Of a stretch of DNA of 64,000 bases, positions 1 to 64,000 are shown in pieces. The DNA lies in NCBI GenBank assembly GCA_965204495.1, contig OZ241989.1:1504312-1568311 (forward strand), in the 5' to 3' direction. The notes under the pieces are model-generated. The model had not been told where the DNA came from and searched no databases. It saw only the letters and a program-made list of their open reading frames with translations. A program made the position numbers and the translations under genes. How positions within the stretch are numbered: the first letter of the stretch is position 1; each line of letters opens with the position of its first letter. Source of the DNA: Candidatus Hopanoidivoransaceae bacterium. Lineage in GTDB: Bacteria; Actinomycetota; Acidimicrobiia; Acidimicrobiales; Hopanoidiivorantaceae.

Positions 1-1274
1 CCGACATTCGCACTGGGCTGGCTACTGGGCGCGACGAGTCAGACGGTGGCGACGGAGCGGCAGCCATTTTGGTGGGGGCAGAGAGTTCAGCGGGGGCGAC
101 CAGAGCGGCAGGCGGTCTGGCTGAGAGTGCAGAGGGGTCTGGGGGCCAAGAAGGGTCTGGGAGTTTGGCGGGGGGCGAAAGTTTAGCGGGGGGCGAGAAC
201 TCAGCCGCGCCGCTGCTGGCTGAGTGCATAGCTCAAGCTTCTGCCACTGAAGAGTTCACCGACCGCTGGCGCACACCAGGCGATGTCGGCGCGAAGCAAT
301 GGGAGGAGCGGTTCGCTGAGTCTGTGTATGTGCCGCTGTTTGAGAAAGCCTGGGCACAGGCTATGGAACAGGTGGGGCAGGCTGGCGCGGAGCAAGCTGA
401 AGCGGGGCAAGCAGAACAAGCTGGAGCAGGGCAAGCGGGGCAGGCTGGGGGAGAGCAAGCTGGCGCAGAGCAAGCAGCCGCCAAGATAGATGTGGCTGTG
501 GTGGCGGGCACTCACTCCCGCTCGGTGCGGAGAGTGGCATCGGGGCTGGCATCAGGGCATAAAGCAGAACGAGTAGCAGCTGACCTGTCGGACTCAATCG
601 GCAACACCGGCACGGCACATTCGCTGCTGCTGCTGGCGCACGAGCTGGAGCAGGCCGAGCCAAATCAAACCATCGCGGTGGTGTCGCTCATAGACGGCGT
701 GGATATTCTGGTGTTCCGCACCACCGAAGCGATAGCCAGCCATGCAGCATCGCGCCCGCTGTCGGCACAGATTGCAGCAGGCGGGAAGGTGAGCTACGGG
801 AAGTTCCTGAATTGGCGAGGGCAGCTTCAAGTCCAGCCGCCTAATCGCATGGAGCCTGAGCGTCCGTCTATGTCGGCAGCGGCCCGCAGCGGCGACTGGA
901 AGTTCGGCTTCGTGGGTTCGCAGGGGCAGGAGAGCGGCACTGTCCATCTGCCGCCGGCGCGGGTTTCCATCCGAGACGAAGACGCTGCCGATGCTATGGA
1001 TCCGATCGCTATGGCAGATGTGCCAGCGAAGGTGGTTACATACACGGTGGATCGGCTGGTGTATTCGGTGAGCCCGCCTGTGGTGTTCGCCATCGTAGAT
1101 TTTGAAGGCGGCGGACGGCTGCCTGTGGAGATGACCGATGTGGAACCCGACGAGGTGGAGGTAGGGATGCCTGTGGAGATGACTTTCAGGAAGCTGTATT
1201 CGTCTGACGGCATACAGAACTACTTCTGGAAAGCTCGCCCGGTGCGAGGTGAGGCTCAGAAGCGGCAAGGCTAG
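1..1274 (+). CDS. thiolase-fold (HMG-CoA synthase/KAS-III-like) protein fused to a C-terminal DUF35 OB-fold domain; 5' end outside window
   Basis: Frame 3 is open from the window edge (DGGDGAAAILVGAE, GNTGTAHSLLLLAHEL). It ends in a DUF35-type OB fold (VVTYTVDRLVYSVSPPVVFAIVDFEGGGRLPVEMTD). It lies directly upstream of a thiolase gene, as in HMGCS/thiolase/DUF35 sets. It contains a Q/A/G/E low-complexity insert (nt ~370-480). Confidence 0.7.
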   Translation, partial: DIRTGLATGRDESDGGDGAAAILVGAESSAGATRAAGGLAESAEGSGGQEGSGSLAGGESLAGGENSAAPLLAECIAQASATEEFTDRWRTPGDVGAKQWEERFAESVYVPLFEKAWAQAMEQVGQAGAEQAEAGQAEQAGAGQAGQAGGEQAGAEQAAAKIDVAVVAGTHSRSVRRVASGLASGHKAERVAADLSDSIGNTGTAHSLLLLAHELEQAEPNQTIAVVSLIDGVDILVFRTTEAIASHAASRPLSAQIAAGGKVSYGKFLNWRGQLQVQPPNRMEPERPSMSAAARSGDWKFGFVGSQGQESGTVHLPPARVSIRDEDAADAMDPIAMADVPAKVVTYTVDRLVYSVSPPVVFAIVDFEGGGRLPVEMTDVEPDEVEVGMPVEMTFRKLYSSDGIQNYFWKARPVRGEAQKRQG

Positions 1275-1450
1275 GGCTGTGGTTCTAAGTCTGAGAAATT
1301 TGAAAGCTACGAAACTGAGGCAGCGAGAAGCAACGAAACTAAAGCAGCGAGCTAGGGAGAAGCGGTGAAACTGAGAGAAGTTAGGGCTGTGAGGCTGAGA
1401 CGAGAAACCGAAGAGCGACACCAAAAGCGACACCGAAAGGAAATCAAGCT

Positions 1451-2740
1451 ATGAGCGGCAAGGAAAACAGCGGCACGAGCAGCCCTCAAGACAACAGCAG
1501 AAGCAGCACCAAAGCCAGCACCAAGCACAGCACCAGCGGCACAAAAGGCAGCAACAAACACAGCATCAAGGACAAGGTCGCAATCATCTCCATGGGCTGC
1601 ATCCCGTTCGGCGAGCTTTGGGACAAGAGCCAAGACGACATGCTCGTGGAAGCCACCCAGCTTGCCTTCGACCAGGCAAATCTCACCAAGCACGACATTG
1701 ACGCCTACTGGGTCGGCACCGCCACCGGCGGCAACGGCGGCTATGTGCTCTCTGCGCCCCTGAAGCTGCACGGCAAGCCCGTGACCAGAGTGGAGAACTT
1801 TTGCGCCACAGGCTCCGAAGCCCTGCGCAACGCCTCATACGCCGTGGCATCGGGCGCATATGACATAGCCATGGCTGTGGGCGTGGAAAAGGTGAAAGAC
1901 AGCGGCTATCAGGGGCTGGTCGGCGGGGGCACATGGCATGACGGCACCAAGCGCAATCTCACCGCCGCCGCTATGTACAGTCTCGTGCTGCCCGCCTACG
2001 CCGAGAAATACAAAGTAGACCCCGAAGAGCTGCGCTACGCCGTAGCCAAAGTGGCAGAGAAGAACCACCGCAACGGAGCAGCCAACCCCCTGGCCCAGTT
2101 CCGCAGAGAAACCTCGGCCGAGCAGATATGCGACATGCCCGCTGTGGCCGGGCGGCTTTCCGTGTTTGACTGCGCAGGAGTGGCAGACGGGGCGGCGGCT
2201 GCCATCGTGGTGCGAGCCGAAGACGCCCACAGCTACTGCGACAACCCTCTCTACATAAAAGCTCTGGCGTTCGTTTCGGGCACGGGGGCGGGCTTGATAG
2301 ACCCAGCCTACGACTACACCACATTCCCAGAGTGCGAGATGGCGGGCGCCGAAGCGTATCGTCAAGCCGGAGTGACCGACCCTCGCTCTGAGATCGCTCT
2401 AGCCGAAGTGCACGACTGCTTCACGCCCACCGAGATGGTGCTCATGGAAGACTTGGGGTTCTGCGAGCGGGGCACGGCGTGGAAAGAGATACTGGCGGGC
2501 ACTTTTGACATAGGCGGCGAGCTGCCCGTTAATACCGACGGCGGGCTCAAGGCTTTCGGGCATCCTGTGGGGGCTTCGGGGTTGCGGATGCATTATGAGT
2601 GCTGGTTGCAGTTGCGGGGGGAGGCGGGGGAGCGGCAGGTGGACCTGCAGGGGCGGAAGCTTGGGATGGTGCATAACTTGGGCGGCTACCCCGGAGAGAT
2701 GGTTAGCTTTGTTTCTGTTCTGGGGAATGAGTTGGGGTAG
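1451..2740 (+). CDS. SCP2-type thiolase / acetyl-CoA acetyltransferase-like protein
   Basis: 429 aa with thiolase motifs (VENFCATGSEALRNA, GGLKAFGHPVGASGLRM, NLGGYPG). The N-terminal ~35 aa is an S/T/K-rich low-complexity extension. Confidence 0.85.
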   Translation: MSGKENSGTSSPQDNSRSSTKASTKHSTSGTKGSNKHSIKDKVAIISMGCIPFGELWDKSQDDMLVEATQLAFDQANLTKHDIDAYWVGTATGGNGGYVLSAPLKLHGKPVTRVENFCATGSEALRNASYAVASGAYDIAMAVGVEKVKDSGYQGLVGGGTWHDGTKRNLTAAAMYSLVLPAYAEKYKVDPEELRYAVAKVAEKNHRNGAANPLAQFRRETSAEQICDMPAVAGRLSVFDCAGVADGAAAAIVVRAEDAHSYCDNPLYIKALAFVSGTGAGLIDPAYDYTTFPECEMAGAEAYRQAGVTDPRSEIALAEVHDCFTPTEMVLMEDLGFCERGTAWKEILAGTFDIGGELPVNTDGGLKAFGHPVGASGLRMHYECWLQLRGEAGERQVDLQGRKLGMVHNLGGYPGEMVSFVSVLGNELG

Positions 2741-2776
2741 GGGTTTGCTTGGAACTTGCTGGCTTTGTAGGTTGTT

Positions 2777-2878
2777 GCTATTGCACGGCGGGCAACGGCG
2801 CATCTTTTTATGCTCAGACACGCAAGCGAACTCGCCTAAAAAGACACGCCGTCCCCCGCCTTACCCTGGAACTCGCAG
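2777..2878 (+). repeat. dispersed intergenic MITE/REP-like repeat, full copy
   Basis: Core is GGGCAACGGCGCATCTTTTT-(~30 nt)-AAAAAGACACGCCGTCCCCC, i.e. imperfect ~20 nt inverted termini. Near-identical copies occur at 14372-14455 (inverted) and 28602-28683. Confidence 0.8.
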
Positions 2879-2950
2879 CAGTTTTGCCTTGGAATTCGTA
2901 AGAGTCTTACCCTTGGAACTAGAAGCCGCCCTGCCGTGGAAAATAGATAA

Positions 2951-3667
2951 TTGAGCGAGTCTCTCTTTCTGCTGGCTGCGGCTATTATTCTTGTCGGGGC
3001 GACTATTCAGGGGGTGGCGGGGTTCGGCATGAATGTGCTGGGGGCGCCACTGCTGTTTTTGATTGAACCTTCGCTGGTGCCGGGGTCTATCATTCTGGCG
3101 GCTCTGCTGCATACTGTGCTTTCGGCTTGGCGGGAGCGGGGGGAGATCAACTTTCGGATGGTGTCTTGGATGTTCGCCGGCACGATACCTGGCATTATCG
3201 CAGGGGCTTTGGCGCTCAGGGTTTTGACCGAAAACGGGTCGGCTCTGCTGATCGCCATCGTGATCCTCTCGGCTGTGACGATCATGACTTTCGGGCTGGT
3301 GCCGCCGTTCAACCGAGGCACAACGGCAGCTACAGGGCTGGTGGCCGGATTTTCGGGTTCTACATCTGCAGTCTCGGGGCCGGTGGTGGCTTTGTTCTTG
3401 TCGCAGATGCCGGGGCCGCAGCTGCGCAGCACTATGGCAGCTTATTTTCTGATTTCAGGATCTATCTCTTTGGTGACGCTTTCCCTGGTGGGCGAGTTCG
3501 GCGCGCAGCAGTTCGCCAGAGGCTTGCTGCTCTGGCCGCCCGTAGGCATAGGGTTTTTGCTGTCTTCGCCTCTGCGGAAATACTTGGATCGCGGCTATGT
3601 GCGCCCCGCCATCCTGACGATTTCGTCTTGCGCGGCAATCTCGCTGCTAGTGCGAGCCTTGGTCTAG
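2951..3667 (+). CDS. TSUP (TauE/SafE) family membrane transporter
   Basis: 238 aa polytopic membrane protein. The N-terminus GATIQGVAGFGMNVLGAPLL and a repeated half are typical of TauE/SafE. The start is TTG and is uncertain. Confidence 0.7.
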   Translation: MSESLFLLAAAIILVGATIQGVAGFGMNVLGAPLLFLIEPSLVPGSIILAALLHTVLSAWRERGEINFRMVSWMFAGTIPGIIAGALALRVLTENGSALLIAIVILSAVTIMTFGLVPPFNRGTTAATGLVAGFSGSTSAVSGPVVALFLSQMPGPQLRSTMAAYFLISGSISLVTLSLVGEFGAQQFARGLLLWPPVGIGFLLSSPLRKYLDRGYVRPAILTISSCAAISLLVRALV

Positions 3668-3764
3668 AGAGAAAAAGACAGGATCAAGACAACAGGATCA
3701 AGACATTGGAATTTTGACTAGAAATCTGACAGCAGGTTTGCGAGCTTTACGATACAATGGCTTC

Positions 3765-4001
3765 ATGGGCAAGAAAAGAAAGATATTCATTCTGTCAGCC
3801 TTGGCTGCTGGCATAGCCATCTTCTTCGGGCGCAAGCGCATGCGCTCCAAGGCAGATGATGCCGCCAGCGAAGGCGACTGGACACCCGACGAAGACGCTG
3901 CTGAAGACACCGCTCCCAGCGACAGTTCTGCCAGCGCAGACGCCGAGGGCAGTGCCGCAGAAGAAGATTCTGAAGAGGATTCTGAAGAGACAGGTGGCTG
4001 A
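3765..4001 (+). CDS. small hypothetical protein: one TM helix plus an acidic tail
   Basis: MGKKRKIFILSALAAGIAIFFGRKR is followed by a D/E/S/A-rich tail. The start is placed at the internal ATG. No homolog recognised. Confidence 0.4.
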   Translation: MGKKRKIFILSALAAGIAIFFGRKRMRSKADDAASEGDWTPDEDAAEDTAPSDSSASADAEGSAAEEDSEEDSEETGG

Positions 4002-4110
4002 TAGGAAGGCTGGCTGAAGGCGGCTAACAGCTAGCCAGAACTAACAGCTAGCCAGCAGTTCTAACTGTTCTATTCAGTAGTTCTATTCAGCATCTCTAGC
4101 CGGCAGGTAT

Positions 4111-5700
4111 CTAGCCGGCAGGTTCAGCTTTGGGCGGCAGGTTGATAGCTCGCACCTGTCTGACAGCAGCCAGATTTCGCAGCTTTTCCACAGTTTCGCT
4201 GTCGGCTGGCTTGTCGGTGGCCAGCAGGATCAACGCTTCGTTATCTTCGGCGACAGCGCCCACATCCATGTCTGAGATATTGATGCCCATCTCGCCCATG
4301 ACCTGGCCGATGGCCCCGATGACGCCGGGCTTGTCGTCGTTGCGTATGACCACCATGTGATCCGAGGGGGGCTGATCCACTCGGTGGCCTTCCAGCCAGA
4401 TGATGCGAGGCTCCGCTCGCACGCCCAGCAAAGCCCCGCCCACTCCGTGCCCGCCGCCTCGCAAAGTCACCTCGCTCACATAGTCTTTCGGGGCGGAGGT
4501 GTTGATGGCCCGAACTTCCAGCCCTCGGCTGCGGGCGATCTCTTCGGCATTCACATAGGAAACAGGGTCGTCGCAGACAGGGCTGAGCAAGCCGGTGAGC
4601 ATCGCCAGCATCCCCATCTTGGTGTCCACTTCGCCGATGAGTCCGCTGAATTCTATTTCCACCGTGTCGGGAAGGTTGCGAACGAGCGAACCGAAGATGC
4701 CGCCCAGAGTCTCGCACAGGGGCAGATACGGCAGAAGCTCTTCGGGGGTCTGGGCGGCGTGGATGTTCACGGCGAAGCGGGGCAGCTTGCCGGCCAGCAT
4801 GTTCCCGACTTGGGTAGCCACCGACACGCCCGCCTTCTCCTGCGCTTCCTTGGTGCTGGCTCCCAGATGCGGAGTCACGACCACACCCGGCAAGCCCAGC
4901 AGAGGCGAGCCTGCGGGCGGTTCCTCGTCGAACACATCTAGGGCCGCTCCAGCAACAACGCCGGCTTTGATGGCCTCGGCCAAGTCGGCCTCGTTGATGA
5001 TGCCCCCGCGCGATACATTCACTATCCGCAGCGTCGGCTTGGCTTTAGCTAGAAGCTCGGCGTTGACCATGCCAGTGGTCTCAGGGGTCTTGGCCACATG
5101 CAAGGTGATGAAATCCGCCTCTGCGAAAATCTCTTCTAAAGTCTTCGGCTCGGCACCCAGCTGGCGGAATCGGTCAAAAGATATATAAGGGTCGTAGGCG
5201 ACTATTCGCATGTGAAACGCCGCTGCTCGTTCGGCGATTAGCTGGCCGATCTGCCCGAAGCCCACGATGCCCAGAGTTTTCTCGGAAAGCTCTACGCCTT
5301 GGAACTGCGATCGGTTCCAGCCTCCGCCCACCAGATCGGCATGAGCTTGAGGAATGTGTCGGGCTTGGGAGAGAATCAGCCCCAAAGTGTGCTCGGCTGC
5401 GGAAATGGCATTGGCCCTGGGAGCATTCACCACCACGACGCCCCTAGCGGTGGCAGCTTCGGTGTCTACATTGTCCACTCCGATGCCGGCGCGTGCGATG
5501 ATCTTGAGCTGCTCGGCCGCAGCCAGCACTTCTTCTGTGACCTGAGTCTGCGAACGCACGATGAGCGCATCGCAGTCGGCCACGGCTTCCAGCAGCTCGG
5601 CAGGTTCAAGACCAAGCCGCACATCCACCAGATGCCCGGCCTCGCGCAGCTGCTCCAAGCCCGGCTCGGCGATTTTTTCGGCTACCAGAACTTTTGCCAT
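4111..5700 (-). CDS. serA: D-3-phosphoglycerate dehydrogenase with C-terminal ACT domain
   Basis: Has the NAD-binding motif GIVGFGQIGQLIA, 2-hydroxyacid dehydrogenase core motifs, and a long C-terminal ASB/ACT region. The start is set at MAKVLVAEK (ATG 5700) rather than the ORF-track start. Confidence 0.9.
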   Translation of the reverse strand: MAKVLVAEKIAEPGLEQLREAGHLVDVRLGLEPAELLEAVADCDALIVRSQTQVTEEVLAAAEQLKIIARAGIGVDNVDTEAATARGVVVVNAPRANAISAAEHTLGLILSQARHIPQAHADLVGGGWNRSQFQGVELSEKTLGIVGFGQIGQLIAERAAAFHMRIVAYDPYISFDRFRQLGAEPKTLEEIFAEADFITLHVAKTPETTGMVNAELLAKAKPTLRIVNVSRGGIINEADLAEAIKAGVVAGAALDVFDEEPPAGSPLLGLPGVVVTPHLGASTKEAQEKAGVSVATQVGNMLAGKLPRFAVNIHAAQTPEELLPYLPLCETLGGIFGSLVRNLPDTVEIEFSGLIGEVDTKMGMLAMLTGLLSPVCDDPVSYVNAEEIARSRGLEVRAINTSAPKDYVSEVTLRGGGHGVGGALLGVRAEPRIIWLEGHRVDQPPSDHMVVIRNDDKPGVIGAIGQVMGEMGINISDMDVGAVAEDNEALILLATDKPADSETVEKLRNLAAVRQVRAINLPPKAEPAG

Positions 5701-5746
5701 GACTTCTACTGTAGATATTTTTCGCAAGTAAGGCTAGCCCGATTTC
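5681..5746. repeat. direct repeat copy A (serA start/promoter block)
   Basis: gctaccagaacttttgccat...tgtagatatttttcgca...ggctagc..gattt recurs at 8635-8700 at roughly 80% identity. Confidence 0.85.
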
Positions 5747-8654
5747 AGGTGATGCCTGCGTGGCAGCTGTTTATGCTGGCGTCTGTGCCTATTGTGTTTT
5801 CCAAGGCAGAGGGTATTTCTGCTTGGCGGTTTCCTTTGAGGCAGACGATGCCTGCGGAAGAGCGGCAGAATGCTACGGATTTGTCGGCTTCCGTGATGCT
5901 GTCTGCTGTGCTGTGGCGGAGAGGGGCGAATCCGAGCATCGAGCAGATCATGTTCTGCCTGTCCAATGCCGGTGCTGAGGTCTGCGGGCGGGCGGAGATC
6001 GCTATGGAGACTCGCCCTCTGAGAGCGTGCCCGCCTGAGGATGTGTAGGGGATGGTGAAGGCGGCCGTGCCGGCGGCGTCTCCTGCGGTGATTTTGTAGC
6101 TGCAGCCTGTGTTGGTGATGCGGGTGATTTTGGCATCGCGGTCGGCGGCGTTCGCGCAGGTTATGTCGTAGGCGCCGTCTGTGGCGTAGCTGGCAGCGTT
6201 TATGGTCATAGTGCCGCCAGCGGTCATAGACAGATCGCTGGGCGCGGTGAAGACGATTGTGGAAGCAGCGCCTATTTCTATGCTTATGACGCCGTTTTGG
6301 GTGTGTCCGCCTGAAGAGGTGTAAGGCACGGTGAAAGTCGCTGTGCCTGTGGCGCCGGTGGGCGTGACGGAGAAATCGCAGATTTTGGGATTCGGGCGCG
6401 CAACGGTTATCTTGCTGTCCACGCTGATGGCGTTGCCGCAGGTGATGTAGTAGTTGCCGTCTGAGGCGTAGTCGCTGGCATTCAAAGCGAGGGTGCGGTT
6501 GGTTCCCAGTTTGAGTCCTGTGGGCGCGGTGTAGGAGATGGTGGAAGCCGGGCCTATTTCTATGGTGAAGACTCCGCTTGTGGAGCCGCCGCCGGCGGAG
6601 GTGTAGGGCAAGGTGAAGCTGGCAATGCCTTGAGCGCCTGTAGGCGTGACGGTGAAGACGCAATTCCTCCGGCTGAGGCTGATCTTGGAATCCACATCTG
6701 TAGTAGTTCTGCAGGAGATTCTGTAGCCGCCGTCGGACGCGTAATCCCGACCATTGATCGTGAGAGTCCGGTTCGTGGCCAGCTGAAATTCGTCGGGCTC
6801 AGAGAAGACGAGAACAGAAGGCGGCGGAGGGCTGATTCGGATGGAAATCATGCCGCCTGTGGTGTATCCGCCTGAGGAAATATAAGGAACTCTGAAGGCG
6901 GCAATGCCGACCGAGGAACCCGCTCGGATCGTATAGCTGCAGCCTTTGCGCGTTACGGTGATTTTGCTGTCTATGCGGCGGGTGTCAAGACAGAAGAGAG
7001 CGAGGTCGCTGTCTGCCAGCGTTGCGTACGAAGAGGCGTCTATGGTGATGCTTCGGTTTGGTGCTACAGCTAGGGCTATAGGAGGGGTAAAATTGATGGC
7101 GCCATTGATGTTGTCCGTCAGCTTGGCTCCTATAGCAATATTGACAGATGCTGTGGCCCCGCCGGAGGAGGAGTAGCCGACTGCGAGGTTCAAGTCTCTT
7201 GACGAGTAGCTGGGACCGGATTGAAATTTAATGATGCACCCGTTGCGACTGACTTTTAGGGTAAAAGCAGCTGCAGCTCCTGAAAATCTGTGGCTTGTGC
7301 ATGTGATGTCGTAGTCGCCGTCTGTGGCATAGCGGGCGGCGTCTATAGTTATGACTCGGTCTCTTCGGATCAGAAATTGAGGATTGCTGGCCAAGGTGAT
7401 GCTGGAGGCGGTGCCGATGGTTAGGGAGACCACGCCGCTGTGAGTGTCGCCGCCGGAGGAGGTGTAGGGCACGGTGAAAGTGGCGATGCCAGCAGTGCCG
7501 CCTGCGGTTATTGAGACAGAGCAGCCGGCGTCGTTGATGCTGTCGATGGGAGCATGGGATCGGATGTTGGCGATGAGAGCATGGGATTGTCTGATGGTTC
7601 CGCACGAAATAGTATCGCTGCCGTCTGAAGCATAATCGGCAGCATTGATCCGTATAGTGCTGTAGATGCCCACAGACAGACCCGCAGGCGCGGTATAGAC
7701 GATGTGGGAGGCAACTATTGTGATGTCTATCCTGTCCGTGCGAGCGCTGCCGCTTGCAGAAGTGTAGGGCACGCTGAAGCTGGCTCTGCCTGTGGTGTTG
7801 CCTGCGGTTATGTTATAGACGCAGCCGTTGCGGGAGCTGACGGTGATCTTGGAATCCACAGCAGTCGCATCGCCGCAGAACACAGGATAGCCGCCTTGAT
7901 CGTAGGCGTAGCTGCCCGCGTCAATCGTGATAGTGCCGCCCGTGCGCACTCTGAGATTGGATACGCGCTGATAGAAAAGGACGGACGAAGGGCCGATAAT
8001 GAGAGGAATGACGCCTGTCTGCTCGTCTCCGCCAGAGGAGTGGTAGCGCACCGTCACTGTGGCCGCGCCTTGAGTAGAGCCGGCCCACACCCTGAAGCTG
8101 CAGCCAGTTGCGGTTACCGAGGCGAGGAGTCGGTGCCGGTTAGCCGGGTTGGCATTGAAGCTGCATGTTATGGCATAGTCGCCGTCTGTGGCATAGCCGG
8201 AGACATCAATTATTTTAGATCTGCCTGTACCTATGGGTATGCTCGCTGGAGCGGTGAAAGTGATATCGGAAGCAGCGGTGATAGCTATCGTGAAGGTCGC
8301 GCTGTGAGTGTCGCCGCCAGAAGAAGTCAAAAGGGTGGTGAAGGTGGCATTGCCCGTCGGGGCAGTGGCTGAGGCATTGACGGTGAAAAAGCAGCTGTTG
8401 GCGGCATTTTGGGCAACGGTGATCCTGGTGGAATCCACAGCAGTGGGAGCTCCGCAAGTGAAAGTGTTGGAGCCGTCTCTGGCAAAGCCTGCAGCGTAAA
8501 TGATGTAGCCTGTTCGCCCTGCTGGAATCGTGAGGTTGGTAGGGGCGGTGAAAACGATGTTGGAAGTCTGCGCTGATGCTTGGTCGGCAAATGAGGCGGA
8601 TGCCGTAAATAGCACCGATCCGAACAAAGCCAGAGCTACCAGAACTTTTGGCAT
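5745..8654 (-). CDS. secreted protein with ~9 tandem Ig-like/adhesin-type repeats (~95 aa each)
   Basis: Signal peptide MPKVLVALALFGSVLFTASASFA. It is followed by a reiterated unit: TFTAP..L....G.T.TI.A..YA.DG.Y.ITCG....VDSKITV.....C.F.VT..GA.G.A.FTVPYTSSGG.T..GVISI.IG. The last ~85 aa are non-repeat. Confidence 0.75.
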   Translation of the reverse strand: MPKVLVALALFGSVLFTASASFADQASAQTSNIVFTAPTNLTIPAGRTGYIIYAAGFARDGSNTFTCGAPTAVDSTRITVAQNAANSCFFTVNASATAPTGNATFTTLLTSSGGDTHSATFTIAITAASDITFTAPASIPIGTGRSKIIDVSGYATDGDYAITCSFNANPANRHRLLASVTATGCSFRVWAGSTQGAATVTVRYHSSGGDEQTGVIPLIIGPSSVLFYQRVSNLRVRTGGTITIDAGSYAYDQGGYPVFCGDATAVDSKITVSSRNGCVYNITAGNTTGRASFSVPYTSASGSARTDRIDITIVASHIVYTAPAGLSVGIYSTIRINAADYASDGSDTISCGTIRQSHALIANIRSHAPIDSINDAGCSVSITAGGTAGIATFTVPYTSSGGDTHSGVVSLTIGTASSITLASNPQFLIRRDRVITIDAARYATDGDYDITCTSHRFSGAAAAFTLKVSRNGCIIKFQSGPSYSSRDLNLAVGYSSSGGATASVNIAIGAKLTDNINGAINFTPPIALAVAPNRSITIDASSYATLADSDLALFCLDTRRIDSKITVTRKGCSYTIRAGSSVGIAAFRVPYISSGGYTTGGMISIRISPPPPSVLVFSEPDEFQLATNRTLTINGRDYASDGGYRISCRTTTDVDSKISLSRRNCVFTVTPTGAQGIASFTLPYTSAGGGSTSGVFTIEIGPASTISYTAPTGLKLGTNRTLALNASDYASDGNYYITCGNAISVDSKITVARPNPKICDFSVTPTGATGTATFTVPYTSSGGHTQNGVISIEIGAASTIVFTAPSDLSMTAGGTMTINAASYATDGAYDITCANAADRDAKITRITNTGCSYKITAGDAAGTAAFTIPYTSSGGHALRGRVSIAISARPQTSAPALDRQNMICSMLGFAPLRHSTADSITEADKSVAFCRSSAGIVCLKGNRQAEIPSALENTIGTDASINSCHAGIT
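6000..8560 (-). repeat. tandem coding repeats (~285 nt period) inside the Ig-like repeat gene
   Basis: The peptide unit recurs about nine times in the 5745-8654 translation. Confidence 0.8.
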
Positions 8655-8700
8655 CGCTTCCTATTGTAGATATTTTTCGCAGATATGGCTAGCATGATTT
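8635..8700. repeat. direct repeat copy B (start region of repeat-protein gene and amidohydrolase gene)
   Basis: Partner of 5681-5746. It contains the start codons of both divergent genes (MPKVLVA on the minus strand, ATGGCTAGCATG on the plus strand). Confidence 0.85.
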
Positions 8701-9905
8701 GCATGACCACAACAAACACTTCCATTGATCTGGGCTTTGCGGCTTTTGACGCAGACAACCACTACTACGAAGCGGAGGATGCCTTCATCCGCCACATGGA
8801 GCCTTCCATGGCCAAACGCTGCATGCAGTGGGCCGACATAGACGGCCGCAAACGGCTGCTGGTGGGCGGCAAGATCAACCGCTTCATCCCCAACCCCACT
8901 TTTGATCCCATCGCCCGTCCGGGCAGCTTGGACGACTACTTCAGAGGCAAGCAGTCGTCAGACGACATTCGCTCGGCTTTCGGCGAACTGGAAAAGCTTT
9001 CCGACCGCCCTGAATATCGCGACCGCAGCAAGCGGCTAGAGCACATGGACGGCCAAGGCATAGAGTCGGCTTTCTTCTTTCCCACTCTGGGGGTGGGCAT
9101 GGAGTCGGCGATGAAGAACGACCTGCCGGCGATGCGAACGGCCTTTCGGGCGTTCAACCGCTGGCTCAGCGAAGACTGGGGCTTCGCCCATCAAGACCGC
9201 ATCATCGCCGCCCCTTACATCACCCTCTCGGATGTGGATGAAGCTTGCCAAGAGCTGGAATGGGCGTTGGCCGAAGACTGCAGGGTCGTGAATCTGAGGG
9301 CTTCCTCGGTGCTCACCGACGACGGCTATGCCCATCTGGGCGACCCTCGCCACGATCCGTTCTGGGCGCGTGCCAACGAAGCTGGCATCGTGGTGGCTTT
9401 CCACTCCGGCGACGCAGGCTATGAGTTTCTGTATGAGCTTTGGGGCTTCAAGACCGAGTTTGAGGCTTTCCGCCAAGACCCGCTCAAGGCGATGCTCTGC
9501 ATGGCCCCCATCGCCGACACGATGGCTTCTCTGATCGGCGGCCAGGTGTTCGCCCGCTTCCCGAATTTGCGGGTCGCCACCATTGAGACGGGTTCGCACT
9601 GGGTGCAGCCGCTGTTCTATCGCATGAACAAGGCTTTCAAGCAGCAGAAGCACGCTTTCGCCGAAGATCCGATTGAGACTTTTCGCCGGCATATCTGGGT
9701 GGCCCCCTTCTATGAAGACGACATGACTGAGCTGGCAGAACTGGTGGGCGTGGATCACATGATCTTCGGTTCCGACTATCCTCATGCGGAAGGCTTGAGC
9801 GATCCGTTGGCGTTCGTGCACGACCTCAAGGGCTTCTCGGATGACGACATCCACAAGGTGATGCGCACCAACGGCATGTCGCTCATCCAGCGTCAGCCGG
9901 CTTAG
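8685..9905 (+). CDS. amidohydrolase-2 family (ACMSD-like TIM-barrel metal hydrolase)
   Basis: 406 aa with FDADNHYYE near the N-terminus and FGSDYPHAEG near the C-terminus, typical of this family. Confidence 0.8.
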   Translation: MASMICMTTTNTSIDLGFAAFDADNHYYEAEDAFIRHMEPSMAKRCMQWADIDGRKRLLVGGKINRFIPNPTFDPIARPGSLDDYFRGKQSSDDIRSAFGELEKLSDRPEYRDRSKRLEHMDGQGIESAFFFPTLGVGMESAMKNDLPAMRTAFRAFNRWLSEDWGFAHQDRIIAAPYITLSDVDEACQELEWALAEDCRVVNLRASSVLTDDGYAHLGDPRHDPFWARANEAGIVVAFHSGDAGYEFLYELWGFKTEFEAFRQDPLKAMLCMAPIADTMASLIGGQVFARFPNLRVATIETGSHWVQPLFYRMNKAFKQQKHAFAEDPIETFRRHIWVAPFYEDDMTELAELVGVDHMIFGSDYPHAEGLSDPLAFVHDLKGFSDDDIHKVMRTNGMSLIQRQPA

Positions 9906-9975
9906 CAGCAGGCGGCCGCAGCCGGTAAGTTTCACTGCCTCTTTTGAGGCTTTGCTGAGAGAGCTGCGAAGCTTC

Positions 9976-10086
9976 ATGGGATTTGACCCGACTCGCCAGC
10001 ACAGTCGGTCATACCTCGACTACTGGCTGGTCGCTTTGGCACTGCTGCTGATTGCCGGTCTTGTGCTTTGGGCTGTTTTAGGATAG
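9976..10086 (+). CDS. possible 36-aa single-TM peptide upstream of sdhC
   Basis: MGFDPTRQHSRSYLDYWLVALALLLIAGLVLWAVLG. Support is only ORF shape and hydrophobicity. Confidence 0.25.
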   Translation: MGFDPTRQHSRSYLDYWLVALALLLIAGLVLWAVLG

Positions 10087-10182
10087 TTGCTGATGGCATC
10101 TGCATCCACCGAGCAGGCCGCCCCGAGAGCAGCACAGCGGGCGACTTCGCCTAGAGCGACACTGCCGCCGACCTCGGCTGAG

Positions 10183-10979
10183 ATGCCCGTGCATCCGAAA
10201 CCCAAGGTGAGGCTGCCTTGGCCGCTTTCCGTCTATCAGTCGGCGGTGGGGAAGAAATGGGTGATGGCCGTCACGGGGATTGCCCTGCTGGGGTTCGTGC
10301 TGGTTCATATGATCGGCAATCTGCACCTCTACGAAGGGCCTGTCCATCTCAGCGAGTATGCCGAAGCGTTGCGCGATCTGGGCGGCGACATCGTGCCTCG
10401 CACTTGGATTCTCTGGGCGATGCGGATAGGGCTGATAGCAGCGTTCGGGCTGCATATTCATTCGGCTTGGAGCTTGACGGTGATGAGCCGCAGAGCAGAC
10501 GCTTCTTATGTGGGCGGGCGGGGGTATGCGTCTGCTTCTTATGCCTCTCGCACGATGCGCTGGACCGGGCCGATCATTCTGCTCTATCTCTTCTATCATC
10601 TGGCCGATCTGACTTGGGGCTGGTTCAATCCCGACTTCGTGCGAGGCGACCCTTATCACAATGTGGTGGCGAGCCTCAGCAATGTGCCCGTGGCGATTTT
10701 GTATGTGGTGGCCAATGTCGCCCTGGCCATTCACATCTATCACGGGGCTTGGAGCATGTTCCAGAGCCTCGGGGTGAACAGCCCGAAGCTCAACCCGCTG
10801 CGGCGCAGGTTCGCTCAGGGTTTTGCCGCCGTCATCCTCGTCGGCAATCTCAGCTTTCCGATTTTCGTGCAGGCTGAGGTGATAGACGACGGGGGAGTGT
10901 CGGTGGTGCGCGAACACGAGGCGCAGATGGAAGAGGCGAATGTATCAGCAATGGAGACAGCATCATCGGAGGCATCGCC

Positions 10980-10983
<4 letters not shown>
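10183..10983 (+). CDS. sdhC: succinate dehydrogenase cytochrome b subunit (b558 type)
   Basis: Polytopic membrane protein ([31 protein letters not shown]). Its stop overlaps the sdhA start (ATGA). The start is moved to ATG 10183. Confidence 0.8.
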
Positions 10984-12902
<1,919 letters not shown>

Positions 12903-12935
12903 CACAGCAAGCAACACAGCAAATAGGAACAGCAA

Positions 12936-13709
12936 ATGGCATCAACTCTCTCGCTTACATTGAGAATCTGGCGGCAAAGCAGCCCTTATGACAAAGGTCG
13001 CTTCGTGACCTACGAGATGGACGATGTGCCCGAAGAGGCGTCGTTCTTGGAAATGCTGGACATCCTCAACGAACACCTGATCGCCGCTGGTGAAGAGCCG
13101 ATCTGCTTTGAGAGCGACTGCAGAGAAGGCATCTGCGGCACTTGCGGCTTGATGATCAACGGCCAGCCGCACGGCCCGCAAAAAGGCACTGCAACCTGCC
13201 AGCTTCACATGCGCCAGTTCAAAGACGGCGACCACATCGTGGTGGAACCGTGGCGAGCCGAGGCTTTCCCTGTGATCAAAGACTTGGCGGTGGACCGCAG
13301 CCCTCTGGATGCCATAATCAACGCGGGCGGATACATCTCTGTGAACACAGGCGCAGCCCCCGATGCCAATCTCACGCCCATTCCGCACGAAACTGCTGCT
13401 ACTGCTTTTGATGCCGCCGCTTGCATCGGCTGCGGAGCGTGCGTGGCTGCTTGCCCTAACAGCGCGGCGCAACTGTTCTGCTCGGCGAAGGTGCAGCATC
13501 TCAACCTGATGCCGCAAGGTCAAGCAGAACGCTGGGAGCGGACTGAGAAGATGGTGGAGACGATGGAAGAGTTCTTCGGGTCATGCACCAACCACGGCGA
13601 ATGCGAAGAAGCCTGCCCGAAGGAAATATCTATTGATTTCATTGCTTGGACTAATCGGGATTACATAAAATCCAAGCTGAAGAATCGCTCGTTGTTTGCT
13701 CAGAAGTAG
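12936..13709 (+). CDS. sdhB: succinate dehydrogenase iron-sulfur subunit
   Basis: Cys clusters CREGICGTCG, CIGCGACVAACP and CTNHGECEEACP. Confidence 0.95.
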   Translation: MASTLSLTLRIWRQSSPYDKGRFVTYEMDDVPEEASFLEMLDILNEHLIAAGEEPICFESDCREGICGTCGLMINGQPHGPQKGTATCQLHMRQFKDGDHIVVEPWRAEAFPVIKDLAVDRSPLDAIINAGGYISVNTGAAPDANLTPIPHETAATAFDAAACIGCGACVAACPNSAAQLFCSAKVQHLNLMPQGQAERWERTEKMVETMEEFFGSCTNHGECEEACPKEISIDFIAWTNRDYIKSKLKNRSLFAQK

Positions 13710-13729
13710 TTTTTTGGTTTTTTCTTTTA

Positions 13730-13916
13730 GGGTTTTTGCTATTGCACGGCGGGCAACGGCGCATCTTGGAACTAGCAGGTTTTTGCTAACTCAACGGCGG
13801 GCAACGGCGCATCTTTTTTGCCTCCGCATTACCCTTTTGCCGTATAGGTTTTTGCGCTAAACCATTGAAGTCGTGCAAAAAAGACGCACCGTCCCCCGCC
13901 TTGCCTTGGAGCTAGC
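13730..13916. repeat. composite copy of the dispersed MITE/REP-like repeat
   Basis: Contains two GGGCAACGGCGCATCTT half-sites and the AAAAAGACGCACCGTCCCCCGCC end, in the sdhB-SCP2 spacer. Confidence 0.75.
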
Positions 13917-13948
13917 AAGAAGATGTTTACCTTGGAGCTAGATGGAGG

Positions 13949-14347
13949 TTGATGCTGATGAAATTTCTATCAGAGGAGTGGGTGGGGGAGTTGGATGCCA
14001 AGCTTCGGGAGTCGGATGTGCGGTTGCCGGAAGGGAGCAGGGCAGCTCTTTGCGTTCAGAATATTGCTGAGTTTTCAGATGGCGACGAGCCGCTTTGCTA
14101 TTTCATCCAAGTCGACGCACAGGGCGCGACTGCTGCTTTTGGCAAGGCCGCTGATCCGTCTGTCGTCTTTACCCAGCCTTACGATGTAGCAGTCTCCATT
14201 GCTCAACGACAGAGAGATGCCCATGCTGCGTTTTTGTTGGGCGAGATAAAAGTGGCAGGCGATGTCACCGCCCTTTTGCAGCTAGGCGACATAACCGCAA
14301 AAATCCAAGAGTTGGTGGAATCCCTTCATCGCATCACCGAGTTTTAG
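13949..14347 (+). CDS. SCP2 sterol-carrier-like domain protein
   Basis: 132 aa with N-terminal FLSEEWV and C-terminal GEIKVAGDVTALLQL, characteristic of SCP2 domains. Confidence 0.7.
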   Translation: MMLMKFLSEEWVGELDAKLRESDVRLPEGSRAALCVQNIAEFSDGDEPLCYFIQVDAQGATAAFGKAADPSVVFTQPYDVAVSIAQRQRDAHAAFLLGEIKVAGDVTALLQLGDITAKIQELVESLHRITEF

Positions 14348-14371
14348 GTGAATGCGGCCCTTCTCTACTTC

Positions 14372-14455
14372 GGGTAGCAGGGGGACGGCGTGTCTTTTTA
14401 GGCGAGTTCGCTTGCGTGTCTGAGCATAAAAAGATGCGCCGTTGCCCTGCGGTTG
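14372..14455 (-). repeat. dispersed MITE/REP-like repeat, full copy, inverted orientation
   Basis: Its reverse complement is nearly identical to 2790-2865 and 28602-28683. It sits between convergent genes. Confidence 0.8.
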
Positions 14456-14466
14456 ATGCCCCCGCA

Positions 14467-16179
14467 TTAGATCAAATAGCTGTATTTGTCTCTGAAGTTG
14501 TGTAGGGCTTGGACTAGCAGATCGTCGGCGCCTTCGGTTTCTACTACTCGGTCGCAGAGGGCTAGGAGCTTGGCGGATTCTTCCATGTCTAGGAAGGGGG
14601 CCACTTTTGTGCGGATCATTATGATGTCGGCGGCCAGATAGGGGGGAAGTTCGGGGTGGGGGTCGGTCGCCGACTTTTCCAGAGACTCGTCATGGACGGT
14701 GGTTTTGGCGTTGTCGGAAGTTTCAACCAGTTTGCGCTTTTCTTGGTGATCGTCTTCGGGCACTCGTGCGGCCAGCAGGGATGTCTGGTTTAGCGGGTCG
14801 GAGACATCCACATGCATGATGCCGTCGGTGTCGTAGCGGTAGGTGATGTCGAAAAGGCACTGGCTCATGGGCTTGGGGCTGGTGATGGGCACTCGCCAGT
14901 GCTGCAGCTCCACGCTGCCGAGGTCGTCGGGCGGTTTCGTGGGGTCGCCTTCCATGACGGCAAGGTTCAGCCACTCTTGATGATCCACCACAGGGGAGAA
15001 ACGCTCGGTGCCTCTGGCCGGCAAGCCTTGGTTGCGTGGGATGATGGTGGAGAAGTGCGGCTTGGCTTCCAAGTGCGAAACCGCCAGCACGCCCAAGGCA
15101 TGTTGAGTGGTGACTTGGAAGTTGTAGTCGGACATCTCGCCCTGCAGGATTGCCGAGGCGACAGCTGCGCCTTCGGCCGTTGCGGTCATCGGGTTGGAAA
15201 CCGGGCTGATCGGCAGCTGGGCGACTTCTGCGATGAAGCTCTGCACTGCGGGTATCTGGGATGTGCCCCCCACCAGCACGAGCGAATCTATCTGCAAAAG
15301 CATGTCGGCTTCGGCCACATCTGCGAGACATCGCTCCACAGGCTCTCGCGCCCGCTGCAGCAGCGGCCGGATCAGATCTTCAAACTTCAAGCGAGAAAGA
15401 CGGACGGACTCGCCGCGTGGAAGCCTTATGGAGACTTCCTGTTCGGTGCTGAGCAAGATTTTGGCTCGCTCGGCTTCTAGGCGGAGGAAGCCTTTTTCGG
15501 CTTGCGAATAGTTTCTGATCTCTTCCAAGGTGTCGCTCAACCATCCCATTATGGCCGTGTCGAAGTCCACGCCGCCCAATGTGGAGACGCCTGCCGAGGT
15601 GCGTTCCACGAAGCGGTTGTTGCGGGTTTCCAGCACGGTCACATCCAGCGTGCCGCCGCCCCAGTCCACCACCATGACGGTTTCGGTCTGGCCTTTGGTG
15701 GCTGCCATGGCTGCCGCTGTGGGTTCGTTGATGAGGGCGAGGACTTTGATATTGGCCATGCCGGCGCAGGTTTTCGTGCGCTTGCGAGCGTTGCCTCGGC
15801 TGTTGGCGGGGATTGTGACCACCGACTTGTCAAAGTGCACTCCCGATTCCAAGGCTGCGGATTTGCGAAGCTGTGCGAACAGGTAAGTGCTGATCTCGTT
15901 GAGGGTGAAGCTTTCATTGCCGACCATAGCGTGCTCTTCGGCGAAGAAGAAGCGCTTGATGGCTTCTATCTTCTGCCTCGGCGGTAGCAGTTTGGCTTCC
16001 CAGCCGAAGAGAGGCTTGTTCTGGTCGTCAAGGCCGAACACGGAAGGGAACAGCAGGTCGTGGCCCAGCTCGCCCCATTCCATAGGCGGCTCGCCGATGC
16101 GGACGGTGTTGATCTCGCCGTTCTCAAAGACGGAGACCACGCAGTTGGTGGTGCCGAAGTCTATGCCTATGGCTGCCAT
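14467..16179 (-). CDS. non-canonical Hsp70 family protein (short C-terminus)
   Basis: MAAIGIDFGTTNCVV and other actin-fold ATPase motifs (DWGGGTLDV, LVGGTSQIP), followed by a beta substrate-binding-like domain. It is 570 aa, shorter than DnaK. Confidence 0.85.
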   Translation of the reverse strand: MAAIGIDFGTTNCVVSVFENGEINTVRIGEPPMEWGELGHDLLFPSVFGLDDQNKPLFGWEAKLLPPRQKIEAIKRFFFAEEHAMVGNESFTLNEISTYLFAQLRKSAALESGVHFDKSVVTIPANSRGNARKRTKTCAGMANIKVLALINEPTAAAMAATKGQTETVMVVDWGGGTLDVTVLETRNNRFVERTSAGVSTLGGVDFDTAIMGWLSDTLEEIRNYSQAEKGFLRLEAERAKILLSTEQEVSIRLPRGESVRLSRLKFEDLIRPLLQRAREPVERCLADVAEADMLLQIDSLVLVGGTSQIPAVQSFIAEVAQLPISPVSNPMTATAEGAAVASAILQGEMSDYNFQVTTQHALGVLAVSHLEAKPHFSTIIPRNQGLPARGTERFSPVVDHQEWLNLAVMEGDPTKPPDDLGSVELQHWRVPITSPKPMSQCLFDITYRYDTDGIMHVDVSDPLNQTSLLAARVPEDDHQEKRKLVETSDNAKTTVHDESLEKSATDPHPELPPYLAADIIMIRTKVAPFLDMEESAKLLALCDRVVETEGADDLLVQALHNFRDKYSYLI

Positions 16180-16228
16180 CGGTCGCTCTCTGCTTTCATG
16201 CTTGTTGCTTTAACGCTTGTTTTCGTGT

Positions 16229-17125
16229 TCATCCTGCGCCCTTTTCTGCGCCCGTGGCTGTGCTCGTTTCAGTGCTGGTTTCTGTGCTCATTTCCGCAGC
16301 GACTTTGGCTGTGCTTGCCGTAGTGTTTGCTGCTGTGCTTGCCGTCGTGATTTCGGCTGTGCTTGCCTTAATGCCTTCGGATGTGCTTGCCATAGTTGCT
16401 TCCGCAAGGCCGCGAGCCACAAGCATAGTGCGCCCGTCTGCGTTGGCGGCTATGTATGCGGGGCGTAGCACTCGGATTGTCTGGCCGCTGCCCGACACAT
16501 CAAAGTCTGCTTTGTGCTCTTCGCTGTAGTCGGCCACGATGGTGCCGCCCGCTCTGCGGAACATGTCTTCCAGTTCGGCCACGATGGGCTGGGTTTCGCT
16601 GGCGCCCAGAGAGAGCGAATGGAGATACGAGAGGTCGGTGAGGTGCTTGCGCCGCTCGCCCGCGCTGGCTACCACAGCTTGGCGAAACTCGGCAAAAGTC
16701 TCAGACGCCGCATCGCCCGCAGCCTGCTCGGAGACGAGCATGAGAGTAAGGCGCTCGGTGTCGCTGATGAGCTGCTCCAAAAGCTGCTTTCTGCTGTGGC
16801 GGGGCTTTTTGGCGGATTGTCTGGCGGCAGGAAGGCTGCCGGGGTTGCTATCGTGGCGGTCGTGGTTGCTGTCGTGGGTGCTGTGGTTGCTATCGTGGCT
16901 GCCGTGGCTGCTGCGGGCATTCTTGCCAGCCCGAGTATTTTTCGGGGCCGCAGCATCCCTAGGGGCAGAATCATAGCCCTGCCCAGAAGCCGCCGCCAGC
17001 TGCCTGCGAATGCCCAGCAGGGCCTCGCAAGCCTCCGCCGTCTTAGGCTCCCGCTGCCGTAGCATCTCAGACACCCGAGCCAACTCCAAAGCCAGCGAGT
17101 GAAGCAAAAAGTTACGAGATTTCAT
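16229..17125 (-). CDS. hypothetical protein, possibly GrpE-like, co-oriented upstream of the Hsp70
   Basis: Has helical N-terminal/central regions and a C-terminal segment GQTIRVLRPAYI that resembles the GrpE signature RVLRPA. Two low-complexity inserts (HDSNH repeats, STETSTETST). Confidence 0.35.
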   Translation of the reverse strand: MKSRNFLLHSLALELARVSEMLRQREPKTAEACEALLGIRRQLAAASGQGYDSAPRDAAAPKNTRAGKNARSSHGSHDSNHSTHDSNHDRHDSNPGSLPAARQSAKKPRHSRKQLLEQLISDTERLTLMLVSEQAAGDAASETFAEFRQAVVASAGERRKHLTDLSYLHSLSLGASETQPIVAELEDMFRRAGGTIVADYSEEHKADFDVSGSGQTIRVLRPAYIAANADGRTMLVARGLAEATMASTSEGIKASTAEITTASTAANTTASTAKVAAEMSTETSTETSTATGAEKGAG

Positions 17126-17216
17126 CTTCGGTCAGTTCCAAGCAAGGAGGTTAGTTGGTTCCAAGGAATAGCAAAAACTCTTTAAACATCAGACCCAACA
17201 AAGTCATTCCGCCAAA

Positions 17217-18224
17217 TTATAGCAAACCCAGTTCTGCCACTGCATCTCTTTCTTCTAGCAGCTCTGCTACTGAGCGGTCTATGTGCTCGCGGCTGACGCT
17301 GTTTATTTCCAACCCTTCCACAATGGTGTAGCTGCCTTCTTTTGTGGTGCAGGGGAATGAAGAGATGATGCCTTCGGGCACGCCGTAGCTGCCGTCTGAG
17401 GGCACCGACATGCTTACCCAGTCGTCGGGCGGGCTGGTGATCGCCCAGTCGTTTATATGGTCTATGACGGCGTTGGCTGCTGAGGCCGCGCTGGAGGCCC
17501 CGCGTGCTTCAATCACGGCTGCGCCGCGCTGCTGGACTGTGGGGATGAAGTCGTTGAAGATCCAGTTTTCGTCGTCTATGACCTCGGCGGCGGGCTGGCC
17601 GTCTATGAGGCAGTTGTAGATGTCGGGGTATTGGGTGGCGGAATGGTTGCCCCAGATGGTCATCTGCGAGATGTCGCTCACTGCCACGCCGCATTTCTGG
17701 CTTATCTGCGCCAGAGCTCGGTTGTGATCCAGGCGGGTCATGGCGGTGAAGCGTTCTTGGGGGATGTCGGGGGCTGAGGATTTGGCGATGAGGCAGTTGG
17801 TGTTGGCGGGGTTGCCCACCACCAGCACTCGGATGTCTGGGGCGGCATGGCTGTTGAGGGCTTGGCCTTGGGCTGTGAAGATGGCGCCGTTGGCGCTGAT
17901 GAGGTCTTTGCGCTCCATGCCTTTGGTGCGGGGGCGGCTTCCCACCAGCAGAGCGCAGCTTATGTCGGCGAAGGCTTTGTTCGGGTCGTCTGAGAGTTCC
18001 AAGCCTGCGAGCAGCGGGAAGGCGCAGTCTTCAATCTCCATCGCCACGCCTTCCAGCGCGCCCATCGCTGGCGGTATTTCCAGAAGCTGAAGGATGATCG
18101 GCCGGTCTTCGCCCAGAAGCTGGCCTGTGGCGATGCGGAAGACGAGACTGTAGCCGATCTGCCCTGCCGCCCCTGTGACGGCTACGCGAACTGGTTGTTT
18201 GGCTGGCTGTTTGGCTGGCGACAT
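17217..18224 (-). CDS. mdh: malate dehydrogenase (NAD-dependent)
   Basis: [34 protein letters not shown]. Confidence 0.95.
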
Positions 18225-18358
18225 TTAGCTTTCCTTTGGCATTGCGGATGACATTATGGAAGTTCTGCTGTGCTGCTATTGGGTTGTTTTGGCTTCTGCT
18301 GTGCTGCTATTGGGCTGAGTTGCTATTGGGTTGTGCCAAACCACAAGCTGCTGCGAGG

Positions 18359-19570
18359 TCAGCTCAGCCGTTGCCCGAGGCGATCCACGATGGCGGATGC
18401 GAATTCCGAGCAGGCCACCTGCGTGGCTCCGTCCATGAGGCGGGCGAAGTCGTAAGTCACGATTTTCTCGGCGATGGTTACCTCCATTGCGCCGATGATG
18501 TCGTCTGCGGCCTCTTGCCAGCCGAGATGCTCATACATCATCACGCCCGAAAGCATTACCGAGGACGGGTTCACCTTGTCTTGGCCCGCGTATTTGGGGG
18601 CGGTGCCGTGAGTGGCTTCAAAGATGCCGTGCCCGGTGACATAGTTGATGTTGCCGCCGGGGGCGATGCCGATGCCGCCCACTTGGGCTGCCAGGGCATC
18701 CGAGAGATAGTCGCCGTTGAGGTTCATGGTGGCTATCACATCGAACTCGGCTGGGCGGGTGAGCACCTGCTGGAGGGCGATGTCGGCGATGGCGTCTTTC
18801 ACTAGGATTTTGCCGCCGGGGTCGCCGCCGCAGTCGTCCCAGCCGACCGCCACATCGCTGAACTCTTCGCGGACGAGCTCGTAGCCCCAGTTCTGGAAGG
18901 CGCCTTCGGTGAACTTCATGATGTTGCCTTTGTGCACCCAAGTAACGCTCTCGCGGTTGTGGCTCACGGCGTAGTTGAGGGCGGCGCGCTGCAGACGATG
19001 CGAGCCTGTGCGCGAGACGGGCTTGATGCCGATGCCGGAGTCTTCACGGATGTCGCGGTCGAAGAGTTCCTTGATGGAGGCGCGGAGCTTGTCGGCGATG
19101 TCGCTGCCCGCTTCGGCTTCTATGCCCGCGTAGATGTCTTCGGTGTTCTCTCGGAAGATGACCATATCCACCAATTCGGGGTGCTTCACAGGCGACGGCA
19201 CTCCTTGGAACCAGCGCACAGGTCGCAGGCACACATAGAGGTCGAGCAGCTGGCGCAGGGCCACATTCAGGCTGCGGAACCCGCCGCCCACAGGGGTGGT
19301 GAGAGGGCCTTTGATGCCGATGAGGTAGTCGCGGAAGGTCTCCACGGTCTCGTCGGGCAGCCAGCTGCCGGTTTCGTTGAAGGCTTTCTCGCCGGCTAAG
19401 ACTTCCTTCCATTCCACGGTCTTGCCGTGCTTGGCGGCCGCTGCGTCCAGCACATGCTTGGCTGCGGGCCAGATGTCCACGCCCGTGCCGTCGCCCTCCA
19501 CGAAAGGAATGATCGGCGTGTCGGACACATTGAGCGTGCTGTCGGGATTGAGTGTAATTTTTTCAGGCAT
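18359..19570 (-). CDS. icd: isocitrate dehydrogenase (NADP-dependent, homodimeric type)
   Basis: [45 protein letters not shown]. Confidence 0.95.
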
Positions 19571-19665
19571 AGAGGTGAGTTTATATTGAGAAGGCCGCTA
19601 TCGGAGGTTGGCAAGCGAATTGTGCGACTGGCACCGGCTTCCGTAAGCGGCTAAGCTGTCTGCTT

Positions 19666-20856
19666 ATGACAGAGTTAGCGCAGGATTTTTTGGGGTTGGA
19701 CGGGGGGCTTTCGGATGAGGAAGCTTTGCTGCGCGACACGGTGCGGGGGTTTGTGGAGGCTCGGGTGCTGCCGGATATTGCTCGGAACTTTGAGGAGGGG
19801 AGGTTTGATCTCGGATTGGTGAAGGAGATGGCAAAGTTGGGGTTGTTCGGGATGCACTTGGAGGGATACGGCTGTGCTGGGGCGGGGCCGATGGCTTATG
19901 GCATTGCTTGCAGGGAGCTGGAAGCGGGAGATTCCGGGTTGCGGAGCTTCTTGTCGGTGCAAGGGTCTTTGAGCATGACGGCTATTCGCAAGTTCGGCTC
20001 TGAAGAGCATTGCGAGGAGTTTCTGCCGAGCATGGCAGCGGGGGAGACGCTGGGGTGCTTCGGTCTCACCGAGCCTGATGCGGGCAGCGACCCTGCTTCC
20101 ATGCGAACCAACGCCAAGCAAGACGGCGGCAAAAAAGACGGCAGCAAAGCCGGGAGCGACTGGCTGCTGAACGGCACCAAGCTGTGGATCACCAACGGCA
20201 GCATCGCCGATGTCGCTGTGATATGGGCGATAACTGAAGACGGTGTGCGAGGTTTCTTGGTGCCCACAGATACGGAAGGTTTTGAAGCCCGAGACATCCC
20301 CCGCAAAGCTTCCATGCGGGCTTCCATCACCTCGGAGGTGACGCTTCAAGATGTGCGAGTGCCCGACGCGATGCGTCTGCCTGCCGCTGCGGGGCTGCGT
20401 GCACCGTTGTCGTGTTTGAGCGAGGCCCGTTTCGGCATCGTCTTCGGTGCTGCGGGAGCGGCAAGAGCCTGTTTTGAGGCCGCCTTGGAATACGCCAACG
20501 AACGCAAGCAGTTCGGCCAGCCGATCAGTTCGTTTCAGCTAACGCAAGAAAAACTGGTAAACATGCTGACTTTGCTCAATAATTCCCACCTCATAGCCGC
20601 ACATCTGGCCAAGCTCAAAGCCAAAGGCGACCTGTCGCCCGCCCAAGTCAGCTACGGCAAACGCCACAATGTAGCCGCCGCCCTAGAAATAGCCCGCACC
20701 GCCCGCTCAATTATGGGAGCCAACGGCATCTCGCTGGACTACCCCCCCGCCCGCCACATGGCCAACCTAGAGTCGGTCTACACCTACGAAGGCACCCACG
20801 AAATCCACACCTTGATCTTGGGCCAAGCCATCACAGGCGAGTCTGCTTTTAACTAG
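19666..20856 (+). CDS. acyl-CoA dehydrogenase (glutaryl-CoA dehydrogenase-like)
   Basis: GCFGLTEPDAGSDP, WITNG, YEGTHEIHTLILG. Confidence 0.85.
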   Translation: MTELAQDFLGLDGGLSDEEALLRDTVRGFVEARVLPDIARNFEEGRFDLGLVKEMAKLGLFGMHLEGYGCAGAGPMAYGIACRELEAGDSGLRSFLSVQGSLSMTAIRKFGSEEHCEEFLPSMAAGETLGCFGLTEPDAGSDPASMRTNAKQDGGKKDGSKAGSDWLLNGTKLWITNGSIADVAVIWAITEDGVRGFLVPTDTEGFEARDIPRKASMRASITSEVTLQDVRVPDAMRLPAAAGLRAPLSCLSEARFGIVFGAAGAARACFEAALEYANERKQFGQPISSFQLTQEKLVNMLTLLNNSHLIAAHLAKLKAKGDLSPAQVSYGKRHNVAAALEIARTARSIMGANGISLDYPPARHMANLESVYTYEGTHEIHTLILGQAITGESAFN

Positions 20857-20900
20857 ACAGCTACGGCCCCAGAGTAAGTTTCTCAGACACAAGACCGAGC

Positions 20901-21299
20901 TCAACTGTTCAATCCGTTGGGCTTTGCTAACTCTACGAGTTCCTCTCGCAACTCGGCTTTTTGCCTTCTGTTCATACCTGGCTTTAGCTCGACTGATACA
21001 TGAGACGCATCTTCATCGCTGTCAAGCCAGACTTTAGTTATGCCGTCTAGTTGTTCGGCTTGGTTAGCCTGCATAGCCACTGTCCAAACTCCACGGTTGG
21101 AAGGGGGCGTGTCGGGAGACTTGTTGTATAGTGCCAATGTCTCTGCTGGTGTGCTCTGGTCGCGGTCGCGAAACGAAAGGGATGGTTCTCCTTTGCGCCA
21201 CAGAAAAGCGTCGGGCAGCAGATTTCCAATTTTCCCTTCTGGGCAATGGAATGATTTGATGACTCGGTCTATCAGGCCTTTGGGTTTGCGTTCAGACAT
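20901..21299 (-). CDS. hypothetical protein (132 aa)
   Basis: Clean ORF whose ATG overlaps the upstream gene's stop by 8 nt (ATGTCTGA). No family recognised. Confidence 0.5.
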   Translation of the reverse strand: MSERKPKGLIDRVIKSFHCPEGKIGNLLPDAFLWRKGEPSLSFRDRDQSTPAETLALYNKSPDTPPSNRGVWTVAMQANQAEQLDGITKVWLDSDEDASHVSVELKPGMNRRQKAELREELVELAKPNGLNS

Positions 21300-21690
21300 G
21301 ATAAGCCTGAGATAGATTAGCCGCCAGGTCTTCCCAGCCTTCTTCTCCGTCTCTCAGATCAAGCCGTTTCTCAGATTTGACTGTGCCGTTTTCGCGGACT
21401 TTCCAATCGCCGAACCCTTTATCCAGTCTTGCGTACAAATAGCAATTCCCCACTTCGCGGCTCCATTGCACTCCGATGTACCCGTCCTCGTCAGCGAACA
21501 AGTGCGGCTCGCCCGCAGATGCATGTTCTGAAACACGCAGAAGCGAGGCTACGAAATCTCGCAAACAAGAAATGCCGGCGGGGGTTTCCGCTTCGTCGTC
21601 GGAGGCTATGCGGTTTTGGAATTGTTCAGCTATCTCGCATGCACGCCGCATGGTGCCAGATGTTGCTGGGGCATCAAATATCGTAGTCAT
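21292..21690 (-). CDS. hypothetical protein (132 aa)
   Basis: Start set at MTTIFDAP (ATG 21690), 11 nt after the amidohydrolase stop. The longer ORF-track start would overlap that gene. Confidence 0.5.
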   Translation of the reverse strand: MTTIFDAPATSGTMRRACEIAEQFQNRIASDDEAETPAGISCLRDFVASLLRVSEHASAGEPHLFADEDGYIGVQWSREVGNCYLYARLDKGFGDWKVRENGTVKSEKRLDLRDGEEGWEDLAANLSQAYHV

Positions 21691-21700
21691 GTCTTCCAGT

Positions 21701-22615
21701 CTAGCTGTCCAACTGCAGCACACGGATGGCGTTTTCTCGGAGGAATTTGGGCCAGACATGGTCGCGGAATCCGACATTGCGCATTTCTGTCATTTGGCGT
21801 TCTAGGGAGAGGCCGGCGGGGAAGTAGCCGCAGTAGATGATTTTGTCTGCGCCTCTGGTGTTGGCGTAGTTGATTATCTCTTGGGGGTAGTGCTTGGGGG
21901 CGAATGCGCTGGTGCAGTAGTGAAGCCCCGGCCATTTCAGCATCAGCTTCATCGCCAGTTTCTCCCAAGGTTCGCAGCCGTGGCGTGTTACGATCACCAG
22001 CTCGGGGAAGTCGTAGCATACTCTGTCCAGCCGTTCCACATGCTGCGGGTCGGTGGGCATGCGGGGGCCGACCACGCCGCCGTTGATGAAGATCGGGATG
22101 TTCAGCTCCACGCAGGCGGCATAGACGGGATACATTTTCGGGTCGTCAATCGGCACTTGCGGGAACTGGCCGCACGGGAAGCAGCCGACTGCTTTGATGT
22201 CGTGGGAGGCTTTGGCTTCCTTGATGCCTCGCACGGTGCCCATCACATCGTTCGGGCGGATTTCGTAGGAGAAGAAGAACCGCCCCGGGTGCCTTCGGGC
22301 TGCTTCCAGACCCTGCTCGCCCAAGCCGGTCATCGCTCGCTCTATGCCCCAGCGATCCATTTCCCGCACCGTCCATTCAATAGGGTCTTCTGAAGGGTCG
22401 ATCAGGTCGGGCACATTCTTGAACATGTATTCGGCAGGGAATTCAAACATCCCCAAAGAGTCGGCGTCTTTGAAGAGCGGCTCCATGAATGTGTAAGTGG
22501 CTTTCTTATCCTCAATAGAGGTAAAAGGAAACCCCACCCCGAGGTCGATAATCCCGCCGTCAAGCATTCCATCCCAAGGGGCCGGGTCTGTCGGGTCGGC
22601 GTAATTTGCGTTCAT
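21701..22615 (-). CDS. amidohydrolase-2 family protein
   Basis: 304 aa TIM-barrel hydrolase-like sequence (PIFINGGVVGP, VTRHGCEPW). Confidence 0.75.
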   Translation of the reverse strand: MNANYADPTDPAPWDGMLDGGIIDLGVGFPFTSIEDKKATYTFMEPLFKDADSLGMFEFPAEYMFKNVPDLIDPSEDPIEWTVREMDRWGIERAMTGLGEQGLEAARRHPGRFFFSYEIRPNDVMGTVRGIKEAKASHDIKAVGCFPCGQFPQVPIDDPKMYPVYAACVELNIPIFINGGVVGPRMPTDPQHVERLDRVCYDFPELVIVTRHGCEPWEKLAMKLMLKWPGLHYCTSAFAPKHYPQEIINYANTRGADKIIYCGYFPAGLSLERQMTEMRNVGFRDHVWPKFLRENAIRVLQLDS

Positions 22616-22658
22616 TGCTTTCTCCTGTCGGCACAGATTGACTTTTCCAGCTTAGAAG

Positions 22659-22696
22659 ATGGCTGGTTGCTGTTTCTTGAGTTCCAAGGTGAGGCG
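22659..22696. repeat. 38-bp direct repeat, left copy
   Basis: atggctggttgctgtttcttgagttccaaggtgaggcg matches 23523-23560 at 35/38 positions. Confidence 0.85.
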
Positions 22697-22781
22697 AGTC
22701 AGGCACGAGTTCCAAGATGAGACGGGAATAACAAAAACTTAACGGCTGTAGGCAGACGGAGCGAATTCCTGAAGTGGCAAT

Positions 22782-23468
22782 TCACTGTTGGTTTAGCTCT
22801 TCTGCCAGGTTTGTCACGAATGCCTGCAATTGTGGTGTCATCTGGGATGGATGCAATACGGATTCTGCTAAGTTCAATATTTCATTGGAGGACTCCAGAC
22901 CTATTTCTTTTACGAGGTAGATGATGTCTTGAATGTCCTTTTGCCGTCGAGAAGCTAGTTTCGTAGCGAGCAGGAACTCGAGGTCTTTTCTGAACGCTGT
23001 TTTCTGGCATTAGATGGTCTCTAGGAAATCGGCTTCGAAGAAGACATTGTGAATTTCGCAGACAGGCGGAGCCTTCAGTTTGGCAGGGGCACCGAGAGGC
23101 GAATTTGCGTCTATACCCCAAATCGTTCGTTCGCTGTCAGATCTAGCCTCGTGAACCCACTCGGGAGGTGGCAGCGCATCTCTCAAGCACAGAGCATGGA
23201 CCACAGCAGCGAGTGATGCGAGATCGTCAGTGTGAATGCCGCTGCGATCTAAACAGCCGCCTTCCAGCATGTGCTCCTTGCCTTCCAGAGTGGTGCTGTT
23301 CCAGTGCATTATGAAAGTGGTCAGCGCGCTTCTGCGGTCGCATCCCGTTAGACGATCTTCAGCCAAAGCCCGTGCTGTGTCGGAAACAGTGACGCACCGA
23401 TCAGGAGACAGCGGAGTCCATCCACTCTCCTGTCTTTGCTGCCACAGATTTCTAGCCTTTATATTCAC
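22782..23468 (-). pseudogene. 228-codon reading frame interrupted by one in-frame TAA (23010-23012)
   Basis: The 152-aa ORF (GTG 23468) ends ...FFEADFLETI*. The same frame continues for 75 codons (CQKTAFRKDLEFLLATKLASRRQKDIQDIIYLVKEIGLES...NQQ*) with no start codon of its own. Confidence 0.6.
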
Positions 23469-23522
23469 ATTCCTAGTTTATTCAGTTCGCTTGTTCTAGC
23501 TACGAGACATTTGTTTGGGAAA

Positions 23523-23710
23523 ATGGCTGAGTGCTGTTTCTTGAGTTCCAAGATGAGGCGGGGAGAGGCGTTGCGAGTTCCCATGTGAGGCGGGGACGAT
23601 GTGTCTGGTTGAACGCAAAGCCCAAGAAGCAAAAGGGTAAGGTTCAGCAAAAAAGATGCACCGTTGCCCTGCGGTTGAAGTTGTTTACTAGAAGATGCGC
23701 CGTTATCCGC
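23523..23710. repeat. right 38-bp direct repeat plus degenerate MITE/REP-like copy
   Basis: Contains the partner of 22659-22696, followed by GAGTTCC..GAGGCGGGGACG and AAAAAGATGCACCGTTGCCC half-sites. Confidence 0.7.
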
Positions 23711-23743
23711 AAACATCCAACTGCAGTAATAGGCTGAATACCC

Positions 23744-26008
23744 ATGAAGCGACTATCCCCCCGTAACTTCTTAGCTTTTTGCCTGTTGACGCTAATAGCC
23801 CTGCTAGCCGCAAGCTGCTCTAGCAGTTCCGACAGATCAAGCACAGACAGATCCCCCGTCTTCGCCGAAGCCGCAACACCCGACAATCCAGCCACTGCTG
23901 TAGCTGCCGGAGTGGGGCTTTCTTGCGCGCTTCGCGAAGGCGGTGCCATTTCCTGCTGGGGCTTCAACGGGGACGGCCGGTCAGGCGATGGATCTGATGA
24001 GGGTTCTTTGGTGCCTGTGGGTGTTGTGGGTATTGATGATGCTACTGCTATAGCTGCCGGCGTGACGCATTTTTGTGCGCTTCGCCAGGGTGGGGCTATT
24101 TCCTGCTGGGGCTCCAACTGGGCTGGCGAACTGGGCGATGGATCTGATGAGGGTTCTTTGGTGCCTGTGGGTGTTGTGGGTATTGATGATGCTGCTGCTA
24201 TCTCTGCTGGCGGGAGGCATTCTTGCGCGCTTCGCGAAGGCGGGGCTATTTCCTGCTGGGGCGACAACTGGGGTGGCCAGTTAGGCGATGGATCTGATGA
24301 GGGTTCTTTGGTGCCTGTGGGTGTTGTGGGTATTGATGATGCTGCTGCTATCTCTGCTGGCGGGAGGCATTCTTGCGCGCTTCGCGAAGGCGGTACTATT
24401 TCCTGCTGGGGCTTCAACGGGAACGGCCAGTTAGGCGATGGATCTTATGACGCCCTTTCTTTGGTGCCTGTGGGGGTTGTGGGTATTGATGATGCTACTG
24501 CTATCTCTGCCGGCGGGGGGCATTCTTGCGCGCTTCGCGAAGGCGGTACTATTTCCTGTTGGGGCTTCAATGGGGGCAGCCAGTCCGTCAGGGGCGGCCG
24601 GTTAGGGTTAGGCGATGGATCTGATGAGGGTTCTTTGGTGCCTGTGGGTGTTGTGGGAATCACTGACGCCATAGCCATCACCGCAGGCGCCTTTCATTCT
24701 TGCGCGCTTCGCGAAGGCGGTGCTATTTCCTGCTGGGGCGACAACCAATACGGCCAGTTGGGTGACGGATCTTATGACGCCCTTTCTTTGGTGCCTGTGG
24801 TGGTTGTGGGTATTGATGATGCTACTGCTATCTCTGCCGGCGGGGGGCATTCTTGCGCGCTTCGCCGAGGCGGTGTTATTTCCTGCTGGGGAGACAACGA
24901 GCTCGGCCTGTCAGGCGACGGATCCGATGAGGGTTCTCTAATATCTGTGGAGGTTGTGGGCGTTGCTGATGCCATTGCTGTCGATGCAGGTGATATTCAT
25001 TCTTGCGCGCTTTACCAGGGCGGCGTTATTTCCTGCTGGGGCAACAATGAATACGGCCAGTTAGGCAATGGAACTGGTAAGGGTTCTTTCGTGCCTGTGG
25101 AGGTTGTGGGTATCGATGATGCCATTGCTGTCGATGCAGGTGATATTCATTCTTGCGCGCTCCACCAAGAAGGCACTATTTCCTGCTGGGGCGACAACCA
25201 ATACGGCCAGTTAGGAGATGGATCCGATAATGACTTTTCTTTGGTGCCTGTGGGGGTTGTGGGTATCACTGATGCCACAGCAATTACTGCAGGCTGGAGG
25301 CGTTCTTGCGCGCTTCGCCAGGGCGGTGTTATTTCCTGCTGGGGCATCAACAGTAGGCTAGGTATTGGACTTGATGAGCGTTCTTTGGTGCCTGTGGGGG
25401 TTGCGGGTATCGATGATGCCATTGCTGTCGATGCAGGTGATGGGCATTCTTGCGCGCTTCGCCAGGGCGGTGTTATTTCCTGTTGGGGCTCCAACTGGGA
25501 TGGTGAGCTGGGCGATGGATCTGATGAGGGTTCTTTGGTGCCTGTGGGGGTTGTGGGTATCGATGATGCTACTGCTATAGCTGCAGGTGATGGGCATTCT
25601 TGCGCGCTTCGCCAAGGCGGTGCTATTTCCTGCTGGGGCTTAAACGGAAACGGCCAGTTAGGCGATGGATCTGATGAGGGTTCTTTGGTGCCTGTGGGGG
25701 TTGTGGGTATTGATGATGCTACTGCTATTGCTGCTGGTTGGGGGCATTCTTGTGCACTTCGCCAAGGCGGTGCTATTTCCTGCTGGGGCGACAACGATCT
25801 CGGCCGGTCAGGCGACGGATCCGGTGAGGGTTCTTTGGTGCCTGTGGGGGTTGTGGGTATTGATGATGCTACTGCTATTGCTGCTGGTGATGGGCATTCT
25901 TGTGCGCTTCGTCGAGGCGGTGTTATTTCCTGCTGGGGCGACAACGAATACGGTCAGCTAGGCGGCGGCGTTCGTCTGCCGCGATTTGTTGTCGGCTTCG
26001 GGGGCTGA
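23744..26008 (+). CDS. RCC1-repeat (beta-propeller) protein with signal peptide / probable lipoprotein
   Basis: N-terminus LTLIALLAASCSSSSD, then 14 units of GGAISCWG.N..GQLGDGSDEGSLVPVGVVGIDDATAIAAG..HSCALR. Confidence 0.85.
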   Translation: MKRLSPRNFLAFCLLTLIALLAASCSSSSDRSSTDRSPVFAEAATPDNPATAVAAGVGLSCALREGGAISCWGFNGDGRSGDGSDEGSLVPVGVVGIDDATAIAAGVTHFCALRQGGAISCWGSNWAGELGDGSDEGSLVPVGVVGIDDAAAISAGGRHSCALREGGAISCWGDNWGGQLGDGSDEGSLVPVGVVGIDDAAAISAGGRHSCALREGGTISCWGFNGNGQLGDGSYDALSLVPVGVVGIDDATAISAGGGHSCALREGGTISCWGFNGGSQSVRGGRLGLGDGSDEGSLVPVGVVGITDAIAITAGAFHSCALREGGAISCWGDNQYGQLGDGSYDALSLVPVVVVGIDDATAISAGGGHSCALRRGGVISCWGDNELGLSGDGSDEGSLISVEVVGVADAIAVDAGDIHSCALYQGGVISCWGNNEYGQLGNGTGKGSFVPVEVVGIDDAIAVDAGDIHSCALHQEGTISCWGDNQYGQLGDGSDNDFSLVPVGVVGITDATAITAGWRRSCALRQGGVISCWGINSRLGIGLDERSLVPVGVAGIDDAIAVDAGDGHSCALRQGGVISCWGSNWDGELGDGSDEGSLVPVGVVGIDDATAIAAGDGHSCALRQGGAISCWGLNGNGQLGDGSDEGSLVPVGVVGIDDATAIAAGWGHSCALRQGGAISCWGDNDLGRSGDGSGEGSLVPVGVVGIDDATAIAAGDGHSCALRRGGVISCWGDNEYGQLGGGVRLPRFVVGFGG
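23924..25979 (+). repeat. 14 tandem RCC1 coding repeats (~153-165 nt) with long stretches of near-identical DNA
   Basis: Strings such as ggatctgatgagggttctttggtgcctgtggg.gttgtgggtat.gatgatgc recur throughout. Confidence 0.85.
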
Positions 26009-26129
26009 TTTTGTCTGGGTTTCTCTGTCACAGCTTTGAGGCCTGTTTCCCCGTATTGGCAATCACTTTATCCTGCGACGGTTGAAACCTCTAAGATAGT
26101 GCAGGCACAAAATATGAAAGGCAAGCACT

Positions 26130-26990
26130 ATGGCTAAGAGATTTTCAGGGCGCAATGCGGTCGTCACGGGGGCTAGTCGTGGCATCGGGGCGGCGATTGC
26201 CGAGCGGCTGGCGGCGGACGGGGCTAATGTGGCTATCGCAGCTCGCACATTAGACGAGCATCCGGTGCTGCCCGGCAGCCTCAACGAAACGCTCGCCAAG
26301 CTGAACTCTTACGGCGGCACGCACGCGAGCATCGTGGCCGACATGGGCGACCCGGAGTCTCGCGAAGGTCTGATTGTCAAAGCCAAGGAACACCTCGGCG
26401 GCCCCATAGACATCCTCGTGAACAACGCGGCGGCAGCTATCTACATGCCCTTAGCCGAGTATCCGCTGCGCCGTGTGCGCCTGATGATGGAGATAAACCT
26501 GCTCGCCCCGATCGACCTCACCCAGCAAGCCCTGCCCGACATGATTGAAGCAGACGAAGCCTGGGTGGTGAACCTCTCCAGCGCGACTGCCAACTACGAA
26601 CCGGGCCCGCCGTATCGCCAGAGCGAGCTGCTGGAGGTGATGGGCATCTACGGCGCATCCAAAGCAGCCCTCAACCGCATGACCAACGCCTTCTCGGTGG
26701 AGACCCACAAGCACTCCATACGCATGAACACGATAGAACCCAGAGCTGCGGTTCTGAGCGAAGGGGCGGACATCAAGGTGGGCGAAATGCTCTCGTCAGA
26801 ACAGATTGAATCCATGGAGGCAATGGTTGAAGCTGCCGTGTTCCTCTGCGATTGCGAACCGGATTTCACCGGCAGAGTATGCTCCAGCTTGGATTTGATT
26901 GAAGAGCAGAACCTGATGGTGATGACTCTGGGCGGGGACGAGCCGTATCCCGGAGGCATCAGACCGATAGGCAGCCCGCTGCTGGATTGA
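26130..26990 (+). CDS. SDR family oxidoreductase
   Basis: VTGASRGIGAAIA, NNAA, YGASKAALN. Confidence 0.85.
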   Translation: MAKRFSGRNAVVTGASRGIGAAIAERLAADGANVAIAARTLDEHPVLPGSLNETLAKLNSYGGTHASIVADMGDPESREGLIVKAKEHLGGPIDILVNNAAAAIYMPLAEYPLRRVRLMMEINLLAPIDLTQQALPDMIEADEAWVVNLSSATANYEPGPPYRQSELLEVMGIYGASKAALNRMTNAFSVETHKHSIRMNTIEPRAAVLSEGADIKVGEMLSSEQIESMEAMVEAAVFLCDCEPDFTGRVCSSLDLIEEQNLMVMTLGGDEPYPGGIRPIGSPLLD

Positions 26991-27847
26991 GCGAAGCTGT
27001 GGCAGAAGAAAGCTCAACAGTTCTCTTTGATGTGAGCGACCGAGTGGCGACCATCACTTTGAACCGCCCCGAAGTGCTGAACGCCTTCAGCGCACCGATG
27101 GGCCAAGAGCTATCCGCTGCCCTGCGCCGATGCGACAAAGAAGAGGAAATCAGAGCGGTGGTGATAACAGGAGCAGGCAGGGCGTTTTGCTCCGGGGCGG
27201 ATTTTTCACAGGGTGCCAAAGTCTTTGACGCTCCGACAGATCGGGGAAGCTTCAAGTCCGACCCGTTTGATTTCCACCCTTGGGATGTGCGAAAGCCCGT
27301 GATAGCAGCCATCAACGGCCACGCTGTAGGTCTGGGCTTCACCATGACGCTTCAGTGCGACATCCGTCTAATCGCCAAAGATGCCAAGTGCGGGGTGGTT
27401 CAAGCGAGGAGAGGAGTGATGCCAGACTTGCGATCTCATTGGACGCTGCCGAGAACTGTCGGTTTCGCCAAAGCTGCCGAGCTGCTGCTGACAGGCAAAA
27501 TGTTCAGCGGCCAAGACGCAGCCGACTGGGGACTGGCGAGCCAAGCTTTGCCAGCCGAAGAAGTTCTGCCCGCAGCTCAAGAAATGGCCAAAGACATTGC
27601 CGTCAACACCGCTCCCGTATCGGTGGGTCTGATCAAGAGACTGCTCTGGAGCGACCCTGCCCTCACAGGCGAAGAGGCCAACTATTTGGAACAGCAGCTT
27701 CACCTCCATGTGATGGGCGCCCCCGACGCGAAGGAAGGACCGACAGCTTGGGCGGAGCGACGCGATCCGCAATGGCAGATGACCATAACAGCCGACTGGC
27801 CAGACTGGCCTGCGGCAGACAACGGGAAATCAAGCGAAGAGGAGTGA
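26987..27847 (+). CDS. enoyl-CoA hydratase/isomerase (crotonase) family
   Basis: ITLNRPEVLNAF, GAGRAFCSGADF. The TTG start overlaps the upstream stop. Confidence 0.85.
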   Translation: MSEAVAEESSTVLFDVSDRVATITLNRPEVLNAFSAPMGQELSAALRRCDKEEEIRAVVITGAGRAFCSGADFSQGAKVFDAPTDRGSFKSDPFDFHPWDVRKPVIAAINGHAVGLGFTMTLQCDIRLIAKDAKCGVVQARRGVMPDLRSHWTLPRTVGFAKAAELLLTGKMFSGQDAADWGLASQALPAEEVLPAAQEMAKDIAVNTAPVSVGLIKRLLWSDPALTGEEANYLEQQLHLHVMGAPDAKEGPTAWAERRDPQWQMTITADWPDWPAADNGKSSEEE

Positions 27848-27851
27848 AGCG

Positions 27852-28580
27852 ATGCGAGCTCTAGTGGTCGGCTTTGGAGAAGTGGCCGAGCAGCTGCGGT
27901 CGGGGTTGTCGGATAGAGGCTGGGATGTGGCGGCAGTTTCTGGAGGCGGTTCTGAATCTGGCGCATCTAATACTGGTTTCGCTTCAGACAAATCTGGCTC
28001 TGACCCTGTGGCATCAAGAAGTGTGGAAGTATCTAACGGCACAGCATCAAAAAGCGCAGCATCCCAAGCTGGGCTCGACATGCTCGTCTTCGTTTGCCCG
28101 TGTCCGCAAGAGCCGAAAAGCTGTGTGGATATGAGCGAGGAGATGTGGACGCAAGGCTGCGAACAGCCAATAGCGGAATCCCTGACTTGTCTTGCTCAGC
28201 ATCGCGATGCACTCTTGGCGACCGGGGGCCATGTGGTATTCGTGGTGCCGAGCTTCGCTATGTCGGGGGCCAAAGGCTTTTCCGCCGTAGCCGCAGCAGG
28301 CGAAGGTTTGCGAACCCTAGCCAAAGGTGCAGCCAAGCAATGGGGAAAAGACAATGTGCGGGTGAACACCGTTGCGCTAGACCCGCAGCATTTCGTACCT
28401 GGCGAAGCGGGCAAACAGCTCTCGGCAGTGATGGGTCTGGCAACCTCATCCGGTTTCGGACACAAAGGCGACATCGCCACCGACATCGCCTCCGCTCTGG
28501 ATTGGCTGACCGCAGAAGATGCCCACTTCATCACCGGCACTACCCTTGTTCTAGATGGCGGCATTTGGATGGCTGGGTGA
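27852..28580 (+). CDS. atypical SDR-like oxidoreductase
   Basis: The C-terminal half is SDR-like (NTVALDP, FITGTTLVLDGG). The N-terminal glycine motif is degenerate, and there is a low-complexity insert. Confidence 0.55.
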   Translation: MRALVVGFGEVAEQLRSGLSDRGWDVAAVSGGGSESGASNTGFASDKSGSDPVASRSVEVSNGTASKSAASQAGLDMLVFVCPCPQEPKSCVDMSEEMWTQGCEQPIAESLTCLAQHRDALLATGGHVVFVVPSFAMSGAKGFSAVAAAGEGLRTLAKGAAKQWGKDNVRVNTVALDPQHFVPGEAGKQLSAVMGLATSSGFGHKGDIATDIASALDWLTAEDAHFITGTTLVLDGGIWMAG

Positions 28581-28601
28581 TGCGGACAATATATCTTTGT
28601 T

Positions 28602-28683
28602 CAACCGCAGGGCAACGGCGCATCTTTTTTATGCTCAGACAAGAAAACTCGCCTAAAAAAGACACGCCGTCCCCCTGCTACCC
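28602..28683 (+). repeat. dispersed MITE/REP-like repeat, full copy
   Basis: caaccgcagggcaacggcgcatcttttttatgctcagac...cgcctaaaaaagacacgccgtccccctgctaccc. Confidence 0.8.
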
Positions 28684-28718
28684 TTCATCAGAAGTCTGAA
28701 AGAAAGTCAGAGAGCATT

Positions 28719-29489
28719 GTGAGCGACAAAAATCTCTTAGAAAACACCTCAGCCGTTGTCACTGGCGCGGGGGCGGGTGTCGGCAAGGGCATTGCGGATG
28801 CTCTTGCATCGGAAGGGGCGCATGTGGTTGTTGCTGCTCGTCGTGCGGAGAACGGGGAACCCGCAGCCGAGGAGATACGAGCGGCAGGCGGGAGCGCCCA
28901 GTTCGTCCGCTGCGATGTGGCTTCACGAGACGACATCTTCGCAGCCGTGGAAGCGGCAGTGGAGGCGACAGGCCGATTGGACTGTCTTGTCCATAACGCC
29001 CTAGGTGATGTCGGGCCGCCGAGCGCGGTTCAGGAAATCCCTGAGCAGATATGGGAGAACATGCGCACCACTGCCCTGCGAGCTTCTTTTGACTGCGCCC
29101 AAGCCGCCTATCCCCATCTGCTAAAAACGCAGGGTAGCTGCATTTTCTTGTCGTCTTCGGCGGGAGTGGAAGGCAGCGCGCACCTTCCTCTTTATGGGGC
29201 AGTCAAGGCAGCCCAGCGTGGCTTTGCCAAGAGCTTGGCTCTGGAATGGGGAGGCGAAGGCATCCGCGTCAATCTCATCAACCCCGTGGCGTTCACCCCC
29301 GCAATGGAGAGGGCTTACGCGGCCAACCCCGCCCTAGAACAGGCCTTGGCAGACACAACCCCTCTAGGCAGAGTAGGCGACCCCGCAAGCGACATCGGCC
29401 CGGCAGCAGTGTTCTTGGCGAGCGAAATGTCGCGCTACATCACCGGCCAGACGATCACCGTAGACGGCGGAGCCTTCATGGGGCTTTAG
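28719..29489 (+). CDS. SDR family oxidoreductase (FabG-like)
   Basis: VTGAGAGVGKGIA, YGAVKAAQ, ITGQTITVDGG. GTG start. Confidence 0.85.
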   Translation: MSDKNLLENTSAVVTGAGAGVGKGIADALASEGAHVVVAARRAENGEPAAEEIRAAGGSAQFVRCDVASRDDIFAAVEAAVEATGRLDCLVHNALGDVGPPSAVQEIPEQIWENMRTTALRASFDCAQAAYPHLLKTQGSCIFLSSSAGVEGSAHLPLYGAVKAAQRGFAKSLALEWGGEGIRVNLINPVAFTPAMERAYAANPALEQALADTTPLGRVGDPASDIGPAAVFLASEMSRYITGQTITVDGGAFMGL

Positions 29490-29965
29490 CCAGACATCTC
29501 CCGAATAGCTTCTAGGCACTCCGTTGCATGCTCGGAGAGGTCGTGTTCGCCGGCGTCTAGGTCGAAAGTTTTGCGGATGACGCCTTCAGGGTCTATCAAA
29601 TAGGTAATGCGGCGGGGGATGCCGTATTCATGCATCGGCATGTCGGGTGTGCGCTCGGCTTGATACAGCTTTCCGACCGATTTATCGGTGTCTGCTATGA
29701 GCTTGTAGGGGAAAGACTCTGCTTCGGCGAAAGTCTTTTGGTCGTCTACGGTGTCGAATGATGCCCCTACGATGACGGTGTTTGCGTCTGTGATTTCTTG
29801 GGCTCTATCACGGAGCCCTTGACCTTCAACCGTTCAACCAGGGGTTGAAGCCTTCGGATACCACCAGAAGATGATCCAACTGCCACGCAGTCCCTCCAGC
29901 GATACTGTCTCGCCGTCTTGGTCGGAGCATGAAAACCCCGGTGCCGATGTGCCGACTTCAAGCAT
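29486..29965 (-). CDS. bcp: Bcp-type peroxiredoxin with in-frame TGA at the peroxidatic Cys position (putative selenocysteine)
   Basis: ATG 29965 is preceded by AAGGAG. The 159-codon frame is open except for TGA at 29834-29836. WWYPKASTPG[TGA]TVEGQGLRDR parallels E. coli Bcp YFYPKAMTPGCTVQACGLRDN. It is not in the ORF track. Confidence 0.7.
29800..29836 (-). promoter_or_regulatory. candidate bacterial SECIS: UGA plus hairpin GGGCUC-CGUGAUA-GAGCCC
   Basis: A 6-bp G/C stem with a 7-nt loop begins 15 nt after the UGA on the coding strand. Confidence 0.5.
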
Positions 29966-30055
29966 GTTTTTCTCCTTTTGTTATCTCCCCGCGTGCGTCG
30001 CGGCTCACTTGCTATTGTAATGAGTCTGCAACAGGTTTCAAGGCAAAGCTTGGTG

Positions 30056-30240
30056 ATTCCAAGGTAAGGCGGGGGGCGGTGTGTCTTTTTTTGGCGTGTC
30101 TGGTTTAGCGAAAAAGCTTTCTTAGCAAAAGGGTAAGGTTCAGCCAAAAAAAGATGCGCCGTTGCCCGCCGTGCAATAGCAAGAACTATCAAAGAAAAGC
30201 CAAAAAGACACGCCCCCGCCGTGCAATAGCAAAAACCATC
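30056..30240. repeat. composite copy of the dispersed MITE/REP-like repeat
   Basis: ttccaaggtaaggcggggggcggtgtgtcttttt ... aaaaagatgcgccgttgcccgccgtgcaatagca ... aaaaagacacgcccccgccgtgcaatagcaaaaacc. Confidence 0.75.
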
Positions 30241-30251
30241 AAAGCAAAACC

Positions 30252-31772
30252 CTAAAAATTCCTGATCAACTCAATCAAAGTCCGCACGCCGAAACCTGTG
30301 CCTCCTTTGCCATCCACCCCCGACACCTTGTCCGAGAACGCCGTCCCTGCAATATCCAGATGCACCCAGGGAATCCCATCAGCCACGAACTCCGACAGAA
30401 ACAGCCCGGCCGTGATAGTGCCGCCGTTCCCGCTGCCGATGTTAGCCATATCCGCAACAGGCGAGTCCAGCTGCTTGCGGTAGTCTTCGGGCAACGGCAG
30501 CGGCCAGAGCCGTTCGCCTGCGGACTTCGCCGCGCCTTGAACAGCCTCAATCCAGCTGTCGTCATTGCCCATGATGCCTGCGTAGCTGTCGCCCAGAGCC
30601 ACTACGCAAGCACCCGTTAGGGTCGCGAGGTCGACGATGGCATCCGGCTTGTCTTCGCTGGCAAGCGACAGAGCGTCAGCCAAGATGAGACGGCCTTCGG
30701 CATCTGTGTTGAGGATCTCCACGGTCTTCTTGTTGCGGATCTGCAGCACATCGCCCACGCGAGTGGCATCGCCGCCTGTCATGTTGTCGGTGAGGGGAAG
30801 ATATCCCGTTACTCGGCACTTCGGCTTGATTTCGCTCAGGGCAGACATCGCCCCGATCACGGCGGCAGCACCAGCCATGTCGTTTTTCATGTGGGCCATG
30901 CTCTTCCAAGGCTTCAGCGAAAGACCGCCAGAGTCGAAGGTGACGCCCTTGCCCACCAGAGCGATGGACTTCGTGGGTTTGCCCGGCGGATTCCATTGCA
31001 GCTTCACGAAGCGAGGCGGCTTTTCCGAGCCTCGGTTTACTCCCAGCAGTCCGCCGAGTTTTTGACGCTTGATGTCGGCGAGGCTCCACACTTCGGCTTT
31101 GAGGCCAGAGCTTTGAGCCATTTTTTGAGCACGGCGGGCTAAGACCTCAGGAGTGAGCGAGCCTCCAGGTTCATTGACCAGATCGCGGGTCAAACACACT
31201 GCTTCAGCGATGCGGGCGCCTTCTTTGAGAGAGTCGCGAACGGCATTGCGCTGCTGGGGCGAGATAACCGTCATTTTGCGAAGCTTGCTCGGTTCGGGCT
31301 TGCTTTTGTAGTCGTTGAACTCGTAGCTGCCCAGCACGATCCCTTCGGCGAAGGCTTGCGACCACGACAAGAGGTCGGGGCGGCCATTGGCAGAGGCTGC
31401 GTTGCTGCCAGAGGCGGCGGAGTTGTTGTCTTGCATCTCGCTGAAGTCGGGCGGCAGGCAAACGGCTGAGGGGTGGCGTTTGATGACGCGGGCAAGAGTT
31501 GCGGCGGTGCTGCGGGCTTCGTCCAGAGTGGGGGAGTCGCCCAAGCCGACCATTGCTGTGAGATGTCCTTCGGCATCGGCTACGACTTCCACTTCGCCTG
31601 CTTTCGCCTTGAAGCCTCTGCTCTCCAGCAGGGCACGCGCTGCCGTCTTCTCCCTTGAAGCGGCATCAGAGGCAGCCCCGGAAGCAGAAGAAGCTTTGCC
31701 CGGACAGACGAAAACCACACGGACATCGGCTGTCTTCGGAATATTCTGCGCTACGGAAAATGTAATAGTCAT
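30252..31772 (-). CDS. pepA: leucyl aminopeptidase (M17)
   Basis: VGKGVTFDSGGLSLKP, NTDAEGRLILAD. Start set at MTITFSV (ATG 31772). Confidence 0.9.
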   Translation of the reverse strand: MTITFSVAQNIPKTADVRVVFVCPGKASSASGAASDAASREKTAARALLESRGFKAKAGEVEVVADAEGHLTAMVGLGDSPTLDEARSTAATLARVIKRHPSAVCLPPDFSEMQDNNSAASGSNAASANGRPDLLSWSQAFAEGIVLGSYEFNDYKSKPEPSKLRKMTVISPQQRNAVRDSLKEGARIAEAVCLTRDLVNEPGGSLTPEVLARRAQKMAQSSGLKAEVWSLADIKRQKLGGLLGVNRGSEKPPRFVKLQWNPPGKPTKSIALVGKGVTFDSGGLSLKPWKSMAHMKNDMAGAAAVIGAMSALSEIKPKCRVTGYLPLTDNMTGGDATRVGDVLQIRNKKTVEILNTDAEGRLILADALSLASEDKPDAIVDLATLTGACVVALGDSYAGIMGNDDSWIEAVQGAAKSAGERLWPLPLPEDYRKQLDSPVADMANIGSGNGGTITAGLFLSEFVADGIPWVHLDIAGTAFSDKVSGVDGKGGTGFGVRTLIELIRNF

Positions 31773-31852
31773 GGTGTCTCCAAGTTCAAAGTCGTGAAAT
31801 TTCAGGCTATCTTCGCTGGCATGATCTGTCTGTCTGCCATACAATTGACACC

Positions 31853-32719
31853 ATGACAGCAATCAAACTAGACGGGGAGCAGCTGGCGGCCAAGATAAAG
31901 GCGCAGCTTCAACACAGAATAGACGCTCTGAGGGAGAAAGGCATCGTGCCCGGTCTCGGCACTGTGCTGGTGGGCGATGACGGGCCTTCGGCCAACTATG
32001 TGGCCATGAAGCATCGCGACTGCGAAGAGCTGGGCATGGTCTCTCAGCACGAACACTTGCCCGCCGATGCCACGCAGGAAGAAGTCCACGCCGTGGTGGA
32101 TCGCATGAATGCGTCTGGGGATGTGCACGCTTATCTCATGCAGCATCCCTTTCCCGGGCATCTTGACTACGAGCTAGCTTTGCTGCGGGTGGATCCCGCC
32201 AAAGATGTGGACGGGCTGCACCCTGTGAACCTCGGTCGGCTGGTGCAGGGGGTGGATGCTCCGCTGGCTTGCACCCCGGCTGGCATTCAGGCACTCTTGA
32301 TGGAATACGACATTCCGATTGCAGGCGCGCATGTGGTGATCGTGGGCAGGGGATTGACCATCGGACGGCCGCTCGCCAATCTGCTGGCTTTGAAGAGGCC
32401 GAATGCCAATGCTGCTGTGACCGTGGTGCACACCGGAGTTGCCGACCTGGGTGCTTACACTCGCGAAGCCGACATTCTCGTGGCTGCTGCGGGATCGCCG
32501 CATTTCATATCGCCCGACATGGTGAGGCCGGGGGCTGCGGTCGTGGCGGCGGGAGTGTCGTTTGAAGGCAAGAAGGTGGTGTCGGATGTGGCTCCAGAGG
32601 TTGAGGAGGTGGCTGGCTGGCTGTCGCCTCGCATCGGCGGGGTCGGGCCGATGACTAGGGCGATGCTGATGCTAAACGCCGTGGACGCCGCCGAGCGCGC
32701 GGCGGAGGCTGCCGGCTGA
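31853..32719 (+). CDS. folD: bifunctional methylenetetrahydrofolate dehydrogenase/cyclohydrolase
   Basis: 288 aa with ACTPAGI, VVIVGRGLTIGRPLA and GGVGPMTRAML. Confidence 0.95.
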   Translation: MTAIKLDGEQLAAKIKAQLQHRIDALREKGIVPGLGTVLVGDDGPSANYVAMKHRDCEELGMVSQHEHLPADATQEEVHAVVDRMNASGDVHAYLMQHPFPGHLDYELALLRVDPAKDVDGLHPVNLGRLVQGVDAPLACTPAGIQALLMEYDIPIAGAHVVIVGRGLTIGRPLANLLALKRPNANAAVTVVHTGVADLGAYTREADILVAAAGSPHFISPDMVRPGAAVVAAGVSFEGKKVVSDVAPEVEEVAGWLSPRIGGVGPMTRAMLMLNAVDAAERAAEAAG

Positions 32720-35285
32720 CAATCCAAGCTGCCAGCACGATGAGCGCCCCGCCGATTATTGCTGTCGCCACGCAGACAAGCCATAGCCAGGCTGGGAAAT
32801 GCTGGAGGTTGAAGTAGTTTCTGCCGAAAGGCACAAGCAGCACTAGGGCATATAAGCCGGCCATTCCGGCTATCAGCCCGAGCTTCCATAGCTCTAGCGG
32901 CCGAGCCGTCCATGCCAAGATGACCAAGCCGAGGCCGAGCAGAGTCATCGTGGCTGCCGTGCGTGCTTGGCTCAGCTCCACAGACGAGGCTCGCCGGGCG
33001 ATTTCGTAGGCGATGAGAGTGCCTGTTGCCGCGATGATCCCGACTGGAAAGGAAAATCTCAGCACCCGCTGCAAGAATCCGGGTTTGACAAGGCTTTCGC
33101 TTGGGGCTAGCGACAAGAACAGCCCGGGCAAGCCGATGCTGAAAGTGCCGATGAGGGTGAGCTGACGAGGCAGGAACGGAAAGGCCGCGCCCGCCACCCA
33201 GAAGCTCATCAGCCCGATGACGGCGGTGATGAGCACGGCATAGACAGCCTTGGCCACGAACAGGTTGGACACTCGCTCTATATTGTTGATGACTTTGCGC
33301 CCTTCTGTGAGCACGCGTGGCAAGGTGGCGAAAGAGTTGTCGAGCAAGACGATCTGAGCCACCGCTCTGCTGGCGTCGCTCCCGGAACCCATGGCGATGC
33401 CGATGTCGGAATCTTTGAGAGCGAGCACATCGTTCACGCCGTCGCCCGTCATGGCGACCGTGTGGCCTCGGCTTTGCAGGGCTGAAACCATAGAGCGTTT
33501 TTGATGCGGGGTGACTCGCCCGAACACGGCTTTGGCTTCCAGATGCTCAATGAGTTCTGCCTCGGGTTCTGGCAGGTCGCAGGCATCCATGGCTTTGTCG
33601 CCGTCGGGGATGCCGGCTCGCACCGCCACAGACGAGACGGTCGCAGGGTTGTCGCCCGAGATGACTTTGAGAGTCACGCCTTGGCGGTGGAAATAGTCAA
33701 ATATCTCAGGGGCATCGGGGCGGATGGTGTCTTCCAGCAGCACCAGCGCGACTGGCTGGATGCTGCCGGGCAGGTCTTCAGAGGCGAGGTGGCCGGGGGC
33801 GTGGCAGAGGGCTAGCACGCGGGAGCCTCCGCTGGCGTGTTCAGCTGCTCGGGCTTTGGCGAAGTTGATGGTGGCAAGGCTTGTGTTGGCTGAGCCGGAA
33901 TCTTCGGCGGCGCCATCCTTGCCATTTGCTGCGATAGCGTCTGCTCTTGTCTTGCTGCCGCTCCCCGCATCATCCGCGCCGCTCAGCAAAATCTCAGGCG
34001 CGCCGAAATAGAACACGCCCCTAGAAGTGCTATCTGCTGAGCTATCTGCCGTGTGATCTGCTGGGCCGTCTGCTGTGTGATCTGTTGAGCTGCTCGCTGA
34101 GCCAGTTGCTTTGCTACTTGCCGCGAACTCTGCCGCCGCCCATTTCCGGGCGGACGAGAACGGCTCCTGAGCCACGATCCTCCAGCCGTCTGGAGCTTTG
34201 AACTCCCCAGCCACGGCAGCCAAAGTGGGGTTCGGATTCGGGTCGGCCGCTGCCATAGCACCCAGAGCTTCGTCTATTAACTCTCTGCTCATAGCCCTTT
34301 GAGCGGCATCCAAATAGTCCACCGAGCCGAAGGAAATCTCGCCTGTGGTTATGGTGCCTGTTTTGTCCAAGCAGAGGACATCCACATGTGCCAGCAGCTC
34401 TACGGTGGCGAGCTCTTTCGCCAAAGCTTTGCGGCGAGCCAGAACGATCACGCCCACCACGAAAGCGAATGAAGTCAAAAGCACGAGACCGTCCGGCACC
34501 ATCGCTACTGCTGCTCCCACAGTGCTCCGCAAGGCTTCTTGCCAGCCGTTGTTGTTGGTCAGCAAAGCCACCAGCAAAAGCCCGGCAGCGAACGGAACGA
34601 CCACCACGAGCACGCGAAGAATCTTGTTGACTCCCTCGCGCAGTTCTGAGTTGACCAAAGTGAACCGCCGAGCTTCCTCGCTCAGCTTGCTGGCATAGGA
34701 TTCCGCTCCGATGCCTGTGGCCATCACTCTGCCGCTGCCGGCAGACACGAAGCTCCCCGACATCACCTGCGCTCCGATTTCTTTATCTACGGGGTCGGCC
34801 TCGCCGGTGAGCAGCGATTCGTCCACTTCCAGCCCGATGGCAGACACGACCTCGCCGTCCACCACGATCTGGCTGCCGGAGGAGATGTCTATGATGTCGT
34901 CGGCTACGATCTCTTCTGCGGCTATCTCTTGCGTTTCGCTGTCTCGCACCACTGCCGCCTTGGGGGCGTTCAAGATGGCAAGCTGCTCCAGCGCACGCTT
35001 GGCTCGCACCTCTTGGACGATTCCGATGATGCTGTTGGAAAGCACAACCCCCACGAACAAAGCGTCCCGAGGCGACCGAGCCACCAAGATCAACACGAAC
35101 AAGCTCAGCATGATGGCATTCACAGGCGTGAAGACATTAGCCCGCACGATTTCGCCCAACGACCGCACAGGAGAAGGCGGCGCAGCGTTCGTCCGCCCCT
35201 CTGCCCGCCGCCTCTCTACCTCGGCAGAGGTGAGACCAGACTCTGGATCAACTCTCGTTAGATAAGCGCTGGCTGTTTCTGACAT
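32655..35285 (-). CDS. cation-translocating P-type ATPase (type II-like)
   Basis: LCLDKTGTITTGE, MTGDGVNDVLALKDSDIGIAMG, and an N-terminal cation-ATPase-N-like segment. A large S/T/D/A low-complexity insert lies in the cytoplasmic domain. Confidence 0.9.
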   Translation of the reverse strand: MSETASAYLTRVDPESGLTSAEVERRRAEGRTNAAPPSPVRSLGEIVRANVFTPVNAIMLSLFVLILVARSPRDALFVGVVLSNSIIGIVQEVRAKRALEQLAILNAPKAAVVRDSETQEIAAEEIVADDIIDISSGSQIVVDGEVVSAIGLEVDESLLTGEADPVDKEIGAQVMSGSFVSAGSGRVMATGIGAESYASKLSEEARRFTLVNSELREGVNKILRVLVVVVPFAAGLLLVALLTNNNGWQEALRSTVGAAVAMVPDGLVLLTSFAFVVGVIVLARRKALAKELATVELLAHVDVLCLDKTGTITTGEISFGSVDYLDAAQRAMSRELIDEALGAMAAADPNPNPTLAAVAGEFKAPDGWRIVAQEPFSSARKWAAAEFAASSKATGSASSSTDHTADGPADHTADSSADSTSRGVFYFGAPEILLSGADDAGSGSKTRADAIAANGKDGAAEDSGSANTSLATINFAKARAAEHASGGSRVLALCHAPGHLASEDLPGSIQPVALVLLEDTIRPDAPEIFDYFHRQGVTLKVISGDNPATVSSVAVRAGIPDGDKAMDACDLPEPEAELIEHLEAKAVFGRVTPHQKRSMVSALQSRGHTVAMTGDGVNDVLALKDSDIGIAMGSGSDASRAVAQIVLLDNSFATLPRVLTEGRKVINNIERVSNLFVAKAVYAVLITAVIGLMSFWVAGAAFPFLPRQLTLIGTFSIGLPGLFLSLAPSESLVKPGFLQRVLRFSFPVGIIAATGTLIAYEIARRASSVELSQARTAATMTLLGLGLVILAWTARPLELWKLGLIAGMAGLYALVLLVPFGRNYFNLQHFPAWLWLVCVATAIIGGALIVLAAWIVSRQPPPRARRRPRRLASASP

Positions 35286-35423
35286 ACACCTATTGTATGC
35301 AGGGGTGTGACGAGCAAACAGGAATCAGCTAGATGGGCCGGCAAGAGATGCTCCAGCAAGAATTGCGCCAGCAAGAGCTATGCCGCCAGCAAGTGGGCCG
35401 ACAATAGGCCGACAAGCTGCCGG

Positions 35424-35513
35424 CTAGCGAGCGAAAACGAACAGCTGCAGCACAGAAGCCAGCAATATCGCTACCAACAACGCAACGATAACGATAGTTG
35501 TGCCATAACGCAT
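35424..35513 (-). CDS. possible 29-aa hydrophobic peptide upstream of the P-type ATPase
   Basis: MRYGTTIVIVALLVAILLASVLQLFVFAR. The call rests on ORF shape only. Confidence 0.25.
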   Translation of the reverse strand: MRYGTTIVIVALLVAILLASVLQLFVFAR

Positions 35514-35544
35514 AGCTGCCTTCAATCCTATCAAGCTGGGTTGC

Positions 35545-37233
35545 TCAGTCGGAATTCGTAAAGTAGTCTTCAAGTGCCTCTGCCAAGCCGTCTGCTGTGT
35601 GCTCGGCAGCTTCCACAGCCACATCCAATCCAAGTCTGCGTGCGGCATCTGATGTGATGGGGCCGATGCAGGCCACAATTGGATTTGGTCGGCGGGCACC
35701 TGTCTTGCCCCCAGCATCGGTTTTGCCGTCAGCATCGCCGGCAGTCGTCACCTCTGAAACCAAGCCAGCTTTGGCGAATTGTTCTACGGCAGACGGCGAA
35801 GCAAAGGTAATGACATCGCTATTGGCAATTTCGTTACGGGAAGCCTCTGAGACTTCTACGCCTTTTGTGCGGTACGCTTCCACCACATCCACTTCCCAGC
35901 CTGCCTCTCGCAGTCCATCCGGCAGCACATCTCTGGCGACTGCTGCTCGGGCGATAAGCGCTCGCGGTTGCGGAGGGTCGGCCGTGGCTGTTTCGCTATT
36001 GGTCTCTGTTGCCAAGCTTTTGCCATGCTGGTCACCAATCTGCTCATCAGTCCCATCCGCTGTCTCGCCGTTTGCCGCTGAAGTCACGCTTTCGTCTATT
36101 ACCTCAGAAGGCGCAACTGAGGCAGCGGCCCCCTGTATCTCTTCCTCCAGCAACTCCTCCAGCAGGGCTTCGGCGATGTAACTGCTCGGCACTAGGTCGG
36201 GATGGATGTTGGTCGCTGTCAGCACTTCGGCAGTGGCGGGGCCGATAGCCGCCACTTTTGCCTTGCCGAAATCTCGGGCGTCGTTTATGGCTGACAGCAA
36301 GGCGCGGGCACCGTTAGCGGAAGTCAAAATCACCCAGTCGTAATCACCCAGACGCTCGGCTGCGGCTCGGAGTGCAGCACCTCCATCGGCAGCTTTTGCT
36401 ATCTCAATCAACGGCACTGAAATAGGCTGTGCTCCAGCCCGCGTGAATATGTCGCACAGAGGGGCGCTTTGTGCCGCAGGGCGAGTCACCACCACTCGTT
36501 TGCCGAAGAGCGGCCGCTTCTCAAACCACTCCAACTCTTGCGATGCGACCTCGCCTACCACTATCACCGAGGGTGCTTCCAGGCGGTGCTCGCCCAAGGT
36601 GGCAAGAGAAGCGCGTATCGTGCGCTGATTCGGACGAGTTCCCCAGCAAACAGCAGCCGCAGGCGTATCGGGCGACATCCCAGCCGCCAACAGCCGCTCG
36701 GCAATAGAGTCCCACCGAGCAACTCCCATCAAAATCACAAGCGTCCCGCCGAGCTTCGCTGCCGCTTCCCAATTGGCCGAACTTCGCGACTCAGGCGCCT
36801 CATGCCCGGTGATGACCGTCACCGAAGTGGAAGAATGCCGTAAGGTTACGGGGATGCCCGCATAGGCGGGGGCGGCGAAAGCTGATGTGATGCCCGGAAT
36901 AATCTCAAAACTCACCCCAGCTTCCGCCAAGGCCGCCGCTTCCTCGCCGCCTCGTGCAAACACCAACGGGTCGCCGCCCTTCAGCCTCACCACATTGCGA
37001 CCAGCCAGCCCGTGCTTCACGAGCAGCCGGTTTATCTCCTCCTGCGGCATCCGAGGCTGCCCCGGCAATTTCCCCACATTGACACGCTCAGCCTCAGCAG
37101 GCGCCATGTCCAGCACTGCCCCCACAGAAAGCCTGTCATAAACCACCACATCTGCCGCCGCCAACACTTCCGCCCCCCGCAAAGTAAGCAGCCCCGGATC
37201 CCCAGGCCCTGCGCCAAGAAGATAAACCGTCAC
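35545..37233 (-). CDS. cobA-hemD: uroporphyrinogen-III C-methyltransferase fused to uroporphyrinogen-III synthase
   Basis: The N-terminus has LLGAGPGDPGLLTLRG and VVRLKGGDPLVF (SUMT). The C-terminal half is HemD-like and carries a ~70-aa acidic insert. GTG start. Confidence 0.85.
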   Translation of the reverse strand: MTVYLLGAGPGDPGLLTLRGAEVLAAADVVVYDRLSVGAVLDMAPAEAERVNVGKLPGQPRMPQEEINRLLVKHGLAGRNVVRLKGGDPLVFARGGEEAAALAEAGVSFEIIPGITSAFAAPAYAGIPVTLRHSSTSVTVITGHEAPESRSSANWEAAAKLGGTLVILMGVARWDSIAERLLAAGMSPDTPAAAVCWGTRPNQRTIRASLATLGEHRLEAPSVIVVGEVASQELEWFEKRPLFGKRVVVTRPAAQSAPLCDIFTRAGAQPISVPLIEIAKAADGGAALRAAAERLGDYDWVILTSANGARALLSAINDARDFGKAKVAAIGPATAEVLTATNIHPDLVPSSYIAEALLEELLEEEIQGAAASVAPSEVIDESVTSAANGETADGTDEQIGDQHGKSLATETNSETATADPPQPRALIARAAVARDVLPDGLREAGWEVDVVEAYRTKGVEVSEASRNEIANSDVITFASPSAVEQFAKAGLVSEVTTAGDADGKTDAGGKTGARRPNPIVACIGPITSDAARRLGLDVAVEAAEHTADGLAEALEDYFTNSD

Positions 37234-37248
37234 GCTTCCAGCCTAGTT

Positions 37249-38850
37249 TCAGGCGTTTTCGCTTATAATCCAACCGGGTGGGATTTGGCCTCGGGGGTGG
37301 GCGGCTAGGTTTATGGCGGGGTCTATGAACTGCTTGGCTTGGCGGCCGTTCATGGAGACCCATGAAGTGGCTCGAACTTCTGCGTCGGGGATGCCTTGCT
37401 GCTCGTAATGGTCGGCGATGAGGAGGGCTGTGGCGTGGATCAAGTCGGGACGGGTGGCTGCGTGGGCTGCCTGCCAGTCGGTGAGCACAAGCTCTGGGTA
37501 GGCGAGCCAGTTGCGGCCTGTGGCTGGGTCGGTCACTTCGTATTCCAAGTGCCCGGCTTTTTCGGTGAGCATGACCCGCCACGCGAGGTAATAGCCCTGC
37601 TCGTTCCATCGGACATTGCCCGGCTCCAAATAGTGGCGCAACGGCAGGAAGACTTGCACTGCCGCGAAAATAGCCAGCAGTGCTATCGCAGGTCGGCTGA
37701 CACTAGAGGTTTTGCGGTTTGCTGTGCTTTCGGTATCATCTACTGCTCCTACAATCTGCTTCTGTGCCGTTTCGCCGAAGATTTTGCCGTTTGTTATGTA
37801 GCTCTGCCTTGGCTCTGGTTCTTTAGCAGCAGTTCCATCCGGTGTTCGCCCCCAAGCTGTGCTTGAGGCATAGCTCTGCAATGGTTCAGTCTCTCTTGAT
37901 GACCGAGGCAGTTCCCATGTTGATCTGGCAAATTGCCAGTTGGCAGTCTCCAGCCCAACTCTCACCCGTTTTGCCAATTGCCTTGGCCAGTCGGGAGGGA
38001 AGAAGACTAGGGCGCAGAAGATCATCACCCAGGGGAACACGCCGATTTTGGGGAACAGCAGCCAGGTGGCGATGTGGAAGACGACTAGCACCGTGTAAGC
38101 CCAAGGACGGCTGCGTCGCCACAGGAGCCACGCCACGATGGTGCAGTCAAATGCCGCGCTGCCCCAGCTGGCGGCGTAGGCGACTAGAGGTTCGTCCAAG
38201 AACGGGCCGATGACGGGCAGGTGGGTGCGGTCGGCGAGCCAGAGGCGCAAAGGCTGGGCGTGGAACAGCCAGTCGCCGTTGAGCTTGGCAATGCCCGCAA
38301 ACACATAAACGATGCCGACTTGTGCCCGCAATGCCCAGATGACCCATGCTTGAACCGCCTGTGTCTTAACCGCTCTGCCAGCGGCAGCGTCCAGCGACCA
38401 GTGGTGGTAGGCGGGCAGCAGCAAAAGCAGCACGGCAGCCAGAGTGATGAACCAGTAATGGTTGAGATACAGGCTCGCCTCAATCAGCTCGGTGTAGGCG
38501 AAACCCACGATGAAAAGGGCGGTGGCGAGGCGATGCCTGTAGCCGAGGGCGATGCAGATGCCGAGGGCAGCCAGAGCGATCATATGCAGATGCATCCACG
38601 GCGCAGGCAGAGGAGCGACCCAGCCGAACCAGCGGTAGGTGAGATGGTTTTCGGGGTCTAAGTAGAGAGTGTCAACCCAGCCTTTCGCCAAGAAACGCAG
38701 CGAACTGAATGCCACCAGCAGCCCGAAGCCGATGCGGAAAACTGCCAAAGAGTCGGCTGCGACAGGGCGGAGCCATCTTGCCTGGAAGCCCGCTGATTTG
38801 TCATAGCGGCCTTCCAAAAAGCCCGGCCTGCTAACCTGCTGAATCGCCAT
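37249..38850 (-). CDS. HTTM (vitamin-K-dependent gamma-carboxylase-like) domain membrane protein
   Basis: N-terminus ADSLAVFRIGFGLLVAFSSLRFLAKGWVD, with a polytopic profile typical of HTTM. Its start overlaps the upstream imelysin gene by 20 nt. Confidence 0.7.
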   Translation of the reverse strand: MAIQQVSRPGFLEGRYDKSAGFQARWLRPVAADSLAVFRIGFGLLVAFSSLRFLAKGWVDTLYLDPENHLTYRWFGWVAPLPAPWMHLHMIALAALGICIALGYRHRLATALFIVGFAYTELIEASLYLNHYWFITLAAVLLLLLPAYHHWSLDAAAGRAVKTQAVQAWVIWALRAQVGIVYVFAGIAKLNGDWLFHAQPLRLWLADRTHLPVIGPFLDEPLVAYAASWGSAAFDCTIVAWLLWRRSRPWAYTVLVVFHIATWLLFPKIGVFPWVMIFCALVFFPPDWPRQLAKRVRVGLETANWQFARSTWELPRSSRETEPLQSYASSTAWGRTPDGTAAKEPEPRQSYITNGKIFGETAQKQIVGAVDDTESTANRKTSSVSRPAIALLAIFAAVQVFLPLRHYLEPGNVRWNEQGYYLAWRVMLTEKAGHLEYEVTDPATGRNWLAYPELVLTDWQAAHAATRPDLIHATALLIADHYEQQGIPDAEVRATSWVSMNGRQAKQFIDPAINLAAHPRGQIPPGWIISENA

Positions 38851-39979
38851 CGGTGTCGCTGAAGCCTAGGGCTACTCCTAGTTTGCTTACCACCTCTGTG
38901 GAGATCGTCATCTGCAGTTCCTTCAATGCCTCGTATGCCTCGTTCAGGCTGCTGGTGTTTTCGGCGGCGGCTGTCCGCAAGGGAGGCGTGATGGCAGACA
39001 CGGCTGCATCTGCAGCATCCAAGCGGGCGGCGAGCCTGTCGGTGATGTCATCGCCCAGCAGTTCGCTCAGGCCCATCGGTCCGTCTTCCTGCGTACTGCC
39101 TTGGTTTGCTCCGCTGCCTATCAGCACTGCCCGCATTCCAGCCAGATGGTCTGCTATATCTGCTGCGCCGAGACCTAGCGGGCCTTCTTTGACTGCATCC
39201 AGATCGCCGTTTGTGGCTGGGCGAAGCTCCATGTCGCTCGTTTTGCGCAAAAGGTTGAAGCTGCTGTTTACGATGTCGTCAACGCCGCTGCCATCGGGAT
39301 CGCTCAGCACCGTGCGATAGGGCGGGCCGTCTTCAAAGCTGGTCGTCCAGTCCGACACCAGCAGTTCTGCTTCCGCAACGACCACCTGCGTGGCAGCGGT
39401 GAGATATTCGCAGTAGCGGGGGTTCGCCAGTTTCGCAATGGCGGCTTCGGGGGCAGACGGGCTGCCGACTACATATTCCACCGCGCTGAGACCGCGTTCG
39501 TCGGCTCCGACACGGGTCGCCAGATTGTCGGCGGTCAGAGCGAACGAAGTGTCGGCGATGCGTGCATCAATTTGTTCGGCGTCAATCTCCCAGTCGATCA
39601 CGGCTCGCGAACGGCGTTCCATCACCGGCCCCACCCACATGGCTTCGCTGAACGACCAGCTGGCACGCGAAGCTTCAAGAGCGTCATAGACAGAATTGAG
39701 CGCGCCTTCGGCAGCTGCATCACTGTTGGCAGTATCGCTGCTGGCAGTATCGCTGGCAAGAGAAGCGCAAAGGTCGCTTACGGCTTCGGCGAGGCTTGAG
39801 CTGGCTGTGAGAAATTCATCGTAGGCGGGGATGATGACCTCATCGGCCAAGTCGTCCAGCGCGTCTTGGCGAGAAGGCGTGGAATCGCTACAGGCTGCTA
39901 CACCGGCCGCCAGTATCAGCCCTGCGACTGCAGCCGCCAGCAGCTTCAGCTTTGAAAAATTAGACGAGACGTTAGACAT
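38831..39979 (-). CDS. imelysin (peptidase M75-like) family lipoprotein
   Basis: Signal/lipobox LILAAGVAACSDS with an all-helical imelysin-like sequence. It is paired with a second imelysin and a di-heme protein. Confidence 0.65.
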   Translation of the reverse strand: MSNVSSNFSKLKLLAAAVAGLILAAGVAACSDSTPSRQDALDDLADEVIIPAYDEFLTASSSLAEAVSDLCASLASDTASSDTANSDAAAEGALNSVYDALEASRASWSFSEAMWVGPVMERRSRAVIDWEIDAEQIDARIADTSFALTADNLATRVGADERGLSAVEYVVGSPSAPEAAIAKLANPRYCEYLTAATQVVVAEAELLVSDWTTSFEDGPPYRTVLSDPDGSGVDDIVNSSFNLLRKTSDMELRPATNGDLDAVKEGPLGLGAADIADHLAGMRAVLIGSGANQGSTQEDGPMGLSELLGDDITDRLAARLDAADAAVSAITPPLRTAAAENTSSLNEAYEALKELQMTISTEVVSKLGVALGFSDTDGDSAG

Positions 39980-39998
39980 AGCGATACCTCACAGCTTT

Positions 39999-41423
39999 TC
40001 ACAACGCTTCCAAGAATGCCAGCAGATCCTCACGCTCGTCAGAGCTTAGAGAGCGGAACGCTTCCTTTGCCGACTCTGCTTCGCCGCCGTGCCAGAGGAT
40101 GGCTTCTTCTATGGTTCGCGCCCGGCCGTCGTGCAGCAGGAAGCGGTGGCCGTTCACATCGTCTATCAGCCCTAGGCCCCATAGGGGAGGAGTGCGCCAT
40201 TCGGAGCCGGTGGCGGCGAAGTCGGGACGGTTGTCGGCTAAGCCTTCGCCCATGTCGTGGAGGAGAAGGTCGGTGTAGGGGTGGATGGTCTGGTCGGCGA
40301 GGGTGGCGATGTCGGAGGGGCCGGTTTGGAGAGTGGGGGTGTGGCAGGCGGCGCATCCGATTTCGCCGAACAGCTCATAGCCCTTGCGCACGGAAGCGTC
40401 TTCGGGGGTGCGCATGGCGGGAACGGCCAGCGTGCGGTTGTAGAAAGTCACCGAATCCAGTCTGGAATCGCTCAGCTCCGGCTTGCCGCCGTTGGGGGCG
40501 ACAGCGCAGTCGGCTTGCACGGCGGGGCAGTTTTCATCGGGGTGTATGGCGGAGGTGATGCCGATGTCGCCGTGGAATGCGCTTGCTATCTGCTGTTCCA
40601 CTGTGGCAACATTCGCCTTCCAGCCGAAACGGCCGAGCGACATCGTGGCGGCACGGGCATCCCACACATAGTTGGCGCGCCCTGAGATGCCGTCGCCGTC
40701 GGCGTCATCAGGATCGGCCAGAGCCAAGATCGCCTCTTCCGGAACGGCCTCCAGCAGCCCCGCGCCTATTACCTGCGGGGCGAGACGAGGGCTGGTCTGA
40801 ATGTCATCAGAAAGCGAACCGAAAGCCAAGTCCACGATTTCATATATAGGGTCTCGCAGCTCAAACTCTTCTCCGTCGGCGTACTGGCCGGGCACCGCCT
40901 TGTAGCTGACTTTCAGGTCGCCTTCGGCGGGCACGCCCAGCACCGACCTGTCTTGAAGCTGACTGCCATAGTTGGGATCGGGCAGGGGCGCGCCTGTGTC
41001 GGGATGCTGGCCGGGCACCGACAGGCGCAGCAGCAAGCCGAGACGGGCTTCTTCGCCGGTCGGGTCGGGGGGCGCGCCTCGTCCGTCATGGGTGTGGCAG
41101 GAGGAGCAGGCTTGGGCGTTGAAGGTGGGGCCGAGGCCGTCGCGAGCTTCGGTGGAGGCGGGGGCGATGACCCAGTTCTGTGAGAAGAAGCTGTCGCCGA
41201 TTTCAAACTTGCGGCGTTCCTCGTTGGTGAGACCGGGCGAGGCGAGACCGAAGGCGTTGCTCGTGGCGTCTTCACGAGTGGTTTCGCCGCCGAGGTCGGC
41301 TGGGGGCACGGCGAGCGAGGATGTGCTAGAGTCAGAAGTGCAGGCACTGGCCGCTAAGAGAGCAATCGCGGCCAGTGCTGCTACGGCACCCAAGCCTCGA
41401 ACCGAAGCCGCTATTTTCGGCAC
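39999..41423 (-). CDS. di-heme oxidoreductase / putative peroxidase (DUF1111 family)
   Basis: Two CxxCH motifs (CSSCH, CAACH), a signal peptide, and the standard position between imelysin genes. Confidence 0.8.
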   Translation of the reverse strand: MPKIAASVRGLGAVAALAAIALLAASACTSDSSTSSLAVPPADLGGETTREDATSNAFGLASPGLTNEERRKFEIGDSFFSQNWVIAPASTEARDGLGPTFNAQACSSCHTHDGRGAPPDPTGEEARLGLLLRLSVPGQHPDTGAPLPDPNYGSQLQDRSVLGVPAEGDLKVSYKAVPGQYADGEEFELRDPIYEIVDLAFGSLSDDIQTSPRLAPQVIGAGLLEAVPEEAILALADPDDADGDGISGRANYVWDARAATMSLGRFGWKANVATVEQQIASAFHGDIGITSAIHPDENCPAVQADCAVAPNGGKPELSDSRLDSVTFYNRTLAVPAMRTPEDASVRKGYELFGEIGCAACHTPTLQTGPSDIATLADQTIHPYTDLLLHDMGEGLADNRPDFAATGSEWRTPPLWGLGLIDDVNGHRFLLHDGRARTIEEAILWHGGEAESAKEAFRSLSSDEREDLLAFLEAL

Positions 41424-41474
41424 AGGATGGGTGTTGCTGTCGGTCTTGCCAACCCTGCGATCTAGCCAGCCCTG

Positions 41475-42692
41475 CTAGGTGACATTGATCGTCACTCCGA
41501 GGGCTGTGGCAGCAGCGACTATGGTGTCGGTCTGGTCTTCCAAAGACACTATGCCAGCCAGCACAGCCATGCGGCCTGGGTCGCTGTCGGGCACGCCGTC
41601 ACGCAGGTGCTGATCGAACGGGCCGGGGATCTGCGAGACGGTCGTGACCGAGCTGGCCACCTCGGAATTCAGCCGAGTTGCCAAGGCGGAATCTTCCTCG
41701 TCTACTAGATCCAAGATGCTGGTTCCCGTTACGCCGCCGGGGTAGTTGGCGGTGAGCACCATCTGGATGCCGCGAGCGTTGCCCACGATGTCACGGGTGG
41801 TGTTGTCGGAGAAGCAGGAGTGCTCGTCTTCCTGCGACCGCTCGGAATACGCCACATTCATGCGCTCGCCCGCAAGCTCGCCTCGTGACAGCTCGCCGAT
41901 GCCGGTGATGATGTTGTTGAGCGCCTCGCTGTTGCTGCGCTGAAGGAAATCGGCTCGGTAGTTGCTGGCATCGGGCGCCCACTCGTCACTCACTTGCTGA
42001 AGGTGGGTGAGCAGCAGGTCGGACGCCACTCGCAGATACTGAGCGCGGCGGTCGGCGTTGGAGCGGCTGGTGTAGTCGGACACGGGGCGGTTGCCGGGGC
42101 CGGATGCGCTGAGGTCTTGGCCCCAGAGGAGGAACTCAATGGCGTGCCAGCCGGTTGAGACATTTTCCTCGCCGCCTTGCTCGTTGAGCGATGTGAGCAG
42201 GTCGGCGTCAATCGTGGGGAAGGTGGCAGGGTCGTTGATGATGCCGGCATCGGGCGCGCCCTCCACATAATCAATGTATGCCTCGTCCAACGGCCAAGCA
42301 TTTACGAGACCTTCAACCTCTTCGATCGGACCGTCATAGAAGCGGAATGCCTCGGTGGGGCCGTAGTCTTCGCGGGCGGACAGCCAGGTCTGCTTGGCGG
42401 TGTTGAGCGTTTCGCCAGACGGGTCGGCGAGGAAGGCGTCAATGGCGCTGTCCATCACGCGGGCCGTTGCCAGCGAAGCTTCGTAGGATGCCCTGACGCC
42501 TCTGGCATAGGTAGCGATGGCGTCTTCGGTGGAAGCGTCGCTGTCGTCGTCATCGCTGCCGCAAGCTGTGGCGATCAGCCCGAGGGTTGCCGCGATGGCT
42601 ACTACGGGAATCAGCAGGCGGCGGGGGGCAGAGCGGCGGGGGGCAGAGCGGCGACGCGGGCTGCGCTGGTTGTTGCTAGTTAAAAAACTCAC
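41475..42692 (-). CDS. imelysin family protein (IrpA-like)
   Basis: STGWHAIEFLLWGQD (imelysin HxxE region). The Arg-rich signal peptide carries a duplicated RRSAP unit. Confidence 0.75.
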   Translation of the reverse strand: MSFLTSNNQRSPRRRSAPRRSAPRRLLIPVVAIAATLGLIATACGSDDDDSDASTEDAIATYARGVRASYEASLATARVMDSAIDAFLADPSGETLNTAKQTWLSAREDYGPTEAFRFYDGPIEEVEGLVNAWPLDEAYIDYVEGAPDAGIINDPATFPTIDADLLTSLNEQGGEENVSTGWHAIEFLLWGQDLSASGPGNRPVSDYTSRSNADRRAQYLRVASDLLLTHLQQVSDEWAPDASNYRADFLQRSNSEALNNIITGIGELSRGELAGERMNVAYSERSQEDEHSCFSDNTTRDIVGNARGIQMVLTANYPGGVTGTSILDLVDEEDSALATRLNSEVASSVTTVSQIPGPFDQHLRDGVPDSDPGRMAVLAGIVSLEDQTDTIVAAATALGVTINVT

Positions 42693-42894
42693 TGGATTTC
42701 TCCTTTGGGTTTGAGTCGGGTGTGTTTGAGTCGGAGGTTCTTCAGAGGGTGTTCGGTTGTGCTTGTTCTATTCTTTAGAAGTATGTTAGCCATAGTTAAC
42801 TAGTTTTGACAACCTATGTTTACAAGAAATTTTTTCTAGCCCGCCGCGACACGACAAAGGCAGTGCGGCAATAGGCGGGCGGTAGAATTCACAT

Positions 42895-43872
42895 GTGAGT
42901 TTTCCTGCCAGAAGGATGCGCCGTCTGAGGCGAACTGCGGCTTTGCGCCGGCTCGTGGCTGAAACCACTCTGGCCCCTGCCGACCTGATCGCTCCGCTCT
43001 TCGTGCGAGAGGGCATAGATGCCCCCGAGCCGATCCCGTCGTTGCCGGGCGTGGTTCAGCACACGCTCGCCTCGCTGCGCTCGGAAGCGGCCGAGCTTCA
43101 AGCTTGCGGCATCGGCGCGGTCATTCTCTTCGGCGTGCCCGAAGTCAAAGACGCTGTGGGCTCAGGGGCCTTCGCCCCAGACGGCATAGTGCAAGTCGCT
43201 CTAGCGGAACTGCGGGAAGAATTCGGTGACAGCATCGTGCTCATCGCCGACCTCTGCGTGGACGAATACACCGAACACGGCCACTGCGGAGTGCTCACCG
43301 CCGAAGGCGCAGTCGACAACGACGCCACCTTGGAGATATATGCAAAAGCTGCCTGCGCTCAAGCTGGCGCAGGGGCCGACATTGTGGCGCCCAGCGGAAT
43401 GATGGACGGCCAAGTGGCAGCCATCCGCTCTGCGCTAGACGGCGAAGGCCGCCCGGAGACAGCCATCCTCGCGTATGCGGCTAAATACGCCTCCAGTCTC
43501 TACGGGCCGTTCCGTGATGCCGTGGCGGTAGAGCTTGCGCCCGGCCAAGACCGCCGCGCCTACCAGCAAGACTGGCGCAACGCCAGAGAAGCCTTGGAAG
43601 AAGTGCGTCTAGACATTGAAGAAGGCGCAGACATGGTGATGGTGAAGCCGGCGGTGACATATCTGGATGTGATCCAGCGAGTGCGCCAAGAAGTGCAGGT
43701 GCCGCTAGGCGCATATCATGTCTCAGGCGAATACGCCATGATAAAAGCCGCCGGCGCAGCAGGCTGGCTAGACGCCGAAGCCGCAGCCATAGAGCAGCTA
43801 ACAGCAGTAAAACGGGCAGGTGCCGACTTCATCCTCACCTACTTCGCCAAAGAAGCAGCCGAACGGCTCTAA
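42895..43872 (+). CDS. hemB: porphobilinogen synthase (delta-aminolevulinate dehydratase)
   Basis: RMRRLRRTAALRRL N-terminus, DLCVDEYTEHGHCG, MVKPA, YHVSGEYAM. Confidence 0.95.
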   Translation: MSFPARRMRRLRRTAALRRLVAETTLAPADLIAPLFVREGIDAPEPIPSLPGVVQHTLASLRSEAAELQACGIGAVILFGVPEVKDAVGSGAFAPDGIVQVALAELREEFGDSIVLIADLCVDEYTEHGHCGVLTAEGAVDNDATLEIYAKAACAQAGAGADIVAPSGMMDGQVAAIRSALDGEGRPETAILAYAAKYASSLYGPFRDAVAVELAPGQDRRAYQQDWRNAREALEEVRLDIEEGADMVMVKPAVTYLDVIQRVRQEVQVPLGAYHVSGEYAMIKAAGAAGWLDAEAAAIEQLTAVKRAGADFILTYFAKEAAERL

Positions 43873-43975
43873 TGATGTGCTAGCGGGTCGCGGGCATGCG
43901 CATCCAAGGCTTCGGACATGGACGTTTCGGCATCGGCGATTCGTTCAGCTAGTCGGTCTTCGGTCTGTCCGATGA

Positions 43976-44146
43976 CTACTTGATGCCTTGAGTAGCATCA
44001 CGGATGGCGGCCCGTGTCTGCTTGTGTTCGTTTGCGGAGTGTTTGCGGTCTTGTATCGCACGGTGGTCGGCTTTAGTAAGCCGCTTGTCAATGCTGTCGA
44101 GCCGGGTGGCGATGTCGGCTAGCGTAGGTTCTTTGTCGGTTGCCAT
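43976..44146 (-). CDS. small hypothetical coiled-coil ORF (56 aa), possibly a frameshifted remnant
   Basis: MATDKEPTLADIATRLDSIDKRLTKADHRAIQ.... An adjacent frame continues to 43869. Confidence 0.25.
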   Translation of the reverse strand: MATDKEPTLADIATRLDSIDKRLTKADHRAIQDRKHSANEHKQTRAAIRDATQGIK

Positions 44147-44270
44147 TCGACTGCCTTTCTATTGCGGATATCGCTATTCTAGCATGAAAAATCCTAGTCG
44201 CCAACATTATCCGCCAGCCCAGTCCGCATCACCGCCCAAGAACTCGGCAAAAAATATTTCCGAGAATGAC

Positions 44271-44299
44271 TTGACAAACACGATCAAACATGCTATAGT
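44271..44299 (+). promoter_or_regulatory. near-consensus promoter P1 (TTGACA-17 nt-TATAGT), ATG 7 nt downstream
   Basis: cTTGACAaacacgatcaaacatgcTATAGTgatctatATG. It is paralogous to the P2 block at 50019-50068 on the opposite strand. Confidence 0.7.
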
Positions 44300-44306
44300 G
44301 ATCTAT

Positions 44307-44630
44307 ATGAACATGAGAAGACTGCCAAGTTTGCCTGCAGGCGTTGGTCTGATGGCACCCAGTCTCGCCCCTGTCCAGCAAACGGCTACTCCTGGGCATA
44401 ACCTGCGGAGGGGGGCTGATTGCTCATTAGGAGGGCAGTCTAGAAGTTTCCCTTGCGCCGCGTCGCTGCTTGGGTTTCTGGCGCAATCTGTGGGGGTCTT
44501 GTTTAGAGGGAGGGTTTGCAGTTTTGTTGCGGGGTGTGTTTGGCGACAGGGCAGAGAATCTTTGTCGCTTGCGAGGCGAAGTGATGGGGATATGAGTGTT
44601 TGCCTAAGTTGGCATTTGGAGGTGCTGTAA
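44307..44630 (+). CDS. putative leaderless 107-aa Cys/Arg-rich ORF
   Basis: The ATG lies at leaderless distance from P1, and the stop overlaps the next start (TAATG). The first 22 codons align without gaps to the N-terminus of the 49494-50024 ORF (shared P7, L9, P10, P18, L20, P22). The composition is otherwise unconvincing. Confidence 0.4.
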   Translation: MNMRRLPSLPAGVGLMAPSLAPVQQTATPGHNLRRGADCSLGGQSRSFPCAASLLGFLAQSVGVLFRGRVCSFVAGCVWRQGRESLSLARRSDGDMSVCLSWHLEVL

Positions 44631-46204
44631 TGGAACTTTCGGACATTTTCAGCAGTGAAACTCAGGTATCTTTTGTTTTTCCATTTAAGTTAAGTCTGTC
44701 GTGTGTCATTTTTGAAGGCAAGGACGAGGAAGTCCAATTTGACTATGACAGGTGGAAGAGTCGTGTCATTTGCAAACTTATTTGCCACAAAAATTCTTCG
44801 GATGGCTGTTATTTGTTTTCTTGGGATGAAGTTGCCGAAGATCTTTCGGATTCTTCTAGCTGTGAATTTTTGCCCAACTGTTTTCTGAAAGCCAAAATTG
44901 AGGATTCTGCCAAATTAGGATGGCTTAATGATTGTTTAAGAGATTTCAAATTTAATGGACTTGGCTTAGAAGTAAGTTGTGTTGAGATGAAGCTTTGGGA
45001 GTTCGGCTTCGGCTCAATCAAAATAGTCTCGAAGGTCATTTCGGATTTGTTAGATGGCGAACAAAAATCATTGAGTGAGGTACTCGATGATTTTCAAACT
45101 ATGCTTAATGAAAAATTTTTGAAAATTTTGGAACCCAAAATAGATTACGAAATTATTTGGAGATGCAATTTTCAAAGAAAGGATGATCCAAAAGAAATTA
45201 CAAGTTTTGCGGAGATTGCTCTTAAGCATAAAAAGAAAACTTTTCAACAAAAAAACAAGGATTACACAAAGTATAATTTTGATTTGTTGGAGCCTATATC
45301 CACTGTTCAAAGTAAAATAATAGACGAAAACGATGATAATGTAATTAATATGCAATCCTCGGGTTTGCGTAGAATAGAAACTAAAGATGAAATTGAAGGG
45401 AACTCATTTAAGATTTACATTTCAAATAACAGGAAGTTATTAGTTTCAATTTTTCAACAGAATTCAGAAGAATATGACAAAATTAAATTTAATGAAATTA
45501 TAGAAACAGTTATTGTTCACAAAGAATTTGGTGTATATCTAAATAAAATTGGCCAAACTTATGAACCCTTTTTGTCAACTTATTCTGATAAAATAGCGAA
45601 AGAAAGTATACATAATAGTAAATTGTGGCCTGACTGGCACGCATTTGCTTGGAATGTCTTGCAAGAAAAAAAGGGCTTAGATACAATTTTGACTGAGATA
45701 CAGGAAGTATCAAGAATAAGCATAATAATGTTTAACACTCTTGATAGTCAAGCAAATAGCTATCTGTCATATTCAAATTTGAGTACTCTCAAAATTGCAA
45801 ATAAAATTTTTGACCTGAATAGAATACGTGACAGCAACAATGAATTATTTTCACTCGTTAATAGATATTATGCAAAAATTAGCAATCATAATGAAAAGCT
45901 ATCTTTGTTTGCTGAATCAGTAATTGCATTTTATTTTCCTACATCATTGTCATTCATTGCTTTGATTCTAAGTTTCGCGGCAATTGATGGTGCTTTTGGT
46001 GAAACATTGAGTAATGTCATACGTTCCACTTTCCCATGGAATCTCTCTATATTGCCGGTCATTGCAGTAATTGTATTATCTTTGCTGGTATCATGCGTTG
46101 AGCGTGCTGAAAAGAGAGAAATTGAAAATGCTAGGAAGCCAGGAAGTGTCTTGGAGACACATCAGTTATGGATCGAAATGCTTGAAACTGAGAAAACAAT
46201 GTGA
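44630..46204 (+). CDS. hypothetical membrane-anchored protein (524 aa), AT-rich gene
   Basis: GGAGG lies 7 nt before ATG 44630 (MELSDIF). The large soluble N-terminal region is followed by two C-terminal TM helices (SVIAFYFPTSLSFIALILSFAAI, LSILPVIAVIVLSLLVSCV). Sampled lines are ~30% G+C. Confidence 0.7.
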   Translation: MELSDIFSSETQVSFVFPFKLSLSCVIFEGKDEEVQFDYDRWKSRVICKLICHKNSSDGCYLFSWDEVAEDLSDSSSCEFLPNCFLKAKIEDSAKLGWLNDCLRDFKFNGLGLEVSCVEMKLWEFGFGSIKIVSKVISDLLDGEQKSLSEVLDDFQTMLNEKFLKILEPKIDYEIIWRCNFQRKDDPKEITSFAEIALKHKKKTFQQKNKDYTKYNFDLLEPISTVQSKIIDENDDNVINMQSSGLRRIETKDEIEGNSFKIYISNNRKLLVSIFQQNSEEYDKIKFNEIIETVIVHKEFGVYLNKIGQTYEPFLSTYSDKIAKESIHNSKLWPDWHAFAWNVLQEKKGLDTILTEIQEVSRISIIMFNTLDSQANSYLSYSNLSTLKIANKIFDLNRIRDSNNELFSLVNRYYAKISNHNEKLSLFAESVIAFYFPTSLSFIALILSFAAIDGAFGETLSNVIRSTFPWNLSILPVIAVIVLSLLVSCVERAEKREIENARKPGSVLETHQLWIEMLETEKTM

Positions 46205-46314
46205 CAGAAACTTGCATTCTGGAATCGATAAAAATAAACAAAATTATATCAACTTAAACTGCCATTTTAATAAAAATATGTCATCAAAATGGGCATACAA
46301 ATAGCAAAAATCCA

Positions 46315-48234
46315 ATGATTATTAAAACTATAAAATATCTAAACAGCGTCTTAGCTTTAACACTAGTAGTGTTATTATTTGCTGCGGCTTGTTCATCTGG
46401 TGCCTCTGACGGTGCTGATAGCACCCTGCCAGTGGAGTCTGATATGAGCGCGACAACCGCAGACGGAGTTACATCATTTTCAAGAGTCTCGACTCCTACA
46501 ACTGCTGCAGAGAGCAGTGGGGTAGAGGTTTCTGTCGTTGTGCCGTTCACATCAGGTAACGGTTCTGGATATGTGACTGTTTCTGGCGATAGTTCGCCTG
46601 TGGCAGAGTGGTTCGCTAATCAGCCAGGTGAGGTTTCGCTGGATTTGGTTGACGCTGATGTTGCCGATCCTGCCTCTGTGGTTGAGGAGATGATAAGTTT
46701 CTGGTATTTCCAAGATGGCGATAGCGGCGATGTTCCGCCGTCAATCTATGTTTCAGGCGGCGGCGAAATCACCGACAGCCTGGGCACAAGCTATGTCGTA
46801 GAAGGCGAGCTTTTGCCGCCAGCACCGGTCGCGGAAGCTGCAACTACTACGACCAGCACGACTACCACTTCTACTGCACCAGCGACTACTGCTACAACCT
46901 CAACGACTACTTCCGGTGCGTCAACTGAACAATCTGAGCCGCCAAGTACAACAACTTCGACTGAGCCAGCAATAACCACAACAACTACTACTGTTGTGGA
47001 GTCGCCGGTGACATTGCAGGTTCAAGTATTAAATGGCAGCGGTGTGGCTGGAGCAGCCGGTCGGCTTACTGCTAAGCTTGCCGAAGCTGGCTATACCGTT
47101 TTGCCGGCAGGTAACGCACCTGAAAGATACGCCACTTCTGCCGTCTACTATCAGGATGGCTGGCAGGACAGAGCCGAGGAGATACTGGCAGCATCTGAAC
47201 TAGAAGAGATAGATCAGGTTTCTGCTATGCCGCAACAGTTCGTATCGCCAGACGCTGCTGTTGTTGTGCTTATCGGCAGAGACACCGCTCCTGTTGCAGT
47301 TAGGAGCAGCGGGCCTGCGCCGATTACAAGGTATCGGCTAGGACCAGAAGATGTTCCGATTAATGTGCCGAAAGATAGGTTCGATCCAAGAGCTTTTGGC
47401 GCATCGCTTCCTGTGAATGTGCGTGACCGACCGGAAGATGTGGCAAGGTCAAGCAATTTACTCAAAAGAGCCGCTTATTGTTTCGAGGATGAGATTGCGT
47501 ATTTTGAGGACAACTGCTTGGAAAACGATCTGCCAGCAATCTGGGCCGAGATAGAGCAGATATTTGACAGGCTCGGTTTTACTTCTAAGAACGTTTGCGG
47601 CTCTGTAGCTGACGGCAGCTTCACAGACGGCATAGTGCACACAGCAGAATGGAACCCAGCAACCGGAAACTACAGCGGCGACCTGATTTTCACAACAGAC
47701 AGGTTTATAGAAATAAACCGCCAAGCAGGAATAGATGTGCAGCGGATAAACCCGCAAGCGAACCTAGATTTCTATCTCAGAAAAGCCGCGCAATCAGCAC
47801 ACGACAGACTCAGATTCCAAGAAATCATGAAAGAAACAAGTGCCAGTCATCTCATACTATGCGCATCATGGGTAACAGAATCAGGGTCTATGCCATGGGC
47901 AGCCTACTCAGTAGCGAACACATTCGCCGCTCCGGTAAGAGAATTTTTATCACAAGGCACATACCACATCAAAGAAATATCCAGGAACGGAAACCTCGCC
48001 CATGTTATTGTGTGCCATCCGACAATAAGAGAACGCCATATTCTCTTGCACTGGCACCAAACTGGATATCGCGCAATACAGCTAGCATACAGCACTCATA
48101 CTGGCTGCCAAGGAACTTTCGACGGCGAAACATCAATCTCAGAAGACACGAACAGAGCGGAAGACACCATCAGATACACCTTCGGCCAGCAAGTCTTCGC
48201 CGCCGCCGACCTGCAGGGGTTTCCTAGAGCCTGA
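46315..48234 (+). CDS. secreted/lipoprotein with T-rich linker, LytR_C domain and unknown C-terminal domain
   Basis: Signal LALTLVVLLFAAACSSG, then a TTTTSTTTTSTAPATTATTSTTT linker. VTLQVQVLNGSGVAGAAGRLTAKLAEAGYTV matches the LytR_C pattern. The last ~300 aa are unassigned. Confidence 0.7.
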   Translation: MIIKTIKYLNSVLALTLVVLLFAAACSSGASDGADSTLPVESDMSATTADGVTSFSRVSTPTTAAESSGVEVSVVVPFTSGNGSGYVTVSGDSSPVAEWFANQPGEVSLDLVDADVADPASVVEEMISFWYFQDGDSGDVPPSIYVSGGGEITDSLGTSYVVEGELLPPAPVAEAATTTTSTTTTSTAPATTATTSTTTSGASTEQSEPPSTTTSTEPAITTTTTTVVESPVTLQVQVLNGSGVAGAAGRLTAKLAEAGYTVLPAGNAPERYATSAVYYQDGWQDRAEEILAASELEEIDQVSAMPQQFVSPDAAVVVLIGRDTAPVAVRSSGPAPITRYRLGPEDVPINVPKDRFDPRAFGASLPVNVRDRPEDVARSSNLLKRAAYCFEDEIAYFEDNCLENDLPAIWAEIEQIFDRLGFTSKNVCGSVADGSFTDGIVHTAEWNPATGNYSGDLIFTTDRFIEINRQAGIDVQRINPQANLDFYLRKAAQSAHDRLRFQEIMKETSASHLILCASWVTESGSMPWAAYSVANTFAAPVREFLSQGTYHIKEISRNGNLAHVIVCHPTIRERHILLHWHQTGYRAIQLAYSTHTGCQGTFDGETSISEDTNRAEDTIRYTFGQQVFAAADLQGFPRA

Positions 48235-48259
48235 TTTAAGGAAAAAGAAGATTTTACTT

Positions 48260-49039
48260 TTAGCTTGACAAGACACTTATAAATTGGTCAGGGTTAGACC
48301 ATAAAGACACCACAGAAAGATCTTCAACGAGATTAAAGTCTTCAGGTTTCCAAATATCCGTGTTGTCATCAAATAGTGAAATAAACTGCTGCTTAGACTC
48401 TCCGTTGGCTAAGTGGCGAATATCATACCACCCAGCTATTGTATGTTCTACAATCCTTCGAGTAGCTGCAGTGCTTTCGGTTGCTAAAATCTGAATAAGA
48501 GATTTTTGTGATTCTGTATTAACGCTAAAGTCCACATTCCAAAACTTGCCAGATTTCCCCTCAATATTTTTTGACCGGGAAAAATTAATCTTTTTCTCAT
48601 CCATGAAATCAGCAACTTCGTCAGAAATCGAAGAAACAGCTCTTGTTCTGAAAGTGAACCAAAGATCTGAGATTCGTATAGATGCATGAGCAACTTTTGT
48701 AATGGTTTCAGCCAACGAATCTCCTGAGCGACAGCGAGCCAAAAGCATTTCTCGATAGAACTCTACGCCATGAGTGACGCAAGTATCTTGAATTAGGTAA
48801 TTCTGCTTATAGGAACGCCGCTGTGACAAAGAATGCATAGACAGCCAATTTGTTGTTTCGGCGAAATCTGTCACTATCAGCTCATCTCCGTTTTCCGTGG
48901 GCTTACAGAAAATGTCAATGACTTCCCCATCAGGGTAAAGGTAAGGTGTGCGAACACGAAACCGCCCATTTTGTTCAGTGACGGCGAATTGTTGTCCCAA
49001 ATCGGCCAACAGCGTCTCGAAGCGTTTGCTGAGGTTCAT
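48260..49039 (-). CDS. DUF1828/DUF1829-like protein (259 aa)
   Basis: FRVRTPYLYPDGEVIDIFCKPTENGDELIVTDFAETTNWL fits the DUF1828 pattern. The later GKSGKFWNVDFSV segment fits DUF1829. The start ATG overlaps the upstream stop (ATGA). Confidence 0.6.
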   Translation of the reverse strand: MNLSKRFETLLADLGQQFAVTEQNGRFRVRTPYLYPDGEVIDIFCKPTENGDELIVTDFAETTNWLSMHSLSQRRSYKQNYLIQDTCVTHGVEFYREMLLARCRSGDSLAETITKVAHASIRISDLWFTFRTRAVSSISDEVADFMDEKKINFSRSKNIEGKSGKFWNVDFSVNTESQKSLIQILATESTAATRRIVEHTIAGWYDIRHLANGESKQQFISLFDDNTDIWKPEDFNLVEDLSVVSLWSNPDQFISVLSS

Positions 49040-49491
49040 ATGAATAACTCCTCTTGTCGTGGTAATGGTGGTCCTAGTATACCTGTATGTGTTATATTGG
49101 CCAATTCGCAAAATTGTTGCCACACGGCAACAGGGTTGGAAATTTCAGCCGTGATCTCTTCAGGAACACGAGCTACTTTGTCTCTGAATTCTTCGGTCCA
49201 TTCGTGGAGGTGTGTTTCTCCTACCATATTGCAATGAGGATTGTGGTGCTCTTTGCCTAAGTCAACCCCAAATATGCGTCCATGTTTTTTATGAACAATA
49301 AGGTAGTTGAGTTTGCTAACGTCGGGATTGAAAGTAGCATGGAGAAACAGAGGCCATTCTGACACTATATCGACACGGAATTCGCTTACGGAACGATTAT
49401 TCTCCCTTCTGCCCCACTCAATGTTCCCATTGATGTATTTTGGCTCTCTAATGATTGAGCCGAATTCATGCTTGGATAACTGGGCAGTCAT
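49036..49491 (-). CDS. hypothetical protein (151 aa), His-rich motif GKEHHNPHCNMVGETHLHEW
   Basis: Tightly coupled to both neighbours (2-nt gap upstream, 4-nt overlap downstream). AT-rich. Confidence 0.6.
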   Translation of the reverse strand: MTAQLSKHEFGSIIREPKYINGNIEWGRRENNRSVSEFRVDIVSEWPLFLHATFNPDVSKLNYLIVHKKHGRIFGVDLGKEHHNPHCNMVGETHLHEWTEEFRDKVARVPEEITAEISNPVAVWQQFCELANITHTGILGPPLPRQEELFI

Positions 49492-49493
49492 AA

Positions 49494-50024
49494 TCAGATG
49501 GCGAGTCTCAGGTGCCCTTTACCGCTAACCGATCGGACACTACTTGCTTTTGAAGGGTGAGCGGAGTTTTCGATAATTGCATCCAGAAAACTGACTGGAG
49601 CTAGAAGGTACTCTCTGTCTACAGCTTTGATAGCATATCGTCTCATGGTATTACAGCATTCGGGTTGCCTCATGCTTTTGACTATATAAGAAGGACACTG
49701 CCTTGTCAAGTGCACATTTGGGAAAATTGTTTCGCGCCGTCGTTGTCCTCTTTGACTGAATGGACATGTTGCAAGGCTAGCACATGGCGCGTGCGTGAGC
49801 ATGGGAGGCAAATGTGTTGCCGCTTTGTGATAATAGGCGGTTCGGACGAGATTGCCGAGAGATCTGTTTTGGCAAAAGCCGAGTACGCCAGCCACGAATC
49901 GGATGGCTGTTGTGCTGCTGCAGGTGCCTGCCATGCTGTCTACTGCAGCACAGTCTGCCGGCGTGAGCCGAGGCACTGTGCGACTGTCGCTTGTCGGCAG
50001 CATCGGAGCGGTTTTCTCGGTCAT
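49494..50024 (-). CDS. hypothetical Cys-rich ORF (176 aa); possibly only its last 59 codons (from ATG 49673) are a separate gene
   Basis: ATG 50024 lies 6 nt after the P2 -10 box. An internal consensus promoter (P3) places the in-frame ATG 49673 7 nt after its -10. Confidence 0.4.
   Translation of the reverse strand: MTEKTAPMLPTSDSRTVPRLTPADCAAVDSMAGTCSSTTAIRFVAGVLGFCQNRSLGNLVRTAYYHKAATHLPPMLTHAPCASLATCPFSQRGQRRRETIFPNVHLTRQCPSYIVKSMRQPECCNTMRRYAIKAVDREYLLAPVSFLDAIIENSAHPSKASSVRSVSGKGHLRLAI
49681..49709 (-). promoter_or_regulatory. near-consensus promoter P3 (TTGACA-17-TATAGT) inside the 176-aa ORF
   Basis: The minus strand reads cacTTGACAaggcagtgtccttcttaTATAGTcaaaagcATG. Confidence 0.6.
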
Positions 50025-50030
50025 TTGCCC

Positions 50031-50059
50031 ATCGTAGCATGTTGCGCGGTGTTTGTCAA
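50031..50059 (-). promoter_or_regulatory. promoter P2 (TTGACA-17-TACGAT), ATG 6 nt downstream
   Basis: The minus strand reads gagaatgacTTGACAaacaccgcgcaacatgcTACGATgggcaaATG. The first 20 nt are identical to the P1 block. Confidence 0.65.
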
Positions 50060-50136
50060 GTCATTCTCTAAAAAATTTTTGGCTTGTGCTGCTGTGCTGG
50101 AATCCGGGTTGCGGTCGCCGTTAAAGTAGCAGACCT

Positions 50137-51885
50137 ATGGGGTTTGCAGCTTTCGCGAAAATTTTCAGATACGGTATCCTAGCCGCCGTCGCACTGGCGA
50201 CAGCCTTCGCTGCTGTGCTCTGGCTGACCGCCACCCCAGCCTCAGCACTTGGCGGAGGCGGCGGGGTTGGCGACACGGAGAAGAATTGGGATACTGACAA
50301 TTTGCGGTTCGGGAATTATTCTGCTAAGAGTTTTGCTATACCGCATCTGAAGCCTAGCGAGCGTGGTTCTCATGAGGCTTGCGGGGCTGGTGTGGTGGAC
50401 GGGTTTTTTCAGCTTGATACTGATGTGCGCAACGATCTGCCGATTTTGGATGTGACGGTTCCAGCCAGCGGCGCGCCGTCTGTGGCGCACAGAGCGGCTG
50501 CGACTTGTTCGGAGTTCGTGACCGAGCAGGTTATCGCTCGTAACGTCGGTCGCGGTAACGGCGGTTATTGGCTTGACAGTCAAGGTATTCTGCGGCGAGG
50601 GTTGCCGTCTCATACCACAGGCAGGAATTACAGGACGCAGAGATGGTCGCCCAGCAGCCAGACATATCAGAGCGGCAGGTTCAGGATAGACGCTGAGACG
50701 ACTTCTGGCAGCTACGGTTTCGACGGCTATGCCGCGCGGATTGACTATTACACAGGCAGCGCAAGTTTAGCTAACGCGAAATTCAGGGTTGCGGGTAATG
50801 TCAGCTTTGCTGTTCCGCACAGCATTGAGCTAGTCGTGAACACCAAGAAGTCTGGCAGCGTATACACTTGGACACCTGTTTTTCCTGCTTCTGCCAGAGT
50901 GACCGCAGCTACGGCTGTGCATCTGCAAGCCGGAGATTATCTGAGTTTGTGCCCGTCTGGTTTTCATCCTAGGGGCGAAGACGCGGTGCGCAGGATAGGC
51001 AACGGCACAGGTAGAACCTTGTCGTCGCTGGATGAGGCAGGCGAAACCCGGCTGGCTGACCAGTATTGGTGCCGCTCCGATGTTCGCAAGCAAATATGGT
51101 ACGAACCAGAGTTCACAAGCAGAACTTGCGGCCCGGACCCACGACCGACATGTCCTGCTGGTGTGACTGTGCCAACCAAAGAATTCCAGGCTTATTGTCG
51201 TGTGGGCTGTTTTTTCACAGCCACAGATCTGGACACGACATCGATGCAAAGAGGCACAACTGCCATACAGGGCACGCAGAAGAATACCTGCTCTTATATG
51301 TATCCGATACCGCAATGCACAGAGAACGGAACTAAAAAGCCTATAGCCAGAGCCAAGCTGGACAGCCTGTATGTCGCTCCTATAAACAGCCCAGGGGTGT
51401 TTCCTTTCGCTTCTGACGGCAGCACAGCTTGCGACACTAATCCGCAATGCACCGCGAACGGAGCCAAACGCGATATGACTGACGCTGAGCTTCAAGCCTA
51501 CAGAACAGCCAGAGGCGCTAGTTTTGTTCCTGCCAGTGACGCCAGCACGCCTTGCACGGCAGCAGTCGCAGCTAGCGCGGCTGCCGATTTCACTGCCGAT
51601 GCTTGCGTGACAGCGATACTGGAAATTTACGAGAACCGACCTAAAGGTTTCAACGCCGAACCTGGTGTGCGCGCAGATCATCGCACAGTGACAGCTGACA
51701 CGGCTAATCCTGTTTTCGATTTGGATGTCGCTGCTGCGCATCCTGGAACAGCCAGCCCGCCTAGAGCGACCAGTGATCCTTCGGGTTGCGCGGACGGCTC
51801 TGAAGCAAGAGCCGACCATGGAACAGCCGACTCTGCGGCACGCAAGAACACAGGAGCGGAAGACGCCGAGGCTGCTATCTCATAG
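50137..51885 (+). CDS. secreted Cys-rich hypothetical protein (582 aa)
   Basis: Signal peptide ILAAVALATAFAAVLWLTATPASALG and many paired Cys residues. No family recognised. Confidence 0.6.
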   Translation: MGFAAFAKIFRYGILAAVALATAFAAVLWLTATPASALGGGGGVGDTEKNWDTDNLRFGNYSAKSFAIPHLKPSERGSHEACGAGVVDGFFQLDTDVRNDLPILDVTVPASGAPSVAHRAAATCSEFVTEQVIARNVGRGNGGYWLDSQGILRRGLPSHTTGRNYRTQRWSPSSQTYQSGRFRIDAETTSGSYGFDGYAARIDYYTGSASLANAKFRVAGNVSFAVPHSIELVVNTKKSGSVYTWTPVFPASARVTAATAVHLQAGDYLSLCPSGFHPRGEDAVRRIGNGTGRTLSSLDEAGETRLADQYWCRSDVRKQIWYEPEFTSRTCGPDPRPTCPAGVTVPTKEFQAYCRVGCFFTATDLDTTSMQRGTTAIQGTQKNTCSYMYPIPQCTENGTKKPIARAKLDSLYVAPINSPGVFPFASDGSTACDTNPQCTANGAKRDMTDAELQAYRTARGASFVPASDASTPCTAAVAASAAADFTADACVTAILEIYENRPKGFNAEPGVRADHRTVTADTANPVFDLDVAAAHPGTASPPRATSDPSGCADGSEARADHGTADSAARKNTGAEDAEAAIS

Positions 51886-52065
51886 ATGTCGCTGCCGACG
51901 GCAAAGTCACGGTGCAAACAGCAAGAATGGACTTCGAAACAGGCAGCTAAGCTGTGGGTGAAACCTACAGCCGGCTGTTCTCTGGCGACAGGAACTGCAA
52001 AATCAAAAGAACACGCACAGACGTCAGTGCGGTGTCTGCAGCCACAGCGAGCGGGTTTTACTGGT

Positions 52066-52275
52066 ATGCTGAATGCCATGTCAGCGGAATCAGTCATACA
52101 GCGCGACCCAGAAATTATGGGTGGAACGCCGACCTTCGCAGGTACGCGTGTTCAAATCAGGTCTTTGCTGGACGAGTTGGCATCCGGAACCTCAATGGAG
52201 GAATTCATAGAGCTGTATCCCGATGTGTCACGTCAGCAGGTCAAGGCGGCACTGCTGGAATTGTGCCCGCAGTAG
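52066..52275 (+). CDS. DUF433 domain protein (antitoxin-like)
   Basis: DPEIMGGTPTFAGTRVQIRSLLDELASGTSMEEFIELYPDVSRQQVKAALLEL matches the DUF433 pattern. The start is ATG 52066 or 52078. Confidence 0.75.
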   Translation: MLNAMSAESVIQRDPEIMGGTPTFAGTRVQIRSLLDELASGTSMEEFIELYPDVSRQQVKAALLELCPQ

Positions 52276-52288
52276 TCGCGTATATCTT

Positions 52289-52678
52289 GTGCCAACTTAT
52301 CCTCGGCGGGTTTTACTAGACGCTTGTCTCTCTCCGCAACTCAGCCAACTTTTCCCAGAAGATTTCGAAGTAGCCGATGCCAGAGCCAAAGGCTGGCACA
52401 AAATGAAGAACGGGGAGTTGACCGAAACAGCAGCGGAGAGCGGGTACGAGGCTATCGTCACCAAAGATCGTGCCTTCTATAGAAAAAGAGGGGTGCAACC
52501 GTTCCCGTTCCCTGTCTTCTTGATCATTCCGTCAGAAGGTTATGACACAGTGTCATATCACAAGCAAGTAATGCCTGCAATAATTGGCGATATGCTGAGC
52601 GGCGTAGAAAAACAGCACTACTCGTATGGAGAGGAGTTGCCGGGCTTGGAATCTGTGCATAAGACTATTTCTCCCTGA
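52289..52678 (+). CDS. DUF5615 (PIN-like) protein, partner of DUF433
   Basis: VLLDACLSPQLSQLF...ELTETAAESGYEAIVTKDRAF fits the DUF5615 pattern. The GTG start is inferred just after the DUF433 stop. Confidence 0.6.
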   Translation: MPTYPRRVLLDACLSPQLSQLFPEDFEVADARAKGWHKMKNGELTETAAESGYEAIVTKDRAFYRKRGVQPFPFPVFLIIPSEGYDTVSYHKQVMPAIIGDMLSGVEKQHYSYGEELPGLESVHKTISP

Positions 52679-52721
52679 TGCGGAAGAGATTTCCCGAAGT
52701 GCCGTATGTCCCAATCAGCTT

Positions 52722-54005
52722 ATGACTTCTAGCAAATCTTTATTCAGCCGGGCTCAGGGCGTTATTCCGGGCGGGGTGAACTCGCCGGTGCGGGCTTTCG
52801 GATCGGTGGGGGGGACTCCTTATTTTGTGTCGCGTGCCGAGGGGTCGCACATCTGGGATGCCGACAGCAATCGCTACCTTGACTATGTGATGAGCTACGG
52901 CCCGCTCATTTTGGGGCACGCTCATCCCGCCGTGGTAGATGCAGTAGCCGAGGCAGCTGCGGGCGGAACGAGCTATGGCGCGCCCACCGAGCGGGAAGTG
53001 CTGCTGGCGGAAGAACTCTGCGAGCGAATCCCGGGGATGGAAATGGTGCGACTGGTCTCCAGCGGCACCGAGGCCACGATGACGGCAGTGCGACTGGCTA
53101 GGGGGGCGACAGGGCGCGACATAGTGGTGAAGTTCGCAGGCTGCTATCACGGACACGCCGACTTTCTGCTAGCCGCCGGCGGCAGCGGGGTGGCAAATCA
53201 AGGTCTCTCAGGCTGCGACGGCGTAACGGCGAGCGCGGTGGCCGACACAATAGTCGCCCCGTATAACGAGGTGCCTGAACTGGACGAGCGAGTGGCGGCG
53301 GTGATTGTAGAACCTGTAGCAGCCAACATGGGGTTGGTCGCCCCCGAGCCAGATTTTCTGCCCCAGCTGCGAGATGCCTGCAGCAAAGCTGGCGCGCTGC
53401 TGATCTTTGACGAGGTGATCACAGGTTTCCGCCTGTGCCGAGGCGGAGCGGCCGAGTGGTTCGGTGTGCAGCCCGACCTTTGGTGCTTCGGCAAGGTAAT
53501 CGGCGGCGGACTGCCCGTAGGAGCTTTCGGCGGCAAGCGAGAGATCATGGAGCATCTAGCCCCCCTAGGCGGCGTCTACCAAGCAGGCACGCTCTCGGGC
53601 AACCCACTAGCCACCGCAGCAGGCCTTGCCACGCTAGCCGAACTAGACGTCCGAGCCTACGAAACCCTAGCCAACACCACCGCCCGCCTAGCAAAAGGCA
53701 TGGCTCAAGCCATAACCGAGGCAGGCATCGCCGCCGTACTGCCCCAAGTGGGCCCCCTGCTCGGGTTGTTTTTCTGCGACACCTCGCCGAAGTCTTTTGA
53801 CGAAGCCGACAAAGCCGCCCAGAACGGCGTCTATCCTCGCTTTTTCCACGCCATGCTCAAAGAAGGCATAGCCCTGGCCCCAGGCCCCTACGAGATCCTC
53901 TTCCCCAGTCTCGCCCACACCGAAGAAGACATCGCCCAAAGCATAAGCGCAGCCAGCAAAGCAGCCCTAGCCGCCGACGAAGCCGCAGCCGCAGCTCAGA
54001 CCTGA
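52722..54005 (+). CDS. hemL: glutamate-1-semialdehyde 2,1-aminomutase
   Basis: GVIPGGVNSPVRAF, FDEVITGFR. Start set at MTSSKSLF (ATG 52722). Confidence 0.95.
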   Translation: MTSSKSLFSRAQGVIPGGVNSPVRAFGSVGGTPYFVSRAEGSHIWDADSNRYLDYVMSYGPLILGHAHPAVVDAVAEAAAGGTSYGAPTEREVLLAEELCERIPGMEMVRLVSSGTEATMTAVRLARGATGRDIVVKFAGCYHGHADFLLAAGGSGVANQGLSGCDGVTASAVADTIVAPYNEVPELDERVAAVIVEPVAANMGLVAPEPDFLPQLRDACSKAGALLIFDEVITGFRLCRGGAAEWFGVQPDLWCFGKVIGGGLPVGAFGGKREIMEHLAPLGGVYQAGTLSGNPLATAAGLATLAELDVRAYETLANTTARLAKGMAQAITEAGIAAVLPQVGPLLGLFFCDTSPKSFDEADKAAQNGVYPRFFHAMLKEGIALAPGPYEILFPSLAHTEEDIAQSISAASKAALAADEAAAAAQT

Positions 54006-55393
54006 GCTTTTGTTTCCGGCAGCGCTCTAGCTACGCCCTTCATGGCGGCGTAGGCTAGCTCGGCGGGTTTTAGCTCGTCGGGGCGGAGGAGGTTGGCCAT
54101 TATGCGCAGGGCCCATTCCATGAAGGTGCGGGACTGCATGCCTGCGCTGGTGAGACGGCGGATGAGGTCGGGGTTGCCGATGGCTTTGGCGAAGAGGTGG
54201 CCGACACGGAAATAGAGGCCGTAGGTGCTTTCCAGCCAGCGGGGGTATTCGCCTAGGATGCCGAGGTCGCTGCGAGCCAGAGCGGAGGCGATGATGTCGG
54301 CGGCGGCACGGCCTGTTTCGTAGGCGTAATCTATGCCTTCGCCGTTGAAGGGATTGACAGTGCCAGCAGCGTCGCCCACCACGAGCCAGTTCGCACCCGC
54401 CTTGGGCTGCACCGAACCGCCCATCGGCAGCCTGCCGCCGACAGGCGCGATCTCGGGGCTGGCGGGGTCTACGCCCCAGAAGTCGGGCAGAGCGTGCGCC
54501 CACTCTTCCATGAGCCAGCTCGTGTTGACGCTCTTGTAATCCCGAAAAGTAGACAGCAAGCCGATGCCCACATTCACCTTCCCGTCGCCGAGCGGGAACA
54601 CCCAGCCGTAGCCGGGGAGAGTGTTGCCTTGGCGGTCGGTGATGTCTAGCGCGCTTTCTATCCAAGGGTCGTCATGGGCGGGGCTGGAGTAGTAAGTGCG
54701 AATAGCCATGCCCTGCGCCAAGCTGCGATCCCGCCTAGTGCCGAGCGCACGCCCGAAACGAGAGTTGGCTCCGTCTGCCACGATCACATAGCGGGCTTTG
54801 ACATGCTCGGTTTCGCCGCTGGCTTTGTCGCGGAGCACCGCGCCTGCTAGTTCGCTTGAATTTGACAGACTGACGGCCGCTATGTCGTTGCCATTTTCCG
54901 ACCTGCTGTAATCCACGCCATCTTCTGAAGCATGACCGACAGCCTCGCCATCTGCAGCAACTCCGCCTGGCCCAGATCTCGCCACAGAGCTGTTGGAGTC
55001 AAACAATGGCTTCACCGCCTCGACCCCGTGCCGCACGACTGCACCGACCGACCTGGCCCGCTCGGCCACCAGACCGTCCAAATCACGCCGGCGCACCACG
55101 AAGCCGTAGTCGGGATAGACAGGGTGTGACGGCCACGGCAGCTCTAGCACGGCACCGTGAGCCCGCACTCGCAACCCCTCGTGCCGATGCCAGCAGGCAA
55201 ACGCTCCTTCCAGTCCCATGTCGGCGAGTTCCTTGACTGCTCTCGGGGTGAGACCGTCGCCGCAGGTTTTGTCGCGGGGGAAATGCTGCTTGTCAACCGC
55301 CAGCACTTCCAAGCCGCGTTTCGCCGCCCAATAAGCTGCGGCCGCCCCCGCTGGCCCCGCCCCGACTATCAGAAGGTCGTAGGTCTCCGCCAC
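53996..55393 (-). CDS. geranylgeranyl reductase family FAD oxidoreductase (MenJ-like)
   Basis: YDLLIVGAGPAGAAAA and FPRDKTCGDGLTPRA, with an internal low-complexity insert. GTG start. Confidence 0.8.
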   Translation of the reverse strand: MAETYDLLIVGAGPAGAAAAYWAAKRGLEVLAVDKQHFPRDKTCGDGLTPRAVKELADMGLEGAFACWHRHEGLRVRAHGAVLELPWPSHPVYPDYGFVVRRRDLDGLVAERARSVGAVVRHGVEAVKPLFDSNSSVARSGPGGVAADGEAVGHASEDGVDYSRSENGNDIAAVSLSNSSELAGAVLRDKASGETEHVKARYVIVADGANSRFGRALGTRRDRSLAQGMAIRTYYSSPAHDDPWIESALDITDRQGNTLPGYGWVFPLGDGKVNVGIGLLSTFRDYKSVNTSWLMEEWAHALPDFWGVDPASPEIAPVGGRLPMGGSVQPKAGANWLVVGDAAGTVNPFNGEGIDYAYETGRAAADIIASALARSDLGILGEYPRWLESTYGLYFRVGHLFAKAIGNPDLIRRLTSAGMQSRTFMEWALRIMANLLRPDELKPAELAYAAMKGVARALPETKAQV

Positions 55394-55466
55394 ATCAGTT
55401 AGGCATTAGTTTCAAGCCAGCGACTTTTGAGATGCCAAAGGTGCCTGGGGTGCTGAAAGCATTTTG

Positions 55467-56336
55467 CTAGCCCTCCGCCTCCATCGCATCGCCGCCGCCC
55501 GCAAACACTGGGGCTAGCAGGACTTGTATCTCCTCGGCGGTGATGTCGGGAGAGAACGACTCTGGCAGCACCACATCGCCAGTCGCCGATAGTTCTTCTA
55601 CGAGGGCGGCGACGGTGCGGGCGGTCGCGCTGTCGTTATGGACGGCACGCTCGTAGAGCGACGCGGCGATGACTTCGCGGGCTGTGAGGTCGCCGCTGAA
55701 GCCGGGCATCTCGCCGAACCAGCCGGCGACACGACCCTCGGCACCGCCCTCGCCACGATTGGCTGCACCGTAGGGACGACCCACGCCGGTGTCGTTGGTG
55801 CCTTTGACGATCCATTCAATCTGTTGCGCCAAGCCGAGGCCGTCGGGCGACTCGGGGAAGGTCAGCATCAGCTCGCCGCCGTTGAGCTGCGGCCCTGAGT
55901 TGGTGCCGGCCCCGTCGCCGCCGTGACAGCTGGCGCACGCGGCCGTGTTGGCATAGACTTCTTCGCCCTCGCCGATGAGACCTGTCTCGCCGCGAGTGGG
56001 CGACTCCAGCGTGCCGACATAAAGGAAAGCCCAGAGCGGCAGGAACAAGAGTGCAGGCATCACCCAATACGGGATGCGCTGGCGGCGGCGAGAGGCGAGC
56101 ACGGCAGGCGGAGTCGGCGGCGGGGGAGGAGGCGGCGGCGCAGGAGCAGGATGAGGAGCCAGAATCGGAGCAGCCTGCCCGCCTGCTGAGGCACCGGCAG
56201 GAGCAGCCGCAGCAGCAGTTCCGCCAGCCGCAGCTGCATCACCTGCCGCAGCATCGGCAGCATCCCCGCCCTGGCCAGTCAGAAGCTGTCGTCTCTCTCG
56301 GGAGCGTTCTAGCAGATAATCAGGTATGTCAGCCAT
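55467..56336 (-). CDS. membrane-anchored mono-heme c-type cytochrome
   Basis: CASCHGGDG heme motif, one TM helix (YWVMPALLFLPLWAFLYVG), and an Ala/Pro-rich N-terminal region. Confidence 0.75.
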   Translation of the reverse strand: MADIPDYLLERSRERRQLLTGQGGDAADAAAGDAAAAGGTAAAAAPAGASAGGQAAPILAPHPAPAPPPPPPPPTPPAVLASRRRQRIPYWVMPALLFLPLWAFLYVGTLESPTRGETGLIGEGEEVYANTAACASCHGGDGAGTNSGPQLNGGELMLTFPESPDGLGLAQQIEWIVKGTNDTGVGRPYGAANRGEGGAEGRVAGWFGEMPGFSGDLTAREVIAASLYERAVHNDSATARTVAALVEELSATGDVVLPESFSPDITAEEIQVLLAPVFAGGGDAMEAEG

Positions 56337-56726
56337 CGGCGGCGTCCTTGTGTCCTTTCGCTCTTGTTTCTTTCTTTAAGTATGACATCCTCTAAGAATG
56401 TTATCTGTGAAGCGGCGGCAACGGGTATTATTCTCTGATGATGAGACGGAGGTCGTGCCAAAGACTGGATTGAAGGGAAGCCAAAGTCGGAACAGCGTTT
56501 CTTGCCGAAAATCAAGAAAAGGCTAAGATGACGCTGCCTGCATATAAACTTACTTTGACTGCTAAAAGCGATACATGCCACACGCAGAGCAACACCAGAG
56601 AGCAAACCAGCGACAATCCACCAGAGAGCAACCCTCCGACACCAAGCCCGAGCACCCTCCTAGAGAACCCCCCTTAGAGAACCACCCACAAGCCAGCCGA
56701 CACCCACGGAGCAAGAGAAATCTCAG

Positions 56727-57320
56727 ATGAGCGGACTACGACAAATTGACATAAGCGTCAAGAAGTTCTACCGTGCGCTCGGAGGCACTTCGGTGCTCGT
56801 CTTCGGGTTTCTGGCGGTGTGGCTGAGCATCACTGGCGAGGTGGATGCGCCCTACTTCAATGCGGCGTTCACGATCTCGTGGATCATCGGCTGCCTCGGC
56901 ATCGTGGCAGTGCTTGAATACGGACGCCGCCGCCCCGCCGAAGCCGAGATGACCTGGGGCGAGGCCATGATCGGCGCAGCCTTTGCGTTCTTTCTGCTGT
57001 TTTGGATTTACGGCGTGGTGCCGCACCTGTTCCTGACATTCGCCGACAGCGAGCTGGGCTGGCGTCCCGACCGTCCGTTCCAAGGCCCCACCCTCCCCAC
57101 ATGGTGGGCAGAAGGGCAAGGGCTGCTGGACTGGGCGTTGCCCTTTGACCTCAACTACCGAGTGCTCCGCGACATCCTCGCCACCGGCATCTACGGCGCA
57201 GCCTTGGCAGCCAACATCGCTGTCTTCTCCATCTGGCAACGACGCAACAACCCAGTCGCCGCCCCCGAAGCCGACAAATCCAAGTTCGGCCGCCCGCTGA
57301 TGCGCCGCGAGAGCGCATAA
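56727..57320 (+). CDS. hypothetical polytopic membrane protein (197 aa)
   Basis: Four predicted TM helices. First gene of the respiratory operon. Confidence 0.6.
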   Translation: MSGLRQIDISVKKFYRALGGTSVLVFGFLAVWLSITGEVDAPYFNAAFTISWIIGCLGIVAVLEYGRRRPAEAEMTWGEAMIGAAFAFFLLFWIYGVVPHLFLTFADSELGWRPDRPFQGPTLPTWWAEGQGLLDWALPFDLNYRVLRDILATGIYGAALAANIAVFSIWQRRNNPVAAPEADKSKFGRPLMRRESA

Positions 57321-57431
57321 GAGATGCAGCGAGAGTTCGTGAAAGACTGACAGAGACACCCTGCACCAAGCCCCCCCCACACCAGAGAACACCCCCAGCC
57401 CCGAAAGCCCTCCAGCCCCAGAGAGACCATC

Positions 57432-57848
57432 ATGCCATCTACAGACGCCAACCCGCCGCTTCCCGAATTCAGGGAAGACTATGTGCTCCAAGAAGTGGGG
57501 CCAGAATGGCTGTCGCAGGCCGTGAAGCCCAAGCAGTTCATCCACATAGACCAGTCGGAATGCATCATGTGCGAAGGCTGCGTGGACATCTGCCCGTGGA
57601 AGTGCATCCACATGGTGTCGCCCGAAGCCATAGACGAAGCAATCGGCACGGAGCAGCCCGGCGCCGACCCCAGCGACCATGTGATCTTCACGATTGACGA
57701 CGATGTCTGCACCCGCTGCGCCCTTTGCGTAGACCGCTGCCCGACAGGCGTGATCATCCTAGGCAAGCTAGGCGAAGCCCCCGCCGAAGGCGACCCCCAC
57801 CAGCGAGTAGCCTCCTACGGCTACGGCTACGGAATGCGGCTAGCTTGA
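57432..57848 (+). CDS. 2x[4Fe-4S] ferredoxin-like protein
   Basis: CIMCEGCVDICP and CTRCALCVDRCP. Confidence 0.8.
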   Translation: MPSTDANPPLPEFREDYVLQEVGPEWLSQAVKPKQFIHIDQSECIMCEGCVDICPWKCIHMVSPEAIDEAIGTEQPGADPSDHVIFTIDDDVCTRCALCVDRCPTGVIILGKLGEAPAEGDPHQRVASYGYGYGMRLA

Positions 57849-57972
57849 AAGCGACTAGGCAGCAGCAAGATTTGACGATAAGCCAGCAGAGCAGCCCAGC
57901 AACAAGCAGCCCAGCAACATAAGACAGCAAAGCAAGACACCAAAGCGAGCTAACGAAAAAGAGGTAGCAACA

Positions 57973-58752
57973 GTGTCAAACCTTCCCAGCAGAGCGGCGA
58001 ATGCCAGAAAAGCAGCCAGCGACTTCACCGACAAGGTAACAGGCTCGCAGGCGTGGAACTCCATCTTCCGCCCCGGCTCCATCTTCCGCCGAGGCTACAC
58101 CGACAGCCCTCGCAACCGCTCGTATGTGATCATGAACAGCGTCCTCTATCACCTCCACCCCGTGAAGGTGAAACGCCACGCCGTGCGAGTGAGCTACACC
58201 CTCTGCCTCGGCGGGCTCAGCTTCTTCCTGTTCATCCTGCTGACCGTCACGGGCATCTTCCTGATGTTCTTCTACCGCCCGGATGCTGTGTCTGCTTGGG
58301 ACGACATCGCCACTCTGGAAAGCTCCGTCACCTTCGGTCTGCTGGTGCGCAACATGCACCGCTGGGCCGCCCATCTGATGGTGCTGACCGTATTTCTTCA
58401 CATGGCAAGAGTCTTCTATCACGGCGCCTACAAACCGCCCAGAGAGTTCAACTGGGTCATCGGCGTAGTGCTGCTCACCCTCACTCTGCTGCTGTCTTTC
58501 ACCGGCTACCTCTTGCCTTGGGATCAACTCGCGCTCTGGGCGGTGACGGTCGGCACGAACATGATGGGCTACACCCCCGTCTTCGGCGACCAAGTGCGCT
58601 TCGTGCTGTTAGGCGGCGTGGAAATCGGACGGGAAACCCTGATCCGCTGGTATGTGCTGCATGTGCTGCTGCTGCCGTTCGTGATCGTGATATTCATGGC
58701 GATCCACTTCTGGCGAGTCCGCAAAGACGGCGGCATTTCGGGCCCGATGTAG
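57973..58752 (+). CDS. cytochrome b, N-terminal (b6-like) subunit
   Basis: 259 aa with four-helix b-type His pairs (RNMHRWAAHLMV...FLHMARVF, LPW). GTG start. Confidence 0.8.
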   Translation: MSNLPSRAANARKAASDFTDKVTGSQAWNSIFRPGSIFRRGYTDSPRNRSYVIMNSVLYHLHPVKVKRHAVRVSYTLCLGGLSFFLFILLTVTGIFLMFFYRPDAVSAWDDIATLESSVTFGLLVRNMHRWAAHLMVLTVFLHMARVFYHGAYKPPREFNWVIGVVLLTLTLLLSFTGYLLPWDQLALWAVTVGTNMMGYTPVFGDQVRFVLLGGVEIGRETLIRWYVLHVLLLPFVIVIFMAIHFWRVRKDGGISGPM

Positions 58753-58877
58753 GGACGACCAGGCGAGACGGACTGACGGGCAGACGAACGCAGAGACAGG
58801 TAGAAGAACGCAAGCAGGCGAAGACAAAAGCAGACGAAGATAAAGGCAGACAGCAGAAGCGACCGACATACAAGACG

Positions 58878-59696
58878 ATGGCAGACATACCAGAACATCT
58901 TTTAGAGCGAGCTAAGCAGGCTCGTGAGCGGCTGACCGGCGATGCCGGCGGGGGAGCAGCAAGCGATGCTGGTGCTTCTGCCGATGCTGGAGCAGCAGCC
59001 GCGGAGCCAGAACTAGTCGGTGCCGCCGCACCCGCTGGCGGAGGCAGTGCAGCTGGAGCCAGCGCAACTGCCGGCTCAGCAGCAGACGCCGGCGACAAAA
59101 TCCCGTCCCATCTGCTAGACCGCACCATCCCCGCAGCCGACCGCCCCCCAGCAGAGGTAGCAGTCCCAGCCGCGCCAGCCATGGCCCCAGCAGGCCCGGG
59201 CGGCAACACCCAGAGACTGCTTACCGTCGTCAAGTCGGGCTCCATCCAAGATGTCAAAACCTTGCCGTCCGACAAAGTGCATGTCTGGCCGCACCTGCTG
59301 ATAGTGGAATTCGTGGCAGCTTTGGCCGTCACGGGCTTTCTGCTCATCTTTTCCATCTTCGTGAACGCTCCGCTGTTGGAGCTGGCCAACTTCAACGAAA
59401 CCACCAACCCGTCCAAAGCTCCTTGGTATTTCCTCGGCTTGCAGGAGCTGCTCACGATGTTTCATCCGATGGTCGCAGGCGTGACGATCCCCGGCATGGG
59501 CATATTCCTGCTGATACTCGCCCCCTATGTCGACCGCAACCCCCACACCGCCCCGGAAAAACGCAAGTTCGCCATAGCCCTGATGACGATACACCTGCTC
59601 TTCTGGGCCACGCTGGTGATGATCGGCTCGTTCTTCCGAGGCCCGGGCTTCAACTTCGTCTTCCCTTGGGAAGCCGGATTGTTCTTTGACTTCTAG
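58878..59696 (+). CDS. cytochrome b C-terminal / subunit-IV-like protein with long Ala-rich N-terminal extension
   Basis: The C-terminus has PSKAPWYFLGLQELL (PEWY-type motif) and three TM helices. Only the part of the 547-aa track ORF from ATG 58878 is taken. Confidence 0.75.
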   Translation: MADIPEHLLERAKQARERLTGDAGGGAASDAGASADAGAAAAEPELVGAAAPAGGGSAAGASATAGSAADAGDKIPSHLLDRTIPAADRPPAEVAVPAAPAMAPAGPGGNTQRLLTVVKSGSIQDVKTLPSDKVHVWPHLLIVEFVAALAVTGFLLIFSIFVNAPLLELANFNETTNPSKAPWYFLGLQELLTMFHPMVAGVTIPGMGIFLLILAPYVDRNPHTAPEKRKFAIALMTIHLLFWATLVMIGSFFRGPGFNFVFPWEAGLFFDF

Positions 59697-59705
59697 GCGA
59701 TAGCA

Positions 59706-60599
59706 GTGCTGATAGCAATCGTCATAATCGTTTTGGTGCTGCTGGGGGCAGCGATGCTTTTTGCCGCCATGCGCCGCCGAGATTCTCGCTTGGCCACAGG
59801 AAAGCTCTCGCGCGAAACCCGCAGGCGGGACCAAGCCAAAGCTGAAGCCGCCGAAGCCGGGGCTGCCGACGGCTCTCCCGCCGATGCCCTCGCCACTGCG
59901 CCCGCCGATGCCGCCAGCACGGAGCAAAAAGCCGTCATCACATGGCGAGGCGGCGACACCGCCGCAGAAGTCGTGGAAGCCGAAGTCGTCTCCGACTGGA
60001 CTCCGCCCGACCCTGAAGCCGTAGGCGTGACCCGCCGTCAATTCCTGAACCGCTCCATCATCGGCTTCATGGGGCTGAGCATCACAGGCTTCGGAGCAGC
60101 CATGATCGCACAGCTCTGGCCTGCTTTCGTCACAGGTTTCGGGGCGGTCATCAACGCAGGCCCGGTGGATGAAGTGAAAGATCAAATCCGCGAGAACAAC
60201 GGCTTTTTGAAGCTCTCCAGCGGGCGCATGTGGATCACGGAATATCCCGAATCGGCGATTGAGAAAGCCCGCGCGACCTACTCGCCCGGCGAGCTGGCAG
60301 GCATGGAGCAAGGGCTTATCGCGCTGTATTGGAAGTGCCCGCATCTGGGATGCACCGTGCCCGAGTGCGTGTCTTCGCAGTGGTTCGAGTGCCCTTGCCA
60401 CGGCTCGCAATACAACAGGGTGGGCGAGAAGCGAGGCGGCCCCGCTCCGAGAGGCATGGACAGGTTCAGCATGTCGGTCAACCCCAACGGCGAGCTGCTG
60501 GTAGACACCGGCAGCATCATCCAAGGCCCTCCCATCGGCACCAACACCACCGGCCAAGAAGCCGAAGGCCCCAACTGCATCGGCCAAGCGTCCGAGTGA
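59706..60599 (+). CDS. Rieske 2Fe-2S subunit
   Basis: CPHLGC...CPCHGS motifs, with an N-terminal TM helix and linker. Confidence 0.9.
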   Translation: MLIAIVIIVLVLLGAAMLFAAMRRRDSRLATGKLSRETRRRDQAKAEAAEAGAADGSPADALATAPADAASTEQKAVITWRGGDTAAEVVEAEVVSDWTPPDPEAVGVTRRQFLNRSIIGFMGLSITGFGAAMIAQLWPAFVTGFGAVINAGPVDEVKDQIRENNGFLKLSSGRMWITEYPESAIEKARATYSPGELAGMEQGLIALYWKCPHLGCTVPECVSSQWFECPCHGSQYNRVGEKRGGPAPRGMDRFSMSVNPNGELLVDTGSIIQGPPIGTNTTGQEAEGPNCIGQASE

Positions 60600-60642
60600 G
60601 CGTGTCTGAACCTGAGATCGTGCCCGACCTGAGCCAGCGCGT

Positions 60643-61929
60643 ATGACTTCCGCATCCGTAATCCTGGCGGCATCCACGCAGCGCACCATCGGCTTGGTGC
60701 TGGCCGCCATCGCCATCTCGGGCTTCATCCTCTACTGGGTCTTCAACTGGTTTCAGGGGCGGGCCGAGACCGGCTCGGAGGTGGAGCTGGCAGTCAATCG
60801 CAAGCCTTACCACTCAGACGATGTGCTGGAAACCAAAAAGCTGGATTCCAGCCTGTTCGCCGGTCTTATTTGCTTGGTCGTGATAGGCGTTGCACTGCCG
60901 CTCTATTGGATGGGCGAACCCGGCCGACACGAAGGGCTGGTGGAAGAGAACGACGATGTCGCCGTCCATAGGGGCGAAGAGCTTTACGAAGAGCGATGCG
61001 CCACTTGTCATGGCACGGTCTCGGGGCCGGGCGGCTCAGTGCCCTACACTCTCACCGACGACAACGGCCTCTTCCTCGGCAACCTCAACTGGAAAGCCCC
61101 GTCTCTCGCGACCGTGCTCTATCGCTATTCGGTGGAAGAGGTGGAGTATGTCCTCAACTACGGCCGCCCCAACACGCCGATGCCCGCTTGGGGCGCGCCC
61201 GGCGGCGGCCCCTTCACCACCCAAGAGATAGACGAAGTGATCGCCTATCTGGCTCACGAGCAGGTTGGGACAGTTGAAGAGATGCGCCAGCGGGTAGACG
61301 ACGGACTGGCCGCCACCGTGCGCCAGCAGCTCACAACCGATGACCCCGGCGCCAGCCCAGCCTCGGAGCAATTGATGACCATCAGCCGGCAGCTCACAGC
61401 CGACAATCCCGGCTTCGCTGACGACCCCGATGCTTTGGACGCAGCCGTAGCCGCAGCTTTGGAGAGCATCAAAGCCGACCAGACGGCCTACGGCGAGCTG
61501 CTGTTCAACAACGAGGGCGACAACGGCGTGTACGGCTGCGCCCGCTGCCACACTCCCGGCTGGTCTTATGACGCGGACGAGGTGCGGAGCAGAGAAGGCA
61601 ACATGCTGATTTCGCCAGAGTTGCCCGGCGGGGGCGGTTTCGGCCCGAATCTAGGCGAGACTATACGGCAGTTCGACACCGCTTCCGACCATGAGACATT
61701 TGTGACGCTGGGCAGTCAAAACGGGGTGGCTTACGGGAACTTCGGGCAAGGCGACGGTGGCGGCCAGATGCCGGCTTTCGGCATATGCGTGGCCGACCGT
61801 GACGCAGGCGAGCGCGATTTCATCGCCCGCGACGGCTTCTGCGACCACCGAGGCGGCGAAGGCGTGCTGACCGAGGAGCAAGTGGCGGCGGTAGTCGCCT
61901 ACGAGCGCGAAGTCTTGTCGCGGAACTAG
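60643..61929 (+). CDS. membrane-anchored di-heme c-type cytochrome
   Basis: CATCHG and CARCHT motifs, with N-terminal TM helices. Confidence 0.8.
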   Translation: MTSASVILAASTQRTIGLVLAAIAISGFILYWVFNWFQGRAETGSEVELAVNRKPYHSDDVLETKKLDSSLFAGLICLVVIGVALPLYWMGEPGRHEGLVEENDDVAVHRGEELYEERCATCHGTVSGPGGSVPYTLTDDNGLFLGNLNWKAPSLATVLYRYSVEEVEYVLNYGRPNTPMPAWGAPGGGPFTTQEIDEVIAYLAHEQVGTVEEMRQRVDDGLAATVRQQLTTDDPGASPASEQLMTISRQLTADNPGFADDPDALDAAVAAALESIKADQTAYGELLFNNEGDNGVYGCARCHTPGWSYDADEVRSREGNMLISPELPGGGGFGPNLGETIRQFDTASDHETFVTLGSQNGVAYGNFGQGDGGGQMPAFGICVADRDAGERDFIARDGFCDHRGGEGVLTEEQVAAVVAYEREVLSRN

Positions 61930-61954
61930 CGATTGAGGAGCCAGAGGAGCAAAG

Positions 61955-63151
61955 ATGTTTTCAGTGATTTTGGCAGGGATCGGCTGGGAGCCGGAGATTC
62001 GCGGCGCATTGACGGTCGCTCTGGCTGCGGCTGCTCTGGTCGGCACTGTCTGGCTGCTGCTGGTGACCAACACGGGAGTGCGCCTCGGTTCGCTCGTGAC
62101 TTTGGCGGGCTTCTTCGGCTGGTTTACCATCATGGCTGGCACATGGTGGATTTTCGGCATCGGCTATCACGGCGACGCCCCGACTTGGCGGTTCATAGAC
62201 AGCTACGCCGATTCCGCAGGTGCCGAGGTGTCGGGCATTGAAGACGCCTACCTGGCCGAGGTAGACCAGCTTCCCGACCCCAACTGCTCCACTCGGCCCA
62301 TCTTCCCGCCCTCCAAGACAGGCTGGGAGTTCTCTGCCGCCCCCCCGGGCTGTGCGCCCAGAGCCATAGCGCTGTTGCTGGGCTACCCCGGCAGCGACAG
62401 GCAAGCTGTGATAGACGAGCTTGCCACCGTTGACGAAGCAGGCATCCGAGAAACCGCAGAGACCCGCAATGCCCTGCGCCAAGCGGGAGATCCCCGCAAG
62501 CTGAGCGCGAGCGAGCTGGAGCGGTCGATTCAAGCGCAGATCACTCGCCAAGAAATCGTGATAGACCAGCTGTCGCTTTCCACTCTGGCGGCCAGCGCGC
62601 CGTCTGTGATTGACTGGGCCAAAGACGAGGGCTATATCGTGCTGGAAGGCGGCTGGGACTTGCTGCCCAGCACAGAAGCGGGCGAAGCGACTGCTGCAGC
62701 CGAAGCTGTGGTGGTGGAAGCAGGCATGTTCACCAGCGACCCGGATGCCGCCACCCCCGCCTACGCTCTGGTAGACACCTACCACCGCGGCGGCAAACCC
62801 GACCGCAAGAGCGACAGCACTTGGGATCGGGTTGCCAACAAGATCACCAACTCTCTGCGCTTGACGCATCCTCCCAACTATGCGGTGGTGCAGATGCGAG
62901 CAGTGGTGCCCCGCCCTCAAATTCCCGGCGAGCCGCCTCCGTTGGCTGAGGTAGATTTGGGCAGCGATACGCTGTCTGTGGTGCTGGAGAGGGACATCGG
63001 CGACAGGAGGTTGGTTCCTGGCTTGCTGACGATAGGGTCAGGTCTGCTCTTCGTTTCGCTGTGTCTGAACCTGCATATGCGGGATCTGCGAGTGAGGCGG
63101 CGAGACGAGCTAGGAGCGGCAGAGGAAAGCCGGCGGCTAGAAGTGGAGTAA
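61955..63151 (+). CDS. hypothetical membrane protein (398 aa)
   Basis: Two N-terminal TM helices and one C-terminal TM helix flank a large soluble domain. No family recognised. Confidence 0.55.
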   Translation: MFSVILAGIGWEPEIRGALTVALAAAALVGTVWLLLVTNTGVRLGSLVTLAGFFGWFTIMAGTWWIFGIGYHGDAPTWRFIDSYADSAGAEVSGIEDAYLAEVDQLPDPNCSTRPIFPPSKTGWEFSAAPPGCAPRAIALLLGYPGSDRQAVIDELATVDEAGIRETAETRNALRQAGDPRKLSASELERSIQAQITRQEIVIDQLSLSTLAASAPSVIDWAKDEGYIVLEGGWDLLPSTEAGEATAAAEAVVVEAGMFTSDPDAATPAYALVDTYHRGGKPDRKSDSTWDRVANKITNSLRLTHPPNYAVVQMRAVVPRPQIPGEPPPLAEVDLGSDTLSVVLERDIGDRRLVPGLLTIGSGLLFVSLCLNLHMRDLRVRRRDELGAAEESRRLEVE

Positions 63152-63161
63152 ATTAGACACA

Positions 63162-63638
63162 ATGCTGGGTCAGTATCTTCCTATCATCGCTCTAGCAGTG
63201 CTGGCTGTGATCTTTGCCGCCTTGAGCATATTGGCATCCCGTCTGTTGGCACCTCGGCGGCGGACTGTGGTGAAGGAATCGCCTTATGAATGCGGCGTGG
63301 ATTTGGTGGATACTAGTTCGCAGCGTCATACGGTTCGGTTCTTTCTGGTGGCGATGCTGTTTATCGTGTTTGATGTGGAGATCATCTTCTTGTATCCGTG
63401 GGCGGTTTCCAACGGGGAGCTGGGGCTGTTCGGGTTGGTGGCTGTGCTGATTTTCTCGTTTGCTGTTTTTGAGTCGTTTTTGTATCTCATCAGCAACGGC
63501 GCGCTCAACTGGGGGCCGTCACGAAAGATGTCAGCCGACAGAGGAACCCACCAGCCTGGTGCGCCAGGTGCTGTAAGCTCGCAGCGAACCGCAGCTACCA
63601 CCGTGAGGCGGGTCGGTTCGGCAGTGCAAGCTAGGTAG
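63162..63638 (+). CDS. nuoA: NADH-quinone oxidoreductase subunit A
   Basis: ESPYECGVD, FDVEIIFLYPWAV. Has a C-terminal extension. Confidence 0.9.
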   Translation: MLGQYLPIIALAVLAVIFAALSILASRLLAPRRRTVVKESPYECGVDLVDTSSQRHTVRFFLVAMLFIVFDVEIIFLYPWAVSNGELGLFGLVAVLIFSFAVFESFLYLISNGALNWGPSRKMSADRGTHQPGAPGAVSSQRTAATTVRRVGSAVQAR

Positions 63639-63686
63639 AGACGGCAAGACAGAGATCAAGAGAAGCCGCGAACAGAAGACCGAAAA

Positions 63687-64000
63687 ATGCCACAATCAGA
63701 TTTCAATCAAGACAGCGGAGCCGTCCCCGAACTGCTGCCGCCTCTTGCTGACGACCGTCTGCTTTCCGAAGGCTTGGAGGGTCTGCAGCACAACTTCATC
63801 ACTGGGCGGGTGGAGGATGTGGTGAAGTGGTCGCGTGCTCGCAGCTGCTGGCCCGCAACTTTCGGATTGGCTTGTTGCGCTTTGGAGATGATGGCTACGG
63901 GCGGTGCTCACTTTGACTTGGCCCGCTATGGGATGGAGGTGTTCCGGGCTTCGCCTCGTCAAGCCGACTTGATGATTGTGGCGGGGCGGCTCTCGCAGAA
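63687..64000 (+). CDS. nuoB: NADH-quinone oxidoreductase subunit B (3' end outside window)
   Basis: [30 protein letters not shown]. The frame is open to the window edge. Confidence 0.9.

Follow-up and report, generated by a model that had tools for sequence, protein, structure and literature searches.

In mycobacteria, leaderless initiation requires an ATG or GTG at the 5' end of the transcript, and such a codon suffices for it; there is also an enrichment of leaderless small open reading frames (ORFs) whose stop/start overlap couples them to the next gene (Shell et al. 2015, PMC4633059). Leaderless short ORFs can also control access to the downstream ribosome-binding site (RBS), as in the polycysteine attenuators (Canestrari et al. 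2020, bioRxiv 10.1101/834739). Highly similar promoters before non-homologous genes, within and between genomes, have been described as putative mobile promoters (Nijveen, Matus-Garcia, van Passel 2012, PMC3575422).

The locus analyzed here, part of a 64-kb stretch of DNA (the window) from an uncultured high-G+C bacterium, resembles each of these systems in part. As in the mycobacterial small ORFs, an ATG lies at the predicted 5' end, 6 to 7 nt past the -10 box; the ORF that it opens is unannotated, comes first on a polycistronic mRNA, and has a stop that overlaps or abuts the annotated start that follows. Gene content also points to an actinobacterial setting. Unlike them, the leader ORFs have 107 and 176 codons (99 to 149 in relatives) instead of a few to tens, their starts are predicted from the sequence alone, and the promoter with about 22 codons forms a paralogous unit reused before unrelated acquired cargo. 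As in the attenuators, an upstream leaderless ORF would, through its translation, control whether the next gene's RBS can be reached, and folding predictions leave most of the Shine-Dalgarno (SD) sequence of the 524-aa gene paired. The locus differs in having neither a polycysteine stretch nor any other run of sensory codons and in showing no consistent occluding helix across relatives; what varies among the relatives is a poly-G tract in the DNA rather than amino-acid supply. Putative mobile promoters share the reuse of highly similar promoters, but the unit described here adds a leaderless start and conserved N-terminal codons, with a poly-G tract in relatives, and it marks the exact edge of acquired cassettes.

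On balance, and with only slightly more confidence than doubt, we favor a joint explanation. The block would be a lineage-specific portable 5' "expression head," made of an A/T UP-like tract, a consensus -35 box, an extended -10 box, and an ATG without a leader followed by about 22 conserved codons; each head would precede its own low-G+C cassette, gained by horizontal transfer, in the hemB-hemL island, the left and right cassettes having been acquired independently; and cargo translation would be coupled to the leader ORF.

Promoter blocks at the two ends

A repeat search of the window found a 49-nt inverted repeat, 82% complementary, with arms at 44247-44295 and 50035-50083. The 20-mer GAGAATGACTTGACAAACAC is identical in both arms, at 44262-44281 (+) and 50068-50049 (-), and the repeat reaches outward through an A/T-rich tract (44247-44261 and 50083-50069). 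The three promoters named in an earlier note on this DNA were the top three sigma-70-like sites of the region from 43.8 to 52.8 kb. The features, with promoters as placed by the sigma-70-like site scan, are as follows.

44247..44306, plus strand: left block, with UP-like A/T tract (44247-44261), -35 box TTGACA (44271-44276), 17-nt spacer, TGc and TATAGT (44294-44299), and the ATG 7 nt on
44271-44299, plus strand: left promoter, TTGACA-17-TATAGT
50025..50083, minus strand: right block, with -35 box (50059-50054), TGc and TACGAT (50036-50031), and the ATG 6 nt on
50059-50031, minus strand: right promoter, TTGACA-17-TACGAT
49709-49681, minus strand: internal promoter P3, TTGACA-17-TATAGT
49673..49709, minus strand: P3 with its ATG 7 nt on, in frame with the 176-aa ORF (59-aa version)

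A TG precedes the -10 box at both outer promoters, and the distances from the -10 box to the ATGs at 44307, 50024, and 49675 are 7, 6, and 7 nt. The shared 20-mer, the 17-nt spacers, and the ATGs 6 to 7 nt past the -10 box are thus all as the earlier note described them, and from this promoter geometry we infer that transcription starts at the leader ATGs. Both outer blocks matched the block profile (nhmmer E = 1e-18 for the left and 1e-16 for the right), and they are true paralogs, beyond two consensus promoters. The third site, TTGACA-17-TATAGT-7-ATG at 49709-49673, was confirmed as such, yet P3 gave no nhmmer match to the block profile and so lies outside the block family.

Cargo genes of the two operons

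44630..46204, plus strand: 524-aa protein, with a large N-terminal domain and two C-terminal hydrophobic helices, 33% G+C
46315..48234, plus strand: 639-aa predicted lipoprotein, with signal peptide and Cys, Thr-rich linker, LytR_C domain (residues 234-323), and a C-terminal domain without known family
50137..51885, plus strand: 582-aa secreted Cys-rich protein, directly after the LytR_C gene in relatives
49036..49491, minus strand: PDC-M24A, 151 aa, DUF6978 (5.4e-13), PDLC04533 (5.7e-51)
48260..49039, minus strand: PDC-M24B, 259 aa, DUF1828 (5.8e-9), PDLC04540 (3.2e-92)

The left head would drive an envelope operon running from the 107-aa leader ORF through the 524-aa membrane protein to the LytR_C lipoprotein and, in relatives, on to the 582-aa protein. 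The 524-aa protein matched no known family, has 11 relatives among 1.84 billion (1.84e9) representative proteins, and gave an unusable AF2 model (pLDDT 36.8); we regard it as a candidate membrane protein of a very rare cell-envelope operon. The lipoprotein matched LytR_C at 7.7e-13, with a weak Cei-like match and a match to 2m5y. Its gene comes after a 524-aa homolog in L008 and L010 and after two other ORFs in L045. Since the 582-aa gene directly follows the LytR_C gene in relatives, it belongs to the left operon's neighborhood.

For the right operon, the earlier statement that no known defense system could be recognized was wrong. Both genes matched the component models of PADLOC PDC-M24 strongly (E = 6e-51 and 3e-92), and they are adjacent, co-oriented, and overlapping. 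PDC-M24A lacks an SD, and only 2 nt separate its ATG from the end of the leader ORF (TGAttATG); PDC-M24B has the SD GAGGAG, and its ATG overlaps the PDC-M24A stop (ATGA). The right head would drive a candidate, putatively anti-phage, defense pair; PDC-x entries are unpublished candidates without experimental test (PMC11811056). Unlike in the two-gene PADLOC definition, the operon here also carries a 530-nt leader, predicted to be translated, and a double promoter.

Leader ORFs and their coupling to the cargo

44307..44630, plus strand: left leader ORF, 107 aa, from the predicted transcript 5' end to a TAA that overlaps the next ATG (TAATG)
49494..50024, minus strand: right leader ORF, 176 aa, first ~22 codons paralogous to the family N-terminus, remainder orphan
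44618..44632, plus strand: SD GGAGG, 7-nt spacer, and TAATG stop/start overlap before the 524-aa gene, kept in L005, L008, L010, L046, L067, L068, and L069

Both leader ORFs are present, with the 59-aa ORF in frame with the right one; the left leader ORF matched nothing in Pfam or NCBIfam. Their first 22 codons align without gaps and have M1, P7, L9, P10, P18, L20, and P22 in common, as had been noted apart from M1. The contrast between G+C-rich leaders and AT-rich genes behind them also holds, at 52-56% G+C versus 33% in the 524-aa gene and 42-43% in the PDC-M24 genes; the host flanks have ~63%. The proposal of protein-level selection stands in part: over the first ~22 codons, pN/pS is lowest in the ORF frame (0.55; the two alternative frames give 0.86 and 1.21), and the left frame is kept, whereas the 176-aa ORF has no homolog past its own species, a database search having returned only itself.

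In the explanation that we favor, the transcript would start at the ATG, and 70S ribosomes would therefore load without a leader. They would translate the G+C-rich leader ORF, in which frame would matter above sequence, and stop at the first cargo start codon or 2 nt short of it, so that cargo translation would depend on leader translation (termination-reinitiation coupling), as would, probably, protection of the A/T-rich mRNA. In this way, ribosomes would probably pass from the leader ORF to the cargo genes; the missing SD of PDC-M24A is in keeping with translation of the leader. At the 524-aa gene, coupling may be dispensable because this gene has a good SD of its own. Predicted folds of five leaders place most of this SD in base pairs, with differing partners.

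Alternatively, the leaders could be untranslated 5' regions, acting as cis-regulatory or structured RNA or as a spacer, with the ORFs as by-products of G+C-rich sequence. This is unlikely, although several properties fit it. G+C is flat over the codon positions of the leader ORFs, differences are spread almost evenly over the codon positions, and the translations are oddly rich in Cys, Arg, and Gly. Database searches found no homologs of the leader ORFs outside the lineage; left-leader nucleotide identity to the distant L008 and L005 (0.71) is above that of the 524-aa gene (0.65-0.66). However, no Rfam family matched, the leader RNAs are not folded more stably than shuffled sequences (z = -0.3 and -0.4), and the RNAalifold covariation term is unfavorable, with 2/63 pairs compensatory. 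The frames themselves also argue against it, as the 107 and 176 codons stay open exactly to the next start (p = 0.024 for the left and 0.002 for the right leader), and the left leader ORF has dN/dS values of 0.48-0.63, lowest in the ORF frame. Moreover, a nucleotide alignment made without regard to reading frame shows six leader indels when the degraded L010 copy is set aside, and all are multiples of 3 (3, 9, 9, 36, 39, and 3 nt). The L010 leader ORF has a 1-nt deletion near its end, and its cargo gene is also split. Frame and stop/start overlap of the left leader are kept in L008, L005, and L046, and TAATG or TGATG is found in the window, L005, L008, L046, L067, L068, and L069; L066 has the 524-aa homolog without a long leader ORF.

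We consider it equally improbable that the leader ORFs encode functional small proteins acting in trans as components of each system, for example as a membrane partner of the 524-aa protein or as a regulator or antitoxin of PDC-M24, with coupling secondary. In most relatives, the left ORF does remain 99-149 codons long and shows conserved motifs, CAAS..GF.AQ and FEG.LF.GR among them, the constrained N-terminus is common to differing cargo types, and stop/start overlaps are typical for co-functioning gene pairs (PMC6728339). Nevertheless, amino-acid constraint on the leaders is weak, with dN/dS modestly below 1, and the distant relative L067 keeps an open frame without recognizable conservation of sequence, BLASTP finding no similarity between its ORF and the window leader protein. 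The right ORF is an orphan past codon ~22, and PADLOC defines PDC-M24 by two genes only.

A poly-G tract in the left leader

44407..44415, plus strand: interrupted G tract GGAGGGGGG, leader codons 34-37, where relatives have G11-G13

All G runs of at least 10 in ~230 kb of fetched loci fall at this homologous leader position; the right leader is without a G tract. In the relatives, a tract of G12 in place of the assembled G11 of L068 and G13 of L069 restores 138- and 139-aa ORFs ending exactly at TGATG, and G10 in L045 restores a 149-aa ORF, lengths that come from short-read metagenome assemblies and may be homopolymer errors. Contigs L067 and L070 end at the tract. As in homopolymer phase variation (Campylobacter poly-G phasome, PMC6321876; M. 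tuberculosis glpK, bioRxiv 10.1101/717272), the relatives' tract lies inside a reading frame, assembled lengths vary by sample, and a one-G change restores the long ORF. In relatives, the length of the tract puts the leader in or out of frame, which would act as an on/off switch. Unlike in the described cases, the tract sits, in most relatives, in an upstream leader ORF and not in the effector, and slippage would take effect by way of translational coupling and not through effector truncation. In the window, the tract is interrupted (G2AG6), with the identical sequence in contigs L001 and L003 of the same species, and no switching is expected: since it is no perfect repeat, the left leader is fixed in frame, and switching is not a property of this locus.

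Two cassettes

48238..50068, minus strand: inserted right cassette, with promoter block, 176-aa leader ORF, and PDC-M24A/B, missing from this intergenic position in L010, L045, and L008

The right cassette is an insertion, in opposite orientation, just past the LytR_C stop codon. In L010 and L045, the left operon continues directly into the 582-aa gene, the LytR_C gene being joined to it by the same intergenic sequence that flanks the window insertion. The left operon itself lies at differing chromosomal sites in other metagenomic genomes, next to hemB in the window, a VCA0040-like gene in L005 and L008, and folP in L010. Homology always begins at the block's outer edge, with L005, L008, L010, and L045 precisely at 44244-44250.

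The earlier note had taken the 5.8 kb as a single module bounded by inverted repeats. This does not hold, as L010 and L045 carry the left operon without the right cassette, and the block copies of L010 and L005 are in direct orientation. The inverted arrangement is therefore incidental, one cassette having been inserted tail-to-tail beside the other. That the blocks serve as terminal inverted repeats for a single mobile element of 5.8 kb, moving as a unit, is very improbable, and this candidate was largely refuted. Inverted repeats do stand at both ends of a low-G+C segment, and the island is 99.9% identical in two strains whose left flanks are only 93-95% identical, but no transposase, integrase, or tRNA was found in or beside the island, and no target-site duplication was apparent. 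Moreover, every block is oriented as the gene that it heads, and the outermost ~15 nt of the right arm (50069-50083) match ancestral intergenic sequence, also present in relatives without the right cassette. Integrons, by analogy only, likewise place a promoter element (Pc) at the head of compositionally foreign acquired cassettes; the locus is not a member, having no integrase or attI/attC and a promoter copy of its own for each cassette.

The block family in related genomes

Eight block copies were found by nhmmer (winL, winR, L008, L005a, L005c, L010a, L010b, and L045), and they stand before cargo genes that are unrelated. That the blocks are alike by chance, as two near-consensus sigma-70 promoters with UP elements, is almost certainly wrong and was refuted: a degenerate version of the block did match generic strong promoters of unrelated low-G+C bacteria, but those all had ordinary Shine-Dalgarno leaders, while GAGAATGACTTGACAAACAC contains 14 non-consensus positions that recur in six further copies from related genomes, is restricted to its two sites in the window even at 3 mismatches, occurred in 0/100 shuffled sequences, and the similarity runs ~65 nt into the transcribed region. 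A divergent leaderless version occurs in L068 and L069, and the predicted leaderless geometry pointed out in the earlier note is kept in every related copy found.

Inverted, predicted leaderless promoters bound the 5.8-kb region

The two promoter blocks at 44262-44312 (+) and 50068-50019 (-) were seen, on direct reading, as the earlier note had described them, and a repeat search resolved the inverted repeat as 44247-44295 / 50035-50083, with 49 nt and 82% complementarity. The 20-mer GAGAATGACTTGACAAACAC was found at only two sites in the 64 kb, even when three mismatches were allowed, and was absent from 100 shuffles, while the three best sigma-70-like sites between 43.8 and 52.8 kb were exactly the three promoters already pointed out. 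The distance from the -10 box to the ATG is 7, 6 and 7 nt at these promoters, and this leaderless geometry is repeated in L005a, L005c, L008, L010a, L010b, L045, L068 and L069, which are block copies or loci from related metagenomic genomes (final letters mark separate copies within one locus). The 107-aa and 176-aa leader ORFs behind the outer ATGs were confirmed as open frames; their codons 1 to 22 align without gaps and have M1, P7, L9, P10, P18, L20 and P22 in common. The pattern seen in the sequence is therefore genuine and no product of chance. Its interpretation held in part: paralogy and a leaderless layout of the promoters, with constraint on the reading frame, were supported, whereas the ideas of a single module and of no known defence system failed.

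Features of the region
44247-44306, plus: left block (winL)
44307-44630, plus: left leader ORF, 107 aa
44630-46204, plus: 524-aa gene
46315-48234, plus: 639-aa gene, lipoprotein with LytR_C domain
48260-49039, minus: PDC-M24B, 259 aa (PDLC04540, E = 3.2e-92; DUF1828, 5.8e-9)
49036-49491, minus: PDC-M24A, 151 aa (PDLC04533, E = 5.7e-51, 2-150 of 151 model positions; DUF6978, 5.4e-13)
49709-49681, minus: third promoter (P3)
50024-49494, minus: right leader ORF, 176 aa
50025-50083, minus: right block (winR)

The third promoter lies outside the block family, and the ATG behind it belongs to the reading frame of the 176-aa leader ORF; this promoter probably arrived together with the PDC-M24 cassette.

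The right cassette is a separate insertion with a candidate defence system

The right operon, in which no known defence system had been recognized, matches the PADLOC candidate PDC-M24: both A- and B-type genes were found, adjacent, on the same strand and with an ATGA overlap. By this match, PDC-M24 would be a candidate anti-phage system. The PDC-x systems are unpublished and have candidate status (PMC11811056), and no mention of PDC-M24 was found in the literature searched. PDC-M24A has no Shine-Dalgarno (SD) sequence and starts 2 nt past the leader stop (TGAttATG, 49496-49489). No close relative of PDC-M24B was found in viral contigs, and searches of phage and plasmid collections matched neither the PDC-M24A protein nor, at the DNA level, the 5.8 kb.

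The earlier note had treated the 5.8 kb as one module, but relatives such as L010 and L045 have the left operon and lack the right cassette. There, a homologue of the gene for the 582-aa secreted protein of the window comes directly after the LytR_C gene. With 48238-50068 deleted, the joined flanks of the window align colinearly with this L010/L045 intergenic region, so the PDC-M24 cassette and its head (the block with about 22 codons) are an insertion of their own, oriented the opposite way. In the right repeat arm, the outermost 15 nt are ancestral intergenic sequence. The inverted arms could also be read as a terminal-inverted-repeat transposon or IS. This was rejected, since no transposase or recombinase was matched by Pfam, NCBIfam or PADLOC in 43.9-56 kb, a target duplication is absent, the left operon stands alone in relatives, and the blocks of L010 and L005 are in direct orientation. 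No tRNA was found near the island.

Some minor features of the cassette and its surroundings were also observed. The LytR_C and PDC-M24B genes converge with only 25 nt between their stop codons (48235-48259); a scan of this interval for a terminator-like hairpin found none, and transcription converging from two strong promoters may collide there. At 48264-48276 (+), within the 3'-terminal part of PDC-M24B, CTTGACAAGACAC is similar to the block core CTTGACAAACAC apart from a 1-nt indel and would pair with the right block as a short inverted repeat; this resemblance may well be chance. In L005, an AAA_14/DUF4143 ATPase gene (12952-14652, minus strand) lies in a variable region beside the operon and matches the PADLOC candidate PDC-S01 (1.3e-37), so the operon neighbourhood gathers genes of candidate defence systems in at least two genomes.

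The block is reused upstream of unrelated genes

A search of other genomes for the block, which had been proposed as a check, gave six further copies in relatives: an nhmmer profile recovered eight copies in all (winL, winR, L008, L005a, L005c, L010a, L010b and L045). A divergent form with a like layout (A-rich tract, TTGACA, 18 nt, TGcTAGTAT, 7 nt, ATG) was seen in L068 and L069. The copies share no similarity upstream of the A/T tract, and downstream similarity extends about 65 nt into the transcribed region. Homologous blocks thus precede non-homologous genes, the pattern already described as promoter reuse (PMC3575422).

Cargo genes behind the block
Window left and relatives: 524-aa operon
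Window right: PDC-M24
L005c: 356-aa membrane-anchored protein
L010a: 113-aa/107-aa gene pair
L045: 94-aa/311-aa pair

The right block is roughly equidistant from all other copies (54-66% identity) and is therefore an old paralogue, not a recent copy of the left block. The exact 20-mer gave 0 matches in GTDB representative genomes, and the block was not found in viral contigs. Degenerate block patterns matched 33 times in genome_contigs and 19 times in JGI metagenomes, none of them relatives; the pattern was too near consensus, and the matches were generic UP + TTGACA + TGnTATAAT promoters from low-G+C bacteria, followed by leaders that contain an SD. Direct repeats flank block-headed cassettes in L010 (752-1061 / 1810-2122) and L005 (14914-15058 / 16603-16747). 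These repeats are imperfect (86% and 90% identity, respectively) and duplicate 3'-terminal sequence of the adjacent housekeeping gene, and that of L010 also contains the block itself; the cassettes look as if they were inserted via recombination with a donor that brought along its own form of the flank.

Leader frames appear constrained and end at or beside the cargo start

Each leader frame, read from its leaderless ATG, is open right up to the next start codon; in first-order Markov simulations, an open frame of this length had p = 0.024 for the 107 codons of the left leader and p = 0.002 for the 176 codons of the right leader, the latter being the only frame-selection test available for that leader. 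In a frame-blind nucleotide alignment, the left-leader indels measured 3, 9, 9, 36, 39 and 3 nt, and the sole exception to multiples of three was a 1-nt indel in L010, whose cargo gene is split. The left leader ends at TAATG (44628-44632), and a TAATG/TGATG stop/start is kept in L005, L008, L046, L067, L068 and L069, so that the leader stop overlaps the cargo start or, as on the right, sits within a few nucleotides of it, the arrangement of translational coupling. The dN/dS of the left leader was 0.48-0.63 in the ORF frame and 0.6-1.3 in the other frames, with 0.34-0.46 for the 524-aa gene; for the first 22 codons, pN/pS was 0.55 in the ORF frame versus 0.86 and 1.21. Against translation, codon-position G+C in the leaders is flat and the differences per codon position are nearly flat. 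No database homologues of the leader ORFs were found outside the lineage; in a large protein database, the 107-aa ORF had one partial match and the 176-aa ORF matched itself only. Selection on the reading frame is supported for the left leader (indels in multiples of three, lowest dN/dS in the ORF frame), with weak amino-acid constraint. We read these comparisons as a leader frame under selection whose amino-acid sequence is weakly so, a pattern expected if the translation of the leader, rather than its product, matters.

The leaders might also act as a riboswitch or another structured cis-regulatory RNA. By partition-function folding, the GGAGG SD of the 524-aa gene is predicted to be mostly paired, with partners that vary. 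The structured-RNA reading gained no support: Rfam families had no match in the window at gathering thresholds, the two leaders, folded singly, were about as stable as their shuffled versions (z = -0.28 and -0.42), and covariation was not found by RNAalifold (covariation term +1.69; 2/63 compensatory pairs), a test whose power is low with four left leaders. As a side observation, AUGGCACC (44352-44359) can pair with GGUGCUGU (44621-44628) in an 8-bp helix that overlaps the SD and spacer of the 524-aa gene, and this pairing is kept via G-U changes in L008 and L005. The helix was rejected as a conserved structure, since the partition function predicts it in some leaders only.

Poly-G tracts in the leaders of relatives

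In about 230 kb of fetched loci, all G runs of at least 10 lie at the homologous position of the leader ORF. The relatives' tracts are G11, G13 and at least G12, and it is at the tract that two further contigs, L067 and L070, break off.

Poly-G tracts and the lengths that restore the frame
L068: assembled G11; restored by G12; 138-aa leaderless ORF ending exactly at TGATG
L069: assembled G13; restored by G12; 139-aa leaderless ORF ending exactly at TGATG
L045: assembled G11; restored by G10; 149-aa ORF, both halves homologous to that of the window
L005c: assembled G11; restored by G12; fusion between the leaderless start and the 356-aa gene

The corresponding tract of the window, GGAGGGGGG (44407-44415), is in frame and identical in two same-species contigs, and the right leader has no poly-G tract. 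A long perfect homopolymer, as in contingency loci, was thus found in relatives only. The relatives' pattern would look like a slipped-strand switch, for which poly-G and homopolymer cases offer a comparison (PMC6321876; bioRxiv 10.1101/717272), or it may reflect homopolymer or assembly error. The sole run of at least eight G or C in the window is a C8 at 57371-57378, which reads as G8 on the minus strand and falls within a 314-aa ORF of that strand without a Pfam match.

Proposed mechanism and significance

In the mechanism that we propose, a strong promoter with a UP-like tract would start transcription at the ATG, 70S ribosomes would translate the G+C-rich leader and terminate at or beside the cargo start, and ribosomes would then reinitiate there, so that the A/T-rich mRNA would stay ribosome-covered. 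A putative dependence of the cargo on leader translation is hinted at indirectly by PDC-M24A, which lacks an SD, and by the SD of the 524-aa gene, which is predicted to be mostly paired. Both steps have a precedent in mycobacteria: leaderless initiation there requires a 5' ATG or GTG and needs nothing more, with an enrichment of coupled small ORFs (PMC4633059); leaderless short ORFs gate a downstream RBS (bioRxiv 10.1101/834739), and termination-reinitiation at TGATG/ATGA overlaps has been described (PMC6728339).

Judged from sequence comparison, what appears new is the combination of a portable promoter/leaderless/N-terminal head at cassette edges, long leaders that are putatively translated and coupled to acquired cargo, and poly-G in relatives. 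If the model holds, a strong promoter fused to a G+C-rich leader would deliver ribosomes to the cargo, giving a high-G+C genome a route to express A/T-rich foreign genes, and the leader may also protect the transcript from premature termination or silencing. This would extend the mycobacterial leaderless coupled small ORFs to long leaders and acquired defence cargo, and the relatives' poly-G would tie leaderless coupling to stochastic switching. A speculative and rather doubtful extension is that the lineage uses the portable head with poly-G to switch acquired envelope and anti-phage cassettes, slippage in the leader, and not in the effector gene, toggling the coupling, with the window copies locked on; if so, defence and surface genes would be phase variable in a free-living high-G+C bacterium. 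To our knowledge, stochastic switching is rarely described outside host-adapted pathogens. PDC-M24 gains a defined, testable native expression context, the very rare envelope operon of three to four genes is a candidate surface-modification or exclusion system, and actinobacterial engineering could use the block as a strong leaderless promoter part of compact size.

The left operon and its island

The 524-aa protein carries two hydrophobic helices at its C-terminus and was assigned to no family; its AlphaFold2 model (pLDDT 36.8) was unusable, and searches of PDB sequences were informative for the LytR_C domain alone. Four homologues were found among 5.8 billion clustered proteins, and a profile search gave eleven relatives among 1.84 billion representatives; none was found in viral contigs. 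From EccC-like FtsK/FHA genes, OtsAB, DUF501-Ppx synteny and about 63% G+C, we infer that the relatives are actinobacterial; their genomes are 2.1-2.6 Mb. The left operon occupies a different chromosomal site in each lineage, and similarity between the window and relatives starts, in every comparison, at 44244-44250, the outer edge of the block.

Sites of the left operon
Window: beside hemB
L005/L008: beside a VCA0040-like gene
L010: beside folP

The low-G+C island extends over about 43.9-52.7 kb, from hemB to a class-III aminotransferase gene taken to be hemL, and also contains the gene for the 582-aa secreted protein and a DUF433/DUF5615 pair. The 582-aa ORF (50137-51885, plus strand) has no family match and a flat codon-position G+C (0.57/0.57/0.54), and it is nevertheless conserved in L010 and L045, including its signal peptide and such motifs as WDTDNL, so flat codon-position G+C is an unreliable sign of non-coding sequence in this island. 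At the right end of the island (51886-52678), the gene for a DUF433 protein (4e-18) overlaps the gene behind it, which encodes a DUF5615/PIN-like protein (3.5e-5); the two are a probable toxin-antitoxin pair. Divergent from the left promoter, a 56-aa ORF (43976-44146, minus strand) has a codon-position G+C typical of genes (0.61/0.44/0.63) and its own promoter-like site (44204-44176), and is missing from the relatives' contexts; it could be a small regulator. Finally, a second metagenome contig of the same species (L003/L001 comparison) is 99.86% identical over 42883-55099, which covers hemB, the island and hemL, and 93-95% identical to the left of 42883 (34718-42836), which suggests either that the whole segment was recently transferred or recombined between strains or that a low-coverage assembly is chimeric.

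Follow-up and report, generated by a model that had tools for sequence, protein, structure and literature searches.

Two adjacent genes on the minus strand, gene A (49036..49491, 151 aa) and gene B (48260..49039, 259 aa, ATG at 49039), form the core of the locus considered here, which belongs to a window (the whole stretch of DNA analyzed) of 64,000 nucleotides. The stop codon of A overlaps the start codon of B as ATGA (49036-49039), and a Shine-Dalgarno sequence for B, AAGAGGAG (49048..49055, minus strand), can be read in the sequence 8 nt upstream of its ATG, within the 3′ end of gene A. On the same strand, an open frame of 176 codons, ORF1 (49494..50024), extends over the promoter and leader region, and its TGA stop (49496-49494) is located 2 nt before the ATG of gene A (49491). 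A preliminary description of this DNA had regarded ORF1, A (the middle ORF of the proposed trio), and B as a tightly coupled three-gene module and had placed both junctions correctly. It had also pointed to a His cluster in the middle protein, to the AT richness of the region, to strong promoters of its own, and to a toxin-antitoxin-like pair nearby, all of which are indeed present.

Both proteins are members of the PADLOC candidate system PDC-M24. The gene A protein (PDC-M24A) matches the HMM PDLC04533 with an E value of 5.7e-51 (residues 5-150 of 151, profile positions 2-150 of 151), and the gene B protein (PDC-M24B) matches PDLC04540 with an E value of 3.2e-92 (residues 7-257 of 259); the two components are adjacent and co-oriented, as PADLOC membership requires. 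In Pfam, A corresponds to DUF6978 (PF22398; 49.8 bits against a gathering threshold of 29.6, E 5.4e-13, residues 5-133, profile positions 1-133 of 133) and B to DUF1828 (PF08861; 36.6 bits against a gathering threshold of 22, E 5.8e-9, residues 31-122), a domain that is matched in all 32 B-family members tested. DUF1829 usually accompanies DUF1828 in Pfam annotation. No match to DUF1829 (PF08862) was obtained in B at E ≤ 0.1, nor, with the limit relaxed to E ≤ 10, in any of the 32 family members, and of the two domains formerly assigned to the last gene only DUF1828 is retained. The middle protein, which had been said to resemble no recognized family, is likewise assigned to one, whereas the same statement holds for ORF1, which has no family match in Pfam, PADLOC, PHROGs, or NCBIfam. 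The module is already catalogued as a PADLOC candidate and hence is not an unrecognized family; the word uncharacterized, applied to it earlier, is appropriate for its function, as a literature search found no experimental work on the function of PDC-M24, DUF6978, or DUF1828.

The B homologues collected (n = 782) are all approximately 259 aa long. Within this family, the window pair is the most divergent branch found, with at most 58% identity to any other B and at most 69% to any other A. It is 100% conserved between two sampled strains, both ORFs are intact, and every strictly invariant residue is kept. At positions that are otherwise conserved, the window A deviates at 15 of 56 and the window B at 33 of 127, including H172S, R174N, and R178Q, and these many deviations make the activity of this particular copy uncertain. 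The same comparison revealed a charge covariation that may link residues 29-33 of A with the Arg-rich face of B (R162, R165, R174, R178, and R190).

The G+C content is 0.39-0.46 across 48200-49400 as compared to 0.62-0.65 in the flanks (44% for the module and 63% for the host), and on the basis of this low G+C the A-B pair is horizontally acquired. It occurs as a solo copy in a small low-GC island between heme-biosynthesis genes, and its surroundings consist of housekeeping genes and one toxin-antitoxin pair (DUF433 and DUF5615/PIN-like, 51886-52678). No other PADLOC defense gene was found among the 49 other ORFs of the 64-kb window, and no R-M, BREX, or DISARM system was detected in it. The context had been called typical of defense islands; with no other PADLOC-detectable defense gene present, that expression misdescribes the window. 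As to a tRNA or an integrase at the island borders, there is no tRNA in the window, and no recombinase family was recognized among the window ORFs. An element of approximately 70 nt (48164..48237, plus strand; blastn), which lies at the 3′ end of a LytR_C gene, marks the right-hand boundary of a putative cargo slot; the window has one copy of it, and relatives carry 2-7 copies, located at cassette junctions.

The pairing of the two genes was surveyed in 80 GTDB genome loci containing B and representing many phyla. In approximately 65 of them, A immediately precedes B and is co-oriented with it, and the stop of A is mostly 0-6 nt from the start of B. An intact A was recovered by phmmer in 47 loci and a fragmentary A in 18, and weaker remnants were revealed by a profile search in 3 of the remaining 15, leaving about 12 loci in which B occurs without any detectable A; B may therefore not strictly need A. 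Decayed copies are observed in relatives, both as a truncated B (locus L090) and as the fragmentary A of about 18 loci, some of which are possibly assembly frameshifts.

Type I restriction-modification (R-M) subunits are encoded at a distance of up to 6 kb in 56 of the 80 loci (70%), and in about 34 loci the pair has hsdM/S upstream and hsdR downstream, the commonest order being hsdM-hsdS-A-B-hsdR. The stop of B often overlaps the start of hsdR by 4 nt (for example, in loci L013, L018, L051, L058, L078, and L094). The 106 nearest neighbors include 16 REase_I and 14 Specificity_I matches, and AAA_21, DarT/Macro, Schlafen-AlbA_2, M78 peptidase, and GmrSD are further neighbors of A-B loci. Toxin-antitoxin genes (HicA, DUF433/DUF5615, and PIN) are also frequent in the vicinity, and the closest relative of B sits in an hsdM-HicA-hsdS-DUF433-A-B-hsdR arrangement. 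No type I R-M subunit is found nearby in 24 of the 80 loci, and a distant A-B pair resides within a prophage lysogeny module, which indicates that autonomy of the pair is common. In IMG/VR, one contig each was found for A and B, the GenBank phages yielded one archaeal virus, and no match to plasmids was obtained; given so few viral matches and no plasmid match, the A-B subfamily is mainly chromosomal.

The AlphaFold2 model of B (pLDDT 85.8) consists of two alpha-beta-beta-beta-alpha-beta units, and the secondary-structure order in both halves fits the PD-(D/E)xK core. The PDB structures matched by Foldseek are Can2, Cdn1, VC1899, Bax1, R2 RLE, AF1548, BstEII, and MspJI. The Foldseek probability is 1.00 for the first six, and E values for the nuclease matches range from 3e-5 to 1e-3 with low TM-scores (0.26-0.34) and a large global rmsd; for AF1548, the rmsd is 3.4 Å over 119 columns. 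No sequence relatives of B were found in the PDB. The predicted fold of B, as shown by the model, is restriction-endonuclease-like and of the PD-(D/E)xK type. Invariant acidic residues form two clusters, D37/D42/D58/E61 and E141/D170/D224/D225. The conserved strands show no evident canonical (D/E)xK lysine, and for this reason B could be a noncatalytic protein with a nuclease fold.

The His cluster of A, GKEHHNPHCNMVGETHLHEW, occupies residues 79-98 of the protein. Family alignments define an invariant cluster comprising H82, H83, N84, P85, and C87, followed by H94, H96, W98, E100, and D104, and six of these residues (H82, N84, P85, H94, H96, and W98) are retained even in the viral-contig pair (L091), the B of which shares 29% identity with the window B. 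Because the His cluster is invariant across the family, it is plausible that the His/Asn residues of A constitute a metal or catalytic site; A rather than B could be the catalytic subunit. The structure model of A (pLDDT 85.7, pTM 0.82) is mostly beta; Foldseek gave no match for it in the PDB or BFVD (best PDB E value 0.24), and no PDB sequence relative was found at E ≤ 10. These searches yielded no structural or sequence relative of established function, and any role given to A is a guess. An HNH or His-Me finger identity was considered for A and is not proposed; Pfam gives DUF6978 only, and the PDB sequence and Foldseek searches were negative. By eye alone, the (D/E)HHNP ... HxH string of A resembles an HNH/His-Me motif.

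Upstream of the pair, two sites on the minus strand were identified by promoter scan and sequence reading and scored as near-consensus sigma-70-type promoters. P1 (50031..50059) has the structure TTGACA-17-TACGAT with an extended -10 TG (10/12), and P2 (49681..49709), which lies within ORF1 and proximal to A-B, reads TTGACA-17-TATAGT (11/12). The region contains 9 promoter-like sites as compared to 3.5 ± 2.0 in shuffles. The ATG of ORF1 at 50024 is the 7th nucleotide after the -10 of P1, a position that would imply a leaderless transcript, and an in-frame ATG at 49673 follows the -10 of P2 by 7-8 nt. Gene A has no Shine-Dalgarno sequence of its own.

ORF1 is mosaic in structure, being composed of three modules that are distributed separately and are all read on the minus strand. 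Leader module 1 (49928..50079), which includes P1 and the 5′ leader, is found again in relatives ahead of other genes (blastn matches in L087, 2600-2879, 83.6%, and in L088, 6455-6606, 75%), and a partial inverted copy of it exists inside the window at 44247-44295. Leader module 2 (49706..49931; blastn and alignment) is a conserved core whose end coincides with the -35 of P2; its counterparts in relatives are about 80% identical and precede 282-aa and 87-aa genes, not A-B. The leader tail (49494..49673) is specific to the window, and an exhaustive search of 1.84 billion representatives found no homologue of it; it may constitute a leaderless ORF of 59 codons (MRQPECC...LRLAI), the end of which is 2 nt upstream of gene A. 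No further homologues of the leader came from JGI metagenome contigs, which were scanned twice with DNA patterns. The host lineage itself was seen only in ENA and Logan assemblies. The ORF1 region is a lineage-specific expression leader composed of two promoters and a long open frame, and the host lineage puts a like leader before differing acquired cargo. The open frame extends to the start codon of A and is probably translated from leaderless transcripts.

The explanation that we favor, and consider fairly probable, is that A and B constitute a two-protein nuclease-based defense module, present in the window as a solo PDC-M24 copy, and that ORF1 is not a partner protein. We infer an anti-phage function, the identity of the effector, the binding of A to B, and the translation of the leader. 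The pair would be transcribed from P2 and probably from P1 too, and the ATGA overlap would ensure that A and B are made in fixed stoichiometry. B would be the effector, namely, a metal-dependent nuclease of restriction-endonuclease-like (PD-(D/E)xK-type) domains, and A would be a small beta-rich protein whose His/Asn cluster is probably a metal site. By binding B, A might either keep it inactive or sense infection and license it; as an outcome, nucleic acid would be cleaved and the infection aborted or restricted. In most genomes, the pair is found inside a type I R-M operon, with hsdS on one side and hsdR on the other, and there it may represent a second line of defense; the window copy would operate alone.

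A competing view of ORF1 is that the operon truly encodes three proteins, with the 176-aa product, or the 59-aa product of the P2 transcript, as a functional third component. Gene callers annotate ORF1, and its frame is longer than expected by chance (P = 0.0015 in dinucleotide shuffles; P < 0.0005 for the L083 counterpart), as are the nonhomologous tails (P about 0.02 in the window and 0.04 in the other). The stop of the frame also abuts the cargo start not in the window alone (2 nt) but in L083 (GTGA overlap) and L087 (5 nt) as well, and the absence of a Shine-Dalgarno sequence in gene A, together with a spacing of 7 nt from each of the two -10 boxes to an ATG, which is typical of leaderless mRNAs, would agree with a translated product. 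Nevertheless, phmmer, tblastn, nhmmer, and blastn detected an ORF1 relative near A-B in none of the 80 loci; the trio does not co-occur elsewhere, a result which the preliminary description had itself named as refuting its proposal. In the closest A-B relative (L093), homology begins only at 49495, 4 nt before the ATG of A, and nothing is shared upstream of that point. Exhaustive HMMER searching of the 1.84 billion representatives returned only 3 real relatives of ORF1, covering aa 1-109 only and lying upstream of different, unrelated cargo genes. The composition is Cys/Arg/Thr-rich and junk-like, substitutions are distributed over the codon positions as 15/13/16, that is, with no periodicity, and the amino acid identity of the region is equal in all six frames. 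The library nulls, the three partial relatives, and the codon-position and six-frame tests rule out ORF1 as a conserved protein gene, and we regard the three-protein operon as very unlikely. As judged from these sequence comparisons and from its mosaic nature, ORF1 lies outside the A-B module. The functional unit is A and B only, two genes and not three; of the module as originally proposed, the A-B coupling and the defense-type association are maintained and the membership of ORF1 is abandoned. It is also highly improbable that the region acts as a structured regulatory RNA (a riboswitch, sRNA, or similar) controlling A-B. The core 49706-49931 lies between two promoters and, with no codon periodicity, is about 80% identical to L083 as compared to 70-75% in the flanking coding genes, as such an RNA might be. 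However, the leader region has no Rfam match at E ≤ 1, its folding energy (z = -0.57 and +0.67) does not improve on that of shuffled sequences, RNAalifold gives an unfavorable covariation term (+3.89, a weak test with only 3 independent sequences), and the region is not found with A-B elsewhere.

With regard to the pair itself, A-B could be chiefly a toxin-antitoxin or addiction module, with B as nuclease toxin and A as antitoxin, which stabilizes R-M operons and genomic islets and is not directed against phages. Such a role would suit the small upstream and larger downstream genes with their 4-nt overlap, the nuclease-like fold of B, the common HicA, DUF433/DUF5615, and PIN neighbors, and the decayed copies among relatives. 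It is judged unlikely, as A has no recognizable DNA-binding or antitoxin fold and an invariant His cluster that is suggestive of an enzyme or a metal-binding site, an intact-looking B without A in about 12 loci is unexpected for an unneutralized toxin, and the strong and specific hsdS-hsdR placement is the pattern of embedded defense genes. The same placement, with type I R-M subunits in 70% of loci and the frequent overlap of B with hsdR, could alternatively denote an accessory of type I R-M, that is, either a modulator of HsdR or a PrrC-like guard that is released once anti-restriction proteins of a phage block the R-M complex. On this view the window copy, with its many changes at conserved positions and no R-M partner within 64 kb, would be an orphan that is stranded and possibly nonfunctional. 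We find this improbable too: the window pair combines intact ORFs and invariant residues with a strong promoter of its own and full conservation in two strains, and the 24 loci and the prophage example stand without an R-M subunit nearby.

The preferred reading of A-B as a two-protein defense module can be extended to the whole locus, in a form that we hold to be doubtful. The host lineage would have a dedicated cargo slot beside the 3′ end of its LytR_C gene, in which foreign AT-rich genes are swapped between two conserved sequences, the promoter-leader module and the ~70-nt att-like repeat; a strong promoter and a drifting leaderless ORF, translated up to the cargo start, would serve their expression; and PDC-M24 would be a stand-alone nuclease defense in which A has a new metal-binding fold. 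The cargo found so far at the putative slot is PDC-M24 in the window; relatives have 282+87-aa or 250+51-aa genes there. If this were true, the slot would be an integron-like capture-and-expression platform without a recognizable integrase, possibly serving translation or de-silencing of xenogeneic DNA. The architecture of leader and cassette is a separate lead on the expression of acquired AT-rich genes in a high-GC bacterium. The solo A-B pair is a compact 1.2-kb unit, and the fold of B and the invariant His/Asn cluster of A point to specific residues for mutation. In the corrected unit of two genes, ORF1 is not to be counted as a protein component. If validated, the module would represent a new pairing of a small protein and a nuclease in bacterial immunity.

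Several known systems share features with A-B. As in type II toxin-antitoxin systems, translational coupling joins a small upstream gene to a larger downstream gene with a nuclease-like product; unlike in those systems, A shows no known antitoxin or DNA-binding fold, it contains a His/Asn cluster that is invariant, and about 15% of loci have B but not A. PrrC and RloC are comparable in that the A-B family is also found between R-M subunit genes, suggesting a back-up defense linked to R-M, but A-B consists of two proteins instead of one, contains no ABC-ATPase or anticodon-nuclease domain, and in the window has no R-M neighbor. HipAD (DS-6), which pairs a HipA-like kinase with a DUF3037-DUF1829 protein, is a validated defense system (DefensePredictor, Science 2026, PMC13092281). 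The B family differs from it in having no detectable DUF1829 or DUF3037 and in having DUF6978, not a kinase, as its partner.

At the level of structure, the same alpha-beta-beta-beta-alpha-beta core seen in the B model is present in Can2, Card1 (VC1899), Cdn1, Bax1, R2 RLE, AF1548, and type II restriction endonucleases, and B resembles Can2 also in joining a nuclease-like domain and a second domain in one chain of about 260 aa. B differs from these proteins in that it has no sequence similarity to them, no CARF (Rossmann-like) domain evident from the secondary structure, and no identifiable (D/E)xK lysine, and no genes for cyclic-oligonucleotide signaling occur near A-B. The closest likeness is with PDC-M24 itself. 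PDC candidates are defined by "guilt-by-embedding" in R-M, BREX, or DISARM systems, and PDC-M24 is one of 145 candidates predicted only from their position in such operons (Payne et al., bioRxiv 10.1101/2024.01.29.577857). Both window proteins match the PDC-M24 HMMs over their full length and their genes are adjacent and overlapping, and the wider family is found in type I R-M operons. The window copy, by contrast, is solo and unembedded and is preceded by a promoter and leader specific to its lineage. The existence of such a natural solo copy with its own promoter is an argument for the pair being able to function independently of R-M.

Three open reading frames are read on the minus strand, as the preliminary description had them: ORF1 (49494-50024), gene A (49036-49491) and gene B (48260-49039). 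The ORF1 TGA at 49496-49494 lies 2 nt ahead of the A start codon (ATG at 49491), and the TGA of the 151-codon A overlaps the B start (ATG at 49039; ATGA), both junctions as claimed. A Shine-Dalgarno sequence, AAGAGGAG, is found 8 nt 5' of the ATG at 49039. The ORF listing also offers a longer GTG start for B at 49123, but 49039 is preferred because the homologues are all about 259 aa long and align from residue 1. A and B match full length both components of PDC-M24, a candidate anti-phage system of PADLOC-DB (5.7e-51 for A, 3.2e-92 for B); PHROG matches for both are present but weaker, and NCBIfam gives no match for either. The middle protein, earlier held to lack a recognised family, is a member of Pfam DUF6978 (5.4e-13) and PADLOC PDC-M24A, and the His-rich string described in it was located at residues 79-98. 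DUF1828 is indeed found in B (Pfam, 5.8e-9); DUF1829, also attributed to it, is undetected in B, and none of 32 family members shows it even at a cut-off of E <= 10. A-B is a real and already catalogued candidate system. The phage defence candidate (PDC) set comprises 145 untested candidates, selected for their embedding inside BREX, DISARM or type I restriction-modification (R-M) operons (Payne et al., bioRxiv 10.1101/2024.01.29.577857). Our literature search returned no mention of PDC-M24 and nothing experimental on DUF6978 or DUF1828.

A-B is a conserved two-gene unit because the genes co-occur in a sample of 80 loci from GTDB species representatives, whose phyla include Acidobacteriota, Pseudomonadota, Latescibacterota, Spirochaetota, Planctomycetota, Chloroflexota and Nitrospirota. 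At E < 1e-5, 782 homologues of B are recovered, with about 50-58% identity to the window copy; for A, a profile search yields 1617. By phmmer, A is intact in 47 of the 80 loci and fragmentary in 18, and a profile search of these loci adds weaker remnants in 3 of the other 15. A stands directly 5' of B on the same strand, its stop mostly 0-6 nt from the B start; in about 12 of the 80 loci B occurs without A, for example directly 3' of hsdS or of an ImmA/IrrE-HTH gene. The proposed three-gene unit is corrected to two: the coupling of A and B stands, whereas ORF1 falls outside it, having no relative at any of the 80 A-B loci (phmmer, tblastn, nhmmer, blastn).

ORF1 also matches no family in four libraries (Pfam, PADLOC, PHROGs and NCBIfam). 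When 1.84 billion representatives were searched exhaustively with HMMER, only three real relatives emerged besides ORF1 itself, aligning to residues 1-109 only; their contigs are metagenomic, from related organisms, and have the flanking LytR_C gene and a homologue of the 50137-51885 gene in common with the window. The genes 3' of the leader (the promoter and ORF1 region) are not A-B on these related contigs: they are a 282-aa and an 87-aa gene in L083-L086 and L088-L090, and a 250-aa and a 51-aa gene in L087, all without a Pfam or PADLOC family. In L093, the closest A-B relative (76.6% DNA identity), homology exists only from 49495, 4 nt 5' of the A start codon, and the sequence 5' of A is unrelated to the window. 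According to blastn, ORF1 is a mosaic of at least three minus-strand modules with different distributions, namely the first promoter with the 5' leader (50079-49928), a core (49931-49706) and a window-specific part (49705-49494). In the conserved core at 49706-49921 (about 80% identity), substitutions number 15/13/16 by codon position and translated identity is equal, 0.61-0.67, in all six frames; ORF1 appears to be free of protein-level constraint. Its frame is open well beyond chance (window, P = 0.0015; L083, P < 0.0005; L086, P = 0.012), and so are the non-homologous tails taken singly (P of about 0.02-0.04). A real third protein from ORF1 is very improbable. A structured leader RNA in the same region is less probable still: neither Rfam nor folding thermodynamics nor covariation gives a signal for one in what, with three independent sequences, is a weak test.

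The operon was said to have strong promoters of its own, and two near-consensus sigma-70-type promoters do lie 5' of A-B, at 50059-50031 and, within ORF1, at 49709-49681. Same-frame ATGs stand 7 nt 3' of their -10 boxes (at 50024 and 49673, respectively), as expected for leaderless mRNAs, and no Shine-Dalgarno sequence precedes A. The leader-frame stop abuts the start of the downstream cargo in three lineages, at distances of 2 nt and 5 nt in two of them and with a GTGA overlap in the third. A second operon of the islet is built alike: a promoter copy at 44271-44299 (+), whose sequence GAATGACTTGACAAACAC has just two occurrences in the window, is followed by a leaderless-looking 107-codon ORF of junk-like composition (44307-44630, +), the TAA of which overlaps the ATG (TAATG) of a 524-aa gene (44630-46204, +; 27-35% G+C, hydrophobic C-terminus). 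This gene, possibly another acquired effector, lacks a Pfam, PADLOC, PHROG or NCBIfam family at E < 0.01; its one PADLOC hit is weak, to a Cas9 model (E 0.013). ORF1 and the 107-codon ORF are presumably translated leaders, in which the act of translation matters and the sequence does not; being translated would still leave ORF1 outside the A-B system. Of everything observed, this arrangement of leader and cassette in the host lineage was the least expected, and it merits separate follow-up.

The window's A-B is a solo copy, carried by a small acquired islet with haem-biosynthesis genes on either side. The operon is AT-rich, as noted before (G+C 0.39-0.46 vs 0.62-0.65 in the flanks), and the low-GC island containing it spans roughly 44400-52700. 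The toxin-antitoxin (TA)-like pair reported nearby is present as DUF433 plus DUF5615/PIN-like at 51886-52678, 2.4 kb from A-B. None of 49 other ORFs of the 64-kb window matches PADLOC at 1e-6, and the remaining ones are housekeeping genes (ALAD, HemD, glutamate-1-semialdehyde aminomutase, dehydrogenases, Hsp70 and others). With the DUF433/DUF5615 pair as the only defence- or TA-like feature, the window does not provide the defence-island context once suggested, and the local argument from it is weak.

Between the window and L002, a second sampled strain, the islet is nearly identical (2 mismatches in 44554-52934, 8.4 kb), whereas hemL beside it differs at 55 positions over about 1 kb starting at 52935 (compared span 44554-53940); the contrast suggests that the islet has recently been transferred or swept, or that hemL has recombined. 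The gene at 50137-51885 (+) encodes a 582-aa protein with a hydrophobic N-terminus and no Pfam, PADLOC or NCBIfam family; it adjoins the cargo slot in all related contigs, with a DNA identity of 69-90%. The two convergent operons of the islet begin with inverted copies of one promoter module (44247-44299, +; 50031-50083, -), 81.6% identical over 49 nt and sharing an identical 18-nt core found only twice in the window. With the 50137-gene homologue as reference, L083 and L088 have everything between these copies inverted, and L087 is collinear with the window; the two promoter copies probably recombined to give the inversion. At its 3' end the LytR_C gene has an element of ~70 nt (48164-48237) that is single in the window and occurs in 2-7 copies at the cassette junctions of relatives (for example L083 2922-3150; seven copies in L088), and IS1595-family transposases are found on some of the contigs carrying the repeated element. 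The element resembles an att-like target, or else a scar left by recombination at a cargo slot; no integrase was seen. L090 carries at 6637-7147 a truncated PDC-M24B (145 aa; 90% DNA identity to window 48566-49077) with A almost wholly absent beside it, and gain and decay of A-B are therefore under way within the host lineage.

The association with defence is strong at the level of the family. Among the 106 nearest large neighbours are 16 type I restriction and 14 type I specificity subunits, with further matches to N6_Mtase, AAA_21 (AbiEii-like), DarT/Macro, Schlafen-AlbA_2, M78 peptidase, GmrSD and PIN. In a per-locus count that took the R-M genes of L094 as seeds, 56 of the 80 loci have a type I R-M subunit within 6 kb; in about 34 of the 80, hsdM/S is 5' and hsdR 3', all on the same strand. 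The closest B relative has the order hsdM-HicA-hsdS-DUF433-A-B-hsdR, with all junctions overlapping. On the IMG/VR contig L091, a distant pair (B 29% identical) is flanked by XRE-type repressors on one side and by an ImmA-like peptidase and an integrase on the other, a typical prophage lysogeny-module site for defence genes; elsewhere among viral contigs, sequenced phages and plasmids, members of the subfamily are rare. DUF433 proteins, in many cases accompanied by DUF5615 (PIN-like), recur near A-B, at a raw count of 11 of the 80 loci; they also lie directly 5' of A in L094 (5263-5490) and directly 5' of B in L037 (5189-5648). P0114, a 389-aa database protein, bears the annotation DUF5615 plus DUF1828.

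The model of B (pLDDT 85.8) contains two alpha-beta-beta-beta-alpha-beta units. Compared with the PDB by Foldseek, it has 15 matches at E <= 1e-3, all to nuclease-bearing proteins (Can2, Cdn1, VC1899/Card1-type, Bax1 and R2 RLE); AF1548 (E 1.1e-3, rmsd 3.4 A over 119 columns) and BstEII fall just past the cut-off, and MspJI and McrC are weaker. Because of these matches, at least one half of B is placed, on its predicted structure, in the PD-(D/E)xK fold class. Invariant acidic residues form clusters in both halves (D37, D42, D58, E61; E141, D170, D224, D225), but catalysis remains putative since no conserved Lys is present where the canonical motif expects one. The model of A (pLDDT 85.7, pTM 0.82) is mostly beta; structure searches of the PDB and BFVD give nothing significant for it, and no PDB entry is related to A in sequence. 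Its invariant residues are G79-x-x-H82-H83-N84-P85-x-C87 ... G91-x-x-H94-x-H96-x-W98-x-E100 ... D104, of which the A of L091 retains H82, N84, P85, H94, H96 and W98, without H83 and C87. The His cluster had been proposed as a metal or nuclease-type site; judged by conservation, a metal-binding or catalytic His/Asn site is plausible, whereas an HNH identity finds no support in these fold and sequence searches. The window copies form a divergent branch, differing at 15 of 56 (A) and 33 of 127 (B) positions that are at least 93% conserved in other members. At A residues 28-33 the family's acidic patch EDEDHS is replaced by RRENNRS, and B has lost conserved Arg/His residues (R67S, R174N, R178Q, R190T, H172S). 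This may reflect a co-evolving, compensatory A-B interface, a reading confounded by AT bias, or may be AT-driven drift.

A two-protein defence module is the best-supported reading of A-B. B would be a metal-dependent nuclease effector and A its co-translated metal-binding partner, which would restrain or license it; in most genomes the pair would form a second tier of defence within type I R-M operons, and the window copy would be autonomous. The analysis establishes membership of the family, the coupling, the genomic context and the fold; what A and B each do, their interaction and any activity against phage are inferred. The tight coupling of the genes would also suit a purely TA or addiction module, which is unlikely given the family's specific position between hsdS and hsdR. 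It is comparably doubtful that A-B is an R-M accessory and the window copy an orphan: the hsd operons speak for it, the copy's own promoters and the prophage position of the L091 pair against it. As for known systems, the two-protein module is set apart from HipAD/DS-6B, the sole link between DUF1829 and defence, whose architecture is unlike that of B.
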